Below are positions 1-42,933 of a stretch of 42,933 nucleotides of DNA, one piece after another. The stretch is taken from NCBI GenBank assembly GCA_043823965.1, contig JBDRTP010000313.1, positions 1 through 42,933 on the forward strand, read 5' to 3'. Below the pieces are notes generated by a model. That model ran no database searches. It was not told the DNA's origin and saw only the letters and a list, made by a program, of their open reading frames with translations. The position numbers and the translations under genes are program-made. The DNA comes from Chloroflexota bacterium (GTDB lineage: Bacteria; Chloroflexota; Anaerolineae; Anaerolineales; Villigracilaceae). How positions within the stretch are numbered: the stretch's first letter is position 1; each line of letters starts with the position of its first letter.

Positions 1-234
1 ATCCGCGCAGAGCATCTGGACGAGGTGCTTGACAGCCAAGCCAAAATCGGCGTTAAACTATGTGGGGTCGAGATTCGCGGCTTGGTCAATACATTTGGTG
101 AGCGTCCGGATGGCGAATTGATAGCTCTGTTTGGCAGCACCGGCAATCTCATCGTCTCGGTGGTCAAGGGCAACGCAACCGTACATCTCGGTGTTAAAGT
201 TGGGGATGCCTTCGATGTGATTTTGGAAGATTAG
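1..234 (+). CDS. SAM hydroxide adenosyltransferase (DUF62, chlorinase/fluorinase-like) family protein, C-terminal fragment; 5' end lies outside the window
   Basis: Frame 1 is open from base 1 to the stop at 232-234. The tail GELIALFGSTGNLIVSVVKGNA...GVKVGD resembles the C-terminal domain of DUF62 proteins as I recall them. Confidence 0.55.
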   Translation: MRAEHLDEVLDSQAKIGVKLCGVEIRGLVNTFGERPDGELIALFGSTGNLIVSVVKGNATVHLGVKVGDAFDVILED

Positions 235-307
235 CCGCAGATAAACGCGGCGGTACACTGATACGCCGGATAAAATAGATTGTGATTTTCCTGCTTCTTG
301 GTTTCTA

Positions 308-1957
308 ATGCCTGATTATCCTCTCGTCGTCGAAAACCTTTCTTTTCGTTACCACACCCGCCCGGACCTGGCGATTAAAAATGTGTCGTTTCAGTTGAAA
401 CCGGGCGAACTCCTGCTCGTAGCCGGTTCCAGCGGGTGTGGGAAGACCACCCTGGCGCGCTGCATCAACGGTCTCATCCCACGCAGTTACAAAGGCGAAA
501 TCTCCGGCTTGGTAAGCCTGCATGGGCAGGAAGTCTCGGCCATGTCGTTGTTGGACATCTCGCAGGTCATTGGCACGCTGCTGCAAGACCCCGAACGCCA
601 GATTGTTGCCACGAATGTGACCGCTGAGATCGCCTTCGGGCCGGAAAATCTGGGCCTGCCGCGCGATGAGATTTTGACGCGCGTAGAGCGGGTTATTGCG
701 CGACTCAATATGGAGCATCTGCGCCAACGTGATACGTTCACGCTCTCCGGCGGCGAGAAGCAAAAGGTGGCTCTTGCTGGCTTGCTCGCCATGCGCCCCT
801 CCATTCTGCTTTTGGATGAACCGCTGGCCTCTCTCGACCCCGCTTCGGCCTACGAAGCCCTGGGCGTTTTCCGCAGCCTGGCCGACGAAGGCGCCACGAT
901 CATTCTGATCGAGCATCGAGTGGAGGATGCCCTCCAGGCGCGTCCCGACCGCATGCTCTACATGGCCGATGGGGAAACGCGCTACCTTGGCGCGGTGAAA
1001 AGGCTCCCTCCTGAGATCAACCATCATGAAGTCAAATTGCCTGCCTCCTGGGTGGTTCAGCGCGTCCGTCAGTCGGGCGAGACACCCAAGGTGCTGCGTC
1101 CGGCTGCATCCTCCGCTGTAGCTACTGAACCGCTTGTCCTGTTCGAGGATGTATCGTTCGCATATGGCGAAGGCCCCCTGGTCCTGCATGACATCAACCT
1201 GCAAATCCGCCGCGGTGACCTGATCGCCGTCCTGGGGCCGAACGGGGCAGGCAAGTCCACCCTGGTCAAACATGCCATCGGATTGCTCAAACCGACTCGC
1301 GGGCGTGTGCTGCTCGAGGGAAAGGACACCCGCGAGACGACCGTCGCCCACAACGCCCGTGCGGTCGGCTACGTTTTCCAAAGCCCGACCCACATGCTGT
1401 TCGCGCCGACCGTGCGTGAGGAACTGGCCTTTGGCCCGGGCAACCTGGGCTATCCGCCTGAAGAGACCCAGAGAAACGTGGAGGAGAGCATCGCCGCGGT
1501 CAACCTGATAGGCCTTGAAAACTATCCCCCGCTGGGGTTGTCATTCGGCCAGCAGAAGCGCACCACTATCGCGGCGGTGCTGGCGATGCGCTCGAAGATC
1601 ATGATCATGGATGAGCCGACCGCCGGGCAAGATTTTGCCAACTATACCCGCTTCATGGAAACGCTGTGCGGCGTTGCGGCCGAGGACGGCGCGTCGCTGC
1701 TCACCAAAAATTTCGCCGCCACGTTGTTCATTACTCACGACCTGGATCTGGCGGTCACGTATGCCAACCGGGTACTTTTGATTGGGGAAGGGCGCATCGT
1801 CGCCGATGGTTCCCCAGAGGAGGTGCTGCAGGACTTCAGTTTGCTAACGCGCTACCGTGTCCGCCCGACGTCGCTGCTGCGGTTGAATTGCGATCTCTAT
1901 CCCCAGACAAAATGCTTCATGCCAGCCGAGGCGCTGGCGGCATACGTCACGGCATGA
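308..1957 (+). CDS. ECF transporter ATPase, fused duplicated ABC domains (EcfA-EcfA')
   Basis: One 549-aa ORF holds two full ABC cassettes: Walker A GSSGCGKT and GPNGAGKS, signatures LSGGEKQ and LSFGQQK, Walker B LLLDEP and MIMDEP. ECF S and T genes follow directly. Confidence 0.9.
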   Translation: MPDYPLVVENLSFRYHTRPDLAIKNVSFQLKPGELLLVAGSSGCGKTTLARCINGLIPRSYKGEISGLVSLHGQEVSAMSLLDISQVIGTLLQDPERQIVATNVTAEIAFGPENLGLPRDEILTRVERVIARLNMEHLRQRDTFTLSGGEKQKVALAGLLAMRPSILLLDEPLASLDPASAYEALGVFRSLADEGATIILIEHRVEDALQARPDRMLYMADGETRYLGAVKRLPPEINHHEVKLPASWVVQRVRQSGETPKVLRPAASSAVATEPLVLFEDVSFAYGEGPLVLHDINLQIRRGDLIAVLGPNGAGKSTLVKHAIGLLKPTRGRVLLEGKDTRETTVAHNARAVGYVFQSPTHMLFAPTVREELAFGPGNLGYPPEETQRNVEESIAAVNLIGLENYPPLGLSFGQQKRTTIAAVLAMRSKIMIMDEPTAGQDFANYTRFMETLCGVAAEDGASLLTKNFAATLFITHDLDLAVTYANRVLLIGEGRIVADGSPEEVLQDFSLLTRYRVRPTSLLRLNCDLYPQTKCFMPAEALAAYVTA

Positions 1958-2053
1958 GGGAACATTCGCTCTGTAACCTTTCTTTCGTAGTCGGGTTAAT
2001 CAAAATGGGTCGGCCTATCCAAAAATCCAATCAATATAGAGAGGAGTAATGCA

Positions 2054-2599
2054 ATGGACAAGAAACTGTGGGAATTCAGTACCCGCCAGGTCGTCTACGG
2101 CGCCATCGGAGCGGCGCTGTATGGCGTTTTCTCGTGGGTCACCAACGTCATCCCCCTGCCTGCGGCGGGGAATATCACCTTCCGCCCAGCGGTGGCCGTG
2201 CTGATCTTCTTCGGCGCTGCTTACGGCCCGTGGGTGGGGTTGATCTCCGGCTTGGTCGGCAATATCCTGGGCGACGCCATCAGCGGTTGGGGCTTCTGGT
2301 GGCACTGGAGCCTCGGCAACGGCCTGATGGGCATGATCCCTGGCCTGGCGATGGGTCTCATCAAAGAATACAACAAGAAGAAAGACATCTCCATCGCCGT
2401 CGGCTTCGGCGCGGTCGGCATCGCCATCGGCATGTTGTTTGCCTCGCTGATGGAGATCGTCACCGGCGGCATTGACATGGCTACCGCCCTGATTGGCTAC
2501 TTCACCCCGGCCTTCCTGGGCAACCTGGTGGTGACGGTGGTGTTGCTGCCCATCCTGATGGTGGCATATCACGCCGTGGTTGCGAGGCGCGGCCGCTAA
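2054..2599 (+). CDS. ECF transporter substrate-capture (S) component, substrate unknown
   Basis: 181-aa, very hydrophobic, Gly/Trp-rich multi-TM protein located between the ECF ATPase and EcfT. Confidence 0.7.
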   Translation: MDKKLWEFSTRQVVYGAIGAALYGVFSWVTNVIPLPAAGNITFRPAVAVLIFFGAAYGPWVGLISGLVGNILGDAISGWGFWWHWSLGNGLMGMIPGLAMGLIKEYNKKKDISIAVGFGAVGIAIGMLFASLMEIVTGGIDMATALIGYFTPAFLGNLVVTVVLLPILMVAYHAVVARRGR

Positions 2600-3493
2600 A
2601 TGCTGGTTGCCTGGAAGTATCGGCCGCGCAACACGATCATTCAACGGCTTGACCCGCGCGCCAGGCTGATCTTCCTGGCTTGTCTGTTCGCCGCCTTTTC
2701 AATCGCCCAGATCTGGGATATCCGCCTGCTGTTGCCGCTATTCGCGCTTTCCCTCGTCCTGTACTTCCTGGCGCGCATCGAGTGGCGGGACATCAAGCGT
2801 GCATGGATTTTCATCCTGATTCTGGTCGTGTTCATCGTCGGCATCAACGCGCTCATCGCCGGGCGGGGCGGCCCGACCGCGGTGCTCCATGAACAATCGC
2901 CCGTGGTGATCTTTCAGACGCCTACGCTCGAGATCCCCGGCACGCCCTGGAGCATCACCATCACCATCACGGTGGTCAAGGCCTTTTTTGCCGTCACCCA
3001 GATGGTGCGCATGTTGACGATGGCCATCCTGGCGATTCCCATCCCATATACGATTGACCCGGCGGTTTACGGCGTCAGTTTCCGACGCATGGGCCTGCCC
3101 GATAAAGCCTCGTTTACGATGGACCTGGCTTTTCGCTTCATCCCGACCCTGGGGCGGGATTTCGCCATCACCATAGACGCCCAGCGCGCCCGCGGCTATG
3201 AAATGGAAAGCCTGAAAGGTGGCATCGTCAGCCGTTTGCGCAAACTGGCCCCATTGATCGTGCCGGTGACCATGCAGTCCATCGTGACCGGCGAGGAAGT
3301 GGTGGACGCCATGGACCTGCGCGCTTTCGGCGTGCGTCCGCGCACTTGGCTGCGGGAACTGCACTATGAACGCCGTGATTACCTCTTCATCGGTTTTGGC
3401 TTGGCGATTCTTCTAGCTTCGATTGTCCTGAAGTTGCTGGGCTACGGTCGCTTCTGGATGCCCGAGGCGCTTCTTCGCTGGGCGGGAGGGTGA
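2600..3493 (+). CDS. ecfT: ECF transporter transmembrane (T) component, EcfT/CbiQ family
   Basis: 297-aa multi-TM ORF whose start abuts the S-component stop (TAAATG). It carries an EcfT-type coupling motif region, IDAQRARGYE. Confidence 0.85.
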   Translation: MLVAWKYRPRNTIIQRLDPRARLIFLACLFAAFSIAQIWDIRLLLPLFALSLVLYFLARIEWRDIKRAWIFILILVVFIVGINALIAGRGGPTAVLHEQSPVVIFQTPTLEIPGTPWSITITITVVKAFFAVTQMVRMLTMAILAIPIPYTIDPAVYGVSFRRMGLPDKASFTMDLAFRFIPTLGRDFAITIDAQRARGYEMESLKGGIVSRLRKLAPLIVPVTMQSIVTGEEVVDAMDLRAFGVRPRTWLRELHYERRDYLFIGFGLAILLASIVLKLLGYGRFWMPEALLRWAGG

Positions 3494-3511
3494 CCAGGAT
3501 ATGTTCCCCAA

Positions 3512-3545
3512 GAGACCGTCCTGCACGCGACGGTCTCATTTGTTT
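3512..3545 (+). terminator. Intrinsic terminator after ecfT
   Basis: Stem GAGACCGTC (3512-3520) pairs with GACGGTCTC (3529-3537), followed by ATTTGTTT. Confidence 0.6.
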
Positions 3546-3609
3546 AAGCTTGGCGACTTGGCGGTAAAAATCTTGTTGACGGCTTGGGTTTGGAGGACGG
3601 GAGGCATAG

Positions 3610-3615
3610 TATAAT
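3610..3615 (+). promoter_or_regulatory. Candidate -10 box (AGTATAAT) for the DUF433/PIN-like pair
   Basis: TATAAT at 3610-3615, upstream of the palindromic element and the 3727 start. Confidence 0.35.
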
Positions 3616-3631
3616 TACTCTGTTGCTATCC

Positions 3632-3682
3632 GTAGCGCGGAATTCATTCCGCAACCAAATGGCGATATGAATATCGCGCTAC
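3632..3682. repeat. REPIN-like inverted doublet of GTAG-headed palindromes
   Basis: GTAGCGCGGAATTCATTCCGC (3632-3652) and, inverted, GCGATATGAATATCGCGCTAC (3662-3682). Each half holds its own hairpin (GCGGAAT/ATTCCGC and GCGATAT/ATATCGC). The outer 8-bp arms GTAGCGCG/CGCGCTAC also pair. Confidence 0.5.
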
Positions 3683-3726
3683 AAAATCTTCGCGATTGTG
3701 ATAGTTTTTCAAGAGTTATACTATAA

Positions 3727-4059
3727 ATGATGCCGGTAGAGGTCGAAATGACTAAAACAAGGATACCAGCCCGACAATTCATGCGGGAAGTGCGCGGCGG
3801 CGAGCCTTACGAATACTTCCCACTTGGCAAATACGTGGTGGCAGCGCCGGGTGTGTGTGGCGGGCGGCCTACTTTCAAGTACACGCGTCTCGAAGTCAGT
3901 CTCATTTTATCCCTTATCGCATCTGGCGAGACCATCGAGCAGGTGGTTCAGGCATATTCCCTCAGCCAGCTTACGCCTGAGGCTGTGCGAGAGGCTATCC
4001 AACTGGCTGGTCTGGCGCTGGTACACTCAACGGAAACACTACAACCCGTTGCTGCTTGA
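3727..4059 (+). CDS. DUF433 domain protein (antitoxin-like)
   Basis: The motif PGVCGGRPTFKYTRLEVSLILSLIASGETIEQVVQAY is typical of DUF433. A PIN-like partner starts 4 nt downstream. Confidence 0.75.
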   Translation: MMPVEVEMTKTRIPARQFMREVRGGEPYEYFPLGKYVVAAPGVCGGRPTFKYTRLEVSLILSLIASGETIEQVVQAYSLSQLTPEAVREAIQLAGLALVHSTETLQPVAA

Positions 4060-4062
4060 GCC

Positions 4063-4467
4063 ATGATCGTCATTGATGAGAATCTGCACGATCTGCGCAT
4101 CCTGGATGCCATTTCCGAGTGGTATCCGGGGCAGGTCATTTCGGTGATTACACTGCGCCCTGGTTCGGTCATCAAAGACGATGCCATACCAGCATTGCTG
4201 CTCAAAACTGAACAACCCACTTTCGTCACTATCAACGCCGCTGATTTCTGGAAGCGAATTCAGCCTCATCACGGCTATTGTGTCATTGTGGCTGATCTAC
4301 CTAAAGAGCGGGCATGGGAGGTTCCTGCGCTCCTGCGGCGCTTCTTCCGACTATTGGATTTCAAGATCAAGGCCTCACGAATGGGGAAGATTATCCGCCT
4401 GACGCTGAGAAGCGTTGAATATTACGAGGCTGACCGGCGCGTTCAATTATTACAATGGCCTGATTAA
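4063..4467 (+). CDS. PIN-like (DUF5615-type) protein, putative toxin partner of DUF433
   Basis: The N-terminus MIVIDENL... and the position directly after a DUF433 gene match the recurrent DUF433/DUF5615 pairing. Sequence similarity was judged by eye only. Confidence 0.5.
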   Translation: MIVIDENLHDLRILDAISEWYPGQVISVITLRPGSVIKDDAIPALLLKTEQPTFVTINAADFWKRIQPHHGYCVIVADLPKERAWEVPALLRRFFRLLDFKIKASRMGKIIRLTLRSVEYYEADRRVQLLQWPD

Positions 4468-4949
4468 CTTTCGAGCAGTAGACGCCAGTCAATCTCGTGA
4501 ACGGTCTTGTGCAGCCGGTGGTCGTCGTCCACGATGTGATAGTCCAGGTTACGGAAGACTTTCTCGGCCAGGGCGCGCACAGGTACGAGCGGGACGACCT
4601 CATCTTGCGTGCCATGAATAATGATGGTGGGAACATCCACCGGCGGGGGGAGATGTTCGGCGAATTCGGGCAGGGAGAGAGCGGGCGCGAGCAGGATGAG
4701 TTTGCGCACCTGCTGCGGGTGTTGACAGGTGAACAACGCGCCCATCAGCCCGCCGAAGCTGGAGCCGATGATCGTCCAGCCGGTTTTATCGCCGAGAATG
4801 GGATAGAGTTGCGCCATGCGTTCGGCCAGCGAGCCGGTAAAGTCAGGCGTGGATATGCCGGGGAACAAGCTATGTAGCAGGACGGCTTTTTCGCCCTGGC
4901 TGCTGCTTTCGAGGCCGTGCAGGAAGATGAGACGGGTGGGGTCAAACAT
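4464..4949 (-). CDS. Alpha/beta-fold hydrolase (small esterase-like)
   Basis: 161 aa with IFLHGLESS near the N-terminus, a nucleophile elbow GSSFGG, and a C-terminal DDDHRL (Asp/His). Confidence 0.75.
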   Translation of the reverse strand: MFDPTRLIFLHGLESSSQGEKAVLLHSLFPGISTPDFTGSLAERMAQLYPILGDKTGWTIIGSSFGGLMGALFTCQHPQQVRKLILLAPALSLPEFAEHLPPPVDVPTIIIHGTQDEVVPLVPVRALAEKVFRNLDYHIVDDDHRLHKTVHEIDWRLLLES

Positions 4950-5058
4950 GGCTTTATGATACTACAGATTTACAGGCTTACCGTGTGAACGCAAAGGTTG
5001 TCAGTTGCACCCAGACTTCCGAAGTCTCTGGAAGACTTGCCTGGCAGCAATTCCCAAA

Positions 5059-5145
5059 ATGTCATTGCGAGCGCACTATGCGAAGCAATCTCCTCGCTAA
5101 AACTGGGGATTGCTTCGACGGAAGAACGCCGTCTCGCAATGACAT
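5059..5145. repeat. Long imperfect palindrome (nested hairpin element)
   Basis: Outer 13-bp perfect arms ATGTCATTGCGAG (5059-5071) / CTCGCAATGACAT (5133-5145). Inner arms GAAGCAATC (5082-5090) / GATTGCTTC (5108-5116). Confidence 0.85.
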
Positions 5146-5179
5146 GGTTCATATTGAGAATTGCTGCTTGCCTGGCATC

Positions 5180-5207
5180 TTGACAAATTGGATAGATTAG
5201 ATATAAT
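5180..5207 (+). promoter_or_regulatory. Promoter of the csoR-copZ-copA operon
   Basis: TTGACA (5180-5185), a 16-bp spacer, then TATAAT (5202-5207). Confidence 0.65.
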
Positions 5208-5213
5208 ATTGGC

Positions 5214-5236
5214 TACCCCCCCAGGGGGGTGGGGTA
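5214..5236 (+). promoter_or_regulatory. Candidate CsoR operator (G/C-tract pseudo-palindrome)
   Basis: TACCCCCCCAGGGGGGTGGGGTA lies just downstream of the -10 box. It resembles the TACCC...GGGTA-type operators described for CsoR regulators. Confidence 0.6.
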
Positions 5237-5246
5237 GGAGTGAGAG

Positions 5247-5516
5247 ATGAAAAACGAAGATACGTTGAAACGACTGAAGATCATCGAAGGCCATCTGAAA
5301 GGCGTCATCCGCATGGTGGAAGAGGATGCCTATTGCATTGACATCATCCGCCAGATCCAGGCGGTGGAGGCGGCGCTGAACAAGGTCAGCGGCGTGATAC
5401 TGGAAAGCCACCTGAATTCGTGCGTCATCACCGCTGTGCAGGGCGATGACCCCGCCGAGCGTAAGCGCGCGTTGAAAGAAGTGCTCGAAGTGTTTGAAAC
5501 CTCGGCGAAGGTCTAA
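5247..5516 (+). CDS. csoR: CsoR-family copper-sensing transcriptional repressor
   Basis: 89-aa DUF156-type protein: LKRLKIIEGHLKGVIRMVEEDAYCIDIIRQIQAV... and HLNSC supply the Cys-His-Cys ligand pattern. Adjacent to copZ and copA. Confidence 0.85.
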   Translation: MKNEDTLKRLKIIEGHLKGVIRMVEEDAYCIDIIRQIQAVEAALNKVSGVILESHLNSCVITAVQGDDPAERKRALKEVLEVFETSAKV

Positions 5517-5537
5517 AGGACTGCGTTTGTATGTTCT

Positions 5538-5585
5538 CACGTTTGCACGTTTGCACGTTGCCAAGTTGCCAATCTACCAATCTAC
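5538..5585. repeat. Six-unit octamer tandem repeat
   Basis: CACGTTTG CACGTTTG CACGTTGC CAAGTTGC CAATCTAC CAATCTAC, lying between the csoR stop and the copZ Shine-Dalgarno. Confidence 0.9.
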
Positions 5586-5599
5586 TGAAGGAGAACCCC

Positions 5600-5806
5600 A
5601 TGACTACCGTTATTTATTCTGTTCCCAGCATTTCCTGCATGCACTGCGTCCATACCATCCAGAGCGAGGTGGGCGAGCTGACAGGCATCCAGTCCGTCAA
5701 GGCGGACGCGGCCAGCAAGAAGGTCGAAATCGTCTTCGACGCGCCGGCGAGCGAGGACAAAATCAAGGCGCTGTTGGCGCAGATCAATTACCCTGTCGCG
5801 GCGTAA
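5600..5806 (+). CDS. copZ: Copper chaperone CopZ (single HMA domain)
   Basis: ATG at 5600 is preceded by GAAGGAG. CxxC metal site SCMHC. The longer ORF-track start at 5531 lies inside the octamer repeat. Confidence 0.85.
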   Translation: MTTVIYSVPSISCMHCVHTIQSEVGELTGIQSVKADAASKKVEIVFDAPASEDKIKALLAQINYPVAA

Positions 5807-5842
5807 ATAATAGTTGAAAGTTAAAGGGCCTGCCCTGAGCTT

Positions 5843-5902
5843 GTCGAAGGGTTGAAGGTCAGACTGTTAGAATGATTGACCTTCGACTTTCGACCTTCAA
5901 CC
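5843..5902. repeat. Hairpin built from GACYTTC-type heptamers
   Basis: GTCGAAGGGTTGAAGGTCA (5843-5861) faces TGACCTTCGACTTTCGACCTTCAACC (5877-5902). Extra heptamers on the right arm allow slipped alternative pairings. Confidence 0.7.
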
Positions 5903-5927
5903 TGTACCCTTAGACCCGAAACTCAAA

Positions 5928-8420
5928 ATGACAGAAGCCAAACAATTAACCCTCCCCATCACCGGCATGACCTGCGCCAACTGCGTGGCGACCATCGAGC
6001 GCAGCCTGAAAAAACTGGATGGCGTGCAGACGGCTGCCGTCAATCTCTCGTCCGAGCGCGCCACGGTGGGCTTTGACCCGTCGCTGCTCGGACTCGGCGA
6101 ACTGGTCGCGCGTGTCGAGCGCGCCGGTTACGGCGTGGCCAGCGGCGAAGCGAATTTGATCATCAAACGTCTCGCGGATGACAACGACGCCCGCCGCCTG
6201 GAAAAGTCGCTGCTCAAACTGGAAGGCGTGCTGGAAGCCTCGGTCAGCGTCGCGACCGAGCGGGCACGCGTGCGCTACATCCCCACAGTGGTGAGTCAGG
6301 CCGAGATACGGCGGATAGTTTCGGGGTCCGGTTTCGAGGCGCTGGAACTGGGCGGGGAAGCCGAGGATGCCGAGGCAAAGGCGCGTGCGGCGGAAATCCG
6401 TCAGCAGAAGCATTTACTCGTCACCGGCATTTTATTTACCGTGCCGCTTTTTTTGCTCTCGATGAGCAGGGATTTTGGGCTGCTGCCGGCCTTTTTCTAT
6501 CTGCCGGTGCAGGCGATGAGCGGTATGCGCGAGGCGCAATGGTGGTTCAACTGGCTGCTACTGGCGCTGGCGCTGCCGGTGCAGTTTTACGTCGGCTGGC
6601 AGTATTACGTCGGCGCGTATAAGGCGCTGCGCAACGGCTCGGCCAATATGGACGTGCTGATTGCGATGGGTACCTCGGCCGCGTTTTTCTATTCCCTGCC
6701 AATCACCTTTGGGTTGCTGGCGGGACACGTCTATTTCGAGACTGCCGCGGTGATTATTACGCTGATCAAGCTGGGTAAATTCCTCGAAGCGCGCGCCAAA
6801 GGGCGCACCAGCGAAGCCATCAAGAAATTGATGGCTCTGCGCGCCAAAACTGCGCGCGTGGTGCGTGACGGCGCAGAACTCGAAGTGCCGGTCGAGGATG
6901 TCAAGGTCGGCGACGTGGTGGTTGTCCGCCCGGGCGAAATAATTCCAGTGGACGGCGTGGTGGTGGACGGGCGCTCGGCGGTGGACGAATCCATGCTGAC
7001 CGGCGAATCGCTGCCAGTGGAAAAGAAACCCGGCGACCCGCTCATCGGCGCGACGCTCAACAAACTGGGTCTGCTCAAGCTCGAGGCCACCAAAGTTGGC
7101 AAAGAGACCGCCCTGGCGCAAATCGTGCGCCTGGTCGAGGAAGCGCAGGGCAGCAAAGCCCCCATCCAGAAACTGGCCGACCAGGTCTCGGCCACCTTCG
7201 TGCCGCTGGTTATTCTCATCGCGGCTCTCACGTTTGCCATCTGGTACTTCTTCGTTCCGCTGCCCGTCAATGCGGATGTCAGCCTGTTCACCCGCGCCCT
7301 GATCAACATGGTGGCCGTGCTGGTCATCGCCTGCCCGTGCGCCATGGGCCTGGCAACGCCGACCGCGGTCATGGTCGGCAGCGGCAAAGGCGCGGAGTTG
7401 GGGATTCTGTTTCGCAGCAGCGAAGCGTTGGAAAGAGCAGGCAAGGTCTCGATTGTTGTGCTGGATAAGACGGGGACGGTGACGAAGGGGCAGCCGGCGG
7501 TCACCGATATAGTGATCAGTGATCAGTATTCAGTGTTCAGTGGCACTGGTGACTGGAAACTGAACACTGAACACTTATTGCGTTTGGCCGCTTCCGTTGA
7601 AAAAGGTTCGGAACATCCCCTGGGCGAAGCCATCTGGGCCGAAGCCACGACCCGCGGCCTGCCGCTCGTCGAACCGGGCGGATTCAAGGCCGAGGCCGGG
7701 AACGGCGTCGAAGCTGAAGTAGAGGGTCACGCGGTTGTGGTGGGCAACCTGCGCATGATGGACGCCCGTCACTATCCGCTCAACGGTCTCGAAAAGGAAG
7801 TCGAACGCCTGCAATCCGAGGCCAAGACGGCCATGCTGGTGGCGGTGGACGGCGCGGTGCGCGGCGTGATTGCCGTGGCGGATACGGTCAAGGACGGCTC
7901 GAAGGAAGCCATTGACGAACTGCACCGCATGGGGCTGAAAGTCGCCATGATTACCGGCGACAATCGCAAGACCGCCGCGGCCATCGCGAAGCAAGTTGGG
8001 ATTGACATAGTTCTGGCTGAAGTATTGCCGGAAGGGAAAGCGGCGGAAGTCAAGCGTTTGCAGTCAGGCGTTGACAGGAATGTGGTTGCCATGGTTGGTG
8101 ACGGAGTGAATGACGCCCCGGCGCTGGCGCAAGCCGATGTTGGCATTGCGATTGGCACGGGAACAGATGTGGCCATGGCGGCTGCTCCGGTCACGCTCAT
8201 CAGCGGCGATTTGCGCGGCGTGGCGCGGGCGATTGCCCTCTCACGGCGCACGATGCGCACCATCAAGCAAAACCTGTTCTGGGCTTTTTTCTACAACGTG
8301 GTTTTGATACCGGCTGCGGCGATGGGATTGCTGAACCCGATGCTGGCGGCGGGTGCGATGGCGTTCAGCAGTGTGTTTGTGGTGAGTAATAGTTTGAGGT
8401 TGAGGCGAGCGAGGGTATAA
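5928..8420 (+). CDS. copA: Copper-translocating P1B-type ATPase CopA
   Basis: N-terminal HMA with GMTCANC, then a second HMA-like domain lacking CxxC. TGES, CPC, DKTGT and GDGVNDAP motifs are all present. Confidence 0.95.
7512..7574. repeat. Nine-unit heptamer array embedded in frame in copA
   Basis: GTGATCA GTGATCA GTATTCA GTGTTCA GTGGCAC TGGTGAC TGGAAAC TGAACAC TGAACAC (63 nt). The two halves are inverted relative to each other. It encodes [21 protein letters not shown] between DKTGT...VTDI and LLRLAAS. Confidence 0.9.
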
Positions 8421-8456
8421 ACACAAAGGGCACTAAGGAGCACGAAGGGAAAAAAA

Positions 8457-8494
8457 ACATCCCCGTCACGAGATTGTGGCGGGGATGTTGGTTT
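8457..8494 (+). terminator. Intrinsic terminator after copA
   Basis: ACATCCCCG (8457-8465) pairs with CGGGGATGT (8480-8488), followed by TGGTTT. An A-run precedes the stem. Confidence 0.6.
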
Positions 8495-8769
8495 AGCGGC
8501 AATACTTTTTAGAGGCTCTACCGTTTTCAATGTGATTTTGGGTATGGGCGCTCTGCCCGGAGTATAAAAAGTACGGTTTTTTGGCTTAGATACTGGGCAA
8601 TATCTTGTACTTGAAGGCTATTTAAGGTTGTCCCTGCAATGCAATCACACCAAAAACGGGAGAGCCATATTGGTGAAATTCGCGTCAATTCGATGCTGAT
8701 TTTCCGGTGTATACTTCTGTCTGGTCACAAATCTCAGTCTTCCCCTTTGAACTTCTCTCGAGGCTCGAC

Positions 8770-10473
8770 ATGTCTTTACATCTTGAATTCGAACGCTGGG
8801 AACGGGAAACGCTCAAACCCGTTCTCGATAAATTCCCCGAACGCAAGCCGAAGTTCGAGACCTCCTCGGGCATCGAACTGCCGCGCGTCGCCCTGCCTGC
8901 CGATCCCGATCTAGACTACGTCGAAAAACTCGGCTTTCCTGGCGAGTATCCGTATACGCGCGGAGTCCAGCCGACGATGTATCGTTCGCGCTTTTGGACC
9001 ATGCGTCAATACGCGGGTTTCTCCACCGCAGAAGAATCAAATAAACGTTATCGTTATTTATTGGGGCAAGGTCAAACGGGATTAAGTGTCGCGTTCGACT
9101 TGCCGACCCAGATCGGGTACGACGCGGACGATCCCATCGCGCAGGGCGAAGTGGGGAAGGTGGGCGTTTCGATTTCGTCCATTCGCGATATGGAGCAGTT
9201 GTTCGACCAGATCCCGCTCGACAAGGTTTCGACTTCGATGACCATCAACGCGCCCGCGGTTGTTTTGTTGGCGATGTACATTGCGGTGGCGAAGCGCCAG
9301 GGCGCGGACATGCGCCAACTGCGCGGCACCATCCAGAACGACATTCTCAAAGAGTACGTGGCGCGCGGCACGTATATTTTCCCGCCCGCGCCGTCCATGC
9401 GGCTGATCATCGACATCTTCCAGTTCTGCGCCGCCGAAGTGCCGTATTGGAATACGATTTCGATTTCGGGCTATCACATCCGTGAAGCAGGCTCCACCGC
9501 CGTGCAGGAAGTGGCGTTCACGCTGGCGAATGCGATCGCCTACGTGGAAGCCGCGCTGAAGGCGGGCCTCAAAGTGGACGACTTCGCGGGGCAGCTCTCG
9601 TTCTTCTTCAACGCGCATAATAATCTTCTGGAAGAGGTGGCAAAATTCCGCGCCGCGCGCCGCATGTGGGCGAAGATCATGCGCGAACGTTTCAAAGCCC
9701 AAAAGCCCGCCAGTTGGCAATTGCGTTTCCACACGCAGACCGCTGGCTCCGCGCTCACCGCGCAACAACCCGAAAACAACGTCGTGCGTGTCACTCTGCA
9801 AGCTCTGTCCGCCGTCCTCGGCGGAACTCAAAGTCTCCACACCAACAGCATGGACGAAGCCCTGTGGCTTCCCACCGAAAAGTCTGTGCGCGTCGCGCTC
9901 CGCACGCAACAGATCATCGCCTACGAGTCGGGTGTCGCCGATTCGATTGACCCGCTGGCGGGTTCGTATCTCATCGAACATCTCACCGACGAGATCGAAA
10001 AAGGCGCCCTCGACTACATCGCCAAAATTGACGAGATGGGCGGCGCGTTGCAGTCCATCGAGCGCGGCTACATGCAGAACGAAATCCAAAACGCCGCCTA
10101 CGCCGCGCAACAGGCGATCGAAAAGAAAGAGCAGATCGTGGTGGGCGTCAATCAATTCCAGGTGAAGGAAGAAATGACGCTCGAACGCCTGAGCGTTGAC
10201 CCTGCCATCGAAGCAGCGCAAAAGGCGAAGCTGAAGGCGTTGCGAGAGAATAGAGATCAGAGAGTAGTCAATCAGTTGCTCGATCAACTGTCGCACGCCG
10301 CACGTGGCACGCTTGCCCTGAACCGCCGCGCTGCCGAAGGTGCCGAAGCGGCAGCCGAAGGGCATAATCTCATGCCCTTGTTCATCGAGTGCGTGGAGAA
10401 CGACATCACGCTCGGAGAGATTTGCAATACGCTCCGCGGCGTGTGGGGCGAGTACGTGGCGGAGGGGTTTTGA
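8770..10473 (+). CDS. Methylmalonyl-CoA mutase family, large catalytic subunit (split type, no B12-binding domain)
   Basis: Typical MCM TIM-barrel motifs: [58 protein letters not shown] chose the ATG at 8770 ([10 protein letters not shown]); the track start at 8707 adds an unlikely leader. Confidence 0.9.
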
Positions 10474-10479
10474 ATCACA

Positions 10480-10487
10480 GGTATAAT
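10480..10487 (+). promoter_or_regulatory. Candidate -10 box (GGTATAAT) of the inserted TA cassette
   Basis: Lies 7 nt after the mutase stop. GGAGG at 10495-10499 and ATG at 10505 follow. Confidence 0.5.
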
Positions 10488-10504
10488 CGAATTTGGAGGC
10501 TATC

Positions 10505-10762
10505 ATGAAAATCTCCGAATCCCTTGAATCTGCTCGTTACATGGTTGACCCGAAAGGCAATCGAACCAATGTAGTGATTCCGTTTGAAACCTGGCAAAAA
10601 TTACTCGAAGCCTGGGAGCGGTTGATCGAACGGCTCGAAGACCAGGAAGACCGCGCCATTTTACAGGAATGGCTGGCGCGCCGCGCTTCAGGCGAGAAGG
10701 ATACCGTCACATTGGTGGAACTCGAAAAAGAGTTGGTCGCCGATGGGTTCTTACCGGGTTGA
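10505..10762 (+). CDS. Putative antitoxin of a ParE/RelE-type TA pair
   Basis: 85-aa acidic protein that overlaps the downstream toxin gene by 20 nt. Start chosen after the GGAGG. Confidence 0.6.
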   Translation: MKISESLESARYMVDPKGNRTNVVIPFETWQKLLEAWERLIERLEDQEDRAILQEWLARRASGEKDTVTLVELEKELVADGFLPG

Positions 10763-11057
10763 AATCACGAATGCAGCGCGGCGGGAAATCCGCAATTTGC
10801 CTGGACACATGCGCCAGTTGATCTTTCGCGAAATCCAGGCATTGGAAAAAGAAGCGCGCCCATATTCCAGCAAGGGAATGAAATCCACAAAGAATTTCAA
10901 GATCTCAAAAGACGTGGAGTTGCGCCGTATTCGCATGGACCGCTGGCGGGTGGTGTATGTGATCGAGCAAGAACTTTCGCTGGTCACTGTGCTGGCAATT
11001 CGTAAGCGCCCGCCGTACCAGTACGAAGATTTGGAAGACCTGCTCAAAGAAGTGTAG
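10743..11057 (+). CDS. RelE/ParE-family toxin
   Basis: 104 aa with YRVEITNAARREIRNLP...RRIRMDRWRVVYVIE...VTVLAIRKRP, the typical ParE/RelE fold signature. Confidence 0.8.
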   Translation: MGSYRVEITNAARREIRNLPGHMRQLIFREIQALEKEARPYSSKGMKSTKNFKISKDVELRRIRMDRWRVVYVIEQELSLVTVLAIRKRPPYQYEDLEDLLKEV

Positions 11058-11174
11058 GAAGGGTAGAATCTCATGCCCCTCTTCATCAAATGCGTCGAAA
11101 ACGACATTACGCTCGGCGAGATTTGCAACACGCTCCGCGGCGTGTGGGGCGAGTATGTGGCGCAGGGGTTTTAG
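11058..11174 (+). pseudogene. Orphan duplicate of the mutase gene 3' end
   Basis: 11058-11174 aligns with 10358-10473 at roughly 88% identity by my manual count. It would encode [35 protein letters not shown], against ...IECVEN...VAEGF* in the intact gene. Confidence 0.85.
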
Positions 11175-11219
11175 AGGAAACAATAGATATAGTTCAGTCT
11201 GTTTAGTGCACTGTAATCC

Positions 11220-11798
11220 TTATTGCATGATCGCATCCATACTAGGCTGGGTCAACTGACGGAACATATCATTGATCCGCTCAGCGGGATACGGCATGTC
11301 GTGATCGAGCCACCATGTCAACAAGGCTATAAACGTACTGACGATGTAAAGCGTCATGATTTCCGGCGGTATTTGTTCTTTCTTCTTACTGGGAAATTGC
11401 GGCTTTAAATGTTCGTAAATAAGAGTTGTAAGATATTTCTGAATGTGCGAAAGCATCGCATGACCGCCCTTTTCCCCAACCAGGGCCTTGTAGACGCGCT
11501 GATACTCCTGTGCGTGTTGGAACATGATCAGGCTTAGCGCCCAGGGATTTTCCGCAGCGGGGGACTGCCCAAGCAAGTGCTGTTCAAACTGCGCCCGCAT
11601 GCTCTCGAACCCGCCCAGAAATAAATCCTCCTTATCCTGAAAATGCGCGTAGAACGTTGATCGCCCTACGTTGGCGCGGTCAATTACATCCTGCACGGTC
11701 ACGGCTTCAAATCCCTTTTCTAAAATTAATTCTATAAGTGCATCCTGCAAAAGCTGACGTGTACGCTGAATGCGGCGGTCTAAAACCTTTTTGTTCAT
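11220..11798 (-). CDS. TetR/AcrR-family transcriptional regulator
   Basis: HTH region RTRQLLQDALIELILEKGFEAVTVQDVIDRANVGRSTFYAHF. Start at 11798 (MNKK), preceded by AGGAGA; the longer track ORF is not needed. Confidence 0.85.
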   Translation of the reverse strand: MNKKVLDRRIQRTRQLLQDALIELILEKGFEAVTVQDVIDRANVGRSTFYAHFQDKEDLFLGGFESMRAQFEQHLLGQSPAAENPWALSLIMFQHAQEYQRVYKALVGEKGGHAMLSHIQKYLTTLIYEHLKPQFPSKKKEQIPPEIMTLYIVSTFIALLTWWLDHDMPYPAERINDMFRQLTQPSMDAIMQ

Positions 11799-11892
11799 AG
11801 TAAACATTCTCCTGTCTTCTAAACGTGGTCTTGATACACCCTCCGCTATAGCTTCGGCTACTCGAGCACCATGTTTCTGTACAAATTGCTTA

Positions 11893-11916
11893 GAAATGTT
11901 CAGTATTGAACATTTC
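11893..11916. promoter_or_regulatory. Candidate TetR operator
   Basis: Perfect 10-bp inverted repeat GAAATGTTCA-gtat-TGAACATTTC in the divergent intergenic region. Confidence 0.55.
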
Positions 11917-11931
11917 AGGGTGAATTGATTG

Positions 11932-11960
11932 TTGACACACGTTCCACGAGCTAGTATAAC
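11932..11960 (+). promoter_or_regulatory. Candidate promoter of the membrane protein/ABC operon
   Basis: TTGACA (11932-11937), a 17-nt spacer, then TATAAC (11955-11960). Confidence 0.45.
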
Positions 11961-12064
11961 GAAACAGAACTGCATGTTCGGAAACATACATATTGTACAC
12001 CAGTTGGGACGAAGAGACCATCTGAGATCATAAGCAAATAAAACAACAGGAGAAACTACATATC

Positions 12065-12541
12065 ATGAAAAATCCAATTGAAAATAAATATGCAGCATTA
12101 TCGTTAGTCAGTATTACCCTGACGGGGGTTATCGCAACCATCCATCATGTCTATAAGCTGGGATTCTCTCTGCTCATTCCGGGAGCAGCCATCATCCTTC
12201 TTCCCTATCTGTTGATGCTGTGGTTTAAGCGCGCAGGGAATAAAGTTGCCCTGTGGGCCTATGGCTTGCTAAACGCCTTCGTCATAGTCGGACTCGGCTT
12301 CGTGGATGGCTTCCTGAATCATACCGTGCTATTCAGCAAGACATTAGCTTACAACATCCTATTGCCCTTGCACGGCGGAGACCCTAAGGCGGTGGAGAAG
12401 GTTTTTTCACTCTTACCGCCAGCCCCGGTGGATGCCTTCTATGAAAGCACCGGCGTACTCACTTTCATCGTCAGCTTGTTTGCGCTGTACTATGGATACA
12501 AATTCATACAAGGAATGTTGAAAAATGAAAAACTCAAATAA
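12065..12541 (+). CDS. Small integral membrane protein, unknown function
   Basis: 158 aa with about four hydrophobic segments. It overlaps the start of the ABC ATPase gene. Confidence 0.55.
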   Translation: MKNPIENKYAALSLVSITLTGVIATIHHVYKLGFSLLIPGAAIILLPYLLMLWFKRAGNKVALWAYGLLNAFVIVGLGFVDGFLNHTVLFSKTLAYNILLPLHGGDPKAVEKVFSLLPPAPVDAFYESTGVLTFIVSLFALYYGYKFIQGMLKNEKLK

Positions 12542-13235
12542 CTCCAACGGCTTCATTCAATTCAAGCAGGTCTCCAAATGGTTCGAGTCGGCGGCCGGGC
12601 GTTTTGATGCTCTCAAGAATATTGATCTCAGTATCGGTCAGGGCGAGCACGTGGCGATTGTGGGCAAATCCGGCAGCGGCAAATCCACACTGTTGAACAT
12701 GCTCACCGGAATCGATCACCCCAGCCAGGGCGCGGTCACCATCAACGCGACCGAAGTCCACACGCTGGACGAAAGCCGCCTGGCGACGTGGCGCGGGGCC
12801 AACATCGGCATTGTGTTCCAATTTTTTCAACTCATCCCCACCCTCAGCATTTTGGAAAACCTATTGCTGGCGATGGACTTCGTGAACGTCATCCCGAAAA
12901 AGGAGCGTCGGCAACGCGCCGAGTCGTTGCTGGCGCAGGTGGGCATTGCGCCCCACGCGGGCAAATTGCCCGCCGCGTTATCGGGCGGCGAACAACAACG
13001 GGCGGCCATCGCCCGCGCTCTGGCGAACAACCCGCCGATCTTGGTCGCCGACGAGCCGACCGGCAACCTGGACAGCAAAACCGCCCTCACCGTTCAAGCG
13101 TTATTCGTTGAACTGGTGGGCAATGGCAAAACCGTCATCGTGGTGACCCACGAAAACGTATCCGACGTTGCCTATAATCGCGTCATTACGCTTAACGATG
13201 GTGCCATTGCGGACGACAAAAAGGACTTGCGATGA
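12525..13235 (+). CDS. ABC transporter ATP-binding protein (MacB/LolD-type)
   Basis: Walker [10 protein letters not shown], signature LSGGEQQR, Walker [13 protein letters not shown], and an H-loop VTHE. Confidence 0.9.
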
Positions 13236-14512
13236 ACATCCAACTTAAAAAAGCCTTGAGCGACCTCACCACCCACCCGGGCCGCACCGCCCTCGTGATT
13301 CTGGCCCTGGTCATCGGCCTGTGGGGAGTCGGGTCTATTCTGGTGTCGTATGCGGTGTTGAAAAGCGACCTGAACGAGAACTACACGCGCACGAATCCCG
13401 CCCATGTTGTCATGACCTCAAAAAACTTTGACCGGTTGGACCTGGCGGCGTTCAGAAATCGGCCGGGCATCGTCAGCGCCGAATTCCGCGCCCTCTCCTT
13501 CCAACGCATCGAAGTCTTTCCCGATCAATGGATTCCATTGTGGGTCTTTGGCGTGGAAGATTTCAACAACTTCAATCTGGCGCATATTTACAATGAGGAA
13601 GGCAATCCAGTTCCCGAACCGGGCACGATGTTGATTGAACGCGACGGGCAGAACGTCTCGGATTTGAAAGTCGGGACAGTGGCGCGGGTTCGCGTCGGCG
13701 GCCAAATTATTGAAGTGCCTATCACCGGCATTGCCTTTGATCCGGCTCAGGCCCCCGCCTCGCAGGACGCTTTCATCTATGCGTATGTGGACAAGGAAAC
13801 GTACACCGCCATCACCGGCGAGCCGGCCAACCAACGCTTGATTTTTCGTTTAGAGAATGTCACCACCAAACAAGACATCCAGACCATCGCCAATACGATT
13901 GTGGATGAGTTTGAGCAATTGGGCATCACCGTGGAGACGGTGAACATTCCCAAGCCCAATGAGCACCCGCACCAGTTTCAATTGAATACGTTGCTCGCTT
14001 TGCAGGGGAGCATCGGGGGCCTGGCCTTTCTCATGGGCGCGGTGCTGGTGTCGCAATTGATGAGCGCCATTCTCACCCAGCAAGTCCGGCAAATTGGCGT
14101 ACTTAAAGCCATTGGGGCCTCACGCTGGCAGACGCTCAAAATCTATTTGGCGATGGTGCTCATCTTTGGCGCGGTGTCGAGCACTATCGCCATCCCATTG
14201 GCGGTGATGTCGGGCTACGCCTTTGCCGAGTTTGTGGCGAGAACCATCAACTTTGAAGTGCTCACCACGACATTGCCGATCGCGGTGTATGTTTATCTCA
14301 TCGTCGCTGGCTTGCTGTTGCCCATCCTGGTGTCGCTCCTGGCCCTGCTGAAAGGGGTCAACGTATCCGTGCAGGCCGCGCTGTCCGATTACGGCATCCG
14401 GCCCGACCAGTCTGACGCGACGGCGGCCGCCCGACTGCCTTTGTCGAATAGCCTGATATTCTGGCGGTGCGAAATACCCTGCGCCGCCGAGGACGCCTGG
14501 CCGTCACCGTAG
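13232..14512 (+). CDS. FtsX-family ABC permease, first module (possibly the N-terminal half of a frameshifted two-module permease)
   Basis: TM1, a large extracytoplasmic domain, then an FtsX 3-TM bundle (VRQIGVLKAIGASRWQ). The tail after ...ALSDYG looks like a linker rather than a natural C-terminus. Confidence 0.75.
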   Translation: MNIQLKKALSDLTTHPGRTALVILALVIGLWGVGSILVSYAVLKSDLNENYTRTNPAHVVMTSKNFDRLDLAAFRNRPGIVSAEFRALSFQRIEVFPDQWIPLWVFGVEDFNNFNLAHIYNEEGNPVPEPGTMLIERDGQNVSDLKVGTVARVRVGGQIIEVPITGIAFDPAQAPASQDAFIYAYVDKETYTAITGEPANQRLIFRLENVTTKQDIQTIANTIVDEFEQLGITVETVNIPKPNEHPHQFQLNTLLALQGSIGGLAFLMGAVLVSQLMSAILTQQVRQIGVLKAIGASRWQTLKIYLAMVLIFGAVSSTIAIPLAVMSGYAFAEFVARTINFEVLTTTLPIAVYVYLIVAGLLLPILVSLLALLKGVNVSVQAALSDYGIRPDQSDATAAARLPLSNSLIFWRCEIPCAAEDAWPSP

Positions 14513-15597
14513 CCACGATGGCGCTCGGCGTGGCAATCTTCAGCACCGGGTTTAATGTCCGGGAAGCCCTCATAGTGCTTTTGGCAGAAAACAGAAACTC
14601 TATGAAGTATGATGTGCAGGTGGTGTTCAAGGACCAGATTCCCTTGGAGCAGGCCTTGGCGCCATTTAGCGCTGTGAGCAATATCAGTCGCGTTGAAGCG
14701 TGGAATGGTGGACGTGGTCGTCTTCAAACGGGAATAATCTCAACCACCAACGGGATCGGTGTGGTGGCCCTGCCCTACGACACTGATCTCGCCATCTGGG
14801 AGGTCATCGAGGGGCGCTGGTTGGAAGCGACGGATGAGACCGAAATCGTGATGAATCAAATCGCGGCCGAGGCCTTGGGTAATCCCGTGGTGGGCGAGCA
14901 TTACACAATTGACATCAAAGGGAAACTGGTGAACGCGAAATTGGTGGGCATTGTCAAGGAATTTGAAGTGGCCAAAATTTACATGGACAAAGGCCGCTAC
15001 GACGCGCTAGTGAACCCGGAGCATTTGGTTAACAGTTTGATGTTTGTGGCCCAAGACAAAGACTACAAGCAGATTATCGCCTTGAAAAAAGACATCGAAA
15101 ATGCGATTGCGCCGACCAATTTGAACATTCTCGCTGTTCTGTCGCAAGCCGAACGCGCGGAAATCCTTTTTAACCATCTCAACATCATCCTGACCCTGAT
15201 CGTTTTTCTATCGCTGTTGGTGCTGGTGGTCGGCGCGCTGGGCATGGCTTCCGCGACGGGCATCAACATCATGGAGAGAACCCGCGAGATTGGCGTGCTA
15301 CGCGCCATCGGCGCGACGCCCAAAATGATTTACGGCTTGTTCGTGGCCGAGGGCATGGTGGTGAGCGTTGTCAGCATTCTTGTGGGGCTGTTGCTGGCCT
15401 GGCCGCTCAGTATCGTCGCTTCAGCGTTCTTCGGAGATTTGATCCTGGGAAACGGAGTCCCGCTCGACTTTGCCTTCAGCTATCCTGGCTTTAGAATCAC
15501 ATTAACCGTTACCCTGATCTTTGGTTGGTTAGCCAGTCGAATCCCGGCGCGCAGGGCCATTACTGTCTCGACTCGGGAAGCGATTTCTTACGAATAA
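14467..15597 (+). CDS. FtsX-family ABC permease, second module
   Basis: RNTLRRRGRLAVTVATMALG is the canonical permease N-terminal motif. FtsX bundle REIGVLRAIGATPKM. The only in-frame start is a GTG just 15 nt (five sense codons) past an in-frame stop, and the motif extends upstream of that GTG. Confidence 0.7.
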   Translation: MRNTLRRRGRLAVTVATMALGVAIFSTGFNVREALIVLLAENRNSMKYDVQVVFKDQIPLEQALAPFSAVSNISRVEAWNGGRGRLQTGIISTTNGIGVVALPYDTDLAIWEVIEGRWLEATDETEIVMNQIAAEALGNPVVGEHYTIDIKGKLVNAKLVGIVKEFEVAKIYMDKGRYDALVNPEHLVNSLMFVAQDKDYKQIIALKKDIENAIAPTNLNILAVLSQAERAEILFNHLNIILTLIVFLSLLVLVVGALGMASATGINIMERTREIGVLRAIGATPKMIYGLFVAEGMVVSVVSILVGLLLAWPLSIVASAFFGDLILGNGVPLDFAFSYPGFRITLTVTLIFGWLASRIPARRAITVSTREAISYE

Positions 15598-15785
15598 TAG
15601 TTTCTGAGTTGGGCAAGTTTTATGATCATGTCATTTTTATGGGTGCGTCGCACCTGCTTCGACGGGAATCTCTCACCCTTTAGATTCTTCTGCATAATGA
15701 GCAGAGTCCACTCATGTGGGCGCCGTTGCCAACCATAATGTCCGCGGCAGGAATGGCGGGAGAGCCCCCTCCGCCCTAGCGGGCA

Positions 15786-15852
15786 CCTCCCCCAAATGGG
15801 ACAGAAAAACTTTTTATGTTAACCATGTGTAACATGTCCCATTTGGGGGAGG
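15786..15852. repeat. 18-bp-arm hairpin upstream of the DUF559 gene
   Basis: CCTCCCCCAAATGGGACA (15786-15803) faces TGTCCCATTTGGGGGAGG (15835-15852). The right arm recurs as a direct repeat at 16313-16330. Confidence 0.9.
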
Positions 15853-15916
15853 CGGGTGGGGGCAGGGTTTTGCAATAGACTCAGGGGAGTGATGATAAAC
15901 TCGGGGAGAGAAAATT

Positions 15917-16297
15917 ATGCCAGCGAAACGATCCAATCCCAACACTATGCGCCAAGCGGTGAAGCTGCGAAAAGTCCCTACACCTGCTGAGAAAAAACTG
16001 TGGTCATATTTACGCGGGGAAAAATTGAACGGGGTGAGTTTTAGACGTCAACACGCCATTGGGAATTTCATCCCTGATTTTGTCTCAATCAAGAGGAAAT
16101 TAATCATTGAACTTGACGGCAGCCAGCATTTGGAGCAAGCTGAATATGATGTTGAGCGAACCAAGTATTTTGAGTCACAGGGGTATAAGGTGATTCGCTT
16201 TTGGAATAATCAGGTGATGAACGATATTAACAGGGTCATTCGAGTTATCGAGTTTGCGTTGAATGATGAGCAAGCGCGATATGAAAATTTAGGTTGA
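15917..16297 (+). CDS. DUF559 endonuclease-domain protein (Vsr-like fold)
   Basis: PTPAEKKLWSYLRGEKLNGVSFRRQHAIGNFIPDFV...IIELDGSQH...KVIRFWNNQV is the DUF559 signature. Confidence 0.85.
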   Translation: MPAKRSNPNTMRQAVKLRKVPTPAEKKLWSYLRGEKLNGVSFRRQHAIGNFIPDFVSIKRKLIIELDGSQHLEQAEYDVERTKYFESQGYKVIRFWNNQVMNDINRVIRVIEFALNDEQARYENLG

Positions 16298-16333
16298 CAA
16301 GTTTAAGTCCACTGTCCCATTTGGGGGAGGAAG

Positions 16334-16580
16334 GGCAAACCTGACATGTCTCACCCGCGCCGATGTCAATCATAACGTCCGCGGGGATGTGGGTCACGAT
16401 TGATCAGTCCCTTGCGGAGACACCTTCGGCAGGTTTTTGGGGAGAGAGGCAAACCTGACATGTCTCACCCGCGCTGTTGTCAACCATAACGTCCGCGTGG
16501 ACGTGGGTCATGATTAGTCAGTCCCTTGCGGAGACACACTTCGACAAGCTCAGTGCAACGCCTTCGGCAGTTTTTTGGGG
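16334..16580 (+). repeat. Tandem duplication of a ~110-bp inter-cassette unit
   Basis: Copy 1 is 16334-16442 and copy 2 is 16448-16580; copy 2 carries a ~23-bp insert. Each begins GGCAAACCTGACATGTCTCACCCGCGC and ends CCTTCGGCAGGTTTTTGGGG, and the ends are imperfectly inverted. Confidence 0.85.
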
Positions 16581-16587
16581 TGGGTGT

Positions 16588-16650
16588 GAGGGGACTCGCG
16601 CCTGCTTTGATGGACATGTCTCACCCGTTGATTTGTCTCGTTTGGTGAGG
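16588..16650 (+). repeat. Inter-cassette repeat, A-box copy 1 plus stem
   Basis: GAGGGGACTCGCGCCTGCTTTGATGGACATGTCTCACCCGTTG (16588-16630), followed by the CTCACC/GGTGAG stem. Confidence 0.85.
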
Positions 16651-16682
16651 TGAATCTACCTGTCTGGTTCGCTGGCGAGTGG

Positions 16683-16690
16683 TGTATAAT
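16683..16690 (+). promoter_or_regulatory. Extended -10 box TGTATAAT for MNT/HepT
   Basis: TGTATAAT ends 6 nt before the ATG at 16697, which implies a leaderless or near-leaderless mRNA. Confidence 0.5.
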
Positions 16691-16696
16691 TCTCAC

Positions 16697-16996
16697 ATGC
16701 TCGTATCTAGCCGTGATGATGTAATTGCCATAATCAAAGCCAACCGACGGGCGCTAAAGCGTTATGGCGTCAAGTCGTTGGCATTGTTTGGGTCCGCGGC
16801 CAGGAATAGCCTGCGGAAACGCAGTGATATTGATGTTCTGGTGCAGTTCGACAAAGCAACCTGGGAAAATTACATCGGCTTGAAGTTCTACCTGCAAGAC
16901 CTGCTTGGGCGCGAAGTGGATTTGGTCACGCCCAAAGCGCTCAAGCCAGCCACGCGGCCATCCATCGAAAAAGACTTGTTCCATGTCGTCTCGTAA
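16697..16996 (+). CDS. MNT-type nucleotidyltransferase antitoxin
   Basis: The motif LFGSAARNSLRKRSDIDVLVQF (GS...DxD) and an overlap with the HepT gene. The ATG at 16697 is preferred because the track start at 16679 lies inside the -10 box. Confidence 0.8.
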   Translation: MLVSSRDDVIAIIKANRRALKRYGVKSLALFGSAARNSLRKRSDIDVLVQFDKATWENYIGLKFYLQDLLGREVDLVTPKALKPATRPSIEKDLFHVVS

Positions 16997-17324
16997 ACCC
17001 GATTTGTATCTACAGGATATTCTGCAAGCCTGCAATGATACTTTATATTTCACCCAGGCGATGGGCAAGGCAGATGACTTGCAGAATGACCGCCGCACAT
17101 TTCTGGCAGTTGTTCGCAGTCTTGAAGTCATTGGGGAAGCCGCGCGGCAAATGCCGAAAAGTTTCAAGGAAAAGCACCCTGAAATTCCCTGGCGCGAGGC
17201 CGCCAGCTTGCGTAACGTCATCGCGCACGAATATTTTGGATTGGATATCGACATCGTTTGGGATGTCATTCAAACTCAAATCCCTGTTTTGTCTGAAACG
17301 CTTAAGCGAATTCAGACTGACTAA
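16983..17324 (+). CDS. HepT-like (DUF86, HEPN) RNase toxin
   Basis: HEPN motif RNVIAHEY (Rx4H), a DUF86-like YLQDILQA N-terminus, and a 14-nt overlap with the MNT gene. Confidence 0.85.
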   Translation: MSSRKPDLYLQDILQACNDTLYFTQAMGKADDLQNDRRTFLAVVRSLEVIGEAARQMPKSFKEKHPEIPWREAASLRNVIAHEYFGLDIDIVWDVIQTQIPVLSETLKRIQTD

Positions 17325-17328
17325 ACAA

Positions 17329-17356
17329 ATCGGAGCCACGCGGCTCCGATTTTTTC
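17329..17356 (+). terminator. Intrinsic terminator after hepT
   Basis: ATCGGAGCC-acgc-GGCTCCGAT followed by TTTTT. Confidence 0.75.
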
Positions 17357-17623
17357 GAGGGGACTCGCGCCTGTTTTGACGGACATGTCTCACCCATTGG
17401 TCTGTCCCGTTTGAGGGGATGGGCAAACCTGCCGAAGGTGTCTCGTGCGGCACTTGCATGAAGGATGAAGGCGGAAGGATGAAGGATGAAAGCGTGCGCG
17501 GGTATGGCAAACCTGGTCTCATGCAGCTCTCGTCCGCCCGTGGCGCATGCAAGGACAAGTATCCGCGCAAGTCAAGGTTTCGTGGACGTGTACCCGAAGG
17601 GTGGACACCTTTGGCAGGTTTTT
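17357..17623 (+). repeat. Inter-cassette repeat, full-length mosaic copy (A-box, stem, B-box, tail)
   Basis: A-box 17357-17399. B-box GGCAAACCTGGTCTCATGCAGCTCTCGTCCGCCCGTGGCGCATGC at 17506-17550. The tail ...GGTTTCGTGGACGTGTACCCGAAGGGTGGAC...CAGGTTTTT matches 21394-21449. Confidence 0.85.
17460..17494. repeat. Five-unit heptamer repeat inside the inter-cassette element
   Basis: GAAGGAT GAAGGCG GAAGGAT GAAGGAT GAAAGCG. Confidence 0.9.
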
Positions 17624-17652
17624 GGATTGGGTTGATTTAGTCCACTGATTAG

Positions 17653-17660
17653 TCTATAAT
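17653..17660 (+). promoter_or_regulatory. Candidate -10 box (TCTATAAT) for phd/vapC
   Basis: TATAAT at 17655-17660, followed by GGAGGGAGG and the ATG at 17677. Confidence 0.5.
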
Positions 17661-17676
17661 GTGGAGGGAGGCTCGA

Positions 17677-17898
17677 ATGACCGTCTTCAACATCCACGAA
17701 GCGAAAACGCATTTCTCCAAACTGCTCGAACGCGTGATGCGCGGCGAGGAAGTTCTCATTGCCAGGGCGGGCAAGCCTGTGGCGCGCCTTTTGCCGTTCA
17801 CGATAGAGGATATTTCTCCGCGTGTCCCAGGGATTGACAAAGGGAAAGTGACGATCATGCCAGATTTCGATGCGCCACTGCCTGAGTTTGACCTATGA
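17677..17898 (+). CDS. Phd/YefM-family antitoxin
   Basis: MTVFNIHEAKTHFSKLLERVMRGEEVLIARAGKPVARLLP is a typical Phd/YefM N-terminus. A 4-nt overlap with vapC. Confidence 0.8.
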   Translation: MTVFNIHEAKTHFSKLLERVMRGEEVLIARAGKPVARLLPFTIEDISPRVPGIDKGKVTIMPDFDAPLPEFDL

Positions 17899-18281
17899 AA
17901 GTGTTGATTGATACGCACACTTTTCTCTGGTGGAACACGGAAGACGCGCAATTGTCGGCGCGCGCCAAAGAGATCATCGCCGATGGGCGCAATGAAGTTT
18001 TCCTTTCTGCCGCCAGCGCCTGGGAAATCGCGATCAAAACTGCCAAAGGTAAATTGGTTTTACCAGAGGATCCCGCTCAATATGTAGTAAACCGAATGGG
18101 TTTATATCGCTTTCAAGCTTTGCCTGTGCAGATCAACCATGCTTTGCATGTCTATGAACTGCCGCACCATCATGATGATCCGTTTGATAGGTTGTTGATT
18201 GCACAAAGTCAACTGGAAGGATTGCCGCTTATTACTGTTGATAGCGAAATTGAAAAATACGAAGTAGAGATTATCTGGTGA
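17895..18281 (+). CDS. vapC: VapC-family PIN-domain toxin
   Basis: LIDTHTFLWW...SAASAWEIAIK...HHDDPFDRLLIAQS is the PIN acidic-residue pattern. Confidence 0.85.
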   Translation: MKVLIDTHTFLWWNTEDAQLSARAKEIIADGRNEVFLSAASAWEIAIKTAKGKLVLPEDPAQYVVNRMGLYRFQALPVQINHALHVYELPHHHDDPFDRLLIAQSQLEGLPLITVDSEIEKYEVEIIW

Positions 18282-18285
18282 TAGG

Positions 18286-18323
18286 CCTGTGCTGTTGTTT
18301 TGACGGACATGTCTCACCCGCTG
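18286..18323 (+). repeat. Inter-cassette repeat, 5'-truncated A-box copy
   Basis: CCTGTGCTGTTGTTTTGACGGACATGTCTCACCCGCTG begins 5 nt after the vapC stop. Confidence 0.8.
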
Positions 18324-18349
18324 ACTTTTTCTGGCAAACACCCCCTCCA

Positions 18350-18383
18350 CCTTCACCCTTCGGGTACTTCGCGGCACCTCCCC
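18350..18383 (+). repeat. C-box repeat shared with 19204-19237
   Basis: CCTTCACCCTTCGGGTACTTCGCGGCACCTCCCC is identical at both sites. Confidence 0.9.
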
Positions 18384-18549
18384 TCGCGAAGCAGCCCGTA
18401 GGGGCAAATCCGAAATGAAAAGTATTTATGCCAACCAAACGTCAACTGTCGGATTTGGGGGAGGCGGGGCGCGTCTCCACTACAGCGCTTGGGTGGGCGC
18501 GGATTTGAGCAGGCCATGATTTCGCGGGGACATGTCAGGTTTTTCAAGG

Positions 18550-18557
18550 TGTATAAT
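18550..18557 (+). promoter_or_regulatory. Extended -10 box TGTATAAT for the RelE-type pair
   Basis: TGTATAAT is preceded by the repeat end CAGGTTTTT. AGGAG precedes the ATG at 18598. Confidence 0.5.
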
Positions 18558-18597
18558 TTGGGAGATAAATTCAGTAATTAAAAATAGGAGTAAAAAT

Positions 18598-18807
18598 ATG
18601 CTTACCAAAGCGCAAGCCACAGCCGATGTTTTCTGGGTTGCTTTTCGTGAGTTGCCGCGTGATGAACAGAAACTCGTTATCCAGCATTTAATTCGCAATG
18701 AAAATTTACGCCGTGACCTAATGGATTTGGCGGTAATTGAAGAACGCCGTAACGAGCCGCAACGCTCCTTGCGCGCTTACATCAAAGAAACTGCTGGAAA
18801 GAAGTAA
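18598..18807 (+). CDS. Putative antitoxin (unclassified) of a RelE-type toxin
   Basis: 69-aa ORF that begins after AGGAG. Its stop overlaps the toxin start (TAATG). Confidence 0.55.
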   Translation: MLTKAQATADVFWVAFRELPRDEQKLVIQHLIRNENLRRDLMDLAVIEERRNEPQRSLRAYIKETAGKK

Positions 18808-19061
18808 TGACATATCAAGTCATTATCAAAAAACCAGTCGAGAAAGAATTGGACTCGCTCTCTGCAAAATTGCGAGAGCGAATTTTTCAACGACTTCTTG
18901 CGCTTGAAGAAAATCCACGCCCACAGGGAGTAAAAAAGTTGCAGGGCGAAGAATCCTACCGATTGCGAATAGGGGATTATCGCGCATTGTATTCGATTGA
19001 TGACAAGAAAAAGGAAGTTCTAGTTTATGCAGTTGGTCATCGCAGGGAAGTATATCGTTGA
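18807..19061 (+). CDS. relE: RelE/StbE-family mRNA interferase toxin
   Basis: YQVIIKKPVEKELDSL...YRLRIGDYRALYSIDDKKKEVLVYAVGHRREVY is the RelE/ParE signature. Confidence 0.85.
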   Translation: MTYQVIIKKPVEKELDSLSAKLRERIFQRLLALEENPRPQGVKKLQGEESYRLRIGDYRALYSIDDKKKEVLVYAVGHRREVYR

Positions 19062-19066
19062 TCTTG

Positions 19067-19096
19067 ATCGGGACAGCAATGTCCCGATTTTATTTG
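19067..19096 (+). terminator. Intrinsic terminator after relE
   Basis: ATCGGGACA-gcaa-TGTCCCGAT followed by TTTATTTG. Confidence 0.7.
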
Positions 19097-19159
19097 AAAC
19101 AGGTGGAGCGCAATTGCTCACATATTGCGCATGTCCATTTGTGGCGCGTGCATGAGCAT

Positions 19160-19364
19160 GGCAAACTTGTTCTCATGCGGAACTTGTCCGCTTGCCCCCA
19201 TCGCCTTCACCCTTCGGGTACTTCGCGGCACCTCCCCCATTTTCGGCTTTCTCGAAAATGGGGGAGGCTGGGTGGGGCAAGGCGCGTGTCCGTTACGGCG
19301 ATTGCGTGGGCGCGGATTTGCGCAAGTCAAGGTTTCGCGGAGACACCTTCGGCAGGTTTTTGGG
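19160..19364 (+). repeat. Inter-cassette repeat, mosaic copy (B-like, C-box, hairpin, D-box/tail)
   Basis: GGCAAACTTGTTCTCATGCGG..., then the C-box at 19204-19237. A 13-bp perfect hairpin pairs CCTCCCCCATTTT (19231-19243) with AAAATGGGGGAGG (19255-19267). The tail is GCGCGGATTTGCGCAAGTCAAGGTTTCGCGGAGACACCTTCGGCAGGTTTTTGG. Confidence 0.8.
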
Positions 19365-19365
19365 A

Positions 19366-19373
19366 GGTATAAT
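19366..19373 (+). promoter_or_regulatory. Candidate -10 box (GGTATAAT) for the MazF-type pair
   Basis: TATAAT at 19368-19373. The leader TCTGGGCAAGGAGAATCCGCC precedes the ATG at 19394. Confidence 0.5.
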
Positions 19374-19393
19374 CTGGGCAAGGAGAATCCGCC

Positions 19394-19618
19394 ATGGCAC
19401 TCAGCGAAAAAATCCAGGAATACATCCAGAAACTTCCCCCGTCGTTTCAGGAAGAAGTACTGGACTTTCTAGAATATCTGCTCGTTAAAGCGGAACGCGA
19501 ATCGGCGCGGCGCGAAGAAAAAGAGTGGGCACGCCTGTCGCTTGAATCTGCCATGCGTGGGATGGAAGATGAACCTGATCTGTATACCATCGCTGACCTA
19601 AAGGTGAAGTACGAATGA
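19394..19618 (+). CDS. DUF2281-type antitoxin
   Basis: IQEYIQKLPPSFQEEVLDFLEYLL is the DUF2281 signature. A 4-nt overlap with the toxin gene. Confidence 0.65.
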   Translation: MALSEKIQEYIQKLPPSFQEEVLDFLEYLLVKAERESARREEKEWARLSLESAMRGMEDEPDLYTIADLKVKYE

Positions 19619-19959
19619 GACAGGCTGGGGATGTCGTTCTGACCCGTTTTTCCCTGGCAAATTTAGCCGAAGGAAAACTCCGCCCTGCGTTGTTGCTCGG
19701 CAGATTGTCTGGCGATTACGATGACTGGCTGATCTGCATGATCTCGTCACAGGCGCGCCATTATCAGCCTGACTTCGATGAACTCGTCAGCGAGAGTGAT
19801 TCTGACTTTGCGGATTGCGGTTTGAAAACAACCAACGTCATTCGGGTGGAGAGGCTTGCAGTTGTTGAAACCAGTATTCTGCTTGGTGATGTCGGTCATA
19901 TTTCTGCAGAACGGTTACAACGTATCAAGCGCCATCTTGCAGATTGGATTTTAGAGTAA
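19615..19959 (+). CDS. mazF: PemK/MazF-family toxin
   Basis: GDVVLTRF...KLRPALLLGR...WLICMISSQ...VIRVERLAVVE fits the MazF/PemK SH3-like fold pattern. Confidence 0.75.
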   Translation: MRQAGDVVLTRFSLANLAEGKLRPALLLGRLSGDYDDWLICMISSQARHYQPDFDELVSESDSDFADCGLKTTNVIRVERLAVVETSILLGDVGHISAERLQRIKRHLADWILE

Positions 19960-19963
19960 TCAG

Positions 19964-19988
19964 CGGAGCCACATGGCCCCGTTTTTTT
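19964..19988 (+). terminator. Probable intrinsic terminator after mazF
   Basis: CGGAGCC-acat-GGCCCCG (one mismatch) followed by TTTTTTT. Confidence 0.5.
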
Positions 19989-20055
19989 ATGCGGTGAATT
20001 CTCATGTCCAAAATTGACACCCTCGTGCAAGGTTTCCTTGGCCCCTCACCCCTGG

Positions 20056-20080
20056 CCCCTCTCCCAAAAAGGGAGAGGGG
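20056..20080. repeat. Perfect 10-bp hairpin CCCCTCTCCC-aaaaa-GGGAGAGGGG
   Basis: Seen directly; the right arm runs into the A-box. Confidence 0.9.
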
Positions 20081-20215
20081 ACTCGCGCCTGTTTTGACGG
20101 ACATGTCTCACCCGCTGGTGTCCCGCTTGGTGGGGTGAGCAAACCTGACAGGTCTCATGCGGCTCTCGTCCGCCCGTGGCGCTTGCGCGGACATGGATTC
20201 GCGCTGGGGAAGGTT
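20075..20215 (+). repeat. Inter-cassette repeat copy (A-box, stem, B-box)
   Basis: A-box 20075-20117. Stem CTCACCC (20107-20113) / GGGTGAG (20133-20139). B-box 20138-20186. Confidence 0.85.
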
Positions 20216-20261
20216 TTGTGGACCAGGAATGATGTGTGGCGCATTCGCGCTTGGTTTGCAG

Positions 20262-20269
20262 TGTATAAT
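20262..20269 (+). promoter_or_regulatory. Extended -10 box TGTATAAT for UPF0175/DUF3368
   Basis: Followed by the leader CTAAGCAGGAGAATCCATT and the ATG at 20289. Confidence 0.5.
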
Positions 20270-20288
20270 CTAAGCAGGAGAATCCATT

Positions 20289-20540
20289 ATGGTCACAAGA
20301 CATATTTCAATTGAGATTCCCGAATCCATTTTGCTCGCCGAAAAGACGGATGAAGTTGCTTTTGCTCGCGAGTTGCGCGTCCTTGCGGCGGTGAAACTGT
20401 ACGAGATGGGACGGTTGTCATCAGGCCGCGCCGCTGAACTGGCGGGTATGCCGCGCGTGGAGTTCCTTGTCAATTTGGGGCGATACAAAGTCTTTCCACT
20501 TCAAGCCGAATTAAACGATCTGGAAAGCCATGCCGCCTGA
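20289..20540 (+). CDS. UPF0175-family antitoxin-like protein
   Basis: LRVLAAVKLYEMGRLSSGRAAELAGMPRVEFLVNLGRY is the UPF0175 signature. Confidence 0.75.
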   Translation: MVTRHISIEIPESILLAEKTDEVAFARELRVLAAVKLYEMGRLSSGRAAELAGMPRVEFLVNLGRYKVFPLQAELNDLESHAA

Positions 20541-21021
20541 AGCCATCAGCAACACATCGCCATTGTTGTATCTTTATCGTATTGACGGACTCAATTGGCT
20601 TTCGAAACTGTTTGATTCCATTTGGGTTCCACAAGCCGTTGCAGATGAATTCAAAGAGGGGCGGCGCAGAGGCTATGATGTACCTGACCTTGCCAAATAC
20701 AACTGGTTGAAAATCGTTAATCCCAAAGCGATGCCGTCCGAATGGCTGGCTCTCGATTTGGGCGCGGGAGAACTGTCCGCGATGGCGCTTGCATTGGAAA
20801 ATCTCACTCGAATTATCTTGCTCGATGATTTGCTGGCGCGTCGTACTGCACAGGCGGCAGGTCTCACGGTTTGGGGAACGTTGAGGCTTTTGCTTGAAGC
20901 CAAATCGAACGGCCTGATCGATTCTGTCGGGATGTATATCAATCGTTTGAGTGAATCGGGTATGTGGATTTCAGACGAAGTCCGTCAACGGATTTTAGTG
21001 TTGGCAGGTGAACAACCATGA
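20530..21021 (+). CDS. DUF3368 (PIN-like) protein, putative toxin
   Basis: ISNTSPLLYLYRIDGLNWLSKLF...VPQAV..E matches the DUF3368 N-terminus. It overlaps the UPF0175 gene by 11 nt. Confidence 0.75.
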   Translation: MPPEAISNTSPLLYLYRIDGLNWLSKLFDSIWVPQAVADEFKEGRRRGYDVPDLAKYNWLKIVNPKAMPSEWLALDLGAGELSAMALALENLTRIILLDDLLARRTAQAAGLTVWGTLRLLLEAKSNGLIDSVGMYINRLSESGMWISDEVRQRILVLAGEQP

Positions 21022-21236
21022 CCATCCATGTTCCGAGTGAAAGACAAGTTATACAAGAAGCGGCTCAAGTGTTGATCCAGCACATGAGTCCCGCCAAAGC
21101 AACGCGCTTCTGGGCCTCCTGGCAGGTCGGCGAAGGTGATTATCCTGCCATTCGCGAACAACTGTTTGCGAAAGAGACGGTGGCGTCTCTTTATAAGCAA
21201 ATCGAAAAATATCAGAAAAAGAAGACGAGAAAGTGA
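21018..21236 (+). CDS. Small hypothetical protein, third gene of the UPF0175/DUF3368 cassette
   Basis: 72-aa ORF with a 4-nt ATGA overlap on the DUF3368 stop and a terminator directly downstream. I recognise no family. Confidence 0.5.
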   Translation: MTIHVPSERQVIQEAAQVLIQHMSPAKATRFWASWQVGEGDYPAIREQLFAKETVASLYKQIEKYQKKKTRK

Positions 21237-21242
21237 TAAAAG

Positions 21243-21270
21243 TCGGAGCCGTGTGGCTCCGATTTTCTTT
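21243..21270 (+). terminator. Intrinsic terminator
   Basis: TCGGAGCC-gtgt-GGCTCCGA followed by TTTTCTTT. The same hairpin type occurs at 17329. Confidence 0.75.
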
Positions 21271-21271
21271 C

Positions 21272-21449
21272 GAGGGGACTCGCGCCTGTTGTAACGACAT
21301 GTCTCACCCGCTGATTTGTCCCGTTTGAGGGAGTGGGCAAACCTGGTCTTATGCGGCTCTCGTCCGCGTGTGTCGCGTGCGCGGACATGGCTCCGCGCGG
21401 GGGAAGGTTTCGTGAACGTGTACCCAAAGGGTGGACCTGTCAGTTTTTT
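21272..21449 (+). repeat. Inter-cassette repeat, full-length copy
   Basis: A-box 21272-21313, stem CCCGCT/AGTGGG, B-box 21336-21380, and a tail to CAGTTTTTT at about 21449. Confidence 0.85.
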
Positions 21450-21455
21450 ATGCGG

Positions 21456-21463
21456 TGTATAAT
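21456..21463 (+). promoter_or_regulatory. Extended -10 box TGTATAAT for the terminal cassette
   Basis: Followed by CAGGAGAACC and the ATG at 21489. Confidence 0.5.
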
Positions 21464-21488
21464 ATGAGCAAGAGACAGGAGAACCAAC

Positions 21489-22097
21489 ATGACTCGAACC
21501 TTTACCGCTGTGATTCACAAAGAAGATGATTGGTATGTGGCGGATTGTCCCGAAGTTGGAACCGTCAGCCAGGGAAAAACCGTATCCACCTTTGCAGCCA
21601 TTCCTTTTCTCATCATCCTCGCCTGCACACTGACGACCATATCCCCTGTGGATACTTCCCAGCCGCCGGTCGGCGCGACGGAGACCGTGGAAGTCCCATC
21701 TCTGCCGCGCTGGATGGGATACGAGCAGACTCTGTCCGCTGTTTTGCTGGCTGGTACCGGCGAGGAGGGCTTCTGCGAGTGGGATATCCTCGGCCATACG
21801 GATACCGACGTCTACGTTTGGGCGTTGTGTCAGGTGCGCAGTTCTGGCGATGGCGCCGCCAGCATGTCTCCGGCGGTCATCTATCTGAGCGCGGACGGGC
21901 GCATTGACCGCGTTGCCATGCCGCGCGAATCGTCCTATCTCGACGACATCAAATCCCTCTTCCCGTCTGACTTGCAAGCCTGCGCTATGGACAATGCCTG
22001 TTTCGATGGCCCGGCTGCCATGCAGCACATCGCCCTGCGCCGCGCCGACCCGTCCATCCCGCCCGCGATTATAGAGCAGGGTGTGGAATTGCCATAA
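21489..22097 (+). CDS. Chimeric ORF: HicB-like N-terminus (~31 aa) fused to a putative lipoprotein/secreted protein body
   Basis: MTRTFTAVIHKEDDWYVADCPEVGTVSQGKT matches the start of HicB/UPF0150 antitoxins. The ORF then switches to a signal/lipobox-like AAIPFLIILACTL and an unrelated 160-aa domain. Confidence 0.6.
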   Translation: MTRTFTAVIHKEDDWYVADCPEVGTVSQGKTVSTFAAIPFLIILACTLTTISPVDTSQPPVGATETVEVPSLPRWMGYEQTLSAVLLAGTGEEGFCEWDILGHTDTDVYVWALCQVRSSGDGAASMSPAVIYLSADGRIDRVAMPRESSYLDDIKSLFPSDLQACAMDNACFDGPAAMQHIALRRADPSIPPAIIEQGVELP

Positions 22098-22109
22098 AAA
22101 GGGAAGACA

Positions 22110-22523
22110 ATGCCGAAAATTAACAAAATCAATCACGTTGCCTTCGTCGTGGACGACATGCGGAAATCGCTCTCGTTCTGGCGCGACGCCCTCGGCCTGC
22201 AAATGACCGAACTGCGCGATAATCCTGCCGAGCAGGCGCAGATAGCCTTCCTGCCGATTGCGGGCAGTGAAATCGAACTCGTTCGTCCGACGAGCGAGGA
22301 TTCCGGTTTGGCGAAATATCTGGCCAGGCGCGGCCCCGGGATGCACCACATCTGCTTCGAAACGGACGACATCCAAGGCATGCTGGCGCAGTTGCAAGCA
22401 AGGGGTGTGCGTCTCATCAACGAGACGCCGCGCACCGGCGGAGATGGGCGCAAATATGCCTTCATCCATCCCGAGTCCACGGGCGGGGTGTTGGTGGAAC
22501 TCTACCAGTTCGCTGTGGTTTAA
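22110..22523 (+). CDS. mce: Methylmalonyl-CoA epimerase (VOC superfamily)
   Basis: INHVAFVVDDM...LGL...IAFL..G.SEIELV.P......KYL...GPGMHHICFETDDI...GVRLI...P..G.....AFIHP...GGVLVEL is the typical epimerase pattern. Confidence 0.85.
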   Translation: MPKINKINHVAFVVDDMRKSLSFWRDALGLQMTELRDNPAEQAQIAFLPIAGSEIELVRPTSEDSGLAKYLARRGPGMHHICFETDDIQGMLAQLQARGVRLINETPRTGGDGRKYAFIHPESTGGVLVELYQFAVV

Positions 22524-22530
22524 TAGAGAT

Positions 22531-23934
22531 ATGTCGAAGAGAGTTGACCTTTCATCTTGCGGCCTTCCGCCTTCCGCCTTGCTTGTTGTCGGCGTCTCCG
22601 GCGGCGCGGATAGTCTTTGTCTGCTTCACGTGCTCCACTCAGCGGGTTATTCGCTCATCGCGGCGCATTTCAATCACAAACTGCGCCCTGAAGCCGGCGC
22701 GGACGCCGAAGCCGTGCGCAGCGTTGCAAAAAAGATGGACGTGCCATTCGTGACCGAATCTGCGGATGTGAAGGCGTACGCCGCACAGGAAGGTTTATCC
22801 GTCGAAGAAGCCGCCCGCACGCTGCGTTATCGTTTTCTATTTGCCGAGGCTCGCAAACAAAAAGCGCAGGCTGTGGCCGTCGGCCATACCGCCGACGACC
22901 AGGTGGAGACAGTATTGATGCACTTCATTCGCGGCGCGGGGTTGGCGGGTTTGAAAGGCATGACTCCGCACACGATTTTACCGGTCTTTGAGGCTGAAAT
23001 CCCGCTTGTGCGCCCGTTGCTTTCACTCTGGCGTGCAGATACCGAAACCTATTGCCGCGCGCACGGACTGGACTTTATCACCGACGCCTCCAACGCCGAC
23101 CAGACCTACTTCCGCAACCGCCTGCGCCACAGCCTGATCCCTGAACTCGAAAAATATAATCCCCGCTTCAAAGAAGCCCTGGTGCGCACGGCGGGGGCCT
23201 TGCAAGGCGATCATGCCGCGTTGCAGGAAATGCTGGATCGGGCCTGGAAGGATGTCTTCGCCGAGGTGGGAGATGGCTGGTTCGCCTTCGAGAAGTCCGG
23301 ACTGGCAAAACTCTCCCCCGGTTTACGGCGGGATCTCATCCGCCGGGCGGCTGAAGCACTGCGGCCCGACAGCCGGGATTTTGGGTTCGAGGCGCTGGAG
23401 CGGGCGGCGGCGTTTGCCGAGACTCCCGCCGGGAAACAGATTGATTTTATGAATGGATTGTACCTTTTTGCCGAAGGCGGAAGAATCTACATCGCCGCTT
23501 ACGAAGCTGACTTGCCCTCTGCTCAATTTCCGCAGGTGACTGCCTCCTGCCTGCTGCCGACTGGCGAATGTCTTGACTTGGGCAACGGCTGGATACTGTC
23601 CACTGAACACTGTCCACTGAACACTGCTGACTGGTCACTGAACACCGATCACTGGTCAGCGTGGCTGGATGCTGATACAACGGGGAGCAGGCTCCAGGTC
23701 CGGCCGCGCCGCGAGGCTGATCGCTTTCAACCGCTGGGCATGGACGGGCGGTCAGTCAAATTATCTGATTTCTTCGTCAACGTCAAACTGCCCAAGCGGG
23801 CGCGGGCAAAATGGCCGCTGGTCTGCGTGGGCGATGAAATTGCCTGGCTGGCGGGGTTTCGCATCGCGCACCTGTTCCGCATCACCGAAAAGACGAAGCG
23901 AGTTGTTCATCTTTCCCTGGTGAATAAAAAGTAA
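22531..23934 (+). CDS. tilS: tRNA(Ile)-lysidine synthetase TilS
   Basis: PP-loop VGVSGGADS, HFNHKLR, GHTADDQVETVLM, and a C-terminal RPRREADRFQPLGM..SVKLSDFFVN.KLP. The ATG at 22531 follows the mce stop; the track start at 22258 overlaps mce. Confidence 0.9.
   Translation: MSKRVDLSSCGLPPSALLVVGVSGGADSLCLLHVLHSAGYSLIAAHFNHKLRPEAGADAEAVRSVAKKMDVPFVTESADVKAYAAQEGLSVEEAARTLRYRFLFAEARKQKAQAVAVGHTADDQVETVLMHFIRGAGLAGLKGMTPHTILPVFEAEIPLVRPLLSLWRADTETYCRAHGLDFITDASNADQTYFRNRLRHSLIPELEKYNPRFKEALVRTAGALQGDHAALQEMLDRAWKDVFAEVGDGWFAFEKSGLAKLSPGLRRDLIRRAAEALRPDSRDFGFEALERAAAFAETPAGKQIDFMNGLYLFAEGGRIYIAAYEADLPSAQFPQVTASCLLPTGECLDLGNGWILSTEHCPLNTADWSLNTDHWSAWLDADTTGSRLQVRPRREADRFQPLGMDGRSVKLSDFFVNVKLPKRARAKWPLVCVGDEIAWLAGFRIAHLFRITEKTKRVVHLSLVNKK
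23596..23658. repeat. Nine-unit heptamer array embedded in frame in tilS
   Basis: CTGTCCA CTGAACA CTGTCCA CTGAACA CTGCTGA CTGGTCA CTGAACA CCGATCA CTGGTCA (63 nt), encoding LSTEHCPLNTADWSLNTDHWS. Confidence 0.9.
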
Positions 23935-24000
23935 GGGCGACCAGCTTATTGGTCGCCCTTACTTTATCATTCGAAAGCTCACGCTTTCGAAGCGGTTTTT
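23933..24000. terminator. Two hairpins between convergent tilS and the recombinase-like gene (bidirectional terminator region)
   Basis: AAGGGCGACCA-gctta-TGGTCGCCCTT (23933-23960) with T-rich flanks on both strands. TTCGAAAGC-tcac-GCTTTCGAA (23970-23991) is followed by GCGGTTTTT. Confidence 0.6.
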
Positions 24001-24041
24001 CCCGATAATGGTAGCTGCTTCTACTGTGCTTTGCGGAGCAG

Positions 24042-24929
24042 CTACCATAACTGCCGCAATTTCATATTGATCTCGCGCCATTGGATCTTCGAGACGCCCA
24101 GTTTCTGGCGGATTTTCTCCGGCGCGACTGTGTTCAGGTAATCCAGCAGGGCGCTCGTCCAGCGGCACATGTCGAATGAAAGATGTTTGCTCAATCCGGC
24201 CTCATTGCCGATATCTTCCAGCAAATACTCCAGCCGCCGCGGCGACCAGGGGAAGAGTTGATCCACGGGGTTGTACTGGGAGAGATACTCCTCGTAAGCC
24301 GGGATCCAATCATCGGGCAGGCTGATCTTGCGTTCTTTATAGCGGTTGGCTGGACTGGCATAACGGATGAAGACGAGCGCGCCGCCGGTGGTCTGCGACA
24401 GGTCTATGTGATTCAGGTGGATGCCCAGACATTCAGATTTTTTGATTCCAGTGGCAAGCAACAGGGCTACTAGTGCGTATGGCCGGGCATCCGGCTTTGG
24501 CTTGCGGCGGTGACGGTCGGCGGCCAGCATCACCGCCTCGACTTCGGTCTCGGTCAGCACTATGGGCAGGGGGCTGATCACCGAGCGTTGGACGACCTTC
24601 TCAGCCGGGTCCACCAGGAGGGCGCCGCCCTTTTGCAGCCAGCGAAAGAAGGATTTTAGAGAGGTGATGCGCCGCGAGAGGGTCTTGGGACTGCAAGGTA
24701 CGCCGCGCTCCTTTTCCATCCAGGCCAGGAAGCTGTTCAAGTCATTGGTGGTGATTGCGCCCAGTGTCCGGTCGGGAGGTAGAAAATTCGTCAGTAAACG
24801 TACATCGGAAAGAAAGGCTTTGACAGTGTTGGGGGAACGTCCCTGGTCGTTCAGGTAGATCGTCCATGCGTTGATGGCCGGGATGAGGGTTGTCTGGGCG
24901 TTGATATGGGCGATGTCGGAGTCGGTCAT
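24042..24929 (-). CDS. Tyrosine-recombinase (XerC/D-like) homolog with a degenerate active site
   Basis: SAM-like N-domain (SPNTVKAFLSDVRLL, RRITSLKSFFRWL) and a C-domain alignable to XerD. Start at 24929, preceded by AAGGAGG. The catalytic positions read K (ATGIKKSE), K, D..R (FDMCRW), V (LGVS) and N in place of Tyr. Confidence 0.7.
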   Translation of the reverse strand: MTDSDIAHINAQTTLIPAINAWTIYLNDQGRSPNTVKAFLSDVRLLTNFLPPDRTLGAITTNDLNSFLAWMEKERGVPCSPKTLSRRITSLKSFFRWLQKGGALLVDPAEKVVQRSVISPLPIVLTETEVEAVMLAADRHRRKPKPDARPYALVALLLATGIKKSECLGIHLNHIDLSQTTGGALVFIRYASPANRYKERKISLPDDWIPAYEEYLSQYNPVDQLFPWSPRRLEYLLEDIGNEAGLSKHLSFDMCRWTSALLDYLNTVAPEKIRQKLGVSKIQWREINMKLRQLW

Positions 24930-25048
24930 GCGGACCTCCTTTTTGGAAGCGCCGTGTGATAAGTGTCGCATGTCATCTGGCGCGTTGCGTGTATCTTACT
25001 GCGTATAGTTTAGCGCAAAAGGAGGGGAATGTCAACTGAGGGGAAAGA

Positions 25049-26533
25049 TCAGGGCGCCATGTTGGCCGGATTGAAGCACGGCTGGTAATCGGCTGCGACG
25101 ATCAAAACATAGGATACATCGCTGCTGGCTGCTGGCGCGGAGACCAGGGCGGTTTGCGGCAAGCCGAGGATGGCCAGGAGCGAGGCGGCGCGGTTTGGGT
25201 CCTGGGTAGTCGTCAAGTCGTAGAGCAGGGAACCGGCGTAGTTCACGCGGTCGGCGGGGGTGGTGCGCGCCTGGTAACCGGCGTAATTTAGCCGTTGTGC
25301 GGCCAACATATCCCACCCGCCGTAGGGTGTGCCGTTGCGCACCTCGATGAGGATGGTTTCCATCTCAGGCGGGCGTCTGGATGGCGAGAGCGCTTCCTGC
25401 AACATGGCCTGGATGGCCGGGCCGTTCGGTAACAGGACGCTGGCGCCGCCCGGCGTCATCCAGCCGGTAACCAGGCTCTTGCCAATGTAGTAGCTGCGAA
25501 TGTCTGCATTGGTGAGATGGAAAGCCAGCGGCGAGAGTTGGAGCAGGTCGGTCAAACCCAGGTCGGTGATCACGGCGGAATTCAGGTTGTTGTAGAGTTG
25601 GGGCAGTTTGGCGATGGAGTTTGTCTGCAGGGCGCGGGTGTAGATGGCGCGCAACACTTCCTGCTGGCGGCGGCCGCGGTCGAAATCGCTGGATTTCTGG
25701 CGTGAACGAGCGTACCAGAGGGACAAATCCCCATCCATGTGCACCACGCCCGGACCGACAGTATACAGCGACCAATTATTTTCATTATAGGGATTGTATG
25801 TTGGGTCAATCAGGTGCCAGTCGGTGTAGGCGCAGGCAACCGGCACGTCAATCCCGCCCAAGGTGTCCACGATCTGGCGGAAACCGTCGAAGTCCACCAT
25901 GGCGATGTGATCAATGCGGATCCCCAAGTTATAGAGGATGGTATCCTTAAGCAATCCCGGTCCGCCGCCCGGATAGGCGTATATTTCGCCATACTGGTAG
26001 GCAGTATTGACGCGCTCCATTCCACGCGTAGGAACATATACCCACAGGTCGCGCGGAATGGAGATCAGCGTCACCTGGCCGGACTTGGGCCTGAACGCGG
26101 CGACGACGATTGTATCCGTGCGGAAAGATCGTCCGCCGCGCGTGTCCGAGCCGAGCAGGGCAAAAGTGACCGTCTCATCATCGGTCAGGATGGGGAAGGC
26201 GGGAGGGGCGTAATTGGGGGCGTTGATGACGGGTGGAGACCAGTTGCCCGGCAGGAGCGCGGCAGGGTCTGGCGTAGGCGAGATGACTACCGGCGAGGGT
26301 GTGTCGGCCGGAGTGGTGACCTGCTCGGAGGGGGTGGGCGGAATGGACGTGGGAGTAGAGGTTTCCGTATCGAGCAGAGGTTGGAAGGGCGTCGGTGTGG
26401 GGGTGGCATCCGGAGGGACTGTCACCATCACGGGCGCGGTGGGGGTGGCCGCGGGCGTCTGCACCTGGGGCGGGAAGGCCTCACATGCGGTCAGCAGGAT
26501 CAGGAAGAGCGTAAGTGTCAAACGGGAGCGCAT
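25049..26533 (-). CDS. LCP (LytR-CpsA-Psr) family protein, paralog 1
   Basis: Signal/lipobox MRSRLTLTLFLILLTAC, a Pro/Thr linker, the LCP core FALLGSDTRGG...DTIVVAAF...ISIPRDLWV, and a LytR_C-like tail. Start at 26533; the longer track ORF overlaps paralog 2. Confidence 0.85.
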   Translation of the reverse strand: MRSRLTLTLFLILLTACEAFPPQVQTPAATPTAPVMVTVPPDATPTPTPFQPLLDTETSTPTSIPPTPSEQVTTPADTPSPVVISPTPDPAALLPGNWSPPVINAPNYAPPAFPILTDDETVTFALLGSDTRGGRSFRTDTIVVAAFRPKSGQVTLISIPRDLWVYVPTRGMERVNTAYQYGEIYAYPGGGPGLLKDTILYNLGIRIDHIAMVDFDGFRQIVDTLGGIDVPVACAYTDWHLIDPTYNPYNENNWSLYTVGPGVVHMDGDLSLWYARSRQKSSDFDRGRRQQEVLRAIYTRALQTNSIAKLPQLYNNLNSAVITDLGLTDLLQLSPLAFHLTNADIRSYYIGKSLVTGWMTPGGASVLLPNGPAIQAMLQEALSPSRRPPEMETILIEVRNGTPYGGWDMLAAQRLNYAGYQARTTPADRVNYAGSLLYDLTTTQDPNRAASLLAILGLPQTALVSAPAASSDVSYVLIVAADYQPCFNPANMAP

Positions 26534-26634
26534 GGTCGGTGAGCGCGACGAATCGCCCTGTCTCTGGAAGACCAGAATCAGGGTTCGGTCATGGTAACCT
26601 TCATCCCCGGCCTCTTTCCCAAAAGGAGAGGGAA

Positions 26635-27999
26635 TTATGGCGCCATGTTGTCCGGGTTGAAGTACGGCTGGTAGTCCGCGCCGACTATGAGAACGTAGGA
26701 TACCTCGCTTTGCATCGGTGCAGAGACCAGGGCGGATGGCGGCAGGCCGAGGATGGCCAGGAGCGAGGCGGCGCGGTTTGGGTCCTGGGTCGTCGTCAGG
26801 TCGTAGAGCAGGGAACTGGCGTAGTCCGTCCGGTCGACGAGAGCGGTGCGGGCTTCGTAGCCGGCATAGTTCAAGCGTTGAACAGCCAGCGTATCCCATC
26901 CACTGTTGGGTGTACCGTTGCGCACCTCGATGAGGATGTTTGCCATCTCAGGTGGGCGACTGGAGGGAGAGAGGGCTTCTTGCAACATAGCCTGGATGGC
27001 CGGGCCGTTTGGCAACAAAACGCTGGCGCCGCCCGGCGTCATCCAGTCGGTCACCAGGCTTTTGCCAATGTAGTAACTGCGAATGTCGGCATTGGTGAGA
27101 TGGAAAGCCAGCGGTGCGAGTTGGAGCAAGTCGGTCAGGCCCAGGTCGGTGGTCACGGCGGCGTTCAGGTCATTGTAGAGTTGGGGTATTTTCGCGATGG
27201 CGTCAACCTGTAAGGCGCGGGTGTAAATGGCGCGCAATACTTCTTGCTGACGGCGGCCGCGGTCGAAATCGCTGGAATTCTTGCGTGCACGCGCATACCA
27301 GAGGGATAAATCCCCATCCATGTGCACCACGCCCGGGCCGACGGTGTACAGCGACATATTCCCGTTATAGGGGGCGGAATGCCAGTCGGTGTAGGCGGCG
27401 GCAATCGGCACGTCAATCCCGCCCAGGGTATCCACGATCTGGCGGAAGCCGTCGAAGTTCACAATGGCAATGTGGTCAATGCGGATGCCCAGGTTGTATA
27501 GGAGGGTATCCTTGAACAGAACCGATCCGCCGCCCGGATAGGCGTATATTTCGCCATACTGGTAGGCAGTATTGACGCGCTCCATTCCACGCGTAGGAAT
27601 ATATACCCACAGGTCGCGCGGGATGGAGATCAGCGTCACCTGGCCGGACTTGGGCCTGAGCGCGGCGATGACGATTGTATCCGTGCGGAAAGATTGTCCG
27701 CCGCGTGTGTCTGAGCCAAGCAGGGCGAAGGTAACTGTCTCGTTGTCGGTCAGGATAGGGAAGGGAGGTGGGGCGTAATCAGGTGCGGCGACTTGGTCGG
27801 AGGTTCGGAGGGACGTTGGGGTAGAGGCTTCTGTATCGAGTAAAGGTTGGAAGGGCGTCGGTGTGGGGGTGGCATCCGGAGGGACTGTCACCAGGATGAG
27901 CGCGGTGGGAGTGCCCGCTGGAGTCTGTACTTGGGCCGGGAACGCCTCACACGCGGTCAGCAGGATCAGGAAAAGCGTAAGTGTCAAACGGCGGCGCAT
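26635..27999 (-). CDS. LCP (LytR-CpsA-Psr) family protein, paralog 2
   Basis: Same architecture as paralog 1 with a shorter linker. Start at 27999 (MRRRLTLTLFLILLTAC). Confidence 0.85.
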   Translation of the reverse strand: MRRRLTLTLFLILLTACEAFPAQVQTPAGTPTALILVTVPPDATPTPTPFQPLLDTEASTPTSLRTSDQVAAPDYAPPPFPILTDNETVTFALLGSDTRGGQSFRTDTIVIAALRPKSGQVTLISIPRDLWVYIPTRGMERVNTAYQYGEIYAYPGGGSVLFKDTLLYNLGIRIDHIAIVNFDGFRQIVDTLGGIDVPIAAAYTDWHSAPYNGNMSLYTVGPGVVHMDGDLSLWYARARKNSSDFDRGRRQQEVLRAIYTRALQVDAIAKIPQLYNDLNAAVTTDLGLTDLLQLAPLAFHLTNADIRSYYIGKSLVTDWMTPGGASVLLPNGPAIQAMLQEALSPSSRPPEMANILIEVRNGTPNSGWDTLAVQRLNYAGYEARTALVDRTDYASSLLYDLTTTQDPNRAASLLAILGLPPSALVSAPMQSEVSYVLIVGADYQPYFNPDNMAP

Positions 28000-28043
28000 G
28001 GTTGGTGAGCGTGACGAATCGCCCTGGCTCTGGAAGACCAGGA

Positions 28044-28796
28044 TCAAGGTGAGGGTGTAGTCGGCGCAGGCGTGTGTGTGGATGTCTCTGTGGGAGTCGC
28101 CGTGGGTGTGGGGGTGTCAGATGCCGTAGCGGTGGCAGAAGGGGTCACCGGGGTTTGGGTCGGCGTGACGGTCGAAGTCGAGGTGGGCGTTGGCGAGGGC
28201 GTGCGCGTCGGCTTGGGCGGCACGTAGATCTGGCGACCGGTGTAGAGGCTGGTCGAGCCGCCCATGCAGTTCGCCCGTTGTAGTTGCTGGACCGTGACCT
28301 GATAGTATTGTGCCAGGCTGTAGAGCGTATCGCCTTTCAAGATTGTGTAACGGATCCAACCACTCGGCGGGCCACAAGGAATGAGCGTGCGAGTAGGCAC
28401 AGGCGGCACGTAGAGGTATGCTCCCGGTAACAGGCTGGTGGTCACCAGGCAGTTTGCGCGGATAAGCTCCTCGGCCGAGACGCGATAGCGGCTTGCCAGA
28501 CCTCCCAGTGTATCGCCGGGTTGTACCAGATAGGCTTGCCACCTCGCCGGCGGCGGGCAGTTCGTCGGTGGAGGCGGCGGGGTGAGGGTCGCGGTAGGCG
28601 GGACGGGGGTCGAGGTAGTCCCGGCCTGTGGCGTGAAGGGCGGAATGGTTGGGGAGGGGGGTGACAACGAATGGGTGGTCGGGAGAGAGGCAACCATGTC
28701 CCCTTCGGCCAGGGATAACGAGAGGCCTCCTAGAATGATTCCACTGGAAACCAGGGCGATCAGAAGTCCCCACAGGATCTGCCGTGCGATCCGCAT
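28044..28796 (-). CDS. LysM-domain protein with an N-terminal TM anchor and Pro/Thr-rich linkers
   Basis: Two LysM motifs (YLVQPGDTLGGLASRY...LIRANCL and YTILKGDTLYSLAQYY...LQRANCM) and a PT-rich tail. Confidence 0.85.
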   Translation of the reverse strand: MRIARQILWGLLIALVSSGIILGGLSLSLAEGDMVASLPTTHSLSPPSPTIPPFTPQAGTTSTPVPPTATLTPPPPPTNCPPPARWQAYLVQPGDTLGGLASRYRVSAEELIRANCLVTTSLLPGAYLYVPPVPTRTLIPCGPPSGWIRYTILKGDTLYSLAQYYQVTVQQLQRANCMGGSTSLYTGRQIYVPPKPTRTPSPTPTSTSTVTPTQTPVTPSATATASDTPTPTATPTETSTHTPAPTTPSP

Positions 28797-28797
28797 C

Positions 28798-31137
28798 TCA
28801 TTTCTCCTTGGATGCGGAGACCGGGCGCATGACCGGCAATAAGACGCTAAAGGTCGAGCCAGCGCCCAGCGTAGTTTCCACCCACAGGCGTCCGTTTTGC
28901 GCTGCGACCAGCGATTTGCAAATTGACAGCCCGACGCCGGTATCGCCCAGCCCCTGGATAAGGACGCTATCCGCCCGGTAACGGCGCTGGAAGACCTGCG
29001 GAATGTCCTTGGCGGGAATGCCGCCGCCCGTATCGGTGACCTGGATAAGCAGGTAATCTTGCCCTTCTTCTGTGAGCAATTGGACGCGCAGGGTGACTAT
29101 TCCCTCGATCAGGCTGGCCGCGCTGGCGTTCTGGAGCAGATGGATCAGGATCTGCTGGAGCGCTTCGTGGTCGGTCTGGATTTGGTGAGACGTTTCAGGC
29201 ACATCCAGTCGCAGGGTGATGTTCTTTTCCCGGATCTGGCTGCTCGTGTAAGACATGGCGTTATCCACGATCAGGTTGAGATCAATCACCTCGGGCTTGA
29301 TCTCGAGGCGGGCGATCTCCAGTGTGGTGATCTGGATCAGGTCGTCTAACAATCCGCCCAGGCGCTGGGAGGCAGTTTTGATGCGTTCAAGGAATTTACG
29401 CTGCATGTTACCCAGGATGCCGACTGACTCACCCAATAAGAGGTCGGTATAGCCGATGATGGAGGACATTGGCTGGCGAAATTCCTGGGAGATGGAAGCG
29501 AGCACTTGCACCTGCTCGTTCATGTCTGGCGATTTGGAGTGACTCTCAAGTTCTTGGACGCGAATGCTGGCAGCCGCCAGGCTATTTTGCAACCGTGCGA
29601 CCTCCTCGAGTGTCAGACGAAGTTCATGCTCCAGTTGCCTGGTCTGATCAGGAAACCCCTTCGACCCGGCGGACTTACGGAGCTGTTCGATCTCGGCCTG
29701 CAGTTGGGCGATTATTCCCTGAGATTCTTCTTGAGCGGCCAACAAGGCAGCCAGGTTTTCGACCTGTAACTGGTCTTGGGCCTCTTGATATTGGGCTTTC
29801 TCGACATGCACCAGTAGCTCTTCGTATTTCTTCCTGGCTTCTGCCGCCTCTTCCTGCGCGGCCTGGATCGTTTGCTGGATTTTATCGTATTCGTGATCCA
29901 TGGTTGACATTCGCTTGCTGCGTTCGATAATTGGAGTAAAAGAGGTCGAGACGTTGAAGAGGAAGGTTTGATCTTCTGCGTTCCACTGGCGATTTGAGTA
30001 GGGTGAGAGCAGCAAGATCGCGCCGATTGGCTTACGATTAGAAGAGAGGATGGGCGCGCTCATCAGGTGTCCGGGGTTGCTCAAGCCGAGCATCTGCCCC
30101 AGGATTTTTATATCTGGAGAGGTGCTGCTGGCCGGCAAGCGCAAGGGACGGCCGCGCTGTATGGCGCTGGCTAACTGCGGCACAGCCTCTTTATGGATGG
30201 TGGTTCCACCCAAGTTCTCTTCGCGGATCAAGTCGAAGCCGTGGGTTATTGACATGCTCTTGTCATCCGCCAATGCGATCAGAAAGCACAGGTCAGCCAG
30301 CATGGCCTGGGCGATGCTGCGTGTAATCGCGTGGCCAAGATGGTTTGGATTCACTTCCGTGGCCAGTTTTAACAGGGCTTGGAAAGTTTTGGGATCAATA
30401 CTGTAACGACGCTGTTCTGGCGCCCTCTGGTCGGTCTTGGCAATCGTTGGCCGGGCGGCAGGCAGGGAGAAGCGCTGCGGCAGGGTCAGCAGGATGGGGT
30501 ACATGGCAAGCTGCGCCAGGCGGACAAGACCCGGGAAGTTGCCTTCGGGCTGCGGAGAGAAGAGCTGAATCAGGTGGCCCAGGAAGGCCAGTCCGAGCAT
30601 GGCCAGTCCATTGGCCCATCCGTTTGGCTGGCGGGCAAACGTTACGGCTGCGCCGAGGAGGATGACGCCTAAAGCGAAAATTTGCCAGATGACTTCCAGG
30701 CTTGTTTGGTTGAAAGTAGCCGTTTTGCCGGTTTGAATCCAGGAGACGAATGTCAGCCCCAATAAAGCCACGGCGAGCAAATTAAGCAAGAGGGTGGCGG
30801 CATCCGCCATACGCAGCGGCTCCGGAAAAGTCCACAGCCAGGCGATCCAGATCAGACTGAGCAGCGTGATGGCCCGGTCGAGGGGTGGCAGCACTATCTG
30901 CGATTCGAAAATTCCCTGCCAGACCAGTCCACTGATAATGAAAAGAATCAGTTGCAGCGCCAACAGCACGCTCAGACCAAGGATCATCCGCCGCGCTTGC
31001 GGGAATTCATTTGAATGCCAGTGGTGGATCGCCCCTTGCAGAGCACCGGCAATGGAAAACGCCAGGACGAGGTGATAGATCAGATTCCCCGGTGGCGTGG
31101 TCAGCAGCGTGAAGATTTGTCCAAAGAACTGGCTCAT
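28798..31137 (-). CDS. Membrane-bound histidine-kinase-like protein (multi-TM, GAF-like, coiled coil, DHp, HATPase_c) with Gln at the phospho-acceptor position
   Basis: Start at 31137 (MSQFFGQIF). The H-box reads SISQEFRQPMSSIIGY, with the CAG codon at 29485-29487. The N box LLQNASAAS, G1 DTGGGIP and G2 GLGDTGVGLS are intact. Confidence 0.8.
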   Translation of the reverse strand: MSQFFGQIFTLLTTPPGNLIYHLVLAFSIAGALQGAIHHWHSNEFPQARRMILGLSVLLALQLILFIISGLVWQGIFESQIVLPPLDRAITLLSLIWIAWLWTFPEPLRMADAATLLLNLLAVALLGLTFVSWIQTGKTATFNQTSLEVIWQIFALGVILLGAAVTFARQPNGWANGLAMLGLAFLGHLIQLFSPQPEGNFPGLVRLAQLAMYPILLTLPQRFSLPAARPTIAKTDQRAPEQRRYSIDPKTFQALLKLATEVNPNHLGHAITRSIAQAMLADLCFLIALADDKSMSITHGFDLIREENLGGTTIHKEAVPQLASAIQRGRPLRLPASSTSPDIKILGQMLGLSNPGHLMSAPILSSNRKPIGAILLLSPYSNRQWNAEDQTFLFNVSTSFTPIIERSKRMSTMDHEYDKIQQTIQAAQEEAAEARKKYEELLVHVEKAQYQEAQDQLQVENLAALLAAQEESQGIIAQLQAEIEQLRKSAGSKGFPDQTRQLEHELRLTLEEVARLQNSLAAASIRVQELESHSKSPDMNEQVQVLASISQEFRQPMSSIIGYTDLLLGESVGILGNMQRKFLERIKTASQRLGGLLDDLIQITTLEIARLEIKPEVIDLNLIVDNAMSYTSSQIREKNITLRLDVPETSHQIQTDHEALQQILIHLLQNASAASLIEGIVTLRVQLLTEEGQDYLLIQVTDTGGGIPAKDIPQVFQRRYRADSVLIQGLGDTGVGLSICKSLVAAQNGRLWVETTLGAGSTFSVLLPVMRPVSASKEK

Positions 31138-31209
31138 ATTTTGTCCCCTGCGATTATAGCACGACACAAACAACCGGACAACCGATTCCAGCAGGGATAT
31201 AATTGTACT

Positions 31210-32631
31210 ATGGAAAGGCGTGTTTCTCTTGGCCGCGTCCTTGTCAATATCCTGATCCTGCTTGGCCTGCTGTTTCTGGTGGCGCTGCCGCCCGTCCTTA
31301 CCGGCTGGGGAAATCTGCGTCAGGGAGAGCAGGCTATGGCCGATGGTCGTTTCTCGGAGGCGGCTGCCAGTTACAGTCTGGCGGCGCGCCGGTTGCCATG
31401 CCGGCCTGCTCTGTGGGAAATGGCCGGTCAGGCCGCCCTGGCGGCTGGCGATGCGCAGGCTGCAATTTCCCTCTTTATGCAGGCTGAGAATAAAAAGGCT
31501 CTTTCGGCGCAGGGCTGGCTTGCCTTGGGGGATGCGTACCAGCAAAGTGGGGATCGTGCTTCTGCGCTTTCTACCTGGCAGAGTGGAATTGCGCAGCACG
31601 GCCCTTCGGCTGCGCTTTATGCTCGTCTGGCTCAGGCGCAGCGCGTCCAGGGTGACTACCTGGCCGCAATCGAAGCCTGGCGTTCGCGGCTGGCTTTGGA
31701 TGCGGGGGATGCGGACGCGCATTATCATCTCGGATTGTTGCTGACCGCTACCCGGCCGGAAATGGCACTGCCAGATTTGATGCTGGCGGCGCGTCTGGAC
31801 CCGCGGCTGGATGCGCCTGTCCAAAGCCTGCGTGCCAGCCTGAACGCGGCCCTCTTGGTGGACGACCGTCCCTACCAACTCGTCATGGCCGGGCGCGCTC
31901 TGGCTACCCTTGGGGATTGGGATTTGGCCGCTGAGGCTTTTCGGCGCGCTGTTGTCGCCCGCGGCGACTACGCCGACGCCTGGGCCTGGCTCGGGGAAGC
32001 TCACCAACACCTGGGTGGGGATGGCTTATCTGATTTGGAGAAAGCGCTGCTTTTGAATCCAGATTCAGCCATGGTCAATGCCCTGTATGGTCTGTACTGG
32101 GGACGCCAGGGAAAACCGGAACGGGCGCTGGCATTATTCCGCCGGGCAATCAGCCTGGAGCCGGAGAACGCTGCCTGGCAGGCGGCTGCGGGGAGCGCCG
32201 CCGAGGCATCCGGCGACCTGGTCGCGGCGCTGGCATACTACAAGCAGGCGGTTGCCCTCGACCCGCAGGGAGTTGCCAACTGGCGCGCGCTGGCCGCCTT
32301 TTGCGCCCGTTACCAGGTCGAAGTGACCGAGAGCGGCCTGCCAGCCGCTTATCGTCTGCTTGAATTAGCGCCCGCTGACTGGCAATCGCAGGATGTTATG
32401 GGGCAGATCATGCAGGCGATTGGAGTCCCATCGAGCGCGGAAAAATATTACCTGCATGCGCTGGAATTGTCTCCCGGACAGGCCGCCCCGCATTTCCACT
32501 TGGGGATGTTGTACCTGCAAATGGGCAAGGCTCAGCCGGCTTATGACCACCTCGTCAAGGCGCATAAACTTGACCCGCAGGGTGACTATGGCTGGCAGGC
32601 GGGACGATTGCTGGAACGCTATTTCCCTTGA
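31210..32631 (+). CDS. TPR-repeat protein with an N-terminal TM anchor
   Basis: Start at 31210 (MERRVSLGRVLVNILILLGLL). It carries many TPR-like A/L/Y-rich 34-residue repeats. The track start at 31015 overlaps the divergent kinase gene. Confidence 0.8.
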   Translation: MERRVSLGRVLVNILILLGLLFLVALPPVLTGWGNLRQGEQAMADGRFSEAAASYSLAARRLPCRPALWEMAGQAALAAGDAQAAISLFMQAENKKALSAQGWLALGDAYQQSGDRASALSTWQSGIAQHGPSAALYARLAQAQRVQGDYLAAIEAWRSRLALDAGDADAHYHLGLLLTATRPEMALPDLMLAARLDPRLDAPVQSLRASLNAALLVDDRPYQLVMAGRALATLGDWDLAAEAFRRAVVARGDYADAWAWLGEAHQHLGGDGLSDLEKALLLNPDSAMVNALYGLYWGRQGKPERALALFRRAISLEPENAAWQAAAGSAAEASGDLVAALAYYKQAVALDPQGVANWRALAAFCARYQVEVTESGLPAAYRLLELAPADWQSQDVMGQIMQAIGVPSSAEKYYLHALELSPGQAAPHFHLGMLYLQMGKAQPAYDHLVKAHKLDPQGDYGWQAGRLLERYFP

Positions 32632-32748
32632 TCTTTTTCAAGTTGACTTTGTTCATCCAGCAGTTGTACTGCTGGATGAGCTGTATGCGGCAGTATAACT
32701 GCCGCCGAAACCCTGAATTTTTCCTTTTCAAGCGACTCTCTGATAGAA

Positions 32749-33408
32749 TTGATGCACTCCATGAAACGACTCAGCTGGCTTTTTCCACTGCTCCTGGTTG
32801 TACTGGCGGCTTCTGCCTGCCAGTCCTACCGTATTGCGGACTGGCTGACCCAATCCGGGGAGGCGCTGTTTAAAGATGATTTTTCCGACCCGGGGAGCGG
32901 GTGGGCGCGGGCAGTTAGTCCCAGCGGCGCGATGGATTACTTCGGCGGGGGATTCCGCATCTGGGTGAACACGGAAAATTACGATTTCTGGTCCACGCCC
33001 GGCCTGGCTTTCGGCGACGTGCGCATCGAAACGGACGTGTACACGATCGGCGGCCCGCTCGAGAATCGCCTTGGTCTGCTCTGCCGCTACCGGGGCGCAG
33101 GCGACTATTATTTCTTCGTCATCAGCAGCGATGGCTATTATGGCATTGGCAAGATGAGCGGCGGCGTGCGCTCGCTGCTTGGGCAAGCCATGATGGCTTA
33201 TACCCCGGCCATCGCACAAGGCCTCGCCGCCAACCATTTGCGCGCCGATTGCGTCGGCGATACGCTGACGCTGTATGTCAACGGCCAGCCGGTCGGCATG
33301 GCGCAGGATGCCGATTTTAGCGATGGCGATGTCGGTCTGCTGGCCGGGACTTTTGGCCAACCCGGCACAGACGCGGTGTTTGATAATTTTGTAGTCATCA
33401 AACCGTGA
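32749..33408 (+). CDS. Putative lipoprotein with a ConA/LamG-like jelly-roll domain
   Basis: Lipobox LAASAC. The body (FKDDFSD..SGW, YYFFVISSDGYYGIGK, LTLYVNGQPV, FDNFVV) resembles DUF1080/LamG-type domains. Confidence 0.55.
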   Translation: MMHSMKRLSWLFPLLLVVLAASACQSYRIADWLTQSGEALFKDDFSDPGSGWARAVSPSGAMDYFGGGFRIWVNTENYDFWSTPGLAFGDVRIETDVYTIGGPLENRLGLLCRYRGAGDYYFFVISSDGYYGIGKMSGGVRSLLGQAMMAYTPAIAQGLAANHLRADCVGDTLTLYVNGQPVGMAQDADFSDGDVGLLAGTFGQPGTDAVFDNFVVIKP

Positions 33409-33447
33409 CGAGTGAAGTTTGACGTTTGACGAGTGATGAGTGATGAG
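33406..33447. repeat. Six-unit heptamer repeat spanning a stop codon and a start codon
   Basis: TGACGAG TGAAGTT TGACGTT TGACGAG TGATGAG TGATGAG. The first unit holds the lipoprotein stop (33406-33408) and the last units hold the mtaB GTG/ATG (33440/33443). Confidence 0.9.
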
Positions 33448-34789
33448 AATTTTCCTCGACTCCATCGGCTGCCGCCTCAATCAGGCTGAAATCGAAAGCA
33501 TGGCGCGCCAGTTTCGCGCTGCCGGGCACACGATCGTCGCCACAGCAGATGAAGCCGATCTGGCGGTGATCAATACCTGCACGGTGACCTCGCAGGCCGC
33601 CTCCGATTCGCGCGGCAAGATCCGCCAGGCGGCGCGCCTGGGTGCGGAAGGTATCCTGGTCACCGGTTGCTGGGCTACACTCGAACCGCAGGCCGCCGCA
33701 GCGCTGCCCGGCGTCTGCCGCGTCGTGCCGAATGACCGCAAAGATTCCCTCGTCGCCGACATCCTCAACCTGCAACCTTCAACCCTTCGTGCTGAGCCTC
33801 AGGGCGAAGCCTTTGACCTGGAACCTTTGACCCGTGTCCCGCTGCCCGGCCTGCGCCAGCGGACGCGGGCTTTTATCAAGGTGCAGGATGGCTGCGATAA
33901 TCACTGCACCTTCTGCATCACAGCCATCGCGCGTGGGGCAGGGCGTTCGCGACCTATCCCCGATGTGCTGGCCGACATCCGCGCCGCACTGGCGGGCGGG
34001 ACTAAAGAAATCGTGCTGACCGGCGTCCACCTGGGATCCTGGGGACAGGACCTTTCGACTTACCCTTCGGGCACGATGTCGCTCGGGGCAGGCCTCGGCC
34101 TGTGCCTGCGCGATCTGGTCAAAACAATTTTGAATGAAACGGACGCGCCGCGCCTGCGCCTCTCCTCGCTCGAACCCTGGGACCTCGACGCCGATTTCTT
34201 CGCCCTCTGGCAGGATTCCCGCCTCTGCCGCCACCTGCACCTGCCGCTCCAATCCGGCTGCGCTGGCGTTTTGCGGCGCATGGCGCGCAAGACGACACCC
34301 TCATCCTACGCCGCGTTGCTCGCCGCGGCGCGGGCGGCGATCCCGGATGTAGCCATCACAACGGATGTCATCGCCGGCTTCCCCGGCGAGAGCGGGGAGG
34401 AGTTCGCCGAAAGCCTGGAATTCGTCCGCTCGATGAACTTTTCTGGCGGGCATGTCTTCACCTATTCGGCGCGTCCCGGCACGGTGGCTGCGCGCATGAA
34501 AAGGCAGGTGCGGCACGAGGCGCGGAGGGAACGCAATGCCATTCTGCGGGCGGTGTTTGAAGAGATGGCCCTGGCGTATCGCCAGTGTTTTGTCGGCCAG
34601 ACGCTGCCCGTGCTGTGGGAGTCCACTTCTCGATATGGAGAGAACGGATTGATGGTGGAAGGCCTGACGGATAACTATCTGCGTGTCCGGGCCTATGCTC
34701 CCGAGCCGCGCTGGAACCAGGTGGATGCGGTCTGTCTGACCGGTTTGCAGGATGAAGGAATGACAGGGAAGTTGATAAATACGGTATAA
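33443..34789 (+). CDS. mtaB: Radical-SAM methylthiotransferase, MtaB-like
   Basis: UPF0004 N-domain (GCRLNQAE, INTCTVT), radical-SAM CDNHCTFC, and a TRAM-like C-terminus. Confidence 0.8.
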   Translation: MRIFLDSIGCRLNQAEIESMARQFRAAGHTIVATADEADLAVINTCTVTSQAASDSRGKIRQAARLGAEGILVTGCWATLEPQAAAALPGVCRVVPNDRKDSLVADILNLQPSTLRAEPQGEAFDLEPLTRVPLPGLRQRTRAFIKVQDGCDNHCTFCITAIARGAGRSRPIPDVLADIRAALAGGTKEIVLTGVHLGSWGQDLSTYPSGTMSLGAGLGLCLRDLVKTILNETDAPRLRLSSLEPWDLDADFFALWQDSRLCRHLHLPLQSGCAGVLRRMARKTTPSSYAALLAAARAAIPDVAITTDVIAGFPGESGEEFAESLEFVRSMNFSGGHVFTYSARPGTVAARMKRQVRHEARRERNAILRAVFEEMALAYRQCFVGQTLPVLWESTSRYGENGLMVEGLTDNYLRVRAYAPEPRWNQVDAVCLTGLQDEGMTGKLINTV

Positions 34790-34842
34790 TTATCTTGTAA
34801 GTAGTTTCGCTTCAAACCTAAACAGACAAAAAGGAGAATAGT

Positions 34843-35010
34843 ATGGACAACAAGGTCGTCAAGATTATCATCGCTCTTTTCATCCCGCCGCTGGCCGTTT
34901 ACCTGCACGAGGGCAAGGTCACCAAGAATTTCTGGATAAACATTGTGTTATGGTTCCTGCTGTTTGGCATTGGCGGGATTATCCACGCGCTGTACATCGT
35001 TTTGAAGTAA
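34843..35010 (+). CDS. YqaE/Pmp3-family small membrane proteolipid (55 aa; below the ORF-track cutoff)
   Basis: AAGGAGA precedes the ATG at 34843. MDNKVVKIIIALFIPPLAVYLHEGKVTKNFWINIVLWFLLFGIGGIIHALYIVLK matches the UPF0057 pattern (PPLAV...INI.L..LG..PG.IHA). Confidence 0.75.
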   Translation: MDNKVVKIIIALFIPPLAVYLHEGKVTKNFWINIVLWFLLFGIGGIIHALYIVLK

Positions 35011-35035
35011 TCGGCTGTAAAACTTGACTAGTCGA

Positions 35036-35070
35036 CTCGGGCGGACAGATGGTTCGCCCGAGTATTTATT
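35036..35070 (+). terminator. Intrinsic terminator after the Pmp3-like gene
   Basis: CTCGGGCG (35036-35043) pairs with CGCCCGAG (35055-35062), followed by TATTTATT. Confidence 0.65.
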
Positions 35071-35187
35071 AAATAACCAGAAAGAGTTTGGTAACATGCT
35101 GCCATCTTGGAACTGACCCTCTTTCACAATATGGAAATTTGGGTATATTTTTGTGCCAAGTGTCACTATCGGGAAGGGCTGTGCACT

Positions 35188-35195
35188 TGTATAAT
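35188..35195 (+). promoter_or_regulatory. Extended -10 box TGTATAAT upstream of folD
   Basis: TGTATAAT lies 37 nt before the folD ATG; GGAGGAG is at 35223-35229. Confidence 0.5.
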
Positions 35196-35231
35196 GGGAT
35201 AACCATAAAAAAAAATCATACGGAGGAGACA

Positions 35232-36110
35232 ATGACTGCTCAATTAATTGACGGAAAACTGATTGCCCAGCAAGTACGCGATAACGTCGCGGCCGAAGTG
35301 GCCAAGCGCACGGCGGCTGGCAAACCCAGGCCCGGCCTGGCGACGGTGCTGGTCGGCGACCGCGTCGACTCGGCTACCTACGTGGCCTCCAAGCAAAAGG
35401 CCTGCCAGGAATTGGGCATGGATTCGTTCCACAACCAACTGCCCGGCGATGCCACGCAGGAGCAGGTCGAGGATTTGGTGAAACGCTTGAATGCCGACCC
35501 GAAGGTCAACGGCATACTGGTGCAGTTGCCCCTGCCCTCGCACCTGAATGAGGAGCGCGTCCTGCAATTGATCAACATCGAAAAAGACGTGGATGGCTTC
35601 TCGCCGATCAACATTGGGCGATTAGCGCAGAAGGGCCGCGAGCCGCTCTTCGTGCCATGCACGCCCTACGGCTGCATCTACCTGCTCGAGCAGGCAGGTG
35701 TGCAAATCGAGGGGGCGAACGCGGTGGTGCTGGGCCGCTCGAACATCGTCGGCATGCCGGCTGCACTGCTGCTGATTGGCAAGAATGCCACCGTGACGGT
35801 TTGCCACTCACGCACCAAGGACCTGCCCGGCGTCGTCCGCCAGGCGGATATTCTCATCGCCGCCATCGGCAAAATGGAAATGGTGCGCGGCGACTGGATC
35901 AAGCCCGGCGCGGCGGTGATCGACGTGGGCATCAACTCCAAGCCCGACCCGACCAAGAAAAGCGGCTACCGCCTGGTCGGCGATGTAAACTTCGACGAAG
36001 TTAAGGAAGTGGCCGGCTTCATTACCCCCGTCCCCGGCGGCGTCGGCCCGATGACGATCGCTATGTTGATGAGGAATACGCTGCGGGCGGCGCAGATACA
36101 GAACCCGTAG
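35232..36110 (+). CDS. folD: Bifunctional methylenetetrahydrofolate dehydrogenase/cyclohydrolase FolD
   Basis: LIDGK..A, GLATVLVGD..DS..YV..K.K, GILVQLPLP, VDGF, CTP.G, VVLGRSNIVG.P, PVPGGVGPMT. Confidence 0.95.
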   Translation: MTAQLIDGKLIAQQVRDNVAAEVAKRTAAGKPRPGLATVLVGDRVDSATYVASKQKACQELGMDSFHNQLPGDATQEQVEDLVKRLNADPKVNGILVQLPLPSHLNEERVLQLINIEKDVDGFSPINIGRLAQKGREPLFVPCTPYGCIYLLEQAGVQIEGANAVVLGRSNIVGMPAALLLIGKNATVTVCHSRTKDLPGVVRQADILIAAIGKMEMVRGDWIKPGAAVIDVGINSKPDPTKKSGYRLVGDVNFDEVKEVAGFITPVPGGVGPMTIAMLMRNTLRAAQIQNP

Positions 36111-36159
36111 TGATCAGTGATCAGTGTTCAGTATTCAGTTACCAGTAGCCAGTGAGCAG
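36111..36159. repeat. Seven-unit heptamer (TNNNCAG) tandem repeat, intergenic
   Basis: TGATCAG TGATCAG TGTTCAG TATTCAG TTACCAG TAGCCAG TGAGCAG, starting directly after the folD stop. Confidence 0.9.
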
Positions 36160-36187
36160 TCCCGTCGCGAGGCGGGACTGTCTGTTT
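36157..36187 (+). terminator. Intrinsic terminator after folD
   Basis: CAGTCCCG...CGGGACTG stem followed by TCTGTTT. Confidence 0.65.
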
Positions 36188-36309
36188 AATGGCTATTTAC
36201 CCCTTGACATATTGTCAATTTACCACTAGTATTAACTTGATAATATACACAAATTGGTTATATATGCTCCAGGCGCTAGACAGGATTTCTCTGTCGGAAA
36301 GGATGTCTT

Positions 36310-36678
36310 GTGGTTGACCAAACTGCGCTGACCAAAAAACTGCAAAAGGAGATGAACTCGGGCATTGCCTCGCTGGTGCTGTTGAGCGTTCTCGGCCAGG
36401 CGAAAGAGCCGATGTATGGCTATCAGATCGCCAAGCTGCTCAATGATAAAAGCGGGAATACATCTCTAATGAAGCAAGGCGCGCTCTACCCAGTGCTGCG
36501 CTCGCTCGCAAGCAGCGGACTGCTCGAAAGCCAGGTGGAACCCTCCGTCTCCGGGCCGCCGCGGCGTTATTACACCATCACCGCCGCCGGGCGGGAAACG
36601 CTTGAAATCTGGACCGAAGTCTGGAATCAGACCAAATCCTTCGTTGAAAATATCCTGAAAGGAACCGGGAATGTATAA
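36310..36678 (+). CDS. PadR-family transcriptional regulator
   Basis: LVLLSVLGQAKEPMYGYQIAKLL...GALYPVLRSLASSGLLES...RRYYTIT..G is the PadR winged-helix signature. Confidence 0.85.
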   Translation: MVDQTALTKKLQKEMNSGIASLVLLSVLGQAKEPMYGYQIAKLLNDKSGNTSLMKQGALYPVLRSLASSGLLESQVEPSVSGPPRRYYTITAAGRETLEIWTEVWNQTKSFVENILKGTGNV

Positions 36679-37561
36679 AACCGTTGAAGATTATCTGGCC
36701 GACTTGAAACAAGAACTGGCCGGCAGCGACCAGGCCACAATTCAGGACGCGCTCTCGGATGCCGAGGAGCATCTTCGCATGGCCGTTGCGTCTTTGCGTG
36801 AGGACAAGCCCGATCTGGCCGAAGAAACCGCGCTGCAAACCGCCATTGACCAATACGGCTCGCCCGCCGAGACCGCCGCGGCCTACGCAGAAGTCGAACG
36901 GCGAACCGCGCCCGGCCTCTCGTCTGGTGTGAACCGCAAATCGCGTTCGTTCCTGGGTCGCTTCTTTGGTGTCTATGCCCACACGCGCGCCTGGGGCGCC
37001 ATCCTTTACATGCTGATCGCCCTCGTCACGGGCAGCCTGTACTTCACCTGGGCTGTAATGGGACTTTCGTTTTCCGTCTCGTTCTCCATCTTCATCTTCG
37101 GCCTGCCGTTCGCGTTGCTGTTCCTGCTCTCGGTACGTGGGCTGGCCCTGCTGGAAGGCCGCATTGTCGAAGCCCTGCTCGGCGTGCGCATGCCGCGCCG
37201 TCCGCTGTTTGCGCCGCGTGGCCTGAAGTGGTTGGAACGGCTCAAAATGCAACTGCTGGATAAGTACACTTGGCTGGCATTGATCTACATGCTCCTGCAG
37301 ATGCCGCTCGGCACGCTCTACTTCAGCCTGCTGACCACGCTGTTCGTATTCTCCCTAAGCCTGATCGCCATGCCGTTTGCCCAGTTGCTCCTCCAAATCC
37401 CCCCGATTCAAACCTCGAGTACGATGATTTTCCTTCCGTTTTGGGCGCTCATCCTGATTGGACTGGCAGGCATCCTGACTGCTACCCTGACCATGCACCT
37501 GGCACGTGGGATTGGCTGGCTGCACGGACGCTACGCCAAGTTCATGCTGGTGACCGAATAA
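36671..37561 (+). CDS. PadR-associated membrane protein (DUF1700/HAAS-like N-terminus plus a multi-TM region)
   Basis: The N-terminus YLADLKQELAGSDQATIQDALSDAEEHL is DUF1700-like, about six TM segments follow, and the gene overlaps padR by 8 nt. Confidence 0.6.
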   Translation: MYKTVEDYLADLKQELAGSDQATIQDALSDAEEHLRMAVASLREDKPDLAEETALQTAIDQYGSPAETAAAYAEVERRTAPGLSSGVNRKSRSFLGRFFGVYAHTRAWGAILYMLIALVTGSLYFTWAVMGLSFSVSFSIFIFGLPFALLFLLSVRGLALLEGRIVEALLGVRMPRRPLFAPRGLKWLERLKMQLLDKYTWLALIYMLLQMPLGTLYFSLLTTLFVFSLSLIAMPFAQLLLQIPPIQTSSTMIFLPFWALILIGLAGILTATLTMHLARGIGWLHGRYAKFMLVTE

Positions 37562-37566
37562 ACGAA

Positions 37567-37596
37567 AGTCCCGCCGAGAGGCGGGACTGTTCTTTG
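37567..37596. terminator. Bidirectional terminator between convergent genes
   Basis: AGTCCCGCC-gaga-GGCGGGACT with T-rich flanks on both strands. Confidence 0.7.
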
Positions 37597-37600
37597 GCGG

Positions 37601-38827
37601 CTACCTATGCCACAGGTGAGCAGCGGGCCGGCGGTGCGGCTCGCGGTGCATTGGTTTGGGGCCGCGCGGCGCGGGGACGTGGCTTGGGGCGACAATTGGC
37701 GCAGGGGCAGTGTAATCAAAATCGGACAGGGTTTGGCGGGACAGGACCTGCTTCATGATTTTTTCGATGTTGCGGATCACGTCTGTGTCTTCGGGGGTGA
37801 CGAGGGTGAAGGCGTCGCCGCTGCGTTCGGCGCGCCCGGTGCGCCCGATGCGGTTGATGTAGGCGTCGGCGGTGTCGGGCATGTCGAAATTGATGACGTG
37901 CGAGATACTCTCCACGTCCAGCCCGCGCGCGGCGATGTCGGTGGCCACCATGATCTGATAATGTCCACTCTTGAATCCGCCGAGCGCCGACTGGCGCTGA
38001 CCCTGCGTGCGGTCGCTGTGCAGGCTGGTGACCTTGTAGCCTTCGCGTCCGATCTGCTGCGCCAGCCGGTGGGCGCGGTGACGGGTGCGGGTGAAGATCA
38101 GCACCGAGTCGGTATCGGTCTGCTTGAGCAGTTTCAGCAGGAGGCGGGTCTTGAGATGTCTCGGGACCGGGAACAGGGCGTGCGCCACGGTGTGCGCCGG
38201 GCGGCTGAGGCCGATCGCTATTCTTTGCGGGTGGTGGAGCGTCTGGTCGGCGAGTTGCTCGATCTCGGGCGGGAAGGTGGCCGAGAAAAGCATCGTCTGG
38301 CGTTTGGCCGGGATGTGCTTGAGGATGCGCTTCACGTCTGGAAGGAAGCCCATGTCGAGCATGCGGTCGGCCTCGTCTAGGATAAGGATCTCGATGCCCT
38401 CCAGGCGGACATTGCCCTGGGCGAGATGGTCGAGCAGGCGTCCCGGACAGGCGACCAGGATCTCGACCCCGCTGCGCAGCGCGTGGACCTGGGGCGCCGC
38501 GCCGACGCCGCCGTAGATGGTCGCGCTGCGGATTTTGGTGCCCGTCCCGAGGTCGCGTATGACCTCGTGGATCTGCTCGGCGAGTTCGCGCGTCGGGGTG
38601 ACGATCAAGGCGCGGGCGCGATTGCGCGGTCCGTTCAGCAGTTTGTGTAAAATAGGCAGGATGAAGGCGGCGGTCTTGCCGGTGCCGGTCTGCGCCGTGC
38701 CGATCAGGTCATGCCCGGCCAGCGCGGCCGGGATGGCCTGGACTTGAATGGGCGTCGGGATTTCGTACCCGGCGCGTTGGATGCCCGCCAGCAGGCGGGA
38801 ATCCAGATCGAACTGGTTGAAGTTCAC
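37601..38827 (-). CDS. DEAD-box ATP-dependent RNA helicase (RhlE-like)
   Basis: Q-motif region F..L.L...L..GI...GY..PTPIQ, AQTGTGKT, PTRELA, DEAD, SAT, HRAGRTGR-type RIGRTGRA. Confidence 0.95.
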   Translation of the reverse strand: MNFNQFDLDSRLLAGIQRAGYEIPTPIQVQAIPAALAGHDLIGTAQTGTGKTAAFILPILHKLLNGPRNRARALIVTPTRELAEQIHEVIRDLGTGTKIRSATIYGGVGAAPQVHALRSGVEILVACPGRLLDHLAQGNVRLEGIEILILDEADRMLDMGFLPDVKRILKHIPAKRQTMLFSATFPPEIEQLADQTLHHPQRIAIGLSRPAHTVAHALFPVPRHLKTRLLLKLLKQTDTDSVLIFTRTRHRAHRLAQQIGREGYKVTSLHSDRTQGQRQSALGGFKSGHYQIMVATDIAARGLDVESISHVINFDMPDTADAYINRIGRTGRAERSGDAFTLVTPEDTDVIRNIEKIMKQVLSRQTLSDFDYTAPAPIVAPSHVPAPRGPKPMHREPHRRPAAHLWHR

Positions 38828-38980
38828 GATGGTTCCTGTTCTTCAGAAGTCAAGCGGGTTTCAGGGGGATCGAGCGGAGGCTCAAGCGGGACTGCAACAG
38901 CGACTGCTGAAATGATTGATGAAGATGAATAGGGCAGTAAGATACTCGATAGCGGGGGGGATGTCAAGGGGCGGTTGGAA

Positions 38981-39005
38981 ATAAAAACCCCGCCGTGAGG
39001 CGGGG
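38981..39005 (-). terminator. Intrinsic terminator of the RRM gene
   Basis: On the minus strand, CCCCGCC-tcac-GGCGGGG followed by TTTTTAT. Confidence 0.7.
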
Positions 39006-39024
39006 TGGATCGGTCATTCCTTGC

Positions 39025-39303
39025 TCAATGGCTTGCGACCGGCTTGCCGCGCTCTTCCCTCGGTTTTGCCACATTGACCTTCAACTCGCGATCGGCCAAA
39101 GAATAAGCATTGAACATGCTGATCGCCTTCTCGGCTTCGCTTTGCTCACTCATCGTGATAAAGGCAAAGCCCTTGGACTCGCCGGTGATCCGGTCTTTAA
39201 TCACCTCAACCAGGGAAACTGCTCCGGCTTGCAAAAACAAGGTTTTCAGTTCGTCCTCAGTGGTTGACTTGGCCAGGTTTCCTACATATAACTTTACGTC
39301 CAT
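39025..39303 (-). CDS. RRM-type RNA-binding protein
   Basis: Start at 39303 (MDVKLYVGNL). RNP2 LYVGNL and RNP1 KGFAFITM. Confidence 0.9.
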   Translation of the reverse strand: MDVKLYVGNLAKSTTEDELKTLFLQAGAVSLVEVIKDRITGESKGFAFITMSEQSEAEKAISMFNAYSLADRELKVNVAKPREERGKPVASH

Positions 39304-39419
39304 TTTTAACTCTGCTCTCTCCGGCATTACCGGCAAAAGAAATGCCGCCAGCCCCATAACAGGGTCGGCGGCCAATACACCACACAAAACCAGTTATTCA
39401 ATTTTCAACTGTTACGCAT

Positions 39420-39428
39420 AGTATACCA
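39420..39428 (-). promoter_or_regulatory. Candidate extended -10 box (TGGTATACT) for the RRM gene, implying a ~110-nt leader
   Basis: The reverse complement of AGTATACCA at 39420-39428. Confidence 0.35.
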
Positions 39429-39467
39429 CAGTTCAAACCATCAAAGAAAAGCCAGTCCGAACAACAA

Positions 39468-39582
39468 CCCCCGCCGTAGACTCACCCCACAGTTGTGCTT
39501 CGCCCCTCGCGCGGACCCGCACCCCCGCCCTCCAGCGGACACAATCCCCCTCGTCGTGGACTCGTCTCACAGGCGTGCTTCG
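39468..39582. repeat. GC-rich P-family repeat, copy 1 (with internal sub-repeats)
   Basis: The core GGACCCGCACCCCCGCCCTCCAGCGGACACAATCCCC (39513-39549) matches 40776-40812 with 1 mismatch. The sub-repeat CCCCCGCCG.GGACTC....CAC.....GTGCTTC occurs at 39468-39501 and 39546-39581. Confidence 0.85.
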
Positions 39583-39626
39583 AGAAGGCCACGGATTAGA
39601 CGGCTTCAGTCGTCGGATTGGGTGAA

Positions 39627-39653
39627 TGAAAAATCCCGCCGTCAGGGCGGGAT
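39627..39653 (-). terminator. Intrinsic terminator of the hicAB operon
   Basis: On the minus strand, ATCCCGCC-ctgac-GGCGGGAT followed by TTTTTC. Confidence 0.7.
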
Positions 39654-39674
39654 TGAGAATTGACAGGTTTTTAG

Positions 39675-40025
39675 CTAGCTCGCAGGAACGTAAACATTTC
39701 TATGTGGGTTTGAGATTATTGTGTTTCTCTCAGCACGGTTACTCACAGTAAAAGTTTTGCTGATAGAAGTGCTCGTTGTCGCCAACTCTGCTGGGGCAGG
39801 CACAGACAAGCCATCTTGAAGGAGGCTTTCAACAAAATCAACCACCGCCAGACGCAAATCCTTTACAGCGGCTTCTGGCGTTTCGCCTTGGCCAAAACAG
39901 CCATCCAATTCCAGCACGTGTGCAAGATAAATTGGCTGGTCATCGGTAGTTTCATCGCGCGTTACTTTGATGAAATAGGGACGACTTGCCAGTTCTTGCG
40001 CCTGCTTGTTTAGTGTATCACTCAT
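39675..40025 (-). CDS. hicB: HicB-family antitoxin
   Basis: PIYLAHVLELDGCFGQGETPEAAVKDLRLAVVDFVESLLQDG is the HicB/UPF0150 core. A 4-nt overlap with hicA. Confidence 0.8.
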   Translation of the reverse strand: MSDTLNKQAQELASRPYFIKVTRDETTDDQPIYLAHVLELDGCFGQGETPEAAVKDLRLAVVDFVESLLQDGLSVPAPAELATTSTSISKTFTVSNRAERNTIISNPHRNVYVPAS

Positions 40026-40282
40026 GATCTGCCTTCTTTCTGTAATTCTAAAATCCTGTCTATTAATTTTACCGCAAATTCAACATATCCTTTGGCGAGT
40101 TCCCGATGTCTCGGTAATGTTGTGCGCAGTTCTGGATAATTTGGATGTTTCACAATATCATGGTTGCCGCCATGTGTAATGACAAACCCAAAACCTTCAT
40201 AAAGCTTATCAAGGTCAGCTCTTTTCCAATTGGACTTTGACCTGCGCATTTGTTCCAAGAGCTTCTCTGCTTTGGAGGGCAT
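40022..40282 (-). CDS. hicA: HicA-family mRNA interferase toxin
   Basis: 86 aa. W..ADLDKLYEGFGFVITHGGNHDIVKHP is YcfA/HicA-like (conserved G..GSH-type region). Confidence 0.75.
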   Translation of the reverse strand: MPSKAEKLLEQMRRSKSNWKRADLDKLYEGFGFVITHGGNHDIVKHPNYPELRTTLPRHRELAKGYVEFAVKLIDRILELQKEGRS

Positions 40283-40286
40283 GACG

Positions 40287-40703
40287 TTACTCTTGAGCAG
40301 AAATTGGTGCTTCGAGTTTGTTAGCGTAAAGGGTCAAATCCCCTTTGTGGTCTTTATCAACTAGAATGACAAATTGATAAATACCTGGCTTTGGAAAAAC
40401 GACATCCTTTAGGTCGAGAATGATGTTAACCTCAGGCTTTCTGCCTTTTTCGCCCTTAGGCACTTCAAATTGCCCTGAAATGTCCATGATGGAATTACCA
40501 TCGGCATCCAGTAGTTTGACCGTGAAATCTCGGATTTGCCCATACTCGCCGAGCTCTGCGCCGAGTTTGGCAACCAAGTGCATGGACGGATGCCTGGCTG
40601 GGAAACTGAACGCGTTAATATCGTTGAATATCCCCATCACATTCAGTTTTCCATCGCCAGTGATGTTTGCATAATCAGCGGCTAAAAGAAGCAGTTGTTT
40701 CAT
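40287..40703 (-). CDS. Hypothetical protein, first gene of the hicAB operon
   Basis: 138-aa ORF preceded by GGAGG and a TATAAT (reverse complement of 40741-40746). It ends 4 nt before the hicA start. The N-terminus LLLAADYANITGDGKLNVMGIF recalls an uncharacterised family (possibly DUF6941; uncertain). Confidence 0.55.
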   Translation of the reverse strand: MKQLLLLAADYANITGDGKLNVMGIFNDINAFSFPARHPSMHLVAKLGAELGEYGQIRDFTVKLLDADGNSIMDISGQFEVPKGEKGRKPEVNIILDLKDVVFPKPGIYQFVILVDKDHKGDLTLYANKLEAPISAQE

Positions 40704-40763
40704 AAATCATTCCTCCGTTTATGCCTTCATGGGCAAATCTATTATAGCAGGTTCTCGTTTGCT

Positions 40764-40841
40764 CCCCCCGCCGTGGACCCGCACCCCCGCCATCCAGCGG
40801 ACACAATCCCCCCGCCGCGGACTCGCACCACGCGTGCTTCA
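40764..40841. repeat. GC-rich P-family repeat, copy 2
   Basis: CCCCCCGCCGTGGACCCGCACCCCCGCCATCCAGCGGACACAATCCCCCCGCCGCGGACTCGCACCACGCGTGCTTC. Confidence 0.85.
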
Positions 40842-40854
40842 GCCGTCTTCGTAA

Positions 40855-40883
40855 AATAGAAAAACCCCGCTGTGAGGCGGGAT
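40855..40883 (-). terminator. Probable terminator of the three-gene operon
   Basis: On the minus strand, CCCGC-ctcaca-GCGGG followed by GTTTTTCTATTTT. Confidence 0.5.
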
Positions 40884-40909
40884 TTTGTAAACATCAATTT
40901 TAGCGAAAA

Positions 40910-41305
40910 CTAATGACTATGTGCTATTTCATCAAGGTATTGGAAGATAATCTTTGCCATGCTAATTGCATAGGTAGCGATGTTTTCAGGTTTTTGTTTT
41001 AACAGATCGTCGTAATCAACTTGCCGACGAAAATCATAAAGACGATCTAATTGGGTGGCAATCTTTCTTCTCCTCTGGTCTACAGGCGCAGAGTTACGGA
41101 AATATTCTCTAATTTTTCTATGATCGTCACCCGTAAAAGTTGGGCTAAACTTCTCGGCTCTTCCAAACTGAAAGGCTACTTGAAAGGCAGCATAATATGC
41201 CCGACTCGTTGCCGCACGAAGTGCAGCCTCTGTAGGGCCAGGCATATTTGGATTTGCTGAAAGTCCTTCAGCAAGTGTCAGGTAGTCTTTCCAGTTAAAA
41301 CTCAT
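40910..41305 (-). CDS. HEPN-like small protein (third gene of an AT-rich operon)
   Basis: 131 aa. W.DYLTLAEGL...ALRAATSRAYYAAFQ and LDRLYDFRRQVDYDD resemble a minimal HEPN domain with an R-x4-Y/H-type motif. Eye-level similarity only. Confidence 0.5.
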   Translation of the reverse strand: MSFNWKDYLTLAEGLSANPNMPGPTEAALRAATSRAYYAAFQVAFQFGRAEKFSPTFTGDDHRKIREYFRNSAPVDQRRRKIATQLDRLYDFRRQVDYDDLLKQKPENIATYAISMAKIIFQYLDEIAHSH

Positions 41306-41949
41306 ACAGATTCAAGACTGAAGTTTAATAAATCTCCGACCCAATTAACTTGCTTTAGAAACCACGCCTCGTCGAAAGCATCAAGGGAGGCCAATGCCTC
41401 CGATGGAGATAGTTTAGTCGAAACATAAGCAAAAAGCTTTTTAGAATTTGAACTTTCTAAATCTGAAACTAATTCCATCGCAATTTCTGTCGCACCAAAG
41501 AAATTTTCAAGCACTTCTTTGGCCTCAAAAAGTAGTTGCATCAAGTTAGGATGCTTTACTAGAAATGCTTTCACTTCAAGCGCGTTCCTCAATGTATACA
41601 TTGTTTCAACTCTCGCAATTTTTGCGCTTTGAATTACCTCACGCATAAATTTATCTTGCTCTAGTGGATTGCCATGTGGTTCTTGGTATCGGTGAACCCA
41701 ATTCCTTATCCAATGAACATGAATCCATTCATCAAGATTCCCCCAAGTTAAAGTGTCTTTGCCCTTCCAGCGATATGCAAATGTTTGGTGATAAGTCTCA
41801 TTCCAAACAGAAGCACCTAAGACATCCACAATCTTATTTTCTATATTTGATAGGCCAGTTGCCTGCTTTGGAATCGAAAAGTCTGCCCCAATATTTTGTC
41901 TGAAGACGTCCCATCCGGTGAATTGTGTAGAGAGGTTAGGATTTAGCAT
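41302..41949 (-). CDS. Hypothetical protein (second gene of the operon)
   Basis: 215-aa ORF whose stop overlaps the HEPN-like gene start (ATGA). Trp-rich N-half, and an acidic helical C-half ending DAFDEAWFLKQ. I recognise no family. Confidence 0.55.
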   Translation of the reverse strand: MLNPNLSTQFTGWDVFRQNIGADFSIPKQATGLSNIENKIVDVLGASVWNETYHQTFAYRWKGKDTLTWGNLDEWIHVHWIRNWVHRYQEPHGNPLEQDKFMREVIQSAKIARVETMYTLRNALEVKAFLVKHPNLMQLLFEAKEVLENFFGATEIAMELVSDLESSNSKKLFAYVSTKLSPSEALASLDAFDEAWFLKQVNWVGDLLNFSLESV

Positions 41950-41962
41950 GGCACTCGTATGG

Positions 41963-42598
41963 TTAGGAAGTCAGGAATCTCATTAATGTGGATGTAAGGC
42001 GCTCAAATTGCTGCATATAAGAGCGTTTTAAACCATCTGAGTCAGGTAAACTTAAACCTTTGGATTCAAAATGTGAATTCAAATGAACTTTCATGTGTTG
42101 ATCGTCGAGCGGTTCGAAAATGATGTCGTAACGAATATCCTCAGATTGAAAAACCAGGCGTGGCATAAAAGAGATTAACTTCCCACATAACTCTGCCTCA
42201 ATTTGTGCTTGATCTTTTATGAACTTGTTATTTAAAACCTCTTGGGCAGTGTTTTCATCAAAGCGGACACTTACATCAAAGTTATATCCATATGCAATCA
42301 GTACTGATTTTTCTGGTGGAAGGAGTTCGTTTACCTTTATGGCATATTCCCACAAAGGAAACTCACCCAATTCAGGTGTTTCAATAGGTAAATTAATACG
42401 AATCCGCCTGTCGCCAACCTGAACAAACCATGGATTGGGAGGATAAACCGCAACAATCATTTCAGGAGTGTCCATAATTGTGGGTTGGGAATCAACTGCT
42501 AAATTTCTGAGTTTGTTTCTGTCTATTGTTTGGAGATCTAGGGCGTCGTATACAATCGTTATGTTTCGCCCAATGACAGCCTCTAGTTGAGGAGACAC
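41963..42598 (-). CDS. Hypothetical protein (first gene of the operon)
   Basis: 211-aa ORF with a GTG start preceded by AAGAGGTGA and a TGTATAAT box. I recognise no family. Confidence 0.55.
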   Translation of the reverse strand: MSPQLEAVIGRNITIVYDALDLQTIDRNKLRNLAVDSQPTIMDTPEMIVAVYPPNPWFVQVGDRRIRINLPIETPELGEFPLWEYAIKVNELLPPEKSVLIAYGYNFDVSVRFDENTAQEVLNNKFIKDQAQIEAELCGKLISFMPRLVFQSEDIRYDIIFEPLDDQHMKVHLNSHFESKGLSLPDSDGLKRSYMQQFERLTSTLMRFLTS

Positions 42599-42635
42599 AA
42601 ATCACCTCTTTATTTCTTATTATGGATATGACACA

Positions 42636-42643
42636 ATTATACA
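42636..42643 (-). promoter_or_regulatory. Extended -10 box TGTATAAT for the three-gene operon
   Basis: The reverse complement of ATTATACA at 42636-42643, about 38 nt upstream of the GTG start. Confidence 0.5.
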
Positions 42644-42703
42644 ACAATAAACAATATTATTGCGATTATTTTCAATGGTTCTTTGGGAGTTGCCGTGATT
42701 CTG

Positions 42704-42730
42704 TACACGGATTGCACGGATTACATGGAT
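42704..42730. repeat. Three-unit 9-mer tandem repeat
   Basis: TACACGGAT TGCACGGAT TACATGGAT. An inverted partner AAATCCGTG lies at 42767-42775. Confidence 0.85.
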
Positions 42731-42933
42731 TTTCACCGAGTAGGCCTTCGGCAGAAAAATCCCTAAAAATCCGTGTTTTTTCCGTGCTTGTCCGGTGCGC
42801 CAGGATAAGCCTGGCTGTTCTAGTAAGTTGAAAGGTACTTGCCATGTGAATTTCTCGTAACACATGTAGTCGACCGAGCGCAGGATGGAGTAATCCATTT
42901 CAGCGAAGCCTTGGAAGACAAAGACGCAAGCCG

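Follow-up and report, generated by a model that had tools for sequence, protein, structure and literature searches.

In this Chloroflexota bacterium, a heptanucleotide tandem repeat with CAGT cores is translated as part of the copA gene; it lies in frame within the coding sequence, where two short arrays face each other in inverted orientation. We take this array, on balance, to be a translated heptanucleotide microsatellite that is tolerated in a permissive loop of the protein and whose sequence is in addition under constraint, a reading that we hold to be probable but by no means assured. The array lies at positions 7512..7574 (+ strand) of the window, the 42,933-nt stretch of contig JBDRTP010000313.1 that was analyzed, and it is a variation on repeat classes that have been described before (STRR, TAACTGA repeats and Rickettsia palindromic elements, RPE).

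The host gene (5928..8420, + strand) is the third gene of a csoR-copZ-copA operon, downstream of csoR (5247-5516) and copZ (5600-5806), and was identified as encoding a P1B-type Cu+-ATPase from Pfam domains, a PDB match, motifs and synteny. The 830-aa ORF contains two HMA domains, an E1-E2_ATPase domain and a Hydrolase domain. The CopA motifs GMTCANC (residue 13), CPC (469), DKTGT (513), SEHP (561) and GDGVND (724) were all present, as required of a P1B-type Cu+-ATPase, and the PDB alignment to A. fulgidus CopA structures gave E = 5e-55.

Read in the direction of the gene, the array consists of nine heptamers, GTGATCA, GTGATCA, GTATTCA, GTGTTCA, GTGGCAC, TGGTGAC, TGGAAAC, TGAACAC and TGAACAC (9 x 7 nt = 63 nt), and TRF assigned it a period of 7. 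In terms of its cores, it comprises four NNNCAGT units and then four ACTGNNN units with a central GGC between them, the CAGT cores being located at 7517, 7524, 7531 and 7538 and the ACTG cores at 7545, 7552, 7559 and 7566. The left arm (7512..7541, + strand; GATCAGT, GATCAGT, ATTCAGT and GTTCAGT) codes for ISDQYSVFS, and the right arm (7545..7574, + strand; ACTGGTG, ACTGGAA, ACTGAAC and ACTGAAC) is the inverted complement of the left. Based on sequence, translation and pattern matching, the array corresponds to CopA residues V529-H549, and the mapping of all eight cores bore out the preliminary description of a heptamer array that is translated in frame within CopA and has units in both orientations. 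A search with the pattern (CAGTNNN)x3CAGT, allowing at most one mismatch, gave 16 matches in the window vs. 0 in 100 shuffles, and all 16 were confined to three arrays, in copA, in tilS (23588-23654) and at 36108-36160. A pure GATCAGT run would contain TGA in every frame; the copA array escapes this through a TAT at the critical codon and reads SDQYSVF. Chance or an assembly artefact as the source of the array was ruled out, as it was present in independent NCBI, JGI, ENA and Logan assemblies. Neither Rfam (at the gathering threshold) nor ARAGORN gave a match anywhere in the window.

Within the nucleotide-binding domain of CopA, the array makes up the first loop, preceded by the strand ending in VTDIV and followed by the helix LLRLAAS. 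In the PDB alignment, eight residues of A. fulgidus CopA (PLNGDERE) stood opposite 20 residues of the window CopA, and relatives without arrays had 8-13 residues in place of these 20, the native loop being partly replaced. The spacing from DKTGT to SEHP was 52 aa in the window CopA compared with 41-43 aa in heptamer-free orthologs. The expectation that the array sits in a normally short, variable loop between VTD and LLRLAAS was thus confirmed, and heptamer-free orthologs had short loops and no segment of equivalent length. The implied insertion of 21 residues did not hold up, since the net gain relative to orthologs was 9-12 aa. An AlphaFold2 model, computed from a shallow alignment of 44 sequences and weak overall (mean pLDDT 61.5), predicted coil for residues 531-546, with pLDDT <50 at 535-542, flanked by a strand (519-530) and a helix (547-558). 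The modeling that had been proposed for this loop therefore returned the coil, at low confidence. Because the model is weak, the case for surface exposure rests mainly on length variability, which suggests that the array lies in a surface loop of CopA.

Over approximately 200 orthologs, the distance from DKTGT to SEHP ranged from 40 to 79 aa; for 120 homologs with 78-100% identity it ranged from 41 to 71 aa, with none at 45-49 aa. In close relatives the loop contained arrays of other heptamer families, often as inverted halves and always in frame. Among the orthologous loci (numbered with the prefix L), L203 and L004 carried (GAGAGTN)/(NACTCTC), L201 carried (TGGACGA)x4 in direct orientation only, L010 carried (AAGAGTN)/(TACTCAT), and L020 carried (GATGGCN)x7/(ATCNGCC)x7 of the GATGGC/GCCATC family, with further arrays at other loci. 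Unrelated loops occurred in sister taxa on a neighbour-joining tree, and the loop type varied even inside clusters of ≥90% identity. The copA loop is hence a recurrent hot spot for unrelated heptamer families, which probably gathered at this site in related lineages because the loop tolerates them; recurrence at one copA site could also reflect targeting, beyond tolerance alone. Within the CAGT family, the L205 loop equaled the window array plus exactly GTCATCA, GTCATCA and GTTTTCA (three units, +21 nt), the L206 loop consisted of 16 CAGT units, in direct orientation only, with a 21-nt super-period that yields SDQLSVS repeats, and L204 had a discrete 48-nt nested insertion within the array. 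Where changes in copA were plainly whole heptamers, they amounted to three units (+21 nt in L205 and the 21-nt super-repeat in L206). The suggestion that in-gene arrays are biased to multiples of three units therefore held for changes of this plain kind, in L205, L206 and TilS, within the sampled loci. No frameshifted or out-of-frame allele was found among the approximately 200 copA orthologs and cluster members.

These alleles bear on the least probable of the explanations we considered, namely that the array is a phase-variable contingency locus in which gain or loss of a single heptamer switches copA by frameshift. Such a switch would be favored by a unit length that is not a multiple of three inside an ORF, and heptanucleotide repeats do phase-vary the hmw genes of Haemophilus influenzae, where slippage changes the copy number upstream of hmw1A and hmw2A and the 5' UTR involves an RNA structure together with RNase III (PMC8262952, PMC12721329). 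However, the hmw repeats tune adhesin expression from the promoter/5'-UTR, whereas the copA array is translated in a housekeeping ATPase for which no on/off variation was seen (PMC8262952, PMC12721329). The absence of out-of-frame alleles in the orthologs, the heterogeneity of the units, which suppresses slippage, and the identity of the hosts (copA, tilS, uvrA and tgt, housekeeping genes rather than surface or restriction-modification genes) further argue against it.

The wholly different modules at the copA site in close relatives, together with the discrete nested insertion in L204, would also fit a small palindromic element, mobile in the manner of a MITE or an RPE, that landed in frame and whose transposase is encoded elsewhere. 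In the passages of PMC10969869 that cite Ogata 2000 and 2002, RPEs are described as palindromic repeats that lie in frame in unrelated housekeeping genes and are translated at fold-compatible positions, and the copA array likewise is palindromic, in frame and at a permissive site, in a loop of a conserved enzyme. Nevertheless, we consider a mobile element improbable. RPEs are given in the same passages as about 150 bp long, with a family consensus and no 7-nt periodicity, whereas the copA array has no fixed element, consensus or defined length and varies by heptamers; within the 43-kb window, the CAGT arrays of copA, tilS and folD differ in unit number, order and orientation. No target-site duplication was present at the array borders, the flanks ACCGATATA and TTATTGCGT having no common direct repeat, and whole-heptamer changes in one arm occur independently of the other (L205). 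The Pfam-scanned ORFs of the window included neither a transposase nor a RAYT gene, and no sign of transposition of the copA array was found. REP/BIME and REPIN sequences are short hairpin repeats between co-directional genes, often at gene 3' ends (PMC3116915); by definition they lie outside genes, they do not consist of tandem heptamers and they are tied to RAYT transposases, and none of these traits was found here.

The copA array is one of several in the window. In tilS, an in-frame array of about nine ACTGNNN units in direct orientation only (23589..23660, + strand; ORF to 23934) codes for WILSTEHCPLNTADWSLNTDHWS, beside a weaker (NNNNCTG)x4 array at 23540-23567. TilS sequences fell into length classes of 80/81 (67 sequences), 87/88 (42) and 94 (3) for this region, which corresponds to steps of +7 and +14 aa. 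The intergenic CAGT-family array of seven units that had been placed near 36.1 kb was recovered by pattern matching at 36108..36160 (+ strand), where its seven NNNCAGT units start on the folD stop codon TAG and are followed on the 3' side by a terminator-like stem (36157-36180). TCAGTTA occurs as one unit of the folD array and not in the copA array. An inverted heptamer pair of another family, GTTGAAG/GTCGAAG and CTTCGAC/CTTCAAC, fills the copZ-copA spacer (5810..5905, + strand) just upstream of the copA start codon, with a predicted hairpin of -36.8 kcal/mol (z -3.9); across relatives its stems were kept, and four substitutions fell in the loop or outside the core stem. Arrays adjoin start codons in the window at 5876-5910 and 33405-33452.

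In related loci, 46 arrays had a period of 7 compared with 0-10 for periods of 5, 6 and 8-11. Most heptamer arrays were intergenic or at gene ends, and 26-32% had an inverted partner within 150 nt vs. about 2% in controls. Among the matches listed (at least 120 stretches, a sample rather than a census), TCAGT arrays occurred in Acidobacteriota, Planctomycetota, Cyanobacteriota, Bacteroidota, Chloroflexota, Verrucomicrobiota and others. In 1.9 Mb of retrieved loci surveyed for other translated arrays, in-frame arrays of the copA type were found in other phyla in uvrA, a Ser/Thr kinase, tgt, a SpoU methylase and mazG. In-frame copies are not unique to copA: a second, previously unlisted one lies in tilS of the same window, and others lie in uvrA, tgt, kinase and mazG genes elsewhere. 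A synthetic repeat peptide of the SDQLSVS type, used as a protein query, returned five candidates and no match. With at least three tandem units, the period-7 excess and copy-number change by whole units, the copA array belongs to the broad heptanucleotide class (LSSR/STRR-like).

The array and its margins (7506..7579, + strand) are predicted to fold into a hairpin of 4-6 bp blocks (CAGU/ACUG cores) with 1-2 nt mismatches every 7 nt and a GGC loop. Folded as RNA, the array reached -31.2 kcal/mol (z = -5.17, unmatched by any of 200 shuffles), and as DNA -16.3 kcal/mol (z = -4.5), in silico support for the hairpin capability that had been ascribed to this block. At the copA site of L203, L010, L020 and L012, arms of differing families were mutually complementary, and of the five substitutions that separate the window, L074 and L205, four fell where the predicted hairpin leaves bases unpaired. 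A search for compensatory covariation in the hairpin found none: the CAGT/ACTG cores are invariant and the 3-nt spacers vary uncompensated. The hairpin is not essential, because direct-only arrays (L206 and L201) and decayed versions (L207 and L001, which fold at -15 and -18 kcal/mol) also occupy the site.

The invariance of the cores extends to synonymous positions. In the array, 11 of 15 amino acid-invariant columns were also codon-invariant, compared with 86 of 316 (27%) elsewhere in the gene (Fisher p = 4e-4). No other 21-codon stretch of copA was as conserved at synonymous sites. A second loop class gave 5 of 9 vs. 93 of 634 (p = 0.006); the samples in both comparisons are small and phylogenetically related. 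The codons of the array are rare elsewhere (AGT 7%, TCA 10% and ACT 10%). Recombination is unlikely to lie behind the high nucleotide identity of the array, because the identity to L205 falls again in the adjoining codons. The CAGT/ACTG cores appear to be constrained at the nucleotide level, and conservation of synonymous sites is not what one would predict for a passenger that is purely neutral.

Such conservation, together with the retained rare codons, could instead point to a dual-coding functional element, in which the array is selected as an RNA hairpin or periodic binding site, with a role in mRNA processing or stability, in ribosome pausing at the P-domain/N-domain boundary or at the DNA level, and the peptide is a by-product. 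We regard this as a possible, if doubtful, alternative. It would be in line with the invariant cores amid variable spacers, the location of most substitutions at unpaired positions, the complementary arms of differing families and the kept stems of the copZ-copA spacer hairpin, and similar arrays adjoin start or stop codons, as do the TAACTGA repeats of MacGregor, for which a role in translation was proposed (PMC4679880). On the other hand, hairpin-free arrays, decayed hairpins and plain short loops all occur in intact CopA, the tilS array has no significant fold (z about -1.8), and neither compensatory covariation, nor an Rfam match, nor a candidate binding factor was found.

It is highly unlikely, in our view, that the extra 9-12 residues are themselves an adaptive feature of the protein, that is, a selected N-domain extension forming a beta-hairpin or an interaction surface. 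The array peptide is the same in L074 and nearly so in L205, despite 12-19% amino acid divergence elsewhere in CopA, and one loop class, beginning ISx, is kept in relatives at 80-83% identity, which would speak for such selection. Yet the sequence, length and family of the loop differ radically in close relatives and in 90% clusters, AlphaFold2 gave a low-confidence coil, and protein selection does not explain the degree of synonymous-site conservation. The unrelated TilS, kinase and UvrA proteins share the peptides of CopA because all of them translate one DNA repeat.

In bacteria, heptanucleotide repeats have been on record since 1990, in the form of STRR. Mazel et al. reportedly described in that year STRR heptamers from heterocystous cyanobacteria with the units CCCCAGT, TTGGTCA and CAACAGT. 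The later surveys of heptanucleotide repeats that we consulted gave no function or spread mechanism, and we found no relevant literature on heptamer repeats in Chloroflexi or Anaerolineae. Like STRR, the copA array has tandem 7-nt units and belongs to many dispersed, mostly intergenic arrays, and CAGT is part of two of the three classic STRR units. It differs in its RWTCAGT-like units with variable 3-nt spacers, in being translated, in its inverted pairing and in its position at an orthologous hot spot. The earlier comparison with STRR is thus apt for the tandem heptamer class and not for the host: the homologs are from Anaerolineales/Chloroflexota and the units are GATCAGT, GTTCAGT and ATTCAGT, and as the organism belongs to Anaerolineales and not to the cyanobacteria, the array is not an STRR in the strict cyanobacterial sense.

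A further likeness is to the direct repeats of the unit TAACTGA that occur in Beggiatoaceae, Cyanobacteria and Bacteroidetes (MacGregor 2015, PMC4679880). Both share a TCAGT/ACTGA core, which gives stops in all frames when read forward and a heptapeptide in reverse (LSVISYQ there and SDQYSVF here). TAACTGA repeats have a uniform unit in 2-6 copies, lie mostly directly upstream of starts, include one inverted example and, where they occur in ORFs, are mostly in hypothetical proteins or at protein ends (PMC4679880). In contrast, the copA array lies in the middle of a conserved domain (codons 529-549 of 830, away from the start codon), is an inverted pair, lacks the TCAGTTA unit and recurs with other unit families, and shares translatability. 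Among the matches listed, our data widen the distribution of the TAACTGA core to Acidobacteriota, Planctomycetota, Chloroflexota and Verrucomicrobiota. Mrazek et al. 2007, as summarized in PMC4679880, surveyed long simple sequence repeats of 5-11 nt, of which heptanucleotides were the commonest, proposed slippage as their origin and noted that coding regions favor frame-keeping lengths; in-frame three-unit blocks, palindromic pairing and hot spots in orthologous loops do not figure in that summary.

We therefore return to a translated microsatellite, tolerated in the loop and constrained in its sequence, as the best explanation. Repeats of the CAGT type are abundant in the host genome and in several other phyla, where they mostly occupy the spacers that follow stop codons or precede start codons. 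The copA array would change by unit-level events, in which replication slips, one stretch inserts within another or one arm is copied as a mirror image of its partner; judged from the end states, slippage and template switching are the likely mechanism. Inside a gene, the reading frame would act as a filter, such that only frame-keeping changes survive, typically of three units (21 nt, 7 aa), and only unit variants without stop codons persist. This stop-and-frame filtering would account for the two heptapeptide patterns, S-D-Q-x-S-V-x from one arm and W-x-L-N-T-[DE]-x from its counterpart. Most likely, CopA does not need the segment and merely tolerates it in the loop, while the CAGT/ACTG cores, rare codons included, may be held at the nucleotide level by a force that acts on the arrays genome-wide. 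A stronger version, which we think rather unlikely, is that CAGT-core arrays are a widespread cis-element, recognized by an unknown factor or a dedicated copying mechanism, which selection on the nucleotide sequence maintains even where the array is translated; in that case the arrays of copA and tilS would be truly dual-coding, and a specific process, not random slippage, would renew or exchange the palindromic arrays at fixed sites.

The copA locus amounts to a natural experiment in which a repeat has been made to share the reading frame of a well-understood enzyme across related lineages, and it separates three forces. The repeat demands that the CAGT core recur every 7 nt, also at synonymous sites and where this calls for rare codons; the protein demands frame, stop-free units and a tolerant loop; and the mutational supply consists of three-unit steps, mirror copies and nested insertions. 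Translated repeats of this kind create shared motifs (SDQxSV and WxLNT[DE]) in unrelated proteins, which may mislead homology searches, and they account for the varying lengths of CopA, TilS and other Chloroflexota protein families. Should the synonymous constraint be borne out, the arrays would exemplify overlapping nucleic-acid and protein codes in bacteria.

The copA array (window 7512–7574) reads GTGATCA GTGATCA GTATTCA GTGTTCA GTGGCAC TGGTGAC TGGAAAC TGAACAC TGAACAC, and comprises a left arm of four NNNCAGT units (cores at 7517, 7524, 7531 and 7538), a central GGC and a right arm of four ACTGNNN units (cores at 7545, 7552, 7559 and 7566), the two arms being mutual reverse complements. A search for four CAGT-N3 units with at most one mismatch returned 16 matches in the window and 0 in 100 dinucleotide-preserving shuffles, and all 16 fell within three arrays, namely the copA array, 23588–23654 and 36108–36160. 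The RNA of 7506–7580 was predicted to form a single hairpin of −31.2 kcal/mol (z = −5.17), a value equaled by 0 of 200 shuffles, and the DNA fold of the array gave −16.3 kcal/mol (z = −4.5). The array is in frame within an ORF at 5928–8420, where it codes for residues V529–H549. This re-examination of sequence, ORF and folding bore out the preliminary description in its coordinates, unit count, orientation, peptide and hairpin.

The product of this ORF is a P1B-type copper ATPase. It has two HMA domains, an E1-E2_ATPase and a Hydrolase domain, carries the motifs GMTCANC, CPC (469), DKTGT (513), SEHP (561) and GDGVND (724), and matches the solved structures of A. fulgidus CopA (E = 5e-55). The closest proteins were those of uncultured Anaerolineales and Chloroflexota, which ruled out a cyanobacterial source; G+C of the window was 55.5%. 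The gene is the third of a csoR-copZ-copA operon whose synteny is common to relatives. A GC-rich pseudo-palindrome, TACCCCCCCAGGGGGGTGGGGTA, lies immediately upstream of csoR (5214–5236); it resembles a CsoR operator and is a candidate for one. Both intercistronic spacers of the operon consist of short tandem arrays. The csoR-copZ spacer holds three short period-8 arrays (5538–5585; CACGTTTG, GTTGCCAA and CCAATCTA), and the copZ-copA spacer holds an inverted pair of GTCGAAG/CTTCGAC-type heptamer arrays (5810–5905; fold −36.8 kcal/mol, z = −3.9). Relative to L204 (91% identity), the nearest of the relatives compared as DNA, the latter spacer has an extra 24 nt in the left arm and four substitutions, of which three fall in the hairpin loop and the fourth in the outer left arm. 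No obvious Shine-Dalgarno sequence was seen upstream of copA.

PLNGDERE in A. fulgidus CopA (7r0g, 3j09, 3a1c) aligns opposite 20 residues of the window protein. The array occupies the first loop of the nucleotide-binding domain, preceded by the strand ...PAVTDIV and followed by the helix LLRLAASxE. An AlphaFold2 model, only modest in quality (mean pLDDT 61.5, from an alignment of 44 sequences), placed residues 531–546 in coil between a strand (519–530) and a helix (547–558), with pLDDT below 50 at residues 535–542. Across 120 homologs of 78–100% identity, the DKTGT..SEHP spacing was 41 aa in 29 sequences, 42 aa in 5, 43 aa in 40, 44 aa in 4, 45–49 aa in none, 50–52 aa in 27 and 54–71 aa in 15; in distant CopA (50–60% identity) it was mostly 40–45 aa. 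The window spacing of 52 aa is therefore 9–11 residues above the short classes and 12 above the archaeal enzyme. The array takes the place of part of the native loop and does not add 21 residues. An insertion in a normally short variable loop had been proposed earlier; the longer loop was found where expected, with a net gain of 9–12 residues instead of 21.

At exactly this site, ortholog DNA carried heptamer arrays of many different families, which marks the copA loop as a hot spot. The CAGT/ACTG family of the window recurred in the loci L074, L205, L204, L207, L001, L003 and L208–L211. Other loci carried (GAGAGTN)x4 then (TCTCTNN)x4 (L203, L004), direct (TGGACGA)x4 only (L201, 84% identity), (AAGAGTN)x4-5 then (TACTCAT)x4-5 (L010), (GATGGCN)x7 then (ATCNGCC)x7 (L020, −72 kcal/mol), GGGT-type then CCCAT-type units (L012), two different adjoining families (L023, L026, L047) or a GC-rich palindrome (L036). 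L203, with its GAGAGT-type array, is 88% identical to the window in nucleotides outside the loop. In L204 the window-type array is split by a nested 48-nt insertion (about 2790–2840), CCTGCCCTGCCTGCCCTGGCGGACAGGCCAGGGAGCGAAGCCGAAGGGT, which includes a 9-nt duplication and its own inverted repeat, and shares CCTGCCCTG and CGAAGGGT with the extra 24 nt of the window's copZ-copA spacer. A neighbor-joining tree built with the loop left out showed mixed loop types and sister sequences with unrelated loops, and different types stood side by side even within clusters of at least 90% identity; that the array encodes an adaptive peptide seems very improbable. In one such cluster, the CopA proteins P0253–P0258 have the loop VVSDQFSVVSDQLSVLMTDD (CAGT-type peptides only), equal in length to VISDQSSVISTDHWTLTTDN (CAGT and ACTG arms) in P0257, P0259 and P0261. 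Compared as proteins, these loops may differ by inversion or conversion of one arm. A weaker second hot spot was seen in the loop KKLQ[...]VVAMVGDG (8058–8087, CopA residues 711–720); the window itself has no array there, and in-frame arrays of CAATTAC, CACCCGT, ACGTCGC and other families were found in L008 (12133–12184), L074 (966–1007), L206 (12188–12231), L207 (4876–4921) and L211 (3631–3665).

None of about 200 CopA sequences had an out-of-frame loop, all being read through in frame, and we give hardly any credence to the array as a phase switch. The suggestion that in-gene arrays are limited to multiples of three units held as far as the data allow: L205 has the window array plus exactly GTCATCA GTCATCA GTTTTCA (21 nt, 7 aa) in the left arm only, L206 has 16 CAGT units in a single orientation with a clear 21-nt super-period reading SDQLSVS five times, and TilS region lengths fell at 80/81 (67 sequences), 87/88 (42) and 94 (3), i.e. 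classes of +7 and +14 aa. Since a 7-nt period steps through all three frames, a pure GATCAGT run puts a TGA in each of them; in the copA array, TAT stands where TGA would come. The 21-nt periodicity and the mixture of unit variants are therefore accounted for by selection that preserves the frame and excludes stops.

The window's tilS gene (ORF end 23934) has about nine ACTGNNN units, WILSTEHCPLNTADWSLNTDHWS, in frame between the PP-loop and TilS_C domains (23589–23660), with a weaker (NNNNCTG)x4 array upstream (within 23540–23660). In TilS orthologs, ELGNGWVL typically stands between a CAGT-oriented arm (VSNQCSVISNQ) and an ACTG-oriented one (PLNTEHCSLNTDNW). In about 1.9 Mb, 34 of 352 arrays lay deep inside long ORFs, 24 of them in copA. 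Host genes of the others, confirmed by Pfam, included uvrA (L113 2908–2959, Acidobacteria), tgt (L147 1944–1984, Acidobacteriaceae), a SpoU methylase (L134 2480–2519, Chloroflexota), a transferase linker (L039) and mazG (L206 6187–6252, an Anaerolineales relative), each with an in-frame heptamer array, and a Ser/Thr kinase domain (L135 3691–3787, Gemmataceae) with an in-frame inverted pair, MSVVSCQLSVV...LTTDNWQLTT.

In the window and 80 CopA loci, 46 arrays had period 7, compared with 0–10 for each of the periods 5, 6 and 8–11. Period-7 arrays were mostly intergenic, on or just past stop codons or immediately before start codons. The folD array (36108–36160) starts on the TAG stop, upstream of a terminator-like stem, and an array of GTGACGA/GTTTGAC/GTGATGA units (33405–33452) overlaps the start codon of a MiaB/RimO-like radical-SAM gene (33440–34789). 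Orthologous intergenic sites had different families in close relatives, as upstream of cbiQ in L201 and L203. An inverted partner lay within 150 nt of about 26–32% of arrays vs about 2% in controls. The palindromic arrangement found in copA is therefore one that arrays of this class commonly have. With one genome taken per species, a scan for (TCAGTNN)x3TCAGT gave at least 120 stretches (L081–L200), the matches listed including Acidobacteriota, Cyanobacteriota, Planctomycetota, Chloroflexota, Bacteroidota, Verrucomicrobiota, Parabeggiatoa and others. Among these matches, arrays often opened with TAGT, the first unit providing the upstream gene's stop codon, and many had an inverted ACTGA array within the next 50–100 nt.

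Elsewhere in the window, a ~114-nt element (16334–16660) occurs as two tandem copies (90% identical) and a partial third, each copy ending in a stem and a T run; the copies may represent small-RNA genes in tandem. A related inverted motif near 17400–17450 (region to 17494) adjoins an (ATGAAGG)x4.7 array. Neither region matched Rfam, and overlapping ORFs had no Pfam match. The segment 39000–42933, with G+C of 0.41–0.52 vs 0.55–0.64 elsewhere and ORFs at 41302–41949 (no Pfam match) and 41963–42598, may be acquired DNA.

Synonymous sites were compared in a small, related sample (window, L074, L205, L207, L001). Among columns with invariant amino acids, 11/15 in the array were codon-invariant vs 86/316 in the rest of copA (Fisher p = 4e-4, five related sequences), and the array was the 21-codon stretch with the highest synonymous conservation in the gene. 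Nucleotide identity to the window was 95–97% in the array of L205 and L074 vs 76–80% elsewhere in copA. A second loop class (L003, L208–L211; again small and related) gave 5/9 vs 93/634 (p = 0.006), the invariant codons AGT, CAG, ACT, CTG and GAT being the CAGT/ACTG cores; no compensatory change was found in its 3-nt spacers, which vary freely. The array draws on codons seldom used in the rest of the window (AGT 7%, TCA 10% and ACT 10% of their families), and GC3 was 0.52 in the array vs 0.74 in the rest of copA. From these small, related samples, the synonymous-site signal speaks against the array being a passenger that is wholly neutral. It is possible, if doubtful, that selection acts on the array as an RNA or DNA element and that its translation is incidental. 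Against a required hairpin stand the direct-only arrays at the same copA site (L206, L201), the decayed hairpins there in L207 (−15 kcal/mol) and L001 (−18 kcal/mol), and the window's tilS array, which showed no significant folding.

Heptamer tandem repeats of heterocystous cyanobacteria are known as STRR. Among long simple sequence repeats the heptamer class is the most frequent, and TAACTGA repeats occur in Beggiatoaceae, Cyanobacteria and Bacteroidetes (PMC4679880). These TAACTGA repeats resemble the copA array in their TCAGT core and translatable reverse orientation (LSVISYQ), whereas TCAGT-core arrays ranged more widely, including Acidobacteriota, Planctomycetota and Verrucomicrobiota among the matches listed. 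The Rickettsia RPE are in-frame palindromic repeats within housekeeping genes (PMC10969869); we consider it unlikely that the copA array is an RPE or a MITE-like mobile element. Our literature search found no account of heptamer arrays in Chloroflexota, of arrays held in frame by three-unit blocks at orthologous hot spots of conserved enzymes, of unit families replacing each other at one site, or of synonymous-site conservation in heptamer arrays.

The best-supported reading is that the copA array is a translated heptanucleotide microsatellite, arranged as an inverted pair in a permissive surface loop. Variation would arise by unit-level mutation, through slippage, mirror copying from arm to arm and nested insertion, with the reading frame acting as a filter on the outcomes and some sequence-level force retaining the CAGT cores. 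Its tolerance would make the loop a sink for heptamer arrays.

Follow-up and report, generated by a model that had tools for sequence, protein, structure and literature searches.

A toxin–antitoxin cassette between two diverged copies of a methylmalonyl-CoA mutase gene end in Anaerolineales

How does a toxin–antitoxin (TA) pair with no recombinase of its own come to lie between two copies of the end of a conserved metabolic gene? The question arises from a 42,933-nucleotide stretch of Chloroflexota DNA (contig JBDRTP010000313.1), hereafter called the window. Together with its relatives in other genomes, the locus offers a testable clue to how TA cassettes may move without carrying a recombinase.

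Anatomy of the locus

The gene concerned encodes a methylmalonyl-CoA mutase of the N-terminal-domain type (8770–10473; all features lie on the forward strand unless stated otherwise), recognised by PF01642 (E 5e-225) and by the NCBIfam model TIGR00641 (790 bits). It is 567 amino acids long as called elsewhere, or 588 if the open reading frame is taken from the GTG at 8707. Its C-terminus is nearly invariant over 35 residues across 120 homologues. Copy A, the functional last 115 nucleotides of this gene with the stop codon (10357–10473; TGA at 10471–10473), recurs downstream as copy B (11058–11174). Repeat search and alignment match 10357–10471 to 11058–11172 without a gap, with 102 of 115 positions identical (88.7–89%; blastn E ~1e-39) and a start-to-start spacing of 701. 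The repeat noticed in the first-pass annotation is thus real and its 13 mismatches were counted correctly, only the coordinates being off by 1–3 nucleotides. Five other contigs (ENA, NCBI GCA_018898045.1 and Logan assemblies) carry the identical arrangement, which rules out an assembly artefact.

Copy B starts on the base right after the stop codon of the toxin (TAG at 11055–11057, followed by GAAGGG at 11058–11063) and ends with its own stop, TAG at 11172–11174; the homology between the two copies ends at the stop codons. It is a non-functional gene end, with an in-frame TAG at 11064–11066 where copy A has CAT (His). A search against Pfam gave no domain match for it, and the next gene is a convergent native neighbour on the reverse strand, a TetR-family regulator (11220–11798; PF00440 and PF14278). 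Taken together, the in-frame stop, the blank Pfam result and the convergent neighbour rule out that copy B is part of a real downstream gene. Inside it, a 33-residue reading frame (11073–11174) is called in other assemblies. Functional mutase genes end in TGA when linked to the cassette and in TAG in cassette-free relatives, the latter being also the stop of copy B. The tip of copy A, GGAGGGGTTTTGA followed directly by ATCAC, is common to the cassette-linked copies of three other loci (L086, L091 and L173).

The two copies enclose a 584-bp cassette (10474–11057) that recurs as a unit in other contexts: blastn homology to loci L086, L088 and L135 covers exactly these positions. It contains two genes only. 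The first encodes a RelB-like antitoxin of 85 amino acids (10505–10762; PF18506 at 27.3 bits for a cut-off of 27, with weak matches to DUF6290 and to an NCBIfam RelB-like model), the second a toxin of the ParE/RelE superfamily of 104 amino acids (10743–11057; PF05016 at 25.4 bits for a cut-off of 23). With small genes that overlap by 20 nucleotides, the antitoxin first and both families matching, they form a predicted type II toxin–antitoxin module, in which the toxin would act either on mRNA, as RelE does, or on gyrase, as ParE does. The native C-terminus of the toxin, LLKEV, is intact, and this end is conserved in the alignment of homologues (n=70), many of which are labelled RelE/StbE by JGI.

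Upstream of the antitoxin ATG (10505) stand a perfect TATAAT (10482–10487) and a GGAGG (10495–10499), both kept in the cassette copies of all contexts. Neither a full sigma-70 match nor a terminator was called between the mutase gene and the TA pair; of the promoter previously placed in the insert, the two motifs hold and the complete sigma-70 promoter does not. Profile searches found no recombinase within or beside the insert, and the earlier description of a discrete 584-bp unit without one is borne out both by its content and by the exact-boundary blastn homology. The nearest tyrosine recombinase is Xer-like and lies 13 kb off (24042–24971).

Divergence between the copies and signs of exchange

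Over 35 conserved codons, the two copies of the window differ at 11 positions, distributed 3/0/8 over the three codon positions. These correspond to 8 synonymous and 3 non-synonymous steps and change two amino acids in all, E to K and E to Q, as had been read from the sequence; the change of His to TAG in copy B comes on top. The K of the resulting FIKC in copy B is found in 0 of the 120 mutase homologues, and the VAQGF variant is natural. Both copies had been said to have evolved as coding sequence, and the formal dN/dS check agrees: the ratio is 0.08 between A and B of the window, nearly all differences being synonymous, 0.10 between A and B of L173, the closest relative of the window, and 0.07–0.13 for analogous pairs at ruvB and at a CrtC-like gene (pooled, ~0.10). 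Identity between flanking repeats ranges from 79 to 95%. A duplication in situ followed by neutral drift of copy B fits these values poorly (P=0.013 for the window alone, 2e-8 for six analogous pairs pooled), and the two B copies of the window and L173 compared with each other give a dN/dS of 0.11 (P=6e-4 against neutrality). For the ruvB clade we also asked whether the B copies cluster; the distances form a star-like pattern, which is uninformative.

In mutase relatives that lack the cassette, the gene end occurs only once. These single-copy relatives are 84–86% identical and show 12–14 differences from copy A and 17–19 from copy B. Because A and B are each other's closest sequences in this cassette-free comparison set, a nearest-neighbour test cannot tell which of them is resident. 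The first-pass annotation had the incoming end displace the resident one; this direction is not established, copy A being nearer to the cassette-free relatives than copy B.

Comparison with L173 points to exchange between the copies. Copy A of the window is nearest to copy B of L173 (4 differences in 87 nucleotides, all other combinations having 9–10), so that allele types swap positions between the two genomes, as expected from recombination at variable points of the repeat; the comparison turns on about 10 informative sites. The opposite positions of the allele types, albeit at few sites, give no indication of a site-specific crossover at a fixed point. In L173, the left edge of copy B, GAATGGGAG (the 'EGE' class), has no counterpart in the gene itself, which reads GGCACGTGG; this part at least therefore came with the cassette. 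A 26-nucleotide identical block had been put forward as a crossover core and is rejected here: the window and L173 share the sequence beginning ACGCTCCGCGGCGTG in each of their four copies, which indicates conservation at the level of the clade and no crossover scar. The B copies of the window, L086 and L093 have GTC at site 30 in common; as a marker of a B lineage it was dropped, since functional copy A of L173 has it too.

Between the window and L173, mutase gene and cassette are similarly diverged (86.6% and 87.7%, respectively), and much of the distribution could therefore reflect vertical inheritance of an old insertion, with exchange confined to the two repeats within a genome. A look-up through the exact TetR protein returned only occupied sites and one contig that ends inside copy B; such an end is a break in the k-mer graph, which makes the look-up uninformative as to empty sites. 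In this look-up we saw no excision product, same-species empty site or circle junction, and this counts against a mobile cassette.

Recurrence at other gene ends

In Anaerolineales, at least five genomic contexts hold the cassette with unchanged boundaries, its homologues being located at the mutase gene, asnS, coaX and other loci. In the asnS context, GGAGG(C/T)GTTT, the last 10 nucleotides of the mutase gene, stands directly 5' of the cassette. A search for the same TA pair beside other mutase 3' ends, as had been suggested, found it in L006, L086, L091/L093, L173/L174 and L181.

Tight flanking repeats accompany 13 of 138 homologous TA loci against 4 of 341 shifted mock positions (OR 8.8, P=5e-5). 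The gene ends repeated around related cassettes belong to the mutase gene, ruvB, a CrtC/AttH-like gene and a convergent WD40-like gene, and in every case the repeat ends 0–3 nucleotides past the stop codon of the target. No tRNA gene serves as a target in the seven loci with flanking repeats. In the asnS, coaX and other contexts of the same cassette, no flanking repeat scored above shuffled sequences, so gene-end homology is not its sole route of movement. A putative remnant of the left edge of copy B behind the toxin in L179, L088 and L135 is not significant.

In other lineages the mutase site twice holds arrays in which cassettes alternate with gene-end copies. The array of L006 is clear and combines a PIN-type with a RelE-type cassette; that of L086 is deduced, its fragment in the A position being cut off from any mutase gene by an IS. 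Variants of the fragment with in-frame insertions of 6 and 21 nucleotides lie upstream in one genome and downstream in another. Copy B is truncated, frameshifted or interrupted by insertions in L086, L091/L093 and L173. None of about 20 loci with this architecture holds a version of the element that bears an integrase, every insert being a TA pair alone; around the mutase end, none was seen within 3–4 kb in L006, L086, L091, L168–L174 and L181.

Possible routes of movement

We tentatively propose that the TA module is a minimal mobile cassette without its own recombinase, which carries a mutase gene end and inserts and excises by recombination within that end. The engine would most likely be host homologous recombination. 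The 584-bp RelB-like/RelE-ParE module would travel joined to a copy of the final ~115 nucleotides of the mutase gene; as this end is almost invariant across the family, it could serve as portable homology, an att-like arm. A Campbell-type single crossover between a circle made of gene end and TA pair and the resident end, or an equivalent repair event, would let the insertion land exactly past the mutase stop, keeping the gene intact and placing a dead duplicate of its end beyond the toxin. A recombination of repeat with repeat would reverse the process. The empty site is then expected to join the mutase body and a single hybrid gene end to AGGAAACAATAGATATAG, and the circle junction to run from GAAGTGTAG through the gene-end copy to ATCACAGGTATAAT. 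With a variable crossover point, functional and dead copies would swap sequence and both would periodically meet purifying selection, hence their synonymous-only divergence.

In this scheme host RecA would do the work, and TA addiction would select against loss of the cassette through repeat–repeat recombination. The anatomy, its recurrence, the coding-type divergence, the swapped allele types and the arrays are observed; the circular intermediate, the enzyme and a present-day activity of the cycle are inferred. An identity of 89% over 115 nucleotides makes a poor substrate for RecA, which counts against homologous recombination as the engine; the Xer-like tyrosine recombinase of the window is a possible enzyme acting in trans. 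Nor does the cycle account for how the end of each target gene was first duplicated. More generally, type II TA cassettes might be autonomous, recombinase-free 'gene-end hitchhikers' whose attachment site is a carried 3' end from a highly conserved housekeeping gene; host homologous recombination at that gene would let them integrate, excise and accrete in any related genome, and the copy they carry would stay translatable since it is periodically the real gene end. We regard this wider version as doubtful.

Two other histories of the insertion deserve consideration. The cassette could be what is left, as a cis-mobilizable remnant of the CIME kind, of a site-specific element that integrates at the mutase 3' end; it would be bracketed by attL and attR, be moved or accreted in trans by a tyrosine or serine recombinase encoded elsewhere, and supply a replacement gene end as e14 or phage 21 does at icd. 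As with e14 between icd and icdC (PMC13626634), the direct repeats are made of the target 3' end and do not run past its stop codon, and the same-site tandem arrays (L006 and, by deduction, L086) resemble CIME accretion (PMC5704250). All mutase-context lineages have the identical left boundary in the downstream copy, which likewise favours this origin. Against it, the sequence of copy B to the left of any putative core is homologous to the gene as well, and the opposite allele positions in the window and L173 speak against a single fixed crossover point. In one asnS-context copy the junction behind the toxin resembles the left edge of copy B, as a secondary att site would; it scores 16, and 5000 random windows reach 14 at most. 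The window does encode a Xer-like tyrosine recombinase, 13 kb away; it is not adjacent, however, and falls far under the XerC/XerD and integron-integrase cut-offs. Moreover, the at least four unrelated target genes would demand four recombinase specificities, and none of the ~20 loci holds anything beyond a TA pair. On balance we find this origin unlikely.

Still less credible, in our judgement, is an old and immobile 'insertion with long target duplication' of single ancestral origin, passed on by vertical descent, in which copy B stays coding-like through occasional gene conversion or allelic replacement, that is, homologous recombination with functional alleles. An addiction module alone between long direct repeats, with mobility genes absent, is what Furuta et al. 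2010 described (PMC2853133). The similar divergence of mutase gene and cassette between the window and L173 suits vertical descent, as do the derived states that A and B of the window share against outgroups (AATCTC and CTCCGCGGC) and the decay of copy B in L086 and L091/L093. The repeats, though, are 79–95% identical and not near-identical, their divergence is strongly synonymous even from B to B across genomes, and the left edge of copy B in L173 belongs to another mutase class than the host gene. A single old event also sits badly with close cassette copies in at least five unrelated contexts that keep the mutase tip remnant, with arrays of different cassettes (PIN-type and RelE-type in L006) and with a repeat edge placed exactly at the stop codon of four target genes, which a random staggered duplication would not produce. 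A different explanation altogether would have copy B kept as an expressed 33-residue peptide (11073–11174, MPLFIKCVEN...VAQGF), a third operon component mimicking the C-terminal tail of the mutase. The small frame is predicted by gene callers in several assemblies, a GAAGGG/AAGGGG motif resembling a Shine–Dalgarno sequence precedes its ATG in the window and L006, and dN/dS among B copies is low; against this, copy B is truncated, frameshifted or enlarged by insertions in L086, L091/L093 and L173, ruvB-type and other B copies do not share a start and no family matches the frame, which makes such a role highly improbable.

The signature to look for is a promoter-to-stop TA cassette right after the stop of a conserved gene, then a homeologous copy of the gene end, with signs of exchange between the copies, and with arrays. 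If the cassette moves independently of a recombinase through the homology it carries, TA mobility would be linked to the 'long target duplication' of restriction–modification (RM) systems, the clustering of TA modules beside conserved genes would be explained, and chimeric housekeeping-gene ends would be predicted as a by-product. Should the wider 'hitchhiker' reading be true as well, it would account for the movement of chromosomal TA modules in general.

Comparison with known systems

The integration of e14 in icd was reportedly described by Hill et al. in 1989. As with e14 or phage 21 in icd of E. coli (icd, prophage, icdC), a conserved metabolic gene harbours the element in its 3' end and remains intact, and a pseudogene of the displaced C-terminal fragment marks the far end. 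The two ends of e14 differ mostly synonymously, and excision recombines both (PMC13626634). The e14 element measures ~15 kb, has its own integrase and excisionase and recombines at a short fixed core, whereas our cassette of 584 bp lacks a recombinase and bears signs of exchange at variable points. The locus thus shares with the e14/phage 21 type the direct repeats of a gene 3' end beside an intact gene, and lacks an integrase of its own.

CIMEs, such as those related to ICESt1/ICESt3 at the fda 3' end, accrete in tandem at one site (PMC5704250; PMC6323972). Our locus has in common with them repeats like attL/attR derived from a gene 3' end, same-site tandem arrays and a repeat-bounded content free of integration or transfer genes. 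CIMEs are decay products of ICEs or IMEs that need a cognate integrase, whereas here no parent element or integrase was found, the target genes are several and unrelated, and the insert is only a TA pair.

The TA cassettes of chromosomal integrons, bounded by attC sites, are likewise promoter-to-stop units of similar size that form arrays with repeats of ~100 nucleotides, and one locus of our set (L031) has such hairpin-forming repeats. An attC site is a long imperfect hairpin with R/L boxes, whereas the repeats at the mutase gene and ruvB are coding gene ends and show no such fold: as single-stranded DNA, copy A forms three small hairpins (z -3.2), copy B scores z ~0 and the ruvB copy z ~0 to +1, and an integron site was rejected. 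No integron integrase was found either, the only recombinase of the window scoring 25 bits against the integron-integrase model, whose cut-off is 265.

The 'insertion with long target duplication' of RM systems is said to have been reported by Nobusato et al. in 2000. Its direct repeats are long (30–400 bp) and variable, some lying over a gene 3' end, and a life cycle through these repeats has been hypothesised (PMC2853133; PMC3874152). The resemblance is that an addiction-type gene pair stands alone between direct repeats longer than 30 bp, with mobility genes absent. RM repeats mostly share 93–100% identity with one another and with the empty site, unlike the repeats described here, which are 79–95% identical, diverge as coding sequence and end exactly at stop codons; in the window, the two repeats match at 88.7% and single-copy relatives at only 84–86%, far from a near-identical single empty-site copy. 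In the literature searched, which is not exhaustive, we found no TA module with a long target duplication or with duplicated gene ends. Altogether, the arrangement is best read as a variant on the e14/icd, CIME and RM 'long target duplication' kinds.

A mutase gene end on both sides of a toxin–antitoxin cassette

A toxin–antitoxin (TA) module in the window lies between the two copies of a direct repeat: 115 nt at 10357-10471 recur ungapped at 11058-11172, with 102/115 positions identical and a spacing of 701. The upstream copy (copy A, within 10357-10473, forward strand) belongs to a gene of the methylmalonyl-CoA mutase N-terminal type (PF01642, E 5e-225; also TIGR00641) and forms its true 3' end. 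The downstream one (copy B, 11058-11174, forward strand) begins at the first base past the toxin stop (TAG, 11055-11057) and closes with its own TAG at 11172-11174. It has an in-frame TAG (11064-11066) in place of the CAT of copy A, it matches no family and a convergent TetR gene comes next: it is not part of a real downstream gene. A functional 33-aa peptide made from it is an unlikely reading. Copies A and B enclose a 584-bp cassette (10474-11057) that holds conserved TATAAT and GGAGG motifs, a RelB-like antitoxin of 85 aa (10505-10762) and an overlapping RelE/ParE-superfamily toxin of 104 aa (10743-11057), both on the forward strand. Five further contigs from three sources share the arrangement, which is thus no assembly artefact; the repeat noticed in the first-pass annotation is real and non-random. 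Names of homologues assign the organism to Anaerolineales (Chloroflexota).

Directly ahead of its conserved tail, the mutase has an unusual low-complexity insertion (10300-10372) with a repeat of its own (GCTGCCGAAGGT / GCAGCCGAAGGG). It is in this insertion that the A/B repeat has its left edge (GAAGGG), and a perfect 8-bp hairpin stem at that edge of copy A, AAGGGCAT...ATGCCCTT, is broken in copy B.

Over 35 conserved codons the copies differ at 11 sites, spread 3/0/8 across codon positions (Sd 8, Nd 3, dN/dS 0.08). Duplication in place with a drifting copy B should give a pairwise ratio of at least 0.5, which fits poorly with the window alone (P=0.013) and with six analogous pairs pooled (P=2e-8). 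The low ratio and these P values support the earlier proposal that copy A and copy B alike have a history as coding sequence. The encoded peptide is almost invariant among 120 homologues, where the E-to-Q change is a natural variant and E-to-K is seen in none.

Three cassette-free mutase lineages (L168, L169/L170 and L171/L172; 84-86% nucleotide identity over the gene body) have one gene end each, ending in TAG. Hence these relatives without the TA pair do not show the duplication and, copy B being no real gene, the first-pass view of an inserted cassette withstands both comparisons. Unrelated, often defence-like genes follow the cassette-free mutases. Relatives have a hotspot of variation directly 3' of the gene, with no conserved synteny, occupied by a STAND-type NTPase, a DUF559 (Vsr-like) protein or an AAA_15/AAA_21 ATPase (L168:5138-7763, L169:5739-6185, L171:5738-7660); the window has its own DUF559 gene at 15917-16297.

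Recurrence at conserved genes

We fetched 160 loci with toxin homologues, 138 of them testable for repeats hugging the TA pair. Such repeats occur at 13/138 loci, against 4/341 shifted mock positions (OR 8.8, P=5e-5). The repeated stretch comes from the 3' end of an adjacent gene, with four target genes represented: the mutase (window, L006, L086, L091/L093, L173/L174; 115 nt and 89% in the window), which places the same TA type beside mutase ends elsewhere, as the first-pass annotation had suggested checking; ruvB (L062/L159/L160, L150, L157; 87-104 nt, 79-87%); a CrtC/AttH-like gene (L156; 86 nt, 90%); and a convergent WD40-like gene (L068; 113 nt, 95%). At all four targets the repeat ends 0-3 nt past the stop codon, and dN/dS is 0.07-0.13.

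One mutase end carries an array (L006:1125-4480, GTDB MAG MFD04944.bin.1.53). After the real gene end, an IS66-interrupted cassette is represented by a truncated antitoxin-like start, then a transposase of the IS66 family (1341-2996) and a PIN toxin remnant (3325-3588). Then come a mutase-end fragment (F1), a TA pair of RelE type whose toxin is frameshifted, a second fragment with intact peptide (F2), a remnant resembling the cassette left end (AATCAGAGACGTAA) and a partial fragment (F3). L086 and L181 are related, rearranged forms. Several genomes share fragment variants with in-frame insertions of 6 nt (WGDAQRVAEGF) or 21 nt (PAPVLWV), found at L006:3687-3728, L006:4435-4476, L093:370-420, L181:2695-2740; L086:1860-1880 and L173:3400-3420. 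These variants lie upstream of the cassette in some genomes and downstream in others; neither insertion occurs in functional mutases among 120 listed homologues.

Other TA loci are also flanked by repeats. On an Anaerolineaceae contig (L031:187-2055), three copies of a non-coding repeat of ~104-112 nt, folding into a long imperfect hairpin, part a RelB/RelE-type from a PIN-type cassette; this resembles a cassette array of the integron style (attC-like), with a mechanism unlike that of the gene-end repeats. Cyanobacterial TA homologues (L012:2910-4536, L107:318-2846) lie between direct repeats of 209-419 nt (91-92%), a DUF4278 gene being part of the repeat; its upstream copy stands about 0.6-1.3 kb before the antitoxin, with other sequence between it and the TA pair. 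L133:2032-3525 and L134:2032-4107 each carry several repeat copies of ~300 nt (73-91%) that flank a TA homologue left and right and resemble a tandem array. A DUF3368 (PIN-like) protein in the window (20530-21021, forward strand) is probably the toxin of a second TA module. L173 also has a UPF0175 and DUF3368 pair (L173:6023-6315), with 2.7 kb separating it from the mutase-TA unit upstream.

Swapped allele types and other cassette contexts

Over 105 nt, copy A differs from the cassette-free relatives at 12-14 positions and copy B at 17-19. Within this set the two copies are mutually nearest, so that distance cannot tell which is resident, and the displacement of the resident end by an incoming one, as first proposed, is not supported. 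The closest cassette-bearing relative, L173, is informative here. Its downstream copy starts with GAATGGGAG, the 'EGE' class present in every other B copy, where its own mutase has GGCACGTGG; the edge therefore arrived with the cassette. At sites 19-105, copy A of the window and copy B of L173 show 4 differences, while every other A/B combination shows 9-10: the allele types sit in opposite positions in the two loci. Functional ends linked to a cassette read TGA|ATCAC; TAG closes the free ends, as it does copy B in both loci. These patterns fit recombination at variable points within the repeat, often near its 3' tip; a single fixed core fits less well. The window and L173 have the 26-nt identical block, once offered as crossover core, in each of their four copies, and it is thus rejected as a scar.

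Metagenomes of Anaerolineales commonly contain homologues of the toxin, at 64-89% identity. DNA homology of the window with L086 (mutase context) and with L088/L135, where the cassette lies upstream of an asnS-type gene, covers precisely 10474-11057; further close copies lie beside coaX, near GroEL and elsewhere. No flanking repeats surround the cassette in the asnS, coaX and other non-mutase contexts. Yet the asnS-context copies keep GGAGG(C/T)GTTT, the final 10 nt of the mutase gene, directly before the cassette (9/10 matches at a fixed position), and so descend from a mutase-context copy. Right past the toxin stop, the asnS start (AAGGAGGAAATCATGCCCCCCATCATCCGCGTCGAA; L090:1402-1440, L089:1147-1185) resembles the start of copy B (window 11058-11099), with a local score of 16, where the best of 5000 random windows reached 14; the likeness may be fortuitous, or may mark the homeologous site used in the cassette's move.

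Mechanism and related systems

The best-supported reading is a cassette with portable homology that inserts by recombination. It would carry a copy of a conserved gene end; Campbell-type recombination with the resident end would place it after the stop codon and leave the gene intact. Recombination between the repeats would then excise it or swap sequence between the copies, so that both would recurrently come under selection, and accretion would yield arrays. What the sequences show is the anatomy, its recurrence, the pattern of divergence and the swaps; we infer a circular intermediate, a role for RecA of the host and present-day activity.

Three rivals remain. Besides the unlikely functional peptide, one is a CIME-like element moved by a site-specific recombinase acting in trans. 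The integrative-element-like topology without a recombinase, as first described, holds, whereas the core and the direction of displacement first proposed are not supported. We found no recombinase inside or beside the insert, and neither an attC-like fold nor a tRNA gene at the repeats. The sole recombinase among the window ORFs scanned is a tyrosine recombinase of 309 aa (24042-24971, reverse strand; Phage_int_SAM_1 and Phage_integrase), Xer-like, adjoining tilS and 13 kb from the cassette; its best NCBIfam matches, XerD, XerA and XerC, score 82-91 bits against cut-offs of 220-335, and it is also far below the integron-integrase cut-off. The other is a long target duplication that is old, has been inherited vertically and is kept fresh by gene conversion. 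The portable-homology reading has its main weaknesses: mutase and cassette diverge similarly between the window and L173 (86.6% and 87.7% identity), informative sites are few, the cassette is also found without repeats, and neither its empty site nor its circle was observed.

A contig with the same TetR and ABC genes (L167, Logan SRR26275510) stops inside copy B, at about 11145 of the window. It shares an overlap of about 29 nt with another contig, indicating an assembly-graph branch that may reflect a co-occurring variant such as the empty site, or a k-mer break only.

According to a recent review, the movement and integration of TA systems are unelucidated, and the literature searched, with incomplete coverage, held no report of a gene-end-repeat architecture for TA modules. 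The locus matters because this architecture recurs and renders the question of TA mobility testable. Its topology is that of e14/phage 21 at icd-icdC and of CIMEs with tandem accretion, but without integrase or parent element. A further match is the 'insertion with long target duplication' of restriction-modification systems; here, however, the cargo is a TA module, and the repeats are homeologous, show coding-type divergence and end at stop codons.

Follow-up and report, generated by a model that had tools for sequence, protein, structure and literature searches.

The window analysed here, a 42.9-kb stretch of an Anaerolineales (Chloroflexota) chromosome, carries at 15.6-21.6 kb a row of co-oriented toxin-antitoxin (TA) cassettes, with a single conserved, one-directional linker between them. 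The anatomy of this array can be read in detail, its linkers keep one orientation and are array-specific in the DNA examined, it occupies a conserved hotspot, its cassettes turn over among relatives, and the junctions cluster at a short linker segment, the A-core. On balance we lean towards the explanation that, in a long-lived and strain-variable TA array at a fixed chromosomal hotspot, linkers recombine with linkers, the A-core being the preferred place of exchange, and that random deletions add to the change.

Results

The cassettes and their expression signals

The array is bounded by the stop codon of the FtsX permease gene (15597) and by the ORF at 21489-22097 (Table 1); in a Chloroflexi MAG (locus L019; relatives' loci carry L numbers throughout) homology to the window stops at 15615 (BLAST). 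A sequence-only reading had described co-oriented modules between the permease and a chimeric ORF, and Pfam bears these out as DUF559, MNT/HepT, Phd/VapC, x/ParE, DUF2281/MazF and UPF0175/DUF3368 with a 72-aa ORF, all on the plus strand. The 69-aa ORF in front of ParE, a putative antitoxin, matched no Pfam family. The final ORF is indeed chimeric, since L042 and L043 join a different or shorter N-terminus to the same lipoprotein signal peptide. Its own N-terminus of about 31 codons had no match in Pfam, NCBIfam or PDB, and it may be HicB-like. The right arm of the E hairpin recurs at 16312-16330, so that the DUF559 gene is flanked by a 19-bp direct repeat.

Table 1. Features of the array and its flanks, in window coordinates.
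Feature	Position	Strand	Details and evidence
FtsX/MacB-type ABC permease, left flank	14467-15597	+	Pfam, BLAST
Degenerate A-box (GACGGGAATCTCTCACCC variant), left edge of array	15640-15713	+	nhmmer E 5e-4; same variant in L065
E hairpin	15786-15852		19-bp perfect arms, z -5.9; folding
DUF559 (Vsr-like endonuclease fold), one-gene module	15917-16297	+	Pfam 1e-38, NCBIfam
Tandem pair of 114-nt M-elements and B-box remnant	16334-16579	+	MITE-like, ends GGCAAACCTG...CAGGTTTTTGG
Linker 1, A-box	16588-16667	+	core GACATGTCTCACCC at 16613
MNT/HepT cassette	16683-17324	+	TGTATAAT 16683-16690; NTP_transf_2 (MNT) 16697-16996; HepT 16983-17324; Pfam and L053 gene calls
Linker 2	17327-17626	+	T hairpin 17327-17354; A-box 17357-17433; M-element(s) 17420-17626
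Phd/VapC cassette	17632-18281	+	PhdYeFM 17677-17898; PIN (VapC) 17895-18281; Pfam
Linker 3, A-core	18285-18336	+	28-mer 18296-18323 identical to 20090-20117
M-element	18333-18547	+	nested D14 and E hairpin (18341-18468; z -2.7)
x/ParE cassette	18550-19095	+	TGTATAAT at 18550; 69-aa ORF 18598-18807; ParE/RelE 18807-19061; hairpin 19066-19089
Linker 4, M-element	19146-19364	+	nested E hairpin (19231-19267, z -4.6); intact A-core absent
DUF2281/MazF cassette	19366-19987	+	GGTATAAT at 19366; DUF2281 19394-19618; PemK/MazF 19615-19959; T hairpin 19964-19987
Remnant 's'	19988-20081	+	decayed promoter; ATG at 20004; ~12 conserved codons (MSKIDTLVQ); generic hairpin CCCCTCTCCC-AAAAA-GGGAGAGGGG
Linker 5	20075-20255	+	A-box 20075-20152; M-element 20139-20255
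UPF0175/DUF3368/72-aa cassette	20262-21266	+	TGTATAAT at 20262; UPF0175 20289-20540; DUF3368 20530-21021; 72-aa ORF 21018-21236; T hairpin 21238-21266
Linker 6	21272-21463	+	A-box 21272-21346; M-element 21332-21450; TGTATAAT at 21456
Chimeric ORF, right end of array	21489-22097	+	truncated first gene of a cassette (~31 codons) joined to the signal peptide of a lipoprotein-like gene
Glyoxalase/VOC and TilS, conserved right flank	22110-23934	+	22110-22523 and 22531-23934; Pfam, comparison with relatives
Xer-like tyrosine-recombinase homologue	24042-24971	-	catalytic R, H, H, Y missing

The motif GTATAAT occurs ten times in the window against 1.6 expected, and five copies (16684, 18551, 19367, 20263, 21457) stand directly 5' of array cassettes, four of them within TGTATAAT. 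The MNT gene starts about 7 nt past its -10 box and is possibly leaderless. The Phd promoter, TCTATAAT, has a TTGATT -35 element (TTGATT-17-TATAAT at 17632-17660). Terminator-like hairpins follow HepT, ParE, MazF and the 72-aa ORF. The repeated unit architecture proposed earlier thus stands for most cassettes in its -10 boxes and for four in its terminators, but DUF559 has no GTATAAT-type box and no terminator-like hairpin lies behind VapC or DUF559. On our reading each cassette is an autonomous expression unit: an extended -10 promoter and a Shine-Dalgarno (SD) sequence precede two genes coupled in translation, and in many cases an intrinsic terminator follows.

A composite linker specific to the array

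The "mosaic repeats" between the cassettes are copies of one composite linker of 250-400 nt, made up of a T hairpin, an A-box, a MITE-like M-element and a promoter with SD. All four parts are homologous between unrelated cassettes, and the homology reaches the stop and start codons. The A-box is 50-75 nt long with the core GACATGTCTCACCC. That the repeats are real was confirmed, as they lie far above chance: four matches to the core against 0.00 expected, and four to the A-left motif against 0.12. The M-element(s) of linker 2 have inverted terminal repeats of 18-20 nt that are 94% complementary.

Inside the window, A-box/A-left repeats are confined to 15.6-21.5 kb. An A-box profile (nhmmer), run over 614 kb that include about 50 kb of distinct non-array DNA of the clade and no complete genome of its lineage, found significant matches only in TA arrays at this locus, and the array-specificity of the A-box applies within that DNA. 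In every one of about 16 independent copies the A-box has the orientation of the cassettes, and the M copies are likewise all co-oriented. A public metagenome scan for the A-core, which evidently misses short contigs (the core-bearing L046 was not among its matches), gave ten matches; five are real and all lie in TA arrays, and the other five are chance matches to the bare 19-mer.

These data bear on the idea that the linkers are a generic, genome-wide family of REP/BIME or MITE type that has piled up between the TA genes of an otherwise static array. Linkers are mosaics of small units that end in inverted repeats and carry nested insertions, as in BIMEs and MITEs, and some of their sub-parts, the CCCCTCTCCC hairpin and the M-element, are generic: the hairpin is widespread and found also in cyanobacterial plasmids and another Anaerolineae genome, and L059 has one M-element in a non-TA context, beside a truncated aldehyde-dehydrogenase gene at the same hotspot. 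However, 37 kb of non-array window DNA hold no copy of A-box or M-element, nor does the other non-array DNA of the relatives except for that L059 copy; all copies share one orientation, the real metagenome matches are all in TA arrays, and the array is not static. Neither an evenly spread REP family nor an invariant array was thus found. We regard this explanation as very improbable, and for the A-box as largely refuted.

The A-box and T of the window share 84-90% identity with those of L063, compared with 58-66% at fourfold sites of TilS and glyoxalase, and an alignment of 14 A-box copies has 21 invariant columns. Judged by these identities, conservation of the A-box far exceeds what neutral change would leave. 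Its sequence is kept, with no compensatory changes pointing to structure. This would suit linkers that are mainly regulatory or insulating (terminator, protein-binding A-box, spacer, promoter) and are kept alike by selection and gene conversion, the strain differences being incidental deletions and horizontal replacements as in any variable island. The linker does span exactly the distance from stop to start codon and includes an extended -10 promoter as well as a canonical terminator, and many of the rearrangements seen here are simple deletions. Yet the A-box lies at a variable distance, 55-270 nt, 5' of the promoters, the RelB/ParE operon that stands alone at 10.5 kb lacks a linker although its promoter is similar, and it would go unexplained why junctions gather at the A-core and why inter-core units are lost exactly, as described below. 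We therefore consider a mainly regulatory role improbable.

Cassette turnover at a fixed hotspot

The hotspot lies upstream of the lipoprotein/glyoxalase-tilS genes and is constant across relatives with TilS identities of 76-100%. Downstream synteny is identical in all relatives compared, and cassette content and order vary. The array of L061 reads HEPN/MNT, Phd/VapC, DUF2281/MazF and HicB'-lipoprotein, without the ParE and UPF0175 cassettes; that of L063 Phd/VapC, 's', HEPN/MNT, DUF2281, RHH/MazF and lipoprotein; that of L054 x/MazF and Phd/VapC. The Phd/VapC block is conserved in L054 and L063, with its left edge at 17628-17630. L065 has a cassette set different from that of the window, L013/L044, L045 and L042 lack the window's ParE and MazF cassettes (18324-20089), L012 and L042 carry other MazF cassettes 5' of MNT, and no TA array occupies the locus in L059. 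The earlier reading had proposed to look in close relatives for gain or loss of cassettes at the repeat boundaries, and this is what the relatives show (L013/L044, L045 and L042; also L061, L054, L063 and L065). Since sets and orders differ among strains at one spot, the array behaves like an integron array, without integron machinery.

Other changes are of a different kind. Deletions within genes occur often (L042 has them in HepT and DUF3368; further cases are HicB', 's' and the lipoprotein remnant in L054). At fourfold sites, window and L061 are 94% identical in TilS, 92% in VapC and 96% in MazF, but 80% in Phd and 61% in DUF2281; against L054 the values are 90.5% for TilS and 62% for VapC. 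From these identities, the low values of Phd, DUF2281 and (against L054) VapC mark allele-replacement patches.

Junctions and the mode of joining

Among the relatives five different neighbours follow VapC on its right, each of them joined at the A-core; this sharpness is in part imposed, as no homology other than the core is available there. The deletion of 18324-20089 is joined within the 28-nt identical A-core in three independent assemblies (JGI, ENA, Logan), and the ParE+MazF unit lost in L013, L045 and L042 is the exact stretch between consecutive A-cores. Ends of homology blocks between arrays cluster from -16 to +21 of the core start. Blocks with a common downstream and differing upstream cassettes begin at -16, -10 or -4, those with a common upstream cassette end at +14, +17 or +21, and the segment common to all is thus the core itself. 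Further block ends lie off the core, at +39 to +44, +63, -55, -115 to -123 and inside coding sequence (19409). In two half-site junctions, the core with the lipoprotein 3' end in L054 and the 's' remnant with A-right in L063/L009, one half of the A-core abuts unrelated DNA near the centre of the imperfect A-box dyad.

Some of these junctions invite another reading, a dedicated non-integron site-specific cassette system. The A-box would then be an att-like site, an imperfect dyad of about 41 nt (TTTTGACGGACA - TGTCTCACCCGYTGRTT - TGTCCCGTTTGA, arms picked by eye), which a recombinase from elsewhere in the genome, possibly assisted by the inactive Xer-like neighbour, would break and reseal close to the middle, and any unit with an A-core on each side would move in and out in the manner of an integron cassette. 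This would account for block limits that leave only the core in common, for the exact inter-core loss of ParE+MazF with linker 4, which has no intact core, inside it, for the half-sites near the dyad centre, and for a conserved, array-specific and 100% co-oriented A-box. Against it, no active recombinase candidate was found in the 43-kb window or in the relatives' loci. The Xer-like gene, the sole tyrosine-recombinase homologue in the window, lacks the catalytic residues and adjoins tilS in all relatives, whether the array is present or not; its product is probably not the cassette recombinase. In addition, several junctions lie off the core, no phage or viral copy of the site was found, and the dyad arms are short and imperfect. 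We hold such a system to be possible, and clearly less probable than linker-to-linker recombination.

We infer that joining is done by host general recombination (RecA-type or short-homology) and not by a dedicated enzyme, because block ends also lie off the core, genes have internal deletions, alleles have been replaced in patches and the locus has no active recombinase. Directly repeated linkers would offer portable homology. Exchange between them, mostly inside the A-core of 14-28 nt, would delete, add, replace or reorder cassettes, and could also patch in cassettes or alleles from diverged relatives. Ordinary illegitimate deletions would erode the array as well, and addictive TA pairs would slow its loss and in this way stabilise it. 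Some observations fit general recombination less well: an identity of 28 nt is close to the minimum that RecA-dependent exchange needs, the half-site junctions look more like site-specific breakage, and passive homology requires neither strong A-box conservation nor an absolute orientation bias.

The integron question

The array had been likened to a chromosomal integron cassette array or CALIN. One could take it for a true integron remnant with attC sites so divergent that the eye misses them. Co-oriented, small, TA-rich cassettes with a repeated element between them and strain differences do recall one. The sequence-only reading had itself seen no IntI and no canonical attC, rightly so: the Xer-like gene scores 25 bits on the integron-integrase model against a cut-off of 265, the window holds no signal of IntI or an intI pseudogene and no RYYYAAC...GTTRRRY pair, and attC-like folding is absent (A-box regions at z -0.7 to -2.5, M-elements at z +0.2 to +0.6), with no long imperfect palindromes in the linkers. 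Most cassettes also have their own promoter and four a terminator, and the repeat measures 250-400 nt against 57-141 nt for attC. As an identity, integron or CALIN is rejected; we find an integron remnant hardly credible. The further suggestion of a cassette system different from integrons held in part. The array is cassette-like and turns over at its repeats, but these are composite linkers and not discrete attC-like sites, and some breakpoints are off the core.

Comparison with known systems

Sedentary chromosomal integrons and CALINs (Vibrio superintegron, VCR attC; Cury et al. 2016, PMC4889954) share with the array co-oriented small TA-rich cassettes, a near-constant repeat abutting the ORFs, a fixed chromosomal position in the clade, variable content and order among close relatives, and junctions at the repeat. 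Unlike them, the array has no IntI, attI, R''/R' core motifs or attC-type folded palindrome, its repeat is a composite that holds a terminator and the next promoter, whereas integron cassettes are mostly promoterless, and site-specific joining is here the less probable reading. The rAID-1 arrays of Bacteroidales (Ross et al., bioRxiv 10.1101/471110) carry orphan immunity genes instead of TA pairs and are headed by a presumably active recombinase. The Xer-like gene here lies 2 kb off and on the opposite strand; its catalytic residues are missing, and it is still there where the array is absent. The phylum differs and the repeats are unrelated in sequence. The pdif (dif) modules of Acinetobacter plasmids (PMC6449649, PMC13141974) are likewise small, often TA pairs, and bounded by short recombination sites, and they move between replicons with no recombinase encoded by the element. 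However, pdif are 28-bp XerC/XerD sites of alternating orientation on plasmids, and the A-core is unrelated in sequence, directly oriented and chromosomal. Like BIMEs/REP mosaics and MITEs, the linkers form intergenic mosaics whose short units have inverted termini and occur nested and in tandem; those families are genome-wide and in both orientations, whereas the linkers are unidirectional and at one locus in the DNA examined. TAS "islands" (Makarova, Wolf & Koonin 2009, PMC2701414) also gather mutually unrelated type II TA pairs in a single part of the chromosome, and the explanations proposed were that a region takes up such genes preferentially and/or that cassettes with several TA pairs are transferred. 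There the evidence is statistical clustering alone; to this the present array adds a linker architecture, a hotspot kept across species and mapped junctions.

Results

The ORF listing and the Pfam/NCBIfam scans bore out the genes that the sequence-only reading had named along the array, with the exception of the HicB label: this identity was sought for the truncated first gene of about 31 codons at the right end (called HicB' here), and no confirmation was obtained. The scores of MNT/HepT, Phd/PIN, x/ParE, DUF2281/PemK and UPF0175/DUF3368 exceed the Pfam cut-offs, and the genes within the pairs overlap by 4-14 nt or share 1 nt in a TAATG junction. By family and gene adjacency these five pairs are predicted type II toxin-antitoxin (TA) modules. 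The array fits the definition of a TAS island, an excess of close TA pairs of different classes, with five different pairs within 4.6 kb (16.7-21.2 kb) versus one other pair in the remaining 37 kb.

Coordinates of features in the window and in related sequences (L-handles denote other sequences compared with the window)
Feature	Position	Strand	Remark
RelB-like/ParE operon	10505-11057		isolated
Mutase 3' end, two copies	10357-10471, 11058-11172
Heptanucleotide repeats	7511-7542, 23595-23658, 36109-36160
19-bp repeat, two copies	15834-15852, 16312-16330		E hairpin right arm (region 15786-16330)
DUF559	15917-16297	+	Pfam/NCBIfam, ORF listing
MNT/HepT	16697-16996 / 16983-17324	+	Pfam/NCBIfam, ORF listing
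Phd/VapC-PIN	17677-17898 / 17895-18281	+	Pfam/NCBIfam, ORF listing
28-mer, two copies	18296-18323, 20090-20117
69-aa ORF without family / ParE/RelE	18598-18807 / 18807-19061	+	Pfam/NCBIfam, ORF listing
DUF2281/MazF	19394-19618 / 19615-19959	+	Pfam/NCBIfam, ORF listing
Short palindromic hairpin	20043-20081; L055:3086-3123
UPF0175/DUF3368 and 72-aa ORF	20289-21236	+	Pfam/NCBIfam, ORF listing
Lipoprotein-like ORF	21489-22097	+	first ~31 codons truncated-antitoxin-like, fused to lipoprotein-type signal peptide
Lipoprotein-like gene in relatives	L042:2176-2853; L043:1327-1800
Xer-like tyrosine-recombinase homologue	24042-24971	-	adjoins tilS
Xer-like orthologues	L059:11461-12378; L061:6146-7036; L063:9455-10411; L065:2386-3303
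Two LytR_cpsA_psr genes	25049-28050

Housekeeping genes flank the array, with a TetR/ABC transporter operon on the left and a glyoxalase-family gene, tilS, the Xer-like gene, LytR and others on the right. The G+C content of the array (47-52%) is lower than that of the surroundings (55-63%), and the names of homologues point to an Anaerolineae/Anaerolineales host. A direct repeat of 19 bp with no mismatch, CTGTCCCATTTGGGGGAGG, stands on either side of the DUF559 gene. Its sequence is that of the E hairpin's right arm, so that the gene looks as though it was placed within or next to this hairpin.

Elsewhere in the window, the RelB-like/ParE operon, with a GTATAAT at 10481, starts directly past the stop codon of a methylmalonyl-CoA mutase gene. 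The mutase 3' end is duplicated (115 nt, 89% identical) with the second copy 3' of the operon, so that this TA operon is bracketed by a direct repeat of the end of its target gene; its region has no A/M linker. The two neighbouring LytR_cpsA_psr genes have blocks of 240-300 nt in common at 85-92% identity, which points to a recent tandem duplication, and the gene is single-copy in the gene tables of L059, L061 and L063. At least two of the three sites with heptanucleotide tandem repeats (AGTGATC / CACTGAA; periods 7, 14 and 21) lie by coordinates inside coding regions (a P-type ATPase ORF and tilS).

Comparing the intergenic regions in pairs, we found that the mosaic repeat described from sequence alone is real as a repeat and resolves into one composite architecture with losses and nestings. 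Its parts are an intrinsic-terminator hairpin T (TCGGAGCC-NNNN-GGCTCCGA-T-run), which begins 0-6 nt past the stop codon, an A-box of 50-75 nt with the invariant core GACATGTCTCACCC (A-core) and a conserved right part GYTGRTTTGTCCCGTTTGAKGGGGTG, and a MITE-like M-element of 110-210 nt with the ends GGGCAAACCTGCCGAAGGTGTCTC ... GAGACACCTTCGGCAGGTTTTTGG. Linker 1 has two 114-nt M-elements in tandem, and in linkers 3 and 4 the element carries a strong nested hairpin, E. The A-box motifs occur in the window in four copies each versus 0.00 and 0.12 expected, and all repeat families of the array region stay within 15.6-21.5 kb of the 42.9-kb window. The cassette plan proposed earlier, a -10 box followed by overlapping genes and a terminator, holds: (T)GTATAAT stands directly 5' of the SD in five cassettes (10 GTATAAT in the window versus 1.6 expected), Phd having a -35/-10 pair instead, and intrinsic-terminator hairpins lie directly 3' of four cassettes. 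Promoter, leader and SD are homologous up to the ATG among the unrelated DUF2281, UPF0175 and HicB' cassettes.

The strong folds are the T and E hairpins, and the A and M regions fold no better than shuffled sequence. A CACCC/GGGTG hairpin in the A-box is present in most copies, yet it has zero compensatory changes and hence offers no evidence for structure. Small conserved peptides in the linkers were discarded, since in our own reading of the ORF translations the frames vary among copies, which argues that the linkers are non-coding; a protein-database search with A-box-translated peptides, for spurious ORFs over repeats elsewhere, gave no match. Linker sub-parts can be generic. The hairpin CCCCTCTCCC-AAAAA-GGGAGAGGGG, flanked by CCCTCACCCC, has 95-97% identity to two Pseudanabaena plasmids, recurs in L055, another Anaerolineae genome, and is apparently a short palindromic repeat of wide distribution.

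Relatives were found by a metagenome scan for the A-core, in a collection that leaves out short contigs, and by way of VapC and TilS homologues; the exact A-core pattern has no match in the GTDB representative genomes. Near-identical contigs (>99%) show the same arrangement as the window. The loci tabulated here all have the downstream synteny glyoxalase-tilS-Xer-like-LytR in common. The alignment with relatives proposed in the sequence-only reading made clear that cassette content varies at repeat boundaries.

Content of related loci upstream of the common synteny (TilS, identity)
Locus	TilS	Arrangement
L013/L044 (JGI), L045 (ENA), L042 (Logan)		VapC cassette directly on UPF0175 cassette; window 18324-20089 (ParE and MazF) missing
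L046		MazF-to-UPF0175 junction of window type
L012, L042		two different MazF-type cassettes before MNT cassette, where the window has DUF559
L061	92% aa	[HEPN/MNT][Phd/VapC][DUF2281/MazF][HicB'-lipoprotein]
L063, with L009 and L016	76% aa	[Phd/VapC]['s'][HEPN/MNT][DUF2281][RHH/MazF][intact lipoprotein]; 's', remnant
L054	94% nt	[x/MazF][Phd/VapC], then A-core directly on last 17 codons of lipoprotein gene
L065		PIN-like gene (by eye), A-box variant, short M, truncated CoA-binding gene
L059/L060	91% aa	no TA array; CoA-binding gene, gene fragments, GIY-YIG-like gene (by eye), YaaC, MmeI-type RM

The lipoprotein-like gene at the right end lacks its own start, and its N-terminal fusion partner differs by strain; the window has a HicB'-like partner, L042 has DUF3368, and L043 has a shorter stub. 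The centre of the gene is strongly diverged from L042, with no blastn match across roughly 21.6-22.0 kb of the window, and from 22017 into the glyoxalase gene the two sequences are 97.8% identical. L059/L060 carry a single M-element beside an apparent truncated aldehyde-dehydrogenase gene (by eye). In L059:7500-9010, which also contains the GIY-YIG-like gene, YaaC and the MmeI-type RM gene, the M-element abuts the apparent, truncated aldehyde-dehydrogenase N-terminus (by eye), further repeats occur, and two ORF translations have the stretch 'RWSSRA.RCT.LVEVCSSQPV' in common. The L059 site is a general junkyard/defence hotspot. Synteny via the ABC permease gave a sole relative, L019, with only the TetR+ABC operon in common; the homology ends 18 nt past the permease stop, and this comparison is uninformative on any empty site.

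The junction in L013/L044, L045 and L042 lies in the 28-mer TGTTTTGACGGACATGTCTCACCCGCTG, which is identical at its two window positions. The unit missing in these L013-type strains is exactly the interval between two consecutive intact cores, and linker 4, which lies within it, has no intact core. VapC has five different right-hand neighbours, and all five junctions fall at window 18295-18327, the A-core. In a pairwise comparison of all arrays, each end of a shared block was placed by its distance from the closest core start. Blocks with a common downstream cassette and differing upstream ones begin at -16, -10 or -4, blocks with a common upstream cassette end at +14, +17 or +21, and where both partners have canonical linkers the homology reaches +39 to +44 or +63. 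Other block ends lie at -55 and -115 to -123, and one lies 15 nt into the DUF2281 coding sequence (19409). The A-box contains an imperfect dyad, seen by eye (ACGGACA...TGTCCCGT), near whose centre half an A-box is joined to unrelated DNA in L054 and in the 's' remnant of L063/L009. Ordinary deletions are represented by the HepT and DUF3368 truncations of L042, HicB', 's', the lipoprotein remnant of L054, and the truncated CoA-binding gene and apparent aldehyde-dehydrogenase fragment of L065 and L059.

REP/BIME or MITE families have many copies genome-wide, which are intergenic and stand in both orientations. An nhmmer profile of the A-box over 614 kb gave significant matches solely inside arrays at this locus, with none in L059, L055, L019 or non-array DNA, and the roughly 16 independent copies (window, L061, L063, L054, L065) are all oriented with the cassettes. 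The M profile over the same 614 kb finds the arrays and, at the same hotspot of L059, a single M, all co-oriented; five extra matches in a metagenome 19-mer scan show no similarity in their flanks and are due to chance. That A-box and M-element belong to a generic REP/MITE family is very improbable, given their single orientation and, but for the one M in L059, their limitation to arrays within the 614 kb. An evenly spread REP family beside an invariant array, which the sequence-only reading had named as the pattern that would speak against it, is thus not what the 614 kb hold.

Divergence was measured as identity at fourfold-degenerate sites. Between the window and L063 it is 66% (TilS) and 58% (glyoxalase) in the flanks and 76% (Phd), 63% (VapC) and 70% (DUF2281) in the cassettes. 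This similarity to the flanks gives no support to a recent horizontal spread of whole cassettes with linkers between the two lineages, and it suggests that the cassettes, and so the array, are about as old as the lineage split. The non-coding A-box and T segments are 84-90% identical between the same two loci and the A-box has 21 invariant columns over 14 copies, which points to selection and/or concerted evolution as what preserves the linker, and above all the A-box. Against L061 (TilS 94%; VapC 92%, MazF 96%, Phd 80%, DUF2281 61%) and L054 (TilS 90.5%; VapC 62%), the divergence of some cassette genes greatly exceeds that of the flanks. These genes are patches swapped for alleles of diverged donors, the mark left by homologous recombination with imported DNA.

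A complete integron has an IntI, a tyrosine recombinase with an IntI-specific insertion, adjoining the array. Integrons and CALINs have at least two attC sites (R'' RYYYAAC ... R' GTTRRRY, 57-141 nt, an imperfect palindrome with extrahelical bases), and most of their cassettes lack a promoter, a common Pc driving expression. Our attC test consisted of motif and folding: RYYYAAC-N(33-153)-GTTRRRY pairs number zero on either strand of the whole window, and the linker segments form no long hairpins better than shuffles. Rfam gave no match at gathering and E-value thresholds. The sole tyrosine-recombinase homologue in the window reaches 25.3 bits on TIGR02249 integrase_gron versus a cut-off of 265, and no further recombinase was found among the window ORFs of at least 150 aa. 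Moreover, the array cassettes mostly have their own promoters, and four have terminators. The array lacks every testable defining feature of an integron or CALIN, and a cryptic integron is hardly conceivable. The earlier observation that IntI and canonical attC are absent is therefore correct, and of the interpretation drawn from it the cassette-like array stands, with content varying at the repeats, and the integron/CALIN part falls. A phage origin was dismissed (no phage match; viral contig scans for both A-box halves were empty), as was a plasmid origin, plasmid matches being limited to Phd and the generic CCCCTCTCCC hairpin.

In the Xer-like protein Lys replaces the first catalytic Arg, and both His and the nucleophilic Tyr are missing. 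Five orthologues, with 88-98% identity across relatives whose TilS is at 76-92%, have all four residues (R, H, H and Y) substituted in the same way, and one of them is from L059, a genome with no array at the locus. Two housekeeping genes lie between the gene and the array, and its orientation is convergent. The protein was rejected as the 'missing integrase', since with these residues substituted it is not the catalyst; it is conserved, predicted to be catalytically dead, and not an IntI. It looks like a strongly constrained recombinase-like, putative DNA-binding protein and, under a site-specific cassette system as considered in the Discussion, might serve as an accessory factor binding the A-box site.

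Discussion

We propose a linker-delimited TA cassette array in which each cassette would be an autonomous transcription unit. The co-oriented linkers would be where recombination deletes, inserts, replaces and reorders cassettes, with the A-core as preferred crossover point, and the addictive cargo would slow the loss of the array. As the engine we give a guarded preference to host general or short-homology recombination, because a recombinase is absent from the locus, breakpoints also lie elsewhere in the linker, allele patches occur and many deletions are illegitimate. A dedicated site-specific system working at the A-core is a tentative alternative and rather unlikely; in its favour, units are bounded by cores, half-site junctions exist, and the A-box is strongly conserved and strictly oriented. 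In a more specific and slightly more doubtful form, the A-box would be the recombination site of an undescribed, IntI-independent Anaerolineales cassette system, in which a recombinase encoded elsewhere would excise and insert GACATGTCTCACCC-bounded units. The unit between two GACATGTCTCACCC cores would then consist of A-right, M-element, promoter, TA genes, terminator and A-left. The linkers provide terminators and promoters, and cassette content changes at them; that they are purely regulatory or insulating is improbable.

TA operons are very mobile and tend to cluster in 'islands', and their movement and clustering are, to our knowledge, largely unexplained outside integrons. The locus offers a concrete testable architecture, a directional conserved linker giving terminator, promoter and a short hyper-conserved core, at a chromosomal hotspot that is fixed across species at about 60-66% synonymous-site identity and whose natural variants have their junctions at the core. 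Should the core be a dedicated recombination site, the locus would represent a gene-capture platform of a new kind, in a phylum that has been little studied, and with an IntI-independent site a second, independently evolved 'integron-like' one, for self-expressed TA/defence cassettes. If it is not, directly repeated linkers and addictive cargo would build and keep an integron-like array by host recombination only. Linker arrays also account for metagenome assembly breaks in such regions.

In our literature search, neither this linker family nor arrays of this kind in Chloroflexota turned up. Modules of the pdif type are bounded by 28-bp XerC-6 nt-XerD sites in inverse orientation. The A-cores, in contrast, are all in direct orientation, and in our own reading the A-box sequences contain no 11-6-11 dif-like dyad. 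The cargo of pdif modules is analogous, and site type, site orientation and replicon differ (PMC6449649, PMC13141974). In the way it works the array resembles the sedentary integrons of chromosomes and the CALINs (Cury et al. 2016, PMC4889954), but it lacks all of their testable defining features. The closest non-IntI analogue is the rAID-1 array of Bacteroidales, which has repetitive sequence between its genes and a XerD-family gene that is conserved (bioRxiv 10.1101/471110). A presumably active XerD-family recombinase heads rAID-1. In the array described here repeated intergenic motifs are present, and a conserved Xer-family gene lies nearby, two genes off in convergent orientation; its protein lacks the catalytic residues, and the gene also occurs in L059, where the array is missing. 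For TAS "islands" Makarova et al. suggested preferential incorporation in one region or transfer of multi-TA cassettes (PMC2701414), and the array described here is a concrete instance of such an island.

Follow-up and report, generated by a model that had tools for sequence, protein, structure and literature searches.

An in-frame array of ACTG-core heptanucleotides in the tilS gene of an Anaerolineales bacterium: a candidate member of a dispersed repeat family

How can a conserved and essential enzyme gene carry a run of tandem heptanucleotides within its reading frame, and to what kind of repeat does that run belong? The question is raised by the tilS gene in a 42,933-nt stretch of DNA from a groundwater bacterium of the Chloroflexota (Anaerolineales), which was analyzed as a whole and is referred to here as the window. 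No class of long simple repeat is commoner in bacteria than that of the heptanucleotides, whose cyanobacterial representatives (the STRRs) have been known since 1990. The tilS array sits in an alignable gene whose orthologues, ranging from array-free to ten-unit, form a natural series, and this series provides a concrete handle on slippage versus a dedicated mechanism.

The array and its host gene

The tilS coding sequence (22,531–23,934, forward strand, as for all features below) encodes a tRNA(Ile)-lysidine synthetase of 467 amino acids, as identified by its open reading frame and by profile and PDB matches; its start codon was picked to follow the upstream glyoxalase reading frame. The protein has both the N-terminal PP-loop ATPase and the C-terminal domain of TilS. 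TIGR02432 matches residues 18–204 (187 bits against a cutoff of 93.6), PF01171 matches residues 18–200 above its cutoff, and SGGADS is found at residues 23–28. Matches to PF11734 (above cutoff) and TIGR02433 begin at residue 388, the Pfam TilS_C match covering residues 388–458, downstream of the array. Structures 3A2K (E = 7e-46), 1WY5 and 1NI5 were retrieved from the PDB.

Parsing and Tandem Repeats Finder, which reported periods of 7, 14 and 21, placed nine head-to-tail heptamers at 23,596–23,658, that is, at residues 356–376. The units are CTGTCCA, CTGAACA, CTGTCCA, CTGAACA, CTGCTGA, CTGGTCA, CTGAACA, CCGATCA and CTGGTCA, and in the frame of the gene they encode LSTEHCPLNTADWSLNTDHWS. The sequence-only reading of this DNA had proposed exactly nine CTGNNNA units. 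The array is indeed real, in frame and beyond chance, but only eight of the nine units fit that formula (unit 8, CCGATCA, does not), and a tenth, CTGGATA (23,589–23,595), which overlaps the codon of the invariant W354, fits in register, so that the count of nine depends on where the boundary is drawn. Four ACTG cores at 7-nt spacing occur ten times in the window as against 0.00 expected from 100 dinucleotide-preserving shuffles, and when all 256 tetramers are ranked by period-7 chains, ACTG and CAGT take the first two places. Read in the ACTG register, the array spans 23,595–23,654 and contains eight intact ACTG cores and one ACCG. As judged from the units, the true repeat motif consists of an ACTG core and three bases that vary: six different variable triplets occur among the nine units, which are therefore not near-identical as in the heptanucleotide class, even though the head-to-tail arrangement of that class is present over 9–10 units. 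Among 109 units compared, taken from arrays that were themselves ascertained by ACTG chains, only ACTG is fixed (104–109 of 109 per core position), and the unit consensus is ACTG-A-(T/A)-C. Moreover, a weak period-7 tract (CTGCCTC, CTGCCTG, CTGCCGA, CTGGCGA; 23,540–23,567) lies in the register of the array, at the place where relatives have an inverted (CAGTNNN)n arm.

The array had been assigned to a variable linker before the TilS C-terminal domain. It does precede the Pfam TilS_C match, but the AlphaFold model shows a beta-hairpin there (strand 354–362, loop 363–375 with lower pLDDT, strand 376–380), and the alignment with solved TilS structures (3A2K, 3HJ7) spans residues 342–445. The array segment is thus modelled as part of the TilS C-terminal fold, not as a free linker, and occupies one of the surface loops of this essential tRNA-modifying enzyme. 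In our alignment of TilS homologues, W354 and W375 are invariant and D373 is nearly so (at least 90% of sequences), D373 and W375 aligning to the N-D-W of Geobacillus TilS; within the tract itself, E359, D373 and W375 are the conserved residues.

TilS homologues, codon choice and strain variation

We then compared 120 TilS homologues, all full length, and extracted the linker from tilS loci by tblastn anchoring. Three to ten ACTG cores are found at 67% TilS identity or more, one or two at about 60%, and none below 58%. The array-bearing species (at least about 67% identical) mostly have the inverted CAGT arm upstream as well; the distant species (below 58%) carry at the array position a conserved, non-repetitive PALAREQ..NEDPFQVWLDAD of equal length. 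Accordingly, the possibility that the segment is ancient, non-repetitive and conserved as protein in relatives fails within the clade and holds only beyond about 58% identity, where the peptide is a different one.

The segment bearing the array measures 20, 27 or 34 amino acids among the 120 homologues, and that of the upstream arm 13, 20 or 27; these classes step by 7 amino acids, equal to 21 nt or three units, and the additional 7 or 14 amino acids in L087, L088 and L089 were verified in the DNA as extra heptamers. The proposal that only frame-neutral lengths pass the filter is borne out by these 21-nt classes, the single variant of +14 nt (two units) being known from an intergenic array. 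A preferred 63-nt insertion unit, also proposed, finds no such backing and was rejected: a tenth unit fits, orthologous arrays have 3–10 cores, and the nine units of the window are composite. In addition, the W354–W375 segment is 20 amino acids long in 90 of the 103 homologues measured, with one or with nine recognisable cores, so that no net insertion of 63 nt has taken place. From these alignments, the array is taken to have replaced sequence and not to have added 63 nt. Altogether, the TilS series illustrates that repeats can displace a conserved peptide and that only 21-nt steps survive, the ACTG core remaining constant where the variable bases drift and the encoded amino acids with them.

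Codon choice bears the mark of the core. In the linker, ACT accounts for 27 of 34 threonine codons as against 23 of 146 in the rest of tilS (p = 2e-12), and AGT for 15 of 45 serine codons as against 6 of 182. Eight of ten strain polymorphisms fall at the three variable positions (p = 0.02), synonymous sites inside the core remaining fixed. These biases point to a process at the level of DNA, and the polymorphisms together with the fixed synonymous sites imply that something beyond slippage keeps ACTG.

It could be argued instead that the repeat was selected as protein, a 7-residue xPLNTDHW having been gained for a function of TilS such as tRNA or metal binding, with the DNA period as a secondary effect. 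The tract does hold three conserved residues, Cys, His and Asp are among the amino acids of its peptide, and a copper ATPase (copA) has a comparable peptide. However, the conserved residues are older than the array, since Geobacillus TilS and array-free homologues have them too, and a 7-nt period read in all three frames cannot come from peptide selection. Furthermore, the rare codons ACT and AGT are almost confined to the array region and stay fixed where the amino acids vary, most strain differences in the array change the amino acid, and identical units are found in non-coding DNA. We regard selection on the peptide as extremely unlikely.

Unit-number polymorphism in steps of three had been anticipated for tilS in close strains. 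No unit-number changes were observed in eight groundwater runs, which were also free of indels in the array, or among the window, L081 and L085, a result to be read with the loss of rare variants from Logan contigs in mind; current slippage at tilS is therefore not demonstrated. Strain contigs likewise gave no unit-number polymorphism in copA, and the +14 nt variant mentioned above, present in one contig of the intergenic folD array, is the sole unit-number variant among strains. Contingency loci are phase-variable simple-sequence repeats of surface or restriction genes in pathogens. The tilS array resembles them as a short tandem repeat within a coding sequence where slippage is possible, but it differs in lacking strain polymorphism in unit number and in residing in an essential housekeeping gene. 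No frame- or expression-shifting unit changes were seen in the eight runs, and since only in-frame lengths occur among TilS homologues, no on/off switching takes place, unlike in contingency loci.

A dispersed family and its relatives

Three ACTG/CAGT array loci lie within the 43 kb: tilS, copA and the 3' untranslated region of folD, the identities of copA and folD being supported by domain matches. In copA, what had been read as another array of nine is in fact an inverted pair (7,511–7,575), with four NNNCAGT units followed by four ACTGNNN units, in frame and with partial units at either end. It forms a long imperfect hairpin, a compact imperfect palindrome of about 70 nt (-32.8 kcal/mol, z = -5.0). 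The peptides of the copA and tilS arrays (LNTEH/LNTDH, DW) are similar, as had been pointed out, but this likeness is a trivial outcome of the same DNA units being translated in the same frames; for annotation, LNTEH, SVISNQ and CPLNTDHW in unrelated proteins are thus DNA artefacts and not signs of homology. The folD array (36,109–36,160) consists of seven NNNCAGT units that start from the folD stop codon and, like tilS, has a 4+3 unit structure. Its last CAGT pairs with a downstream ACTG to form the base of the stem of a terminator-like hairpin (36,156–36,181).

The same repeats occur far beyond these loci. Two further arrays were found inside another gene of L088, and near-identical unit strings are present at many other loci in groundwater metagenome contigs. 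In the groundwater runs, the tilS array is covered by contigs to about 2–5 times the depth of its flanks, and the copA and folD arrays to 10–30 times (at least 10-fold for copA), because contigs that continue into unrelated sequence, i.e., from other loci, align there. The window, L088 and the contig depth thus agree on dispersal at many loci. Arrays scanned for in metagenomes comprised at least 120 loci of mixed taxa. Inverted pairs run CAGT-then-ACTG in 16–22 cases versus 1–3 in the opposite order. Heptamer arrays with other cores were encountered only three times, all unrelated, in 619 kb of Anaerolineales tilS neighbourhoods (L018, L028 and L060), so heptamer arrays are not general in the Anaerolineales.

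Overall, we favour, with moderate confidence, the interpretation that the tilS tract represents a single copy, filtered for frame, of a heptanucleotide tandem-repeat family that is specific to the lineage, spread genome-wide and akin to the STRR and TAACTGA repeats. Mazel et al. reportedly described in 1990 the cyanobacterial STRR1 as CCCCAGT and STRR3 as CAACAGT. Rehm et al. (2015) reported a repeat of the STRR type, GGGGA(C/T)T, in Nostoc PCC 7120, and polymerase slippage has been invoked for such heptamers (PMC4692102). Like STRRs, the present arrays are tandem heptamers at many dispersed loci with CAGT/ACTG in their units, mainly outside genes and occasionally within functional ones, and the Nostoc (GGGGACT)n is (ACTGGGG)n in a shifted register. 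They differ in their host, which belongs to the Chloroflexota (Anaerolineales) and not to the cyanobacteria, in units that vary at the three non-core bases where STRR units are near-identical, and in the lack of G-quadruplex potential in the present array; moreover, the tilS copy lies in frame within an essential enzyme, where it displaced a conserved peptide.

MacGregor (2015) described TAACTGA direct repeats in marine Beggiatoaceae, Cyanobacteria and Bacteroidetes; these arrays differ between strains in 7-nt steps, some lie in open reading frames or over stop codons, and in Microcystis they are mixed with other heptamers (PMC4679880). The ACTG core is shared, and the reverse complement, TCAGTTA, is a unit in the upstream arm of relatives (L001, L002 and L083, as single units only); the reverse-orientation peptide LSVISYQ also resembles QLSVISNQ of TilS homologues. 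On the other hand, TAACTGA arrays have 2–6 nearly exact units and lie mostly just 5' of start codons, whereas the Anaerolineales units are variable and the tilS array of the window, which contains no TAACTGA unit, sits at residues 356–376 of 467. Forward TAACTGA has stops in all frames; in tilS, the avoidance of units that would give an in-frame TGA allows the forward ACTG orientation to be translated. Our literature search found no report of heptamer repeats in Chloroflexi, and the ACTG-core family is now extended to the Chloroflexota.

According to PMC4679880 and PMC4692102, the long simple-sequence repeats of prokaryotes are most often heptamers, which have been ascribed to polymerase slippage (Mrazek et al. 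2007, as cited there), and within genes survival is expected only of repeats whose length is a multiple of three. Compared with such long simple-sequence repeats in general, the stepwise take-over of a conserved protein segment is without a described example. PMC4692102 also mentions 70–75 inverted pairs of GGGAATC in Xanthomonas, always convergent in orientation; these parallel the CAGT-then-ACTG polarity observed here but have another core sequence.

Hairpins and inverted pairs raise the possibility that the arrays are functional nucleic-acid elements, either binding a factor through ACTG/CAGT every 7 nt or acting as transcript hairpins in regulation, pausing or termination. Known parallels are HutP, whose UAG repeats lie at 7-nt intervals, and TRAP, which recognises GAG repeats. 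A core that resists drift as variable bases and amino acids change freely would suit this explanation, as would the fixed polarity of the pairs, the stem shared between the folD array and the terminator-like hairpin, and paired arms that outfold shuffles both in copA and in tilS of L002 (z = -3.8). A post-transcriptional regulator was also suggested by MacGregor for the TAACTGA repeats (PMC4679880). Nevertheless, the tilS arms are complementary through their cores only (variable positions pair in 26 of 69 cases, 38% against a null of 34%), the tilS tract of the window folds like its shuffles (z = -1.65), and the upstream arm is missing in the window, L081 and L085 although tilS is intact in all three. 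In addition, unit number and position are free to vary among orthologues, no candidate binding protein was identified, and Rfam gave no match anywhere in the window. A functional element is therefore judged unlikely, and selection for a hairpin in tilS was rejected, given that the relatives' arms pair by cores only and that the window has no upstream arm.

The palindromic copA copy also invites comparison with small mobile palindromic elements (REP/REPIN-, MITE- or SDR-like), possibly mobilized by a Y1/HUH transposase, of which tilS would retain one arm. REP/REPIN elements, as reportedly described by Bertels and Rainey in 2011, are small, palindromic and dispersed; they resemble the present arrays in forming hairpins and inverted pairs in many copies per genome, but REPINs are extragenic, have defined ends and are not made of 7-nt tandem units, and the tilS arms flank ancestral coding sequence. 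A mobile origin would agree with the numerous near-identical unit strings at other loci, and polarity about a centre suits hairpin-specific enzymes. In L088, a Y1_Tnp gene is situated at a distance of 6 kb from tilS, and the tilS array of L081 is interrupted by a second small hairpin-like insert (PSTLLRAS, 24 nt). However, the arms of relatives flank the ELGNGW segment (about 50 nt), which is conserved in array-free species too, so the two tilS arms did not come as one element. Compared with array-free homologues, tilS also shows no net gain in length, and the number of units changes gradually from one orthologue to the next. Neither conserved termini nor target-site duplications were visible in the examples inspected, and no transposase gene lies near the arrays among the scanned reading frames of the window. 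A mobile element is hence very unlikely. The pattern of the 24-nt insert (CCTTCGN5GCTCAGGGC) was retrieved only from L081 and L082 among 209 loci, with one weak match in the window, and a dispersed family for it was rejected.

Origin of the array and the mosaic allele

Under the preferred reading of a frame-filtered repeat family, the array may have been seeded in an Anaerolineales subclade by ancestral T-D-N-W codons (ACT GAC AAC TGG), in which one ACTG core follows another at a distance of 7 nt. The microhomology of ACTG would then have allowed slipped-strand mispairing or template switching to add units toward the 5' side, and the inverted CAGT arm would have arisen on the other side, across the conserved ELGNGW segment. 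Only three-unit changes (21 nt, 7 amino acids) without a stop codon would persist in tilS. Because of constraint on how long the beta-hairpin can be, deletions would have balanced the expansions, with the result that the repeats replaced the ancestral peptide instead of making the protein longer. The array peptide could then be a tolerated passenger in the surface loop that retains the residues needed by TilS (E359, D373 and W375).

Some observations do not sit well with slippage as the generator. Pure slippage with neutral decay should erode all seven positions equally, and simple slippage does not predict the CAGT-then-ACTG polarity of the inverted pairs. In addition, units 1–4 appear to have replaced non-repeat sequence without any change in length, which calls for a pair of compensating events or for a patch resembling gene conversion. 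It is conceivable, if rather unlikely, that ACTG arrays are written or maintained by a sequence-specific, polar DNA process beyond generic polymerase slippage; it might work by nick-and-slip at the hairpin base, or by the rejoining of DNA ends that had first been healed or extended by templated addition. If true, such a process would explain the fixed tetranucleotide beside three free bases, the near-invariable order within inverted pairs, the recurrence of the core in STRR1, STRR3, TAACTGA (Beggiatoaceae, Bacteroidetes) and the Chloroflexota, and the length-neutral overwriting of conserved coding sequence in essential genes.

Whatever generated them, the repeats may supply homology for later recombination, and the allele of the window is a mosaic. 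Sliding-window identity and unit comparison delimited a recombined 'type A' cassette of roughly 150 nt at 23,476–23,626, both ends being approximate. Within it the window is 98–100% identical to L085, the rest of whose tilS is 60–88% identical, and only 20–73% identical to L083, which matches the window at 96–100% elsewhere. The right junction falls inside the array, around units 5–7; units 1–5 travel with the cassette and units 6–9 belong to the backbone. By this comparison, the tilS array of the window is a recombinant with its crossover within the repeats.

A strain switch at a repeat during metagenome assembly could mimic such a tract or mosaic, as repeats common to many loci draw foreign contigs and the junction does fall within the repeat. 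However, the window haplotype was recovered without differences in contigs of the independent runs X1, X5 and X8, which span both cassette junctions (X8, 470 nt at depth 92; X5, 530 nt; X1, 380 nt), and the cassette is also present in the independent assemblies L081 and L085. An NCBI metagenome-assembled genome protein is moreover identical to the TilS of the window at 465 of 467 residues. An assembly artefact is thus barely credible, and heptamer repeats can act as crossover points in exchange between diverged strains.

An in-frame heptamer array of a dispersed family within tilS

The source organism is an uncultured member of the Anaerolineales (Chloroflexota) from groundwater. The open reading frame carrying the tract has its likely start at ATG 22531, directly past the upstream glyoxalase gene, and encodes a protein of 467 residues. 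This product is TilS: TIGR02432 and PF01171 match residues 18-204, the C-terminal profiles PF11734 and TIGR02433 align from residue 388 onwards, and three solved TilS structures are hit (3A2K, 1WY5 and 1NI5). The tract itself (window 23596-23658) consists of CTGTCCA, CTGAACA, CTGTCCA, CTGAACA, CTGCTGA, CTGGTCA, CTGAACA, CCGATCA and CTGGTCA, and lies in frame, encoding LSTEHCPLNTADWSLNTDHWS (residues 356-376). Tandem Repeats Finder returned periods of 7, 14 and 21, with the initial 32 nt forming an exact 14-nt repeat. Moreover, four ACTG cores at 7-nt spacing occurred 10 times in the window versus never in 100 dinucleotide-preserving shuffles, and ACTG and its complement CAGT ranked highest of all 256 tetramers for period-7 chains. 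Taken together, these results establish the array as real and non-random, and bear out the in-frame heptamer array proposed in a sequence-only reading. Its "exactly nine units" are less robust: nine heptamers do parse, but CTGGATA (23589-23595) is in register and fits that reading's own pattern, CTGNNNA, while CCGATCA, counted among the nine, departs from it. Four weaker CTGNNNN units (23540-23567) share the register.

The constant part of the unit is ACTG (CAGT on the other strand), with the consensus base in 104-109 of 109 units at the core positions in the window and six related species, a figure that is partly circular, as arrays were ascertained by ACTG chains. The three positions that follow favour A, T/A and C in that order, yet are variable; ACTGAAC, ACTGGTC and ACTGATC are the most frequent units. 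The same family is found in copA (P-type ATPase; 7511-7575), where four CAGT and then four ACTG units in one register form an in-frame imperfect palindrome (-32.8 kcal/mol, z = -5.0), and at folD (36109-36160), where seven CAGT units start at the stop codon and the last pairs with a downstream ACTG at the base of a terminator-like hairpin (36156-36181). When contigs from eight groundwater metagenome runs were aligned to the array regions, depth reached 10-30x that of the flanks over the folD (36106-36153) and copA (7512-7547) arrays in four runs, and approximately 2-5x over the tilS array. Since the surplus contigs continue into unrelated sequence, near-identical unit strings are present at many other loci of the sampled communities.

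Replacement of an ancestral peptide and a mosaic allele

To place the array among relatives, tilS DNA was compared at 89 loci, the segment being extractable in about two-thirds. Where TilS is at least 67% identical to that of the window, 3 to 10 ACTG cores occupy the array position; at approximately 60% identity there are one or two, in conserved T-D-N-W codons (ACT GAC AAC TGG), and below approximately 58% there are none, the position being held by a conserved non-repetitive peptide, WxIPALAREQxxxNEDPFQVWLDAD. The W354-W375 stretch nevertheless measures 20 residues in 90 of 103 measurable homologues, whatever the number of recognisable cores, which indicates that the repeats replaced ancestral sequence and did not add 63 nt. 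A preferred nine-unit insertion, as had been suggested, is therefore not borne out, the cores in relatives numbering anything from 3 to 10. Residues E359, D373 and W375 stay conserved within the tract and are older than the array, D373 and W375 aligning to the N-D-W of Geobacillus TilS. Most array-bearing species (L001, L002, L083, L087, L089 and, weakly, L088) also have an inverted upstream arm of up to approximately 11 CAGT-type units, part of them with degenerate cores, separated from the ACTG arm by approximately 50 nt coding for the conserved segment ELGNGW(V/I)L.VE.

In an AlphaFold2 model (mean pLDDT 72), residues 354-362 form a strand, 363-375 a lower-confidence loop and 376-380 a second strand, and an alignment to 3A2K and 3HJ7 covers residues 342-445. 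The tract, described before as a linker preceding the C-terminal domain, does lie upstream of the Pfam boundary, but in the model it is a beta-hairpin that opens the C-terminal fold. A peptide tolerated as a passenger could plausibly sit there.

The window's allele is a mosaic. Compared with the relative L083, it is 96-100% identical across tilS, except at approximately 23452-23626 (20-73%). Within this region, a cassette of roughly 150 nt (approximately 23476-23626) is 98-100% identical to a second relative, L085, whose tilS is elsewhere 60-88% identical (approximately 76% as protein). The array agrees with L085 in units 1-5 and with L083 in units 8-9 and the sequence beyond, while units 6-7 are shared by all three, so that the nine units are a recombinant with the crossover within the repeats. 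The shared cassette indicates recent recombination between diverged groundwater lineages. An assembly chimera was ruled out, as contigs obtained independently in different studies cross both junctions with no difference, and the protein encoded by an NCBI genome is identical at 465 of 467 residues.

Length classes, frame and constraint on the core

Across 120 homologues, the upstream-arm segment measures 13 (57 sequences), 20 (37) or 27 (1) residues, and the downstream segment 20 (90), 27 (2) or 34 (1). At the DNA level, the 7 or 14 extra residues in L087, L088 and L089 are additional heptamer units, and the L088 array comprises ten perfect ACTG cores; a Y1_Tnp gene (IS200/IS605 or RAYT-like; L088 17468-17803) lies 6 kb from tilS in this species. 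These seven-residue classes support the proposed frame filter, by which only three-unit steps survive in genes. L088 has two further ACTG arrays, of five cores (4680-4711) and of three to four cores (6216-6240), inside an Fe-S/CCG-domain oxidoreductase gene that lies on the opposite strand, so recognisable arrays in genes are not bound to multiples of three units. The unit-number polymorphism expected among close strains was not found: the tilS array showed no indels in the eight groundwater runs, where low-frequency slippage is possible as Logan contigs suppress rare variants, and the unit count is equal in the window, L081 and L085. In the intergenic folD array, one contig of run X1 has 14 extra bases (two units), which fits slippage that is restricted by reading frame within genes only.

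Between units 8 and 9, L081 (11117-11141) and L082 carry an insert of 24 nt that is not built of heptamers, cccttcgactttgctcagggcgag (peptide PSTLLRAS), and 8- or 16-residue inserts occupy this site in several other homologues (P0013, P0019, P0028, P0045). In runs X4 and X8, contigs have a similar string after an array; a pattern search among the loci examined found no further copies.

Codon usage sets the linker apart: ACT accounts for 27 of 34 Thr codons there versus 23 of 146 in the remaining tilS (p = 2e-12), and AGT for 15 of 45 Ser codons versus 6 of 182. Among close strains, eight of the ten differing array sites map to the three non-core bases of the unit (p = 0.02), and most of the differences alter the amino acid. 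The core accounts for the other two, among them the ACCG of the window, where most other strains have ACTG. Codon bias and the placement of strain differences thus show a peptide that drifts while the tetranucleotide is held, synonymous sites included, which rules out protein-level selection as the cause. Simple slippage followed by neutral decay accounts only partly for the held core.

Inverted pairs, known repeats and likely origin

Folding of the paired arms exceeds that of shuffled sequence in copA and in tilS of L002 and L083, but no such excess is seen for the tilS tract of the window itself (z = -1.65). The tilS arms match through their cores only, complementarity at variable positions being 38% versus 34% for the null, and a weak 45% across all arm pairs examined. 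Scanning metagenomes for seven cores gave at least 120 loci. Among the matches listed, GC content ranges from 21% to 74%, most loci are without an open frame across the array, and where arrays of opposite orientation are close neighbours the CAGT arm comes first (5') in 16-22 cases, against 1-3 in which it is 3' (p ~2e-4). The CAGT-then-ACTG order also holds in copA, relatives' tilS and the folD terminator.

Cyanobacterial STRR1 and STRR3 repeats contain CAGT. GGGGACT (PMC4692102) represents the same repeat. For the inverted GGGAATC pairs of Xanthomonas, Rehm et al. (PMC4692102) noted an invariably convergent orientation. Among long simple-sequence repeats of prokaryotes, heptamers are cited as the most abundant class, with polymerase slippage proposed (Mrazek 2007, as cited in PMC4679880 and PMC4692102). 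TAACTGA repeats, with the reverse translation LSVISYQ, were described by MacGregor from Beggiatoaceae, Cyanobacteria and Bacteroidetes; on occasion they lie within an ORF or across a stop codon, in Microcystis they are interspersed with other heptamers, and their arrays differ among strains by steps of 7 nt (PMC4679880). The upstream arm of relatives' tilS resembles them, containing the unit TCAGTTA and encoding QLSVISNQ. The tilS tract is, in sum, a genuine, non-random, in-frame array of a known dispersed kind; a literature search for such repeats in Chloroflexi found none, and what is new is that they occur in a further phylum and within an essential gene.

In-place growth by slippage or template switching dependent on ACTG microhomology is the likeliest mechanism. 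The array was probably seeded by ACTG-containing codons already present; frame, stop codons and loop length would then have acted as filters on the grown repeats, and recombination would have reshuffled them. Neither the held core nor the fixed order of the arms in inverted pairs is fully explained by this mechanism, and novelty could lie there.

Other features were observed in the window and near tilS. An apparently non-coding 114-nt unit (window 16334-16543; 1.8 tandem copies, 90% identity) matched no Rfam family. Toxin-antitoxin-type genes (HEPN/nucleotidyltransferase, PhdYeFM/PIN, PemK) lie upstream of tilS in L083 (570-3008) and L085 (3300-6066), with a DUF3368/PIN-like ORF at the corresponding place in the window (20530-21021). 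In addition, L081, the closest long contig, carries a gene for an MmeI-like type IIL restriction-modification enzyme (1515-4394) 5.6 kb upstream of tilS.

Follow-up and report, generated by a model that had tools for sequence, protein, structure and literature searches.

In the TAC systems (HigBAC, CmdTAC and the TAC of M. tuberculosis), three genes combine one conserved accessory with interchangeable toxin–antitoxin pairs. A single chaperone serves these units and reads an aromatic pattern of the antitoxin at a site for which a phage protein competes (bioRxiv 10.1101/2024.02.24.581848). The accessory has a SecB-like fold and is encoded last; it holds an aromatic-rich disordered segment, ChAD, which is the C-terminus of the antitoxin, and TAC systems are linked to phage defence. 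Another order, accessory–antitoxin–toxin with an antitoxin that lacks a DNA-binding domain, is found in omega-epsilon-zeta and paaR-paaA-parE, whose accessories (RHH or HTH proteins) are small, basic repressors that bind DNA and make no contact with the antitoxin. Classical VapBC and HicAB consist of two genes. HEPN proteins occur in HEPN-MNT (type VII), which has a minimal nucleotidyltransferase (MNT), and in RNase LS (RnlA-RnlB and LsoA-LsoB), which combines TBP-like domains and a HEPN RNase with a separate antitoxin. In RnlA, the TBP-like domains and the HEPN domain, with its canonical Rx4-6H motif, are fused, and the RnlA system is anti-phage.

The window analysed here is a 42,933-nt stretch of DNA from a Chloroflexota bacterium (contig JBDRTP010000313.1), and three minus-strand genes, designated A, B and C, lie close to its end. 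We consider, with a probability of about 0.5, that this trio is a horizontally mobile tripartite toxin–antitoxin-like module, analogous to TAC and probably acting in abortive infection or defence. The features of the locus are listed below.

42636..42643, minus strand: −10 element TGTATAAT, with TATAAT at 42641..42636, read from the sequence, 38 nt 5′ of the GTG of A
42602..42610, minus strand: strong Shine-Dalgarno sequence AAGAGGTGA, read from the sequence, 4 nt 5′ of the GTG of A
41963..42598, minus strand: gene A, open reading frame (ORF) with a GTG start, 211 aa, first gene of the operon
41302..41949, minus strand: gene B, ORF, 215 aa, middle gene
41710..41838, minus strand: N-terminal module of B (residues 38–80) with the aromatic motif YRWKGKDTLTWGNLDEW, defined by invariant or near-invariant alignment columns; candidate A-binding element
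41305..41598, minus strand: C-terminal alpha/beta domain of B (residues 118–215), predicted with high pLDDT; candidate HEPN-neutralising module
40910..41305, minus strand: gene C, ORF, 131 aa, third gene
40886..40861, minus strand: intrinsic terminator hairpin AAAATCCCGCCTCACAGCGGGGTTTT with a T-run (10-bp stem, loop of 6, T-rich tail)

The ORF list and the sequence agree exactly with a first-pass annotation that had described three packed genes of 211, 215 and 131 aa on the minus strand: A and B are separated by 13 nt, and B and C share a 4-nt ATGA overlap. Because homologues were found at E values of 1e-40 to 1e-138 and the gene order is kept in dozens of independent contigs, the comparative evidence indicates that these ORFs are real genes, not chance ORFs. 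The same annotation had given the operon its own promoter and terminator. The terminator stands, and the promoter stands in part: no convincing −35 sequence accompanies TGTATAAT, and a sigma-70 consensus scan made no promoter call there. Of 20 non-redundant related loci, 10 have the TGTATAAT 8-mer 35–45 nt 5′ of A, so that this element belongs to the conserved features of the module, and GGAG/GAGG-type sites occupy the Shine-Dalgarno position 5′ of A in related loci. Between the −10 box and the Shine-Dalgarno sequence, no dyad or operator common to related loci was found, and the −10 box is the only conserved upstream element. A tandem repeat of three 9-nt units was also read from the sequence upstream of the operon, at 42705..42731.

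The trio had been noted as more AT-rich than its surroundings and as a neighbour of hicAB, and both statements were borne out. The GC content of the trio is 0.37–0.44 compared with 0.60–0.69 at 37.4–38.8 kb, and the AT-rich block extends from about 39.6 kb to the end of the window and includes DUF6941-hicA-hicB. The hicAB pair, 200 nt downstream of the trio, matched HicA_toxin (E 1.6e-7) and HicB_lk_antitox (E 1.2e-5). Since the trio block has about 40% GC within a genome of about 62–65% GC (adjoining core genes, about 65%), the most likely reading of its composition is that the block was horizontally acquired; in all assemblies it is found at the end of a contig. The three genes form a real operon that is mobile.

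Gene C encodes a basic protein (pI 9.2; median of the C proteins, approximately 9.0) that had been described as HEPN-like from its motifs, and profile comparison supports the HEPN assignment. The C family profile matched PDB entry 9xbd_A (“HEPN domain-containing protein”) with an E value of 4.5e-8, and weaker PDB matches were obtained to the HEPN protein of Retron-Kva2 (0.0095) and to AF0298 (2hsb; 0.21). The window C protein scored 17 bits (E 0.0066) against Pfam HEPN PF05168, short of the 22-bit cut-off, and this family was matched at E ≤ 0.01 by 29 of 61 C relatives (best, 5.8e-7). C also matched phrog_5176 (E 1e-11), and C relatives carry the JGI label “UPF0332 family”. In the alignment of the C family, E26, R30, S34-R35-A36-Y37-Y38, H62, R93, D97 and Y98 are invariant, and among the 61 sequences E26 and R30 supply the acidic signature E-x3-[KR] of helix 2. 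The canonical Rx4-6H motif of the helix 3 end is absent from C, however: the segment reads R93-R-Q-V-D97-Y98, with R, D and Y invariant and no His, so that the motif is R-x3-D-Y plus the upstream invariant H62. These catalytic-type residues agree with the AF0298-like variant of HEPN-T, for which a conserved His further upstream was proposed as an alternative catalytic residue (Anantharaman et al. 2013, PMC3710099). We assign the basic protein C to the AF0298/UPF0332 (HEPN-T) type of HEPN proteins and propose it as a candidate RNase toxin, its RNase activity being less certain than that of classical HEPN toxins because the canonical His is missing.

With HEPN-MNT, C shares the HEPN-T/UPF0332 branch, the E-x3-R signature, the upstream His and the basic residue of Rx4-6H without its His, but the trio has no minimal nucleotidyltransferase. 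This lack of an MNT beside the HEPN gene had already been observed, and the comparative evidence agrees with it. In Pfam and NCBIfam, A and B lack matches to NTP_transf_2 or any other NTase, and neither protein has an NTase topology; a true HEPN+MNT pair at another locus, L007, was detected normally. Because an MNT is missing, C is not expected to be neutralised by AMPylation, barring an activity of A that went unrecognised. B was considered as a degenerate MNT (FFGxD...LELVxDPE...LFGYI) and rejected, as the predicted beta-hairpin lacks an inter-strand helix and no NTase or PDB match was found.

The recurrence of the trio was examined in a census of the A family covering about 66 non-redundant loci. 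Where enough DNA is available, A nearly always opens a tight three-gene operon, and in nearly every long-enough locus two genes trail it with gaps mostly of −29 to +23 nt. The first-pass annotation had asked whether the three genes co-occur elsewhere, and the count of complete, non-redundant A-B-HEPN operons came to at least 21, in varied genomic contexts. The distribution is patchy, mostly in Chloroflexota and in uncultured bacteria, with flanks that differ from genome to genome. The second and third genes behind A vary, B plus HEPN being the majority. In loci L088, L093 and L098, A is followed by a small acidic middle protein and a PIN protein (Pfam E 4e-8 to 8e-10), and a PIN third gene is also present at L020 and L073; these PIN-type trios repeat the charge pattern of an acidic middle protein and a basic toxin. 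The third gene of L021 resembles those of L088, L093 and L098 by eye and has neither a Pfam PIN match nor a PDB sequence match; the middle genes of L020 and L021 were not significantly similar to the B profile in hhalign. At L076, L077 and L046, a DUF5678-type middle gene precedes a third gene with a retropepsin-like DTG/DSG motif (motif-level evidence), and weak matches indicate HicA-like third genes at L071 and L078. The remote A loci are thus like VapBC and HicAB in carrying a small acidic protein with a PIN protein, or a HicA-like gene, but the classical pairs have no A-type first gene and none of these middle genes has a VapB or HicB family match. As judged by comparative genomics, one A family serves different toxin–antitoxin pairs (HEPN and PIN with Pfam support, the retropepsin-like and HicA-like types at a weak or motif level), and A is the hallmark first gene of a wider three-gene family with interchangeable toxins. 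This parallels the conserved accessory of TAC, although the toxins behind A, HEPN, PIN and others, differ from those of TAC.

B, for which 13 homologues were found, is acidic (median pI about 4.7) and appears to consist of two modules. In the AlphaFold2 model, residues 1–70 have a pLDDT below 50 and residues 110–215 a pLDDT of 79–94; the model has no significant fold match in the PDB. The C-terminal half had been described as a small helical antitoxin-type module, of which the antitoxin-type character is retained on comparative grounds and the helical character only in part, the predicted order being alpha-alpha-beta-beta-alpha-beta. A profile HMM of the N-terminal module scored 55.9 bits in the middle protein of L046, whose C-terminus differs (DUF5678) and whose third gene is not HEPN, and 9.3 bits in that of L023, compared with a maximum of 5.2 among 1180 shuffles. 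Conversely, the C-terminal module was detected without the N-terminal motif in the middle proteins of L065 (88.5 bits) and L079 (54.9 bits), and all complete operons that score strongly for the C-terminal module, including these two, have a HEPN third gene. The module HMM did not detect the N-terminal motif in the middle genes of remote subtypes. These comparisons support a modular B, in which the N-terminal motif would follow A (mainly on the strength of L046 and L023) and the C-terminal domain would follow HEPN. Correlations of pairwise distances were 0.87 for A-B, 0.69 for A-C and 0.71 for B-C, making A-B the tightest co-evolving pair by this measure. We propose that B is an acidic two-module antitoxin or adaptor and that A is a helper or hub that grips the N-terminal motif of B. 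As a counterpart of the TAC addiction element, the N-terminal module of B is a candidate only: it is separable, aromatic and low in pLDDT, and it accompanies A across toxin types. The holding of such a segment by the accessory has been shown in TAC and is proposed for A and B, and the extra segment is at the N-terminus of B rather than at the C-terminus. A natural variant at L016 carries a nonsense codon at Q55 of B and has intact A and C, which this proposal can accommodate only if translation still yields the 114-aa C-terminal fragment starting at M102, or if the module is in decay, or if the assembly is in error.

The two upstream proteins had been called unrecognisable, and A and B indeed gave zero matches in Pfam, NCBIfam, PADLOC and PHROGs, which places neither in a housekeeping family. 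There are 38 close homologues of A, and at E ≤ 1e-3 the family comprises about 247 clusters among 1.84 billion representatives, all standalone proteins of about 200–220 aa; in a metagenome scan, narrower A search patterns reached relatives at 24–31% identity. No A relatives were found in IMG/VR, GenBank phages or PLSDB plasmids. The AlphaFold2 model of A (pLDDT 93.7) has the topology 2 × (S1-H1-S2-S3-S4-S5-H2), and A is confidently modelled as a TBP-like double repeat, a predicted fold of a previously undescribed family. In Foldseek, TBP (1ais_A) was matched with an E value of 2.2e-4 and a probability of 0.99, yet with a TM of only 0.29–0.39, and the TBP-like assignment is drawn from topology and Foldseek probability, global TM to solved structures being low (0.29–0.43). 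AdoMetDC was among the top PDB matches, CYTH-like enzymes were also listed, and an unnamed viral protein, A0A515MGR4, matched with a TM of 0.71–0.74 (E 8.6e-10). In the broad family, conservation is complete at G104 and N106 and at least 90% at N12, R65, N174 and H176; invariant polar residues alternate along the beta strands (N12/T14, D63/R65, N106/D108 and H172-N174-H176). Unlike the SecB-like accessory of TAC, A is a predicted TBP-like double repeat without a family assignment, the Pfam search giving no SecB match, and it is encoded first. A is also acidic, with a median pI of 5.1 and a net charge of about −8; this favours a role in binding protein over one in binding nucleic acid.

This acidity bears on the possibility that A is a transcriptional regulator that sets a TBP-like saddle on the operon promoter, leaving B and C as an ordinary antitoxin–toxin pair without a DNA-binding domain. 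Several features would suit a regulator: A, like omega, is encoded first, TBP is a DNA-binding fold, HTH and RHH domains are missing from both A and B, the module is accompanied by a conserved promoter element, and the 9-nt tandem repeat lies upstream. DNA-binding TBP-type domains, however, do not share the negative charge of A, the −10 box stands alone upstream without a shared dyad or operator, and both the retention of the B motif with A across toxin types and the tight A-B co-evolution point to protein–protein contact. At 211 aa, acidic and co-varying with a motif in B, A also differs from accessories of the omega and PaaR type, and we regard a regulator as unlikely. The TBP-like topology raises the further idea that the trio is a split RnlA/LsoA-like RNase, with C as the catalytic HEPN domain and B as an RnlB-like antitoxin. 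RnlA has the order TBP1-TBP2-HEPN and needs TBP1 for substrate binding (PMC8266594), TBP-like fusions occur in the RNase LS family (Anantharaman et al., PMC3710099), and A has two such repeats. Nevertheless, B lies between the separate genes A and C, C lacks the His and belongs to the HEPN-T/AF0298 branch rather than that of RNase LS, its profile matching HEPN-T structures and not RnlA, an acidic A would bind RNA poorly, and A also heads operons with non-HEPN partners (retropepsin-like or PIN third genes). The conserved A-associated motif is moreover located in B, not in C, and RnlA was not among the best 50 listed Foldseek matches of A, so that a split RNase seems improbable. We likewise give little credence to A as an enzyme or small-molecule sensor that would control the toxin chemically rather than sterically, by modifying B or C (at Tyr98 of C, say, by analogy with MNT in the type VII HEPN-MNT systems) or by making or sensing a nucleotide signal. 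The unusual conservation of A, its strand-borne polar residues resembling an active site, the AdoMetDC and CYTH-like matches and the missing MNT are in keeping with an enzyme, as are the invariance of Tyr98 and the change from Tyr to Phe at the equivalent position between PDB entries 9xbd and 9xbc in the printed alignment. Against this, A matches no nucleotidyltransferase in sequence or fold and no enzyme at a meaningful TM, and third genes as unrelated as PIN, HicA-like and retropepsin-like proteins are hard to square with one specific modification.

Restriction-modification, BREX or PLD-helicase genes lie near 9 of about 17 long loci, and the flanking genes include SNF2 with MmeI/Eco57I-type methylases, HsdR, type III Mod/Res, BrxA and PLD nucleases. 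Co-occurrence in defence islands, also a point raised by the first-pass annotation, is therefore seen at about half of the long loci; the others have housekeeping neighbours only (e.g. PFL, radical SAM, aminotransferase). HEPN-T genes have been found clustered with restriction-modification operons (PMC3710099). A-B-C shares with TAC an association with phage defence, in its case through genomic neighbours. No protein of the trio, nor the DUF6941 neighbour, had a match in PADLOC-DB 2.0 at E ≤ 1, and a literature search on a TBP-like third component, on UPF0332 with HEPN and on DUF5678 in toxin–antitoxin systems found no earlier description. The loci with housekeeping neighbours, the missing canonical HEPN histidine of C and the L016 variant, which retains C despite the nonsense codon in B, would accommodate a small accessory complex for RNA processing or stress that is mobile by chance and has no role in conflict. 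We consider this very improbable, given the patchy distribution, the flanks that change from genome to genome, the atypical GC of the trio, third genes that swap among classical toxin domains, the acidic/basic B/C pair and the frequent restriction-modification and BREX neighbours.

The atypical GC, the recurring trio and the HEPN homology instead support the earlier suggestion of a horizontally acquired three-component HEPN system, and a tripartite module analogous to TAC could work as follows. B and C have the generic layout of a type II toxin–antitoxin pair, with an acidic protein upstream of a basic one, coupled by ATGA (pI 4.7 compared with 9.0). C would be a small basic HEPN RNase toxin using R93, the upstream H62 and E26-x3-R30, and the C-terminal alpha/beta domain of B would bind and neutralise it. 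The N-terminal segment of B, aromatic-rich (YRWKGxDTLTWGNxDEW) and presumably disordered alone, would be held by A, a conserved hub with a polar beta-sheet face (N12, R65, N106, N174 and H176), and this binding would stabilise or license the antitoxin. If A were occupied or removed, B would be lost or released and the RNase freed, leading to cell arrest; what acts on A in this way could be a component of a phage, or A could simply run short. The protein–protein contacts, the RNase activity, the toxicity and the trigger are what we infer only, the A-B and B-C contacts from module co-variation rather than from a complex model. More tentatively, the A family may be a new class of hub or sensor heading a hyper-modular tripartite superfamily with HEPN, PIN, HicA-like and retropepsin-like warheads, in which a degron-like aromatic stretch of the antitoxin would sit on the polar beta-sheet face of the TBP-like fold and a phage product competing for that face would trigger abortive infection.

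If this model is right, the trio represents a second, independent TAC-type design, in which one conserved accessory of unrelated fold gates many warheads, and it would draw on two families, A and B, that are without annotation in Pfam, NCBIfam, PADLOC and PHROGs. It would also imply that HEPN proteins of the UPF0332/AF0298 type can be controlled without an MNT nucleotidyltransferase, that the TBP-like fold has a role in bacterial conflict systems, and that Chloroflexota and other uncultured lineages, poorly sampled by current catalogues, contribute a candidate defence system. The natural toxin swaps offer a ready design for exchanging warheads while keeping A; the practical limits are the rarity of the family, its origin in uncultured organisms and a support that so far comes only from comparative genomics.

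Several further identities were examined and rejected. DUF6941 is not a half-size relative of A (hhalign probability 0.2%), and TIGR04255 or another NCBIfam identity for A gave no match. The GC-rich repeats after each cassette (39503-39550 and 40765-40812) were considered as tRNA 3′-end attachment remnants and dismissed, the window containing no tRNA or tmRNA and no Rfam match being obtained; as a structured RNA or attC-like site, their folding energy was no better than that of shuffled sequences (z = 0.5). The terminator hairpin AAAATCCCGCCTCACAGCGGGGTTTT is a member of a family of hairpins present in five copies within the window.

The operon occupies the last 2 kb of the window and comprises three minus-strand ORFs, with 13 nt separating A from B and an ATGA overlap joining B to C:

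41963..42598, minus strand: gene A, ORF with a GTG start, 211 aa
41302..41949, minus strand: gene B, ORF, 215 aa
40910..41305, minus strand: gene C, ORF, 131 aa
5′ of A: strong Shine-Dalgarno sequence, AAGAGGTGA
42643..42636: TGTATAAT, 38 nt upstream of the A start codon
40886..40861, 3′ of C: terminator, a 10-bp GC hairpin followed by a T-run

These ORFs match the packed arrangement described in the first-pass annotation, and its remarks on AT-richness and on nearby hicAB were also borne out: GC content was 0.37–0.44 in the trio versus 0.60–0.69 in the adjoining DEAD-box helicase region, and the AT-rich block, which starts near 39.6 kb, includes hicA, hicB and a DUF6941 gene (Pfam E 1.6e-30). 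The operon had further been credited with its own promoter and terminator. The hairpin with its T-run agrees with this, and TGTATAAT was found 35–45 nt 5′ of A in 10 of 20 non-redundant loci, indicating that the promoter moves with the module; however, TGTATAAT had no convincing −35 partner, and a consensus scan called no promoter at this site. About 60 nt 5′ of this −10 box, there are three tandem copies of a 9-nt unit (42705–42731, minus strand: AATCCATGT AATCCGTGC AATCCGTGT). It could be an operator or iteron, and it was not conserved in the related loci inspected. Upstream of A the window continues for just 335 nt, and the strain's trio is likewise cut off within approximately 335 nt 5′ of A (42598–42933 in the window) in all four further assemblies (L014–L017), pointing to a repeat or to a junction that varies between strains.

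Homology searches yielded 38 close relatives of A, 13 of B and 70 of C, all from metagenomes or MAGs; the named organisms were Chloroflexota (Anaerolineae and Ardenticatenia). Contigs carrying an A homologue showed the same three-gene order (211 aa, 174–215 aa and 129–137 aa) in unrelated surroundings. Among GTDB representative genomes just four loci were detected, three in Chloroflexota and one in Woesearchaeota, and a metagenome scan contributed 76 more. No relative of A was found in IMG/VR, GenBank phages or PLSDB plasmids. All 100 sequences, corresponding to 66 non-redundant loci, were re-annotated with our own ORF walker and HMMs. Where the DNA was long enough, two tightly spaced same-strand genes nearly always trailed A, mostly with gaps of −29 to +23 nt (exception: locus L073, 257 nt). 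Complete A-B-HEPN trios were recovered from 21 non-redundant loci, so the trio does co-occur elsewhere. Comparison of the loci indicates that A is the constant part and that genes 2 and 3 are exchangeable.

Second and third genes behind A.
Majority of loci (at least 21 non-redundant): gene 2 B-type, 195–225 aa; gene 3 HEPN; B and C HMMs positive
L021, L085–L094, L098/99: gene 2 acidic, 92–102 aa; gene 3 PIN, 157–187 aa (Pfam PIN E 4e-8 to 8e-10, above threshold)
L020/L074, L073: gene 2 151–160 aa; gene 3 PIN, about 198 aa (E 4.8e-5 in L020, above threshold; 7.7e-4 in L073, below threshold)
L076, L077, L046, L023: gene 2 with DUF5678 (E 1e-8, 9e-6, 7e-4); gene 3 143–155 aa, with DTG/DSG retropepsin-like motifs in L046, L076 and L077, at which Pfam hints weakly
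L071, L078: gene 2 168–245 aa; gene 3 HicA-like, 94–101 aa (weak, E 0.004 and 0.08)

In L020 (7073–7698; Anaerolineae MAG DAOUDK010000030.1), the PIN gene behind a distant A homologue is split over two frames, through either a frameshift or an assembly error; its intact counterpart is present in L073.

A had no match in Pfam, NCBIfam, PADLOC, PHROGs or PDB sequences. Its structural model (pLDDT 93.7) consists of two S1-H1-S2-S3-S4-S5-H2 repeats, the topology of TBP, and the top Foldseek match was an archaeal TBP (E 2.2e-4, probability 0.99) with low global TM-scores (0.29–0.43). The predicted fold is thus TBP-like, without implying membership of the TBP family. An exhaustive profile search delimited a family of 247 clusters, all standalone proteins of about 200–220 aa. 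Among 120 diverse members, G104 and N106 were invariant and N12, R65, N174 and H176 were at least 90% conserved; these residues alternate along the beta strands, which we take to place them on the side of the sheet not covered by helices. By Foldseek, the unnamed viral protein A0A515MGR4 (202 aa, BFVD) shares the predicted fold over its full length (TM 0.71–0.74, rmsd 3.8 Å, E 8.6e-10, 12% identity) and could be a phage-borne homologue or decoy.

No family match was found for B either, in line with the earlier remark that the two upstream proteins belong to no recognisable family. In the predicted structure, residues 1–70 fall below pLDDT 50 and are followed by a confident C-terminal alpha-alpha-beta-beta-alpha-beta domain with no PDB match; a nucleotidyltransferase assignment was rejected. 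An HMM of the N-terminal motif (residues 38–80, YRWKGxDTLTWGNxDEW) scored 55.9 bits in the middle-gene protein of L046, whose C-terminus is DUF5678 and whose partner is not a HEPN protein, and 9.3 bits in that of L023, against a maximum of 5.2 among 1180 shuffles. The C-terminal HMM scored 88.5 and 54.9 bits in the middle-gene proteins of L065 and L079, which lack the N-terminal motif and precede a HEPN gene. The N-terminal module therefore appears to track A, and the C-terminal module the toxin. In one assembly with the same strain-level sequence as the window (L016, SRR11548473), B carries E51K and a CAA-to-TAA nonsense change at Q55; A differs by a single synonymous change, and C is unaltered. 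A residual ORF of 114 aa from M102 (B residues 102–215) holds the whole C-terminal domain. This allele may be a genuine loss of function or an assembly error in a single run, and speaks neither for nor against a tripartite model.

The proposed HEPN-like character of C was supported at the profile level. Alone, C reached a sub-threshold 17 bits against Pfam HEPN, but a profile of 61 relatives matched a solved HEPN domain-containing protein (9xbd, E 4.5e-8), a retron HEPN (0.0095) and AF0298 (2hsb, 0.21), and 29 of the 61 matched PF05168. E26, R30, S34-R35-A36-Y37-Y38, H62, R93, D97 and Y98 are invariant, a pattern that, by sequence, corresponds to the AF0298-like HEPN-T pattern of Anantharaman et al. 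2013. That group retains E-x3-[KR] and lacks the His of Rx4-6H, often with D in its place, and a second conserved upstream His has been proposed as an alternative catalytic residue (PMC3710099). C also matched phrog_5176 (unknown function) over its full length (E 1e-11); phage genomes thus encode close relatives of this HEPN type, whereas A has none there.

The best-supported reading is that the trio is a tripartite toxin-antitoxin or abortive-infection module. C would be a HEPN RNase toxin and the C-terminal domain of B its cognate neutraliser; the disordered, aromatic N-terminal segment of B would serve as a handle through which the conserved, acidic A stabilises or licenses the antitoxin, and the toxin would be freed once A is lost or occupied. 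Isoelectric points (B about 4.7, C about 9.0, A about 5.1; similarly patterned in PIN-type trios) fit a toxin-antitoxin pair with a protein-binding helper, and pairwise distances across the 21 trios correlated at 0.87 (A-B), 0.71 (B-C) and 0.69 (A-C). The acidity of A argues against both an omega-like repressor, for which a shared operator was also missing, and the RNA-binding half of a split RnlA (PMC8266594), which its non-RNase partners further disfavour. A might instead be an enzyme standing in for the minimal nucleotidyltransferase (MNT), the usual HEPN partner; this idea stays viable on account of the invariant Tyr98 of C and a Tyr/Phe pair among the PDB entries, but no enzymatic homology was found. 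An accessory complex outside conflict systems was considered as well.

As proposed, the tripartite module has its nearest functional parallel in the toxin-antitoxin-chaperone (TAC) family, of which it is an analogue and not a member. In TAC systems, the antitoxin's ChAD element carries an aromatic pattern recognised by a SecB-like chaperone, with a phage protein as competitor for the same site; both chaperones and warheads can be exchanged (bioRxiv 10.1101/2024.02.24.581848). The trio departs from TAC in that A is not SecB-like, the A gene leads the operon, and B bears the handle at its N-terminus. Precedents exist for HEPN toxins, for tripartite toxin-antitoxin systems and for toxin swapping; the novelty lies in the A and B families and in their pairing with a UPF0332-type HEPN lacking an MNT partner, with no description in the libraries or papers searched. 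The earlier view of a horizontally acquired three-component HEPN system is supported as far as computation goes; the main addition is that A, rather than the HEPN gene, appears to define the system.

Defence genes occurred in the flanks of 9 of about 17 long loci; L007 lies in toxin-antitoxin-rich surroundings and the remainder have housekeeping neighbours.

Defence genes flanking A-family loci.
L001: SNF2 helicase and a 1785-aa N6_Mtase/Eco57I protein
L004: PLD-SNF2 and MmeI-type methylase; DUF6941-hicAB beside the trio, as in the window
L005: N6_Mtase/Eco57I and REase-ARP
L020: HsdR and IS630-type transposase
L058: BrxA
L065: UvrD-like helicase and PLD nuclease
L080, L092: type III-like methylase, with a ResIII helicase in L080
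L089: type IIG Eco57I/MmeI/TaqI_C enzyme

The DUF6941 (138 aa), hicA (86 aa) and hicB (116 aa) genes of the window (39675–40703, minus strand) are themselves closely spaced, with a 4-nt gap and then a 4-nt overlap, and in L004 (6467–7514) this set recurs immediately upstream of the trio. At least two contexts thus show the two modules travelling together. DUF6941 might supply a third part to a hicAB system; it showed no relation to A in hhalign. In two subtypes, divergent HEPN (L080, 2620–3642) and PIN (L086, 2577–3641), A is preceded at approximately 360 nt by a gene for a ClpP-like SDH-type serine protease (Pfam E about 1e-13), which could be a dedicated protease relevant to antitoxin turnover.

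Two GC-rich repeats (39503–39550 and 40765–40812; 90% identity over 48 nt) lie within larger blocks at about 39460–39580 and 40760–40840, with the sub-repeat G(A/G)GTCC(A/G)CG(A/G)CG(A/G)GGGG. They had no Rfam match, folded no better than shuffled sequence, and were ruled out as tRNA remnants. Each copy stands just after a terminator and just ahead of a TATAAT or TATACT box belonging to the gene that follows (DUF6941-hicAB and the RRM protein gene). Five copies of a near-identical, AAAAACCCCGCCGTGAGGCGGG-like terminator hairpin (family D1; 36155, 37564, 38983, 39629 and 40860) follow successive genes in core and island DNA alike.
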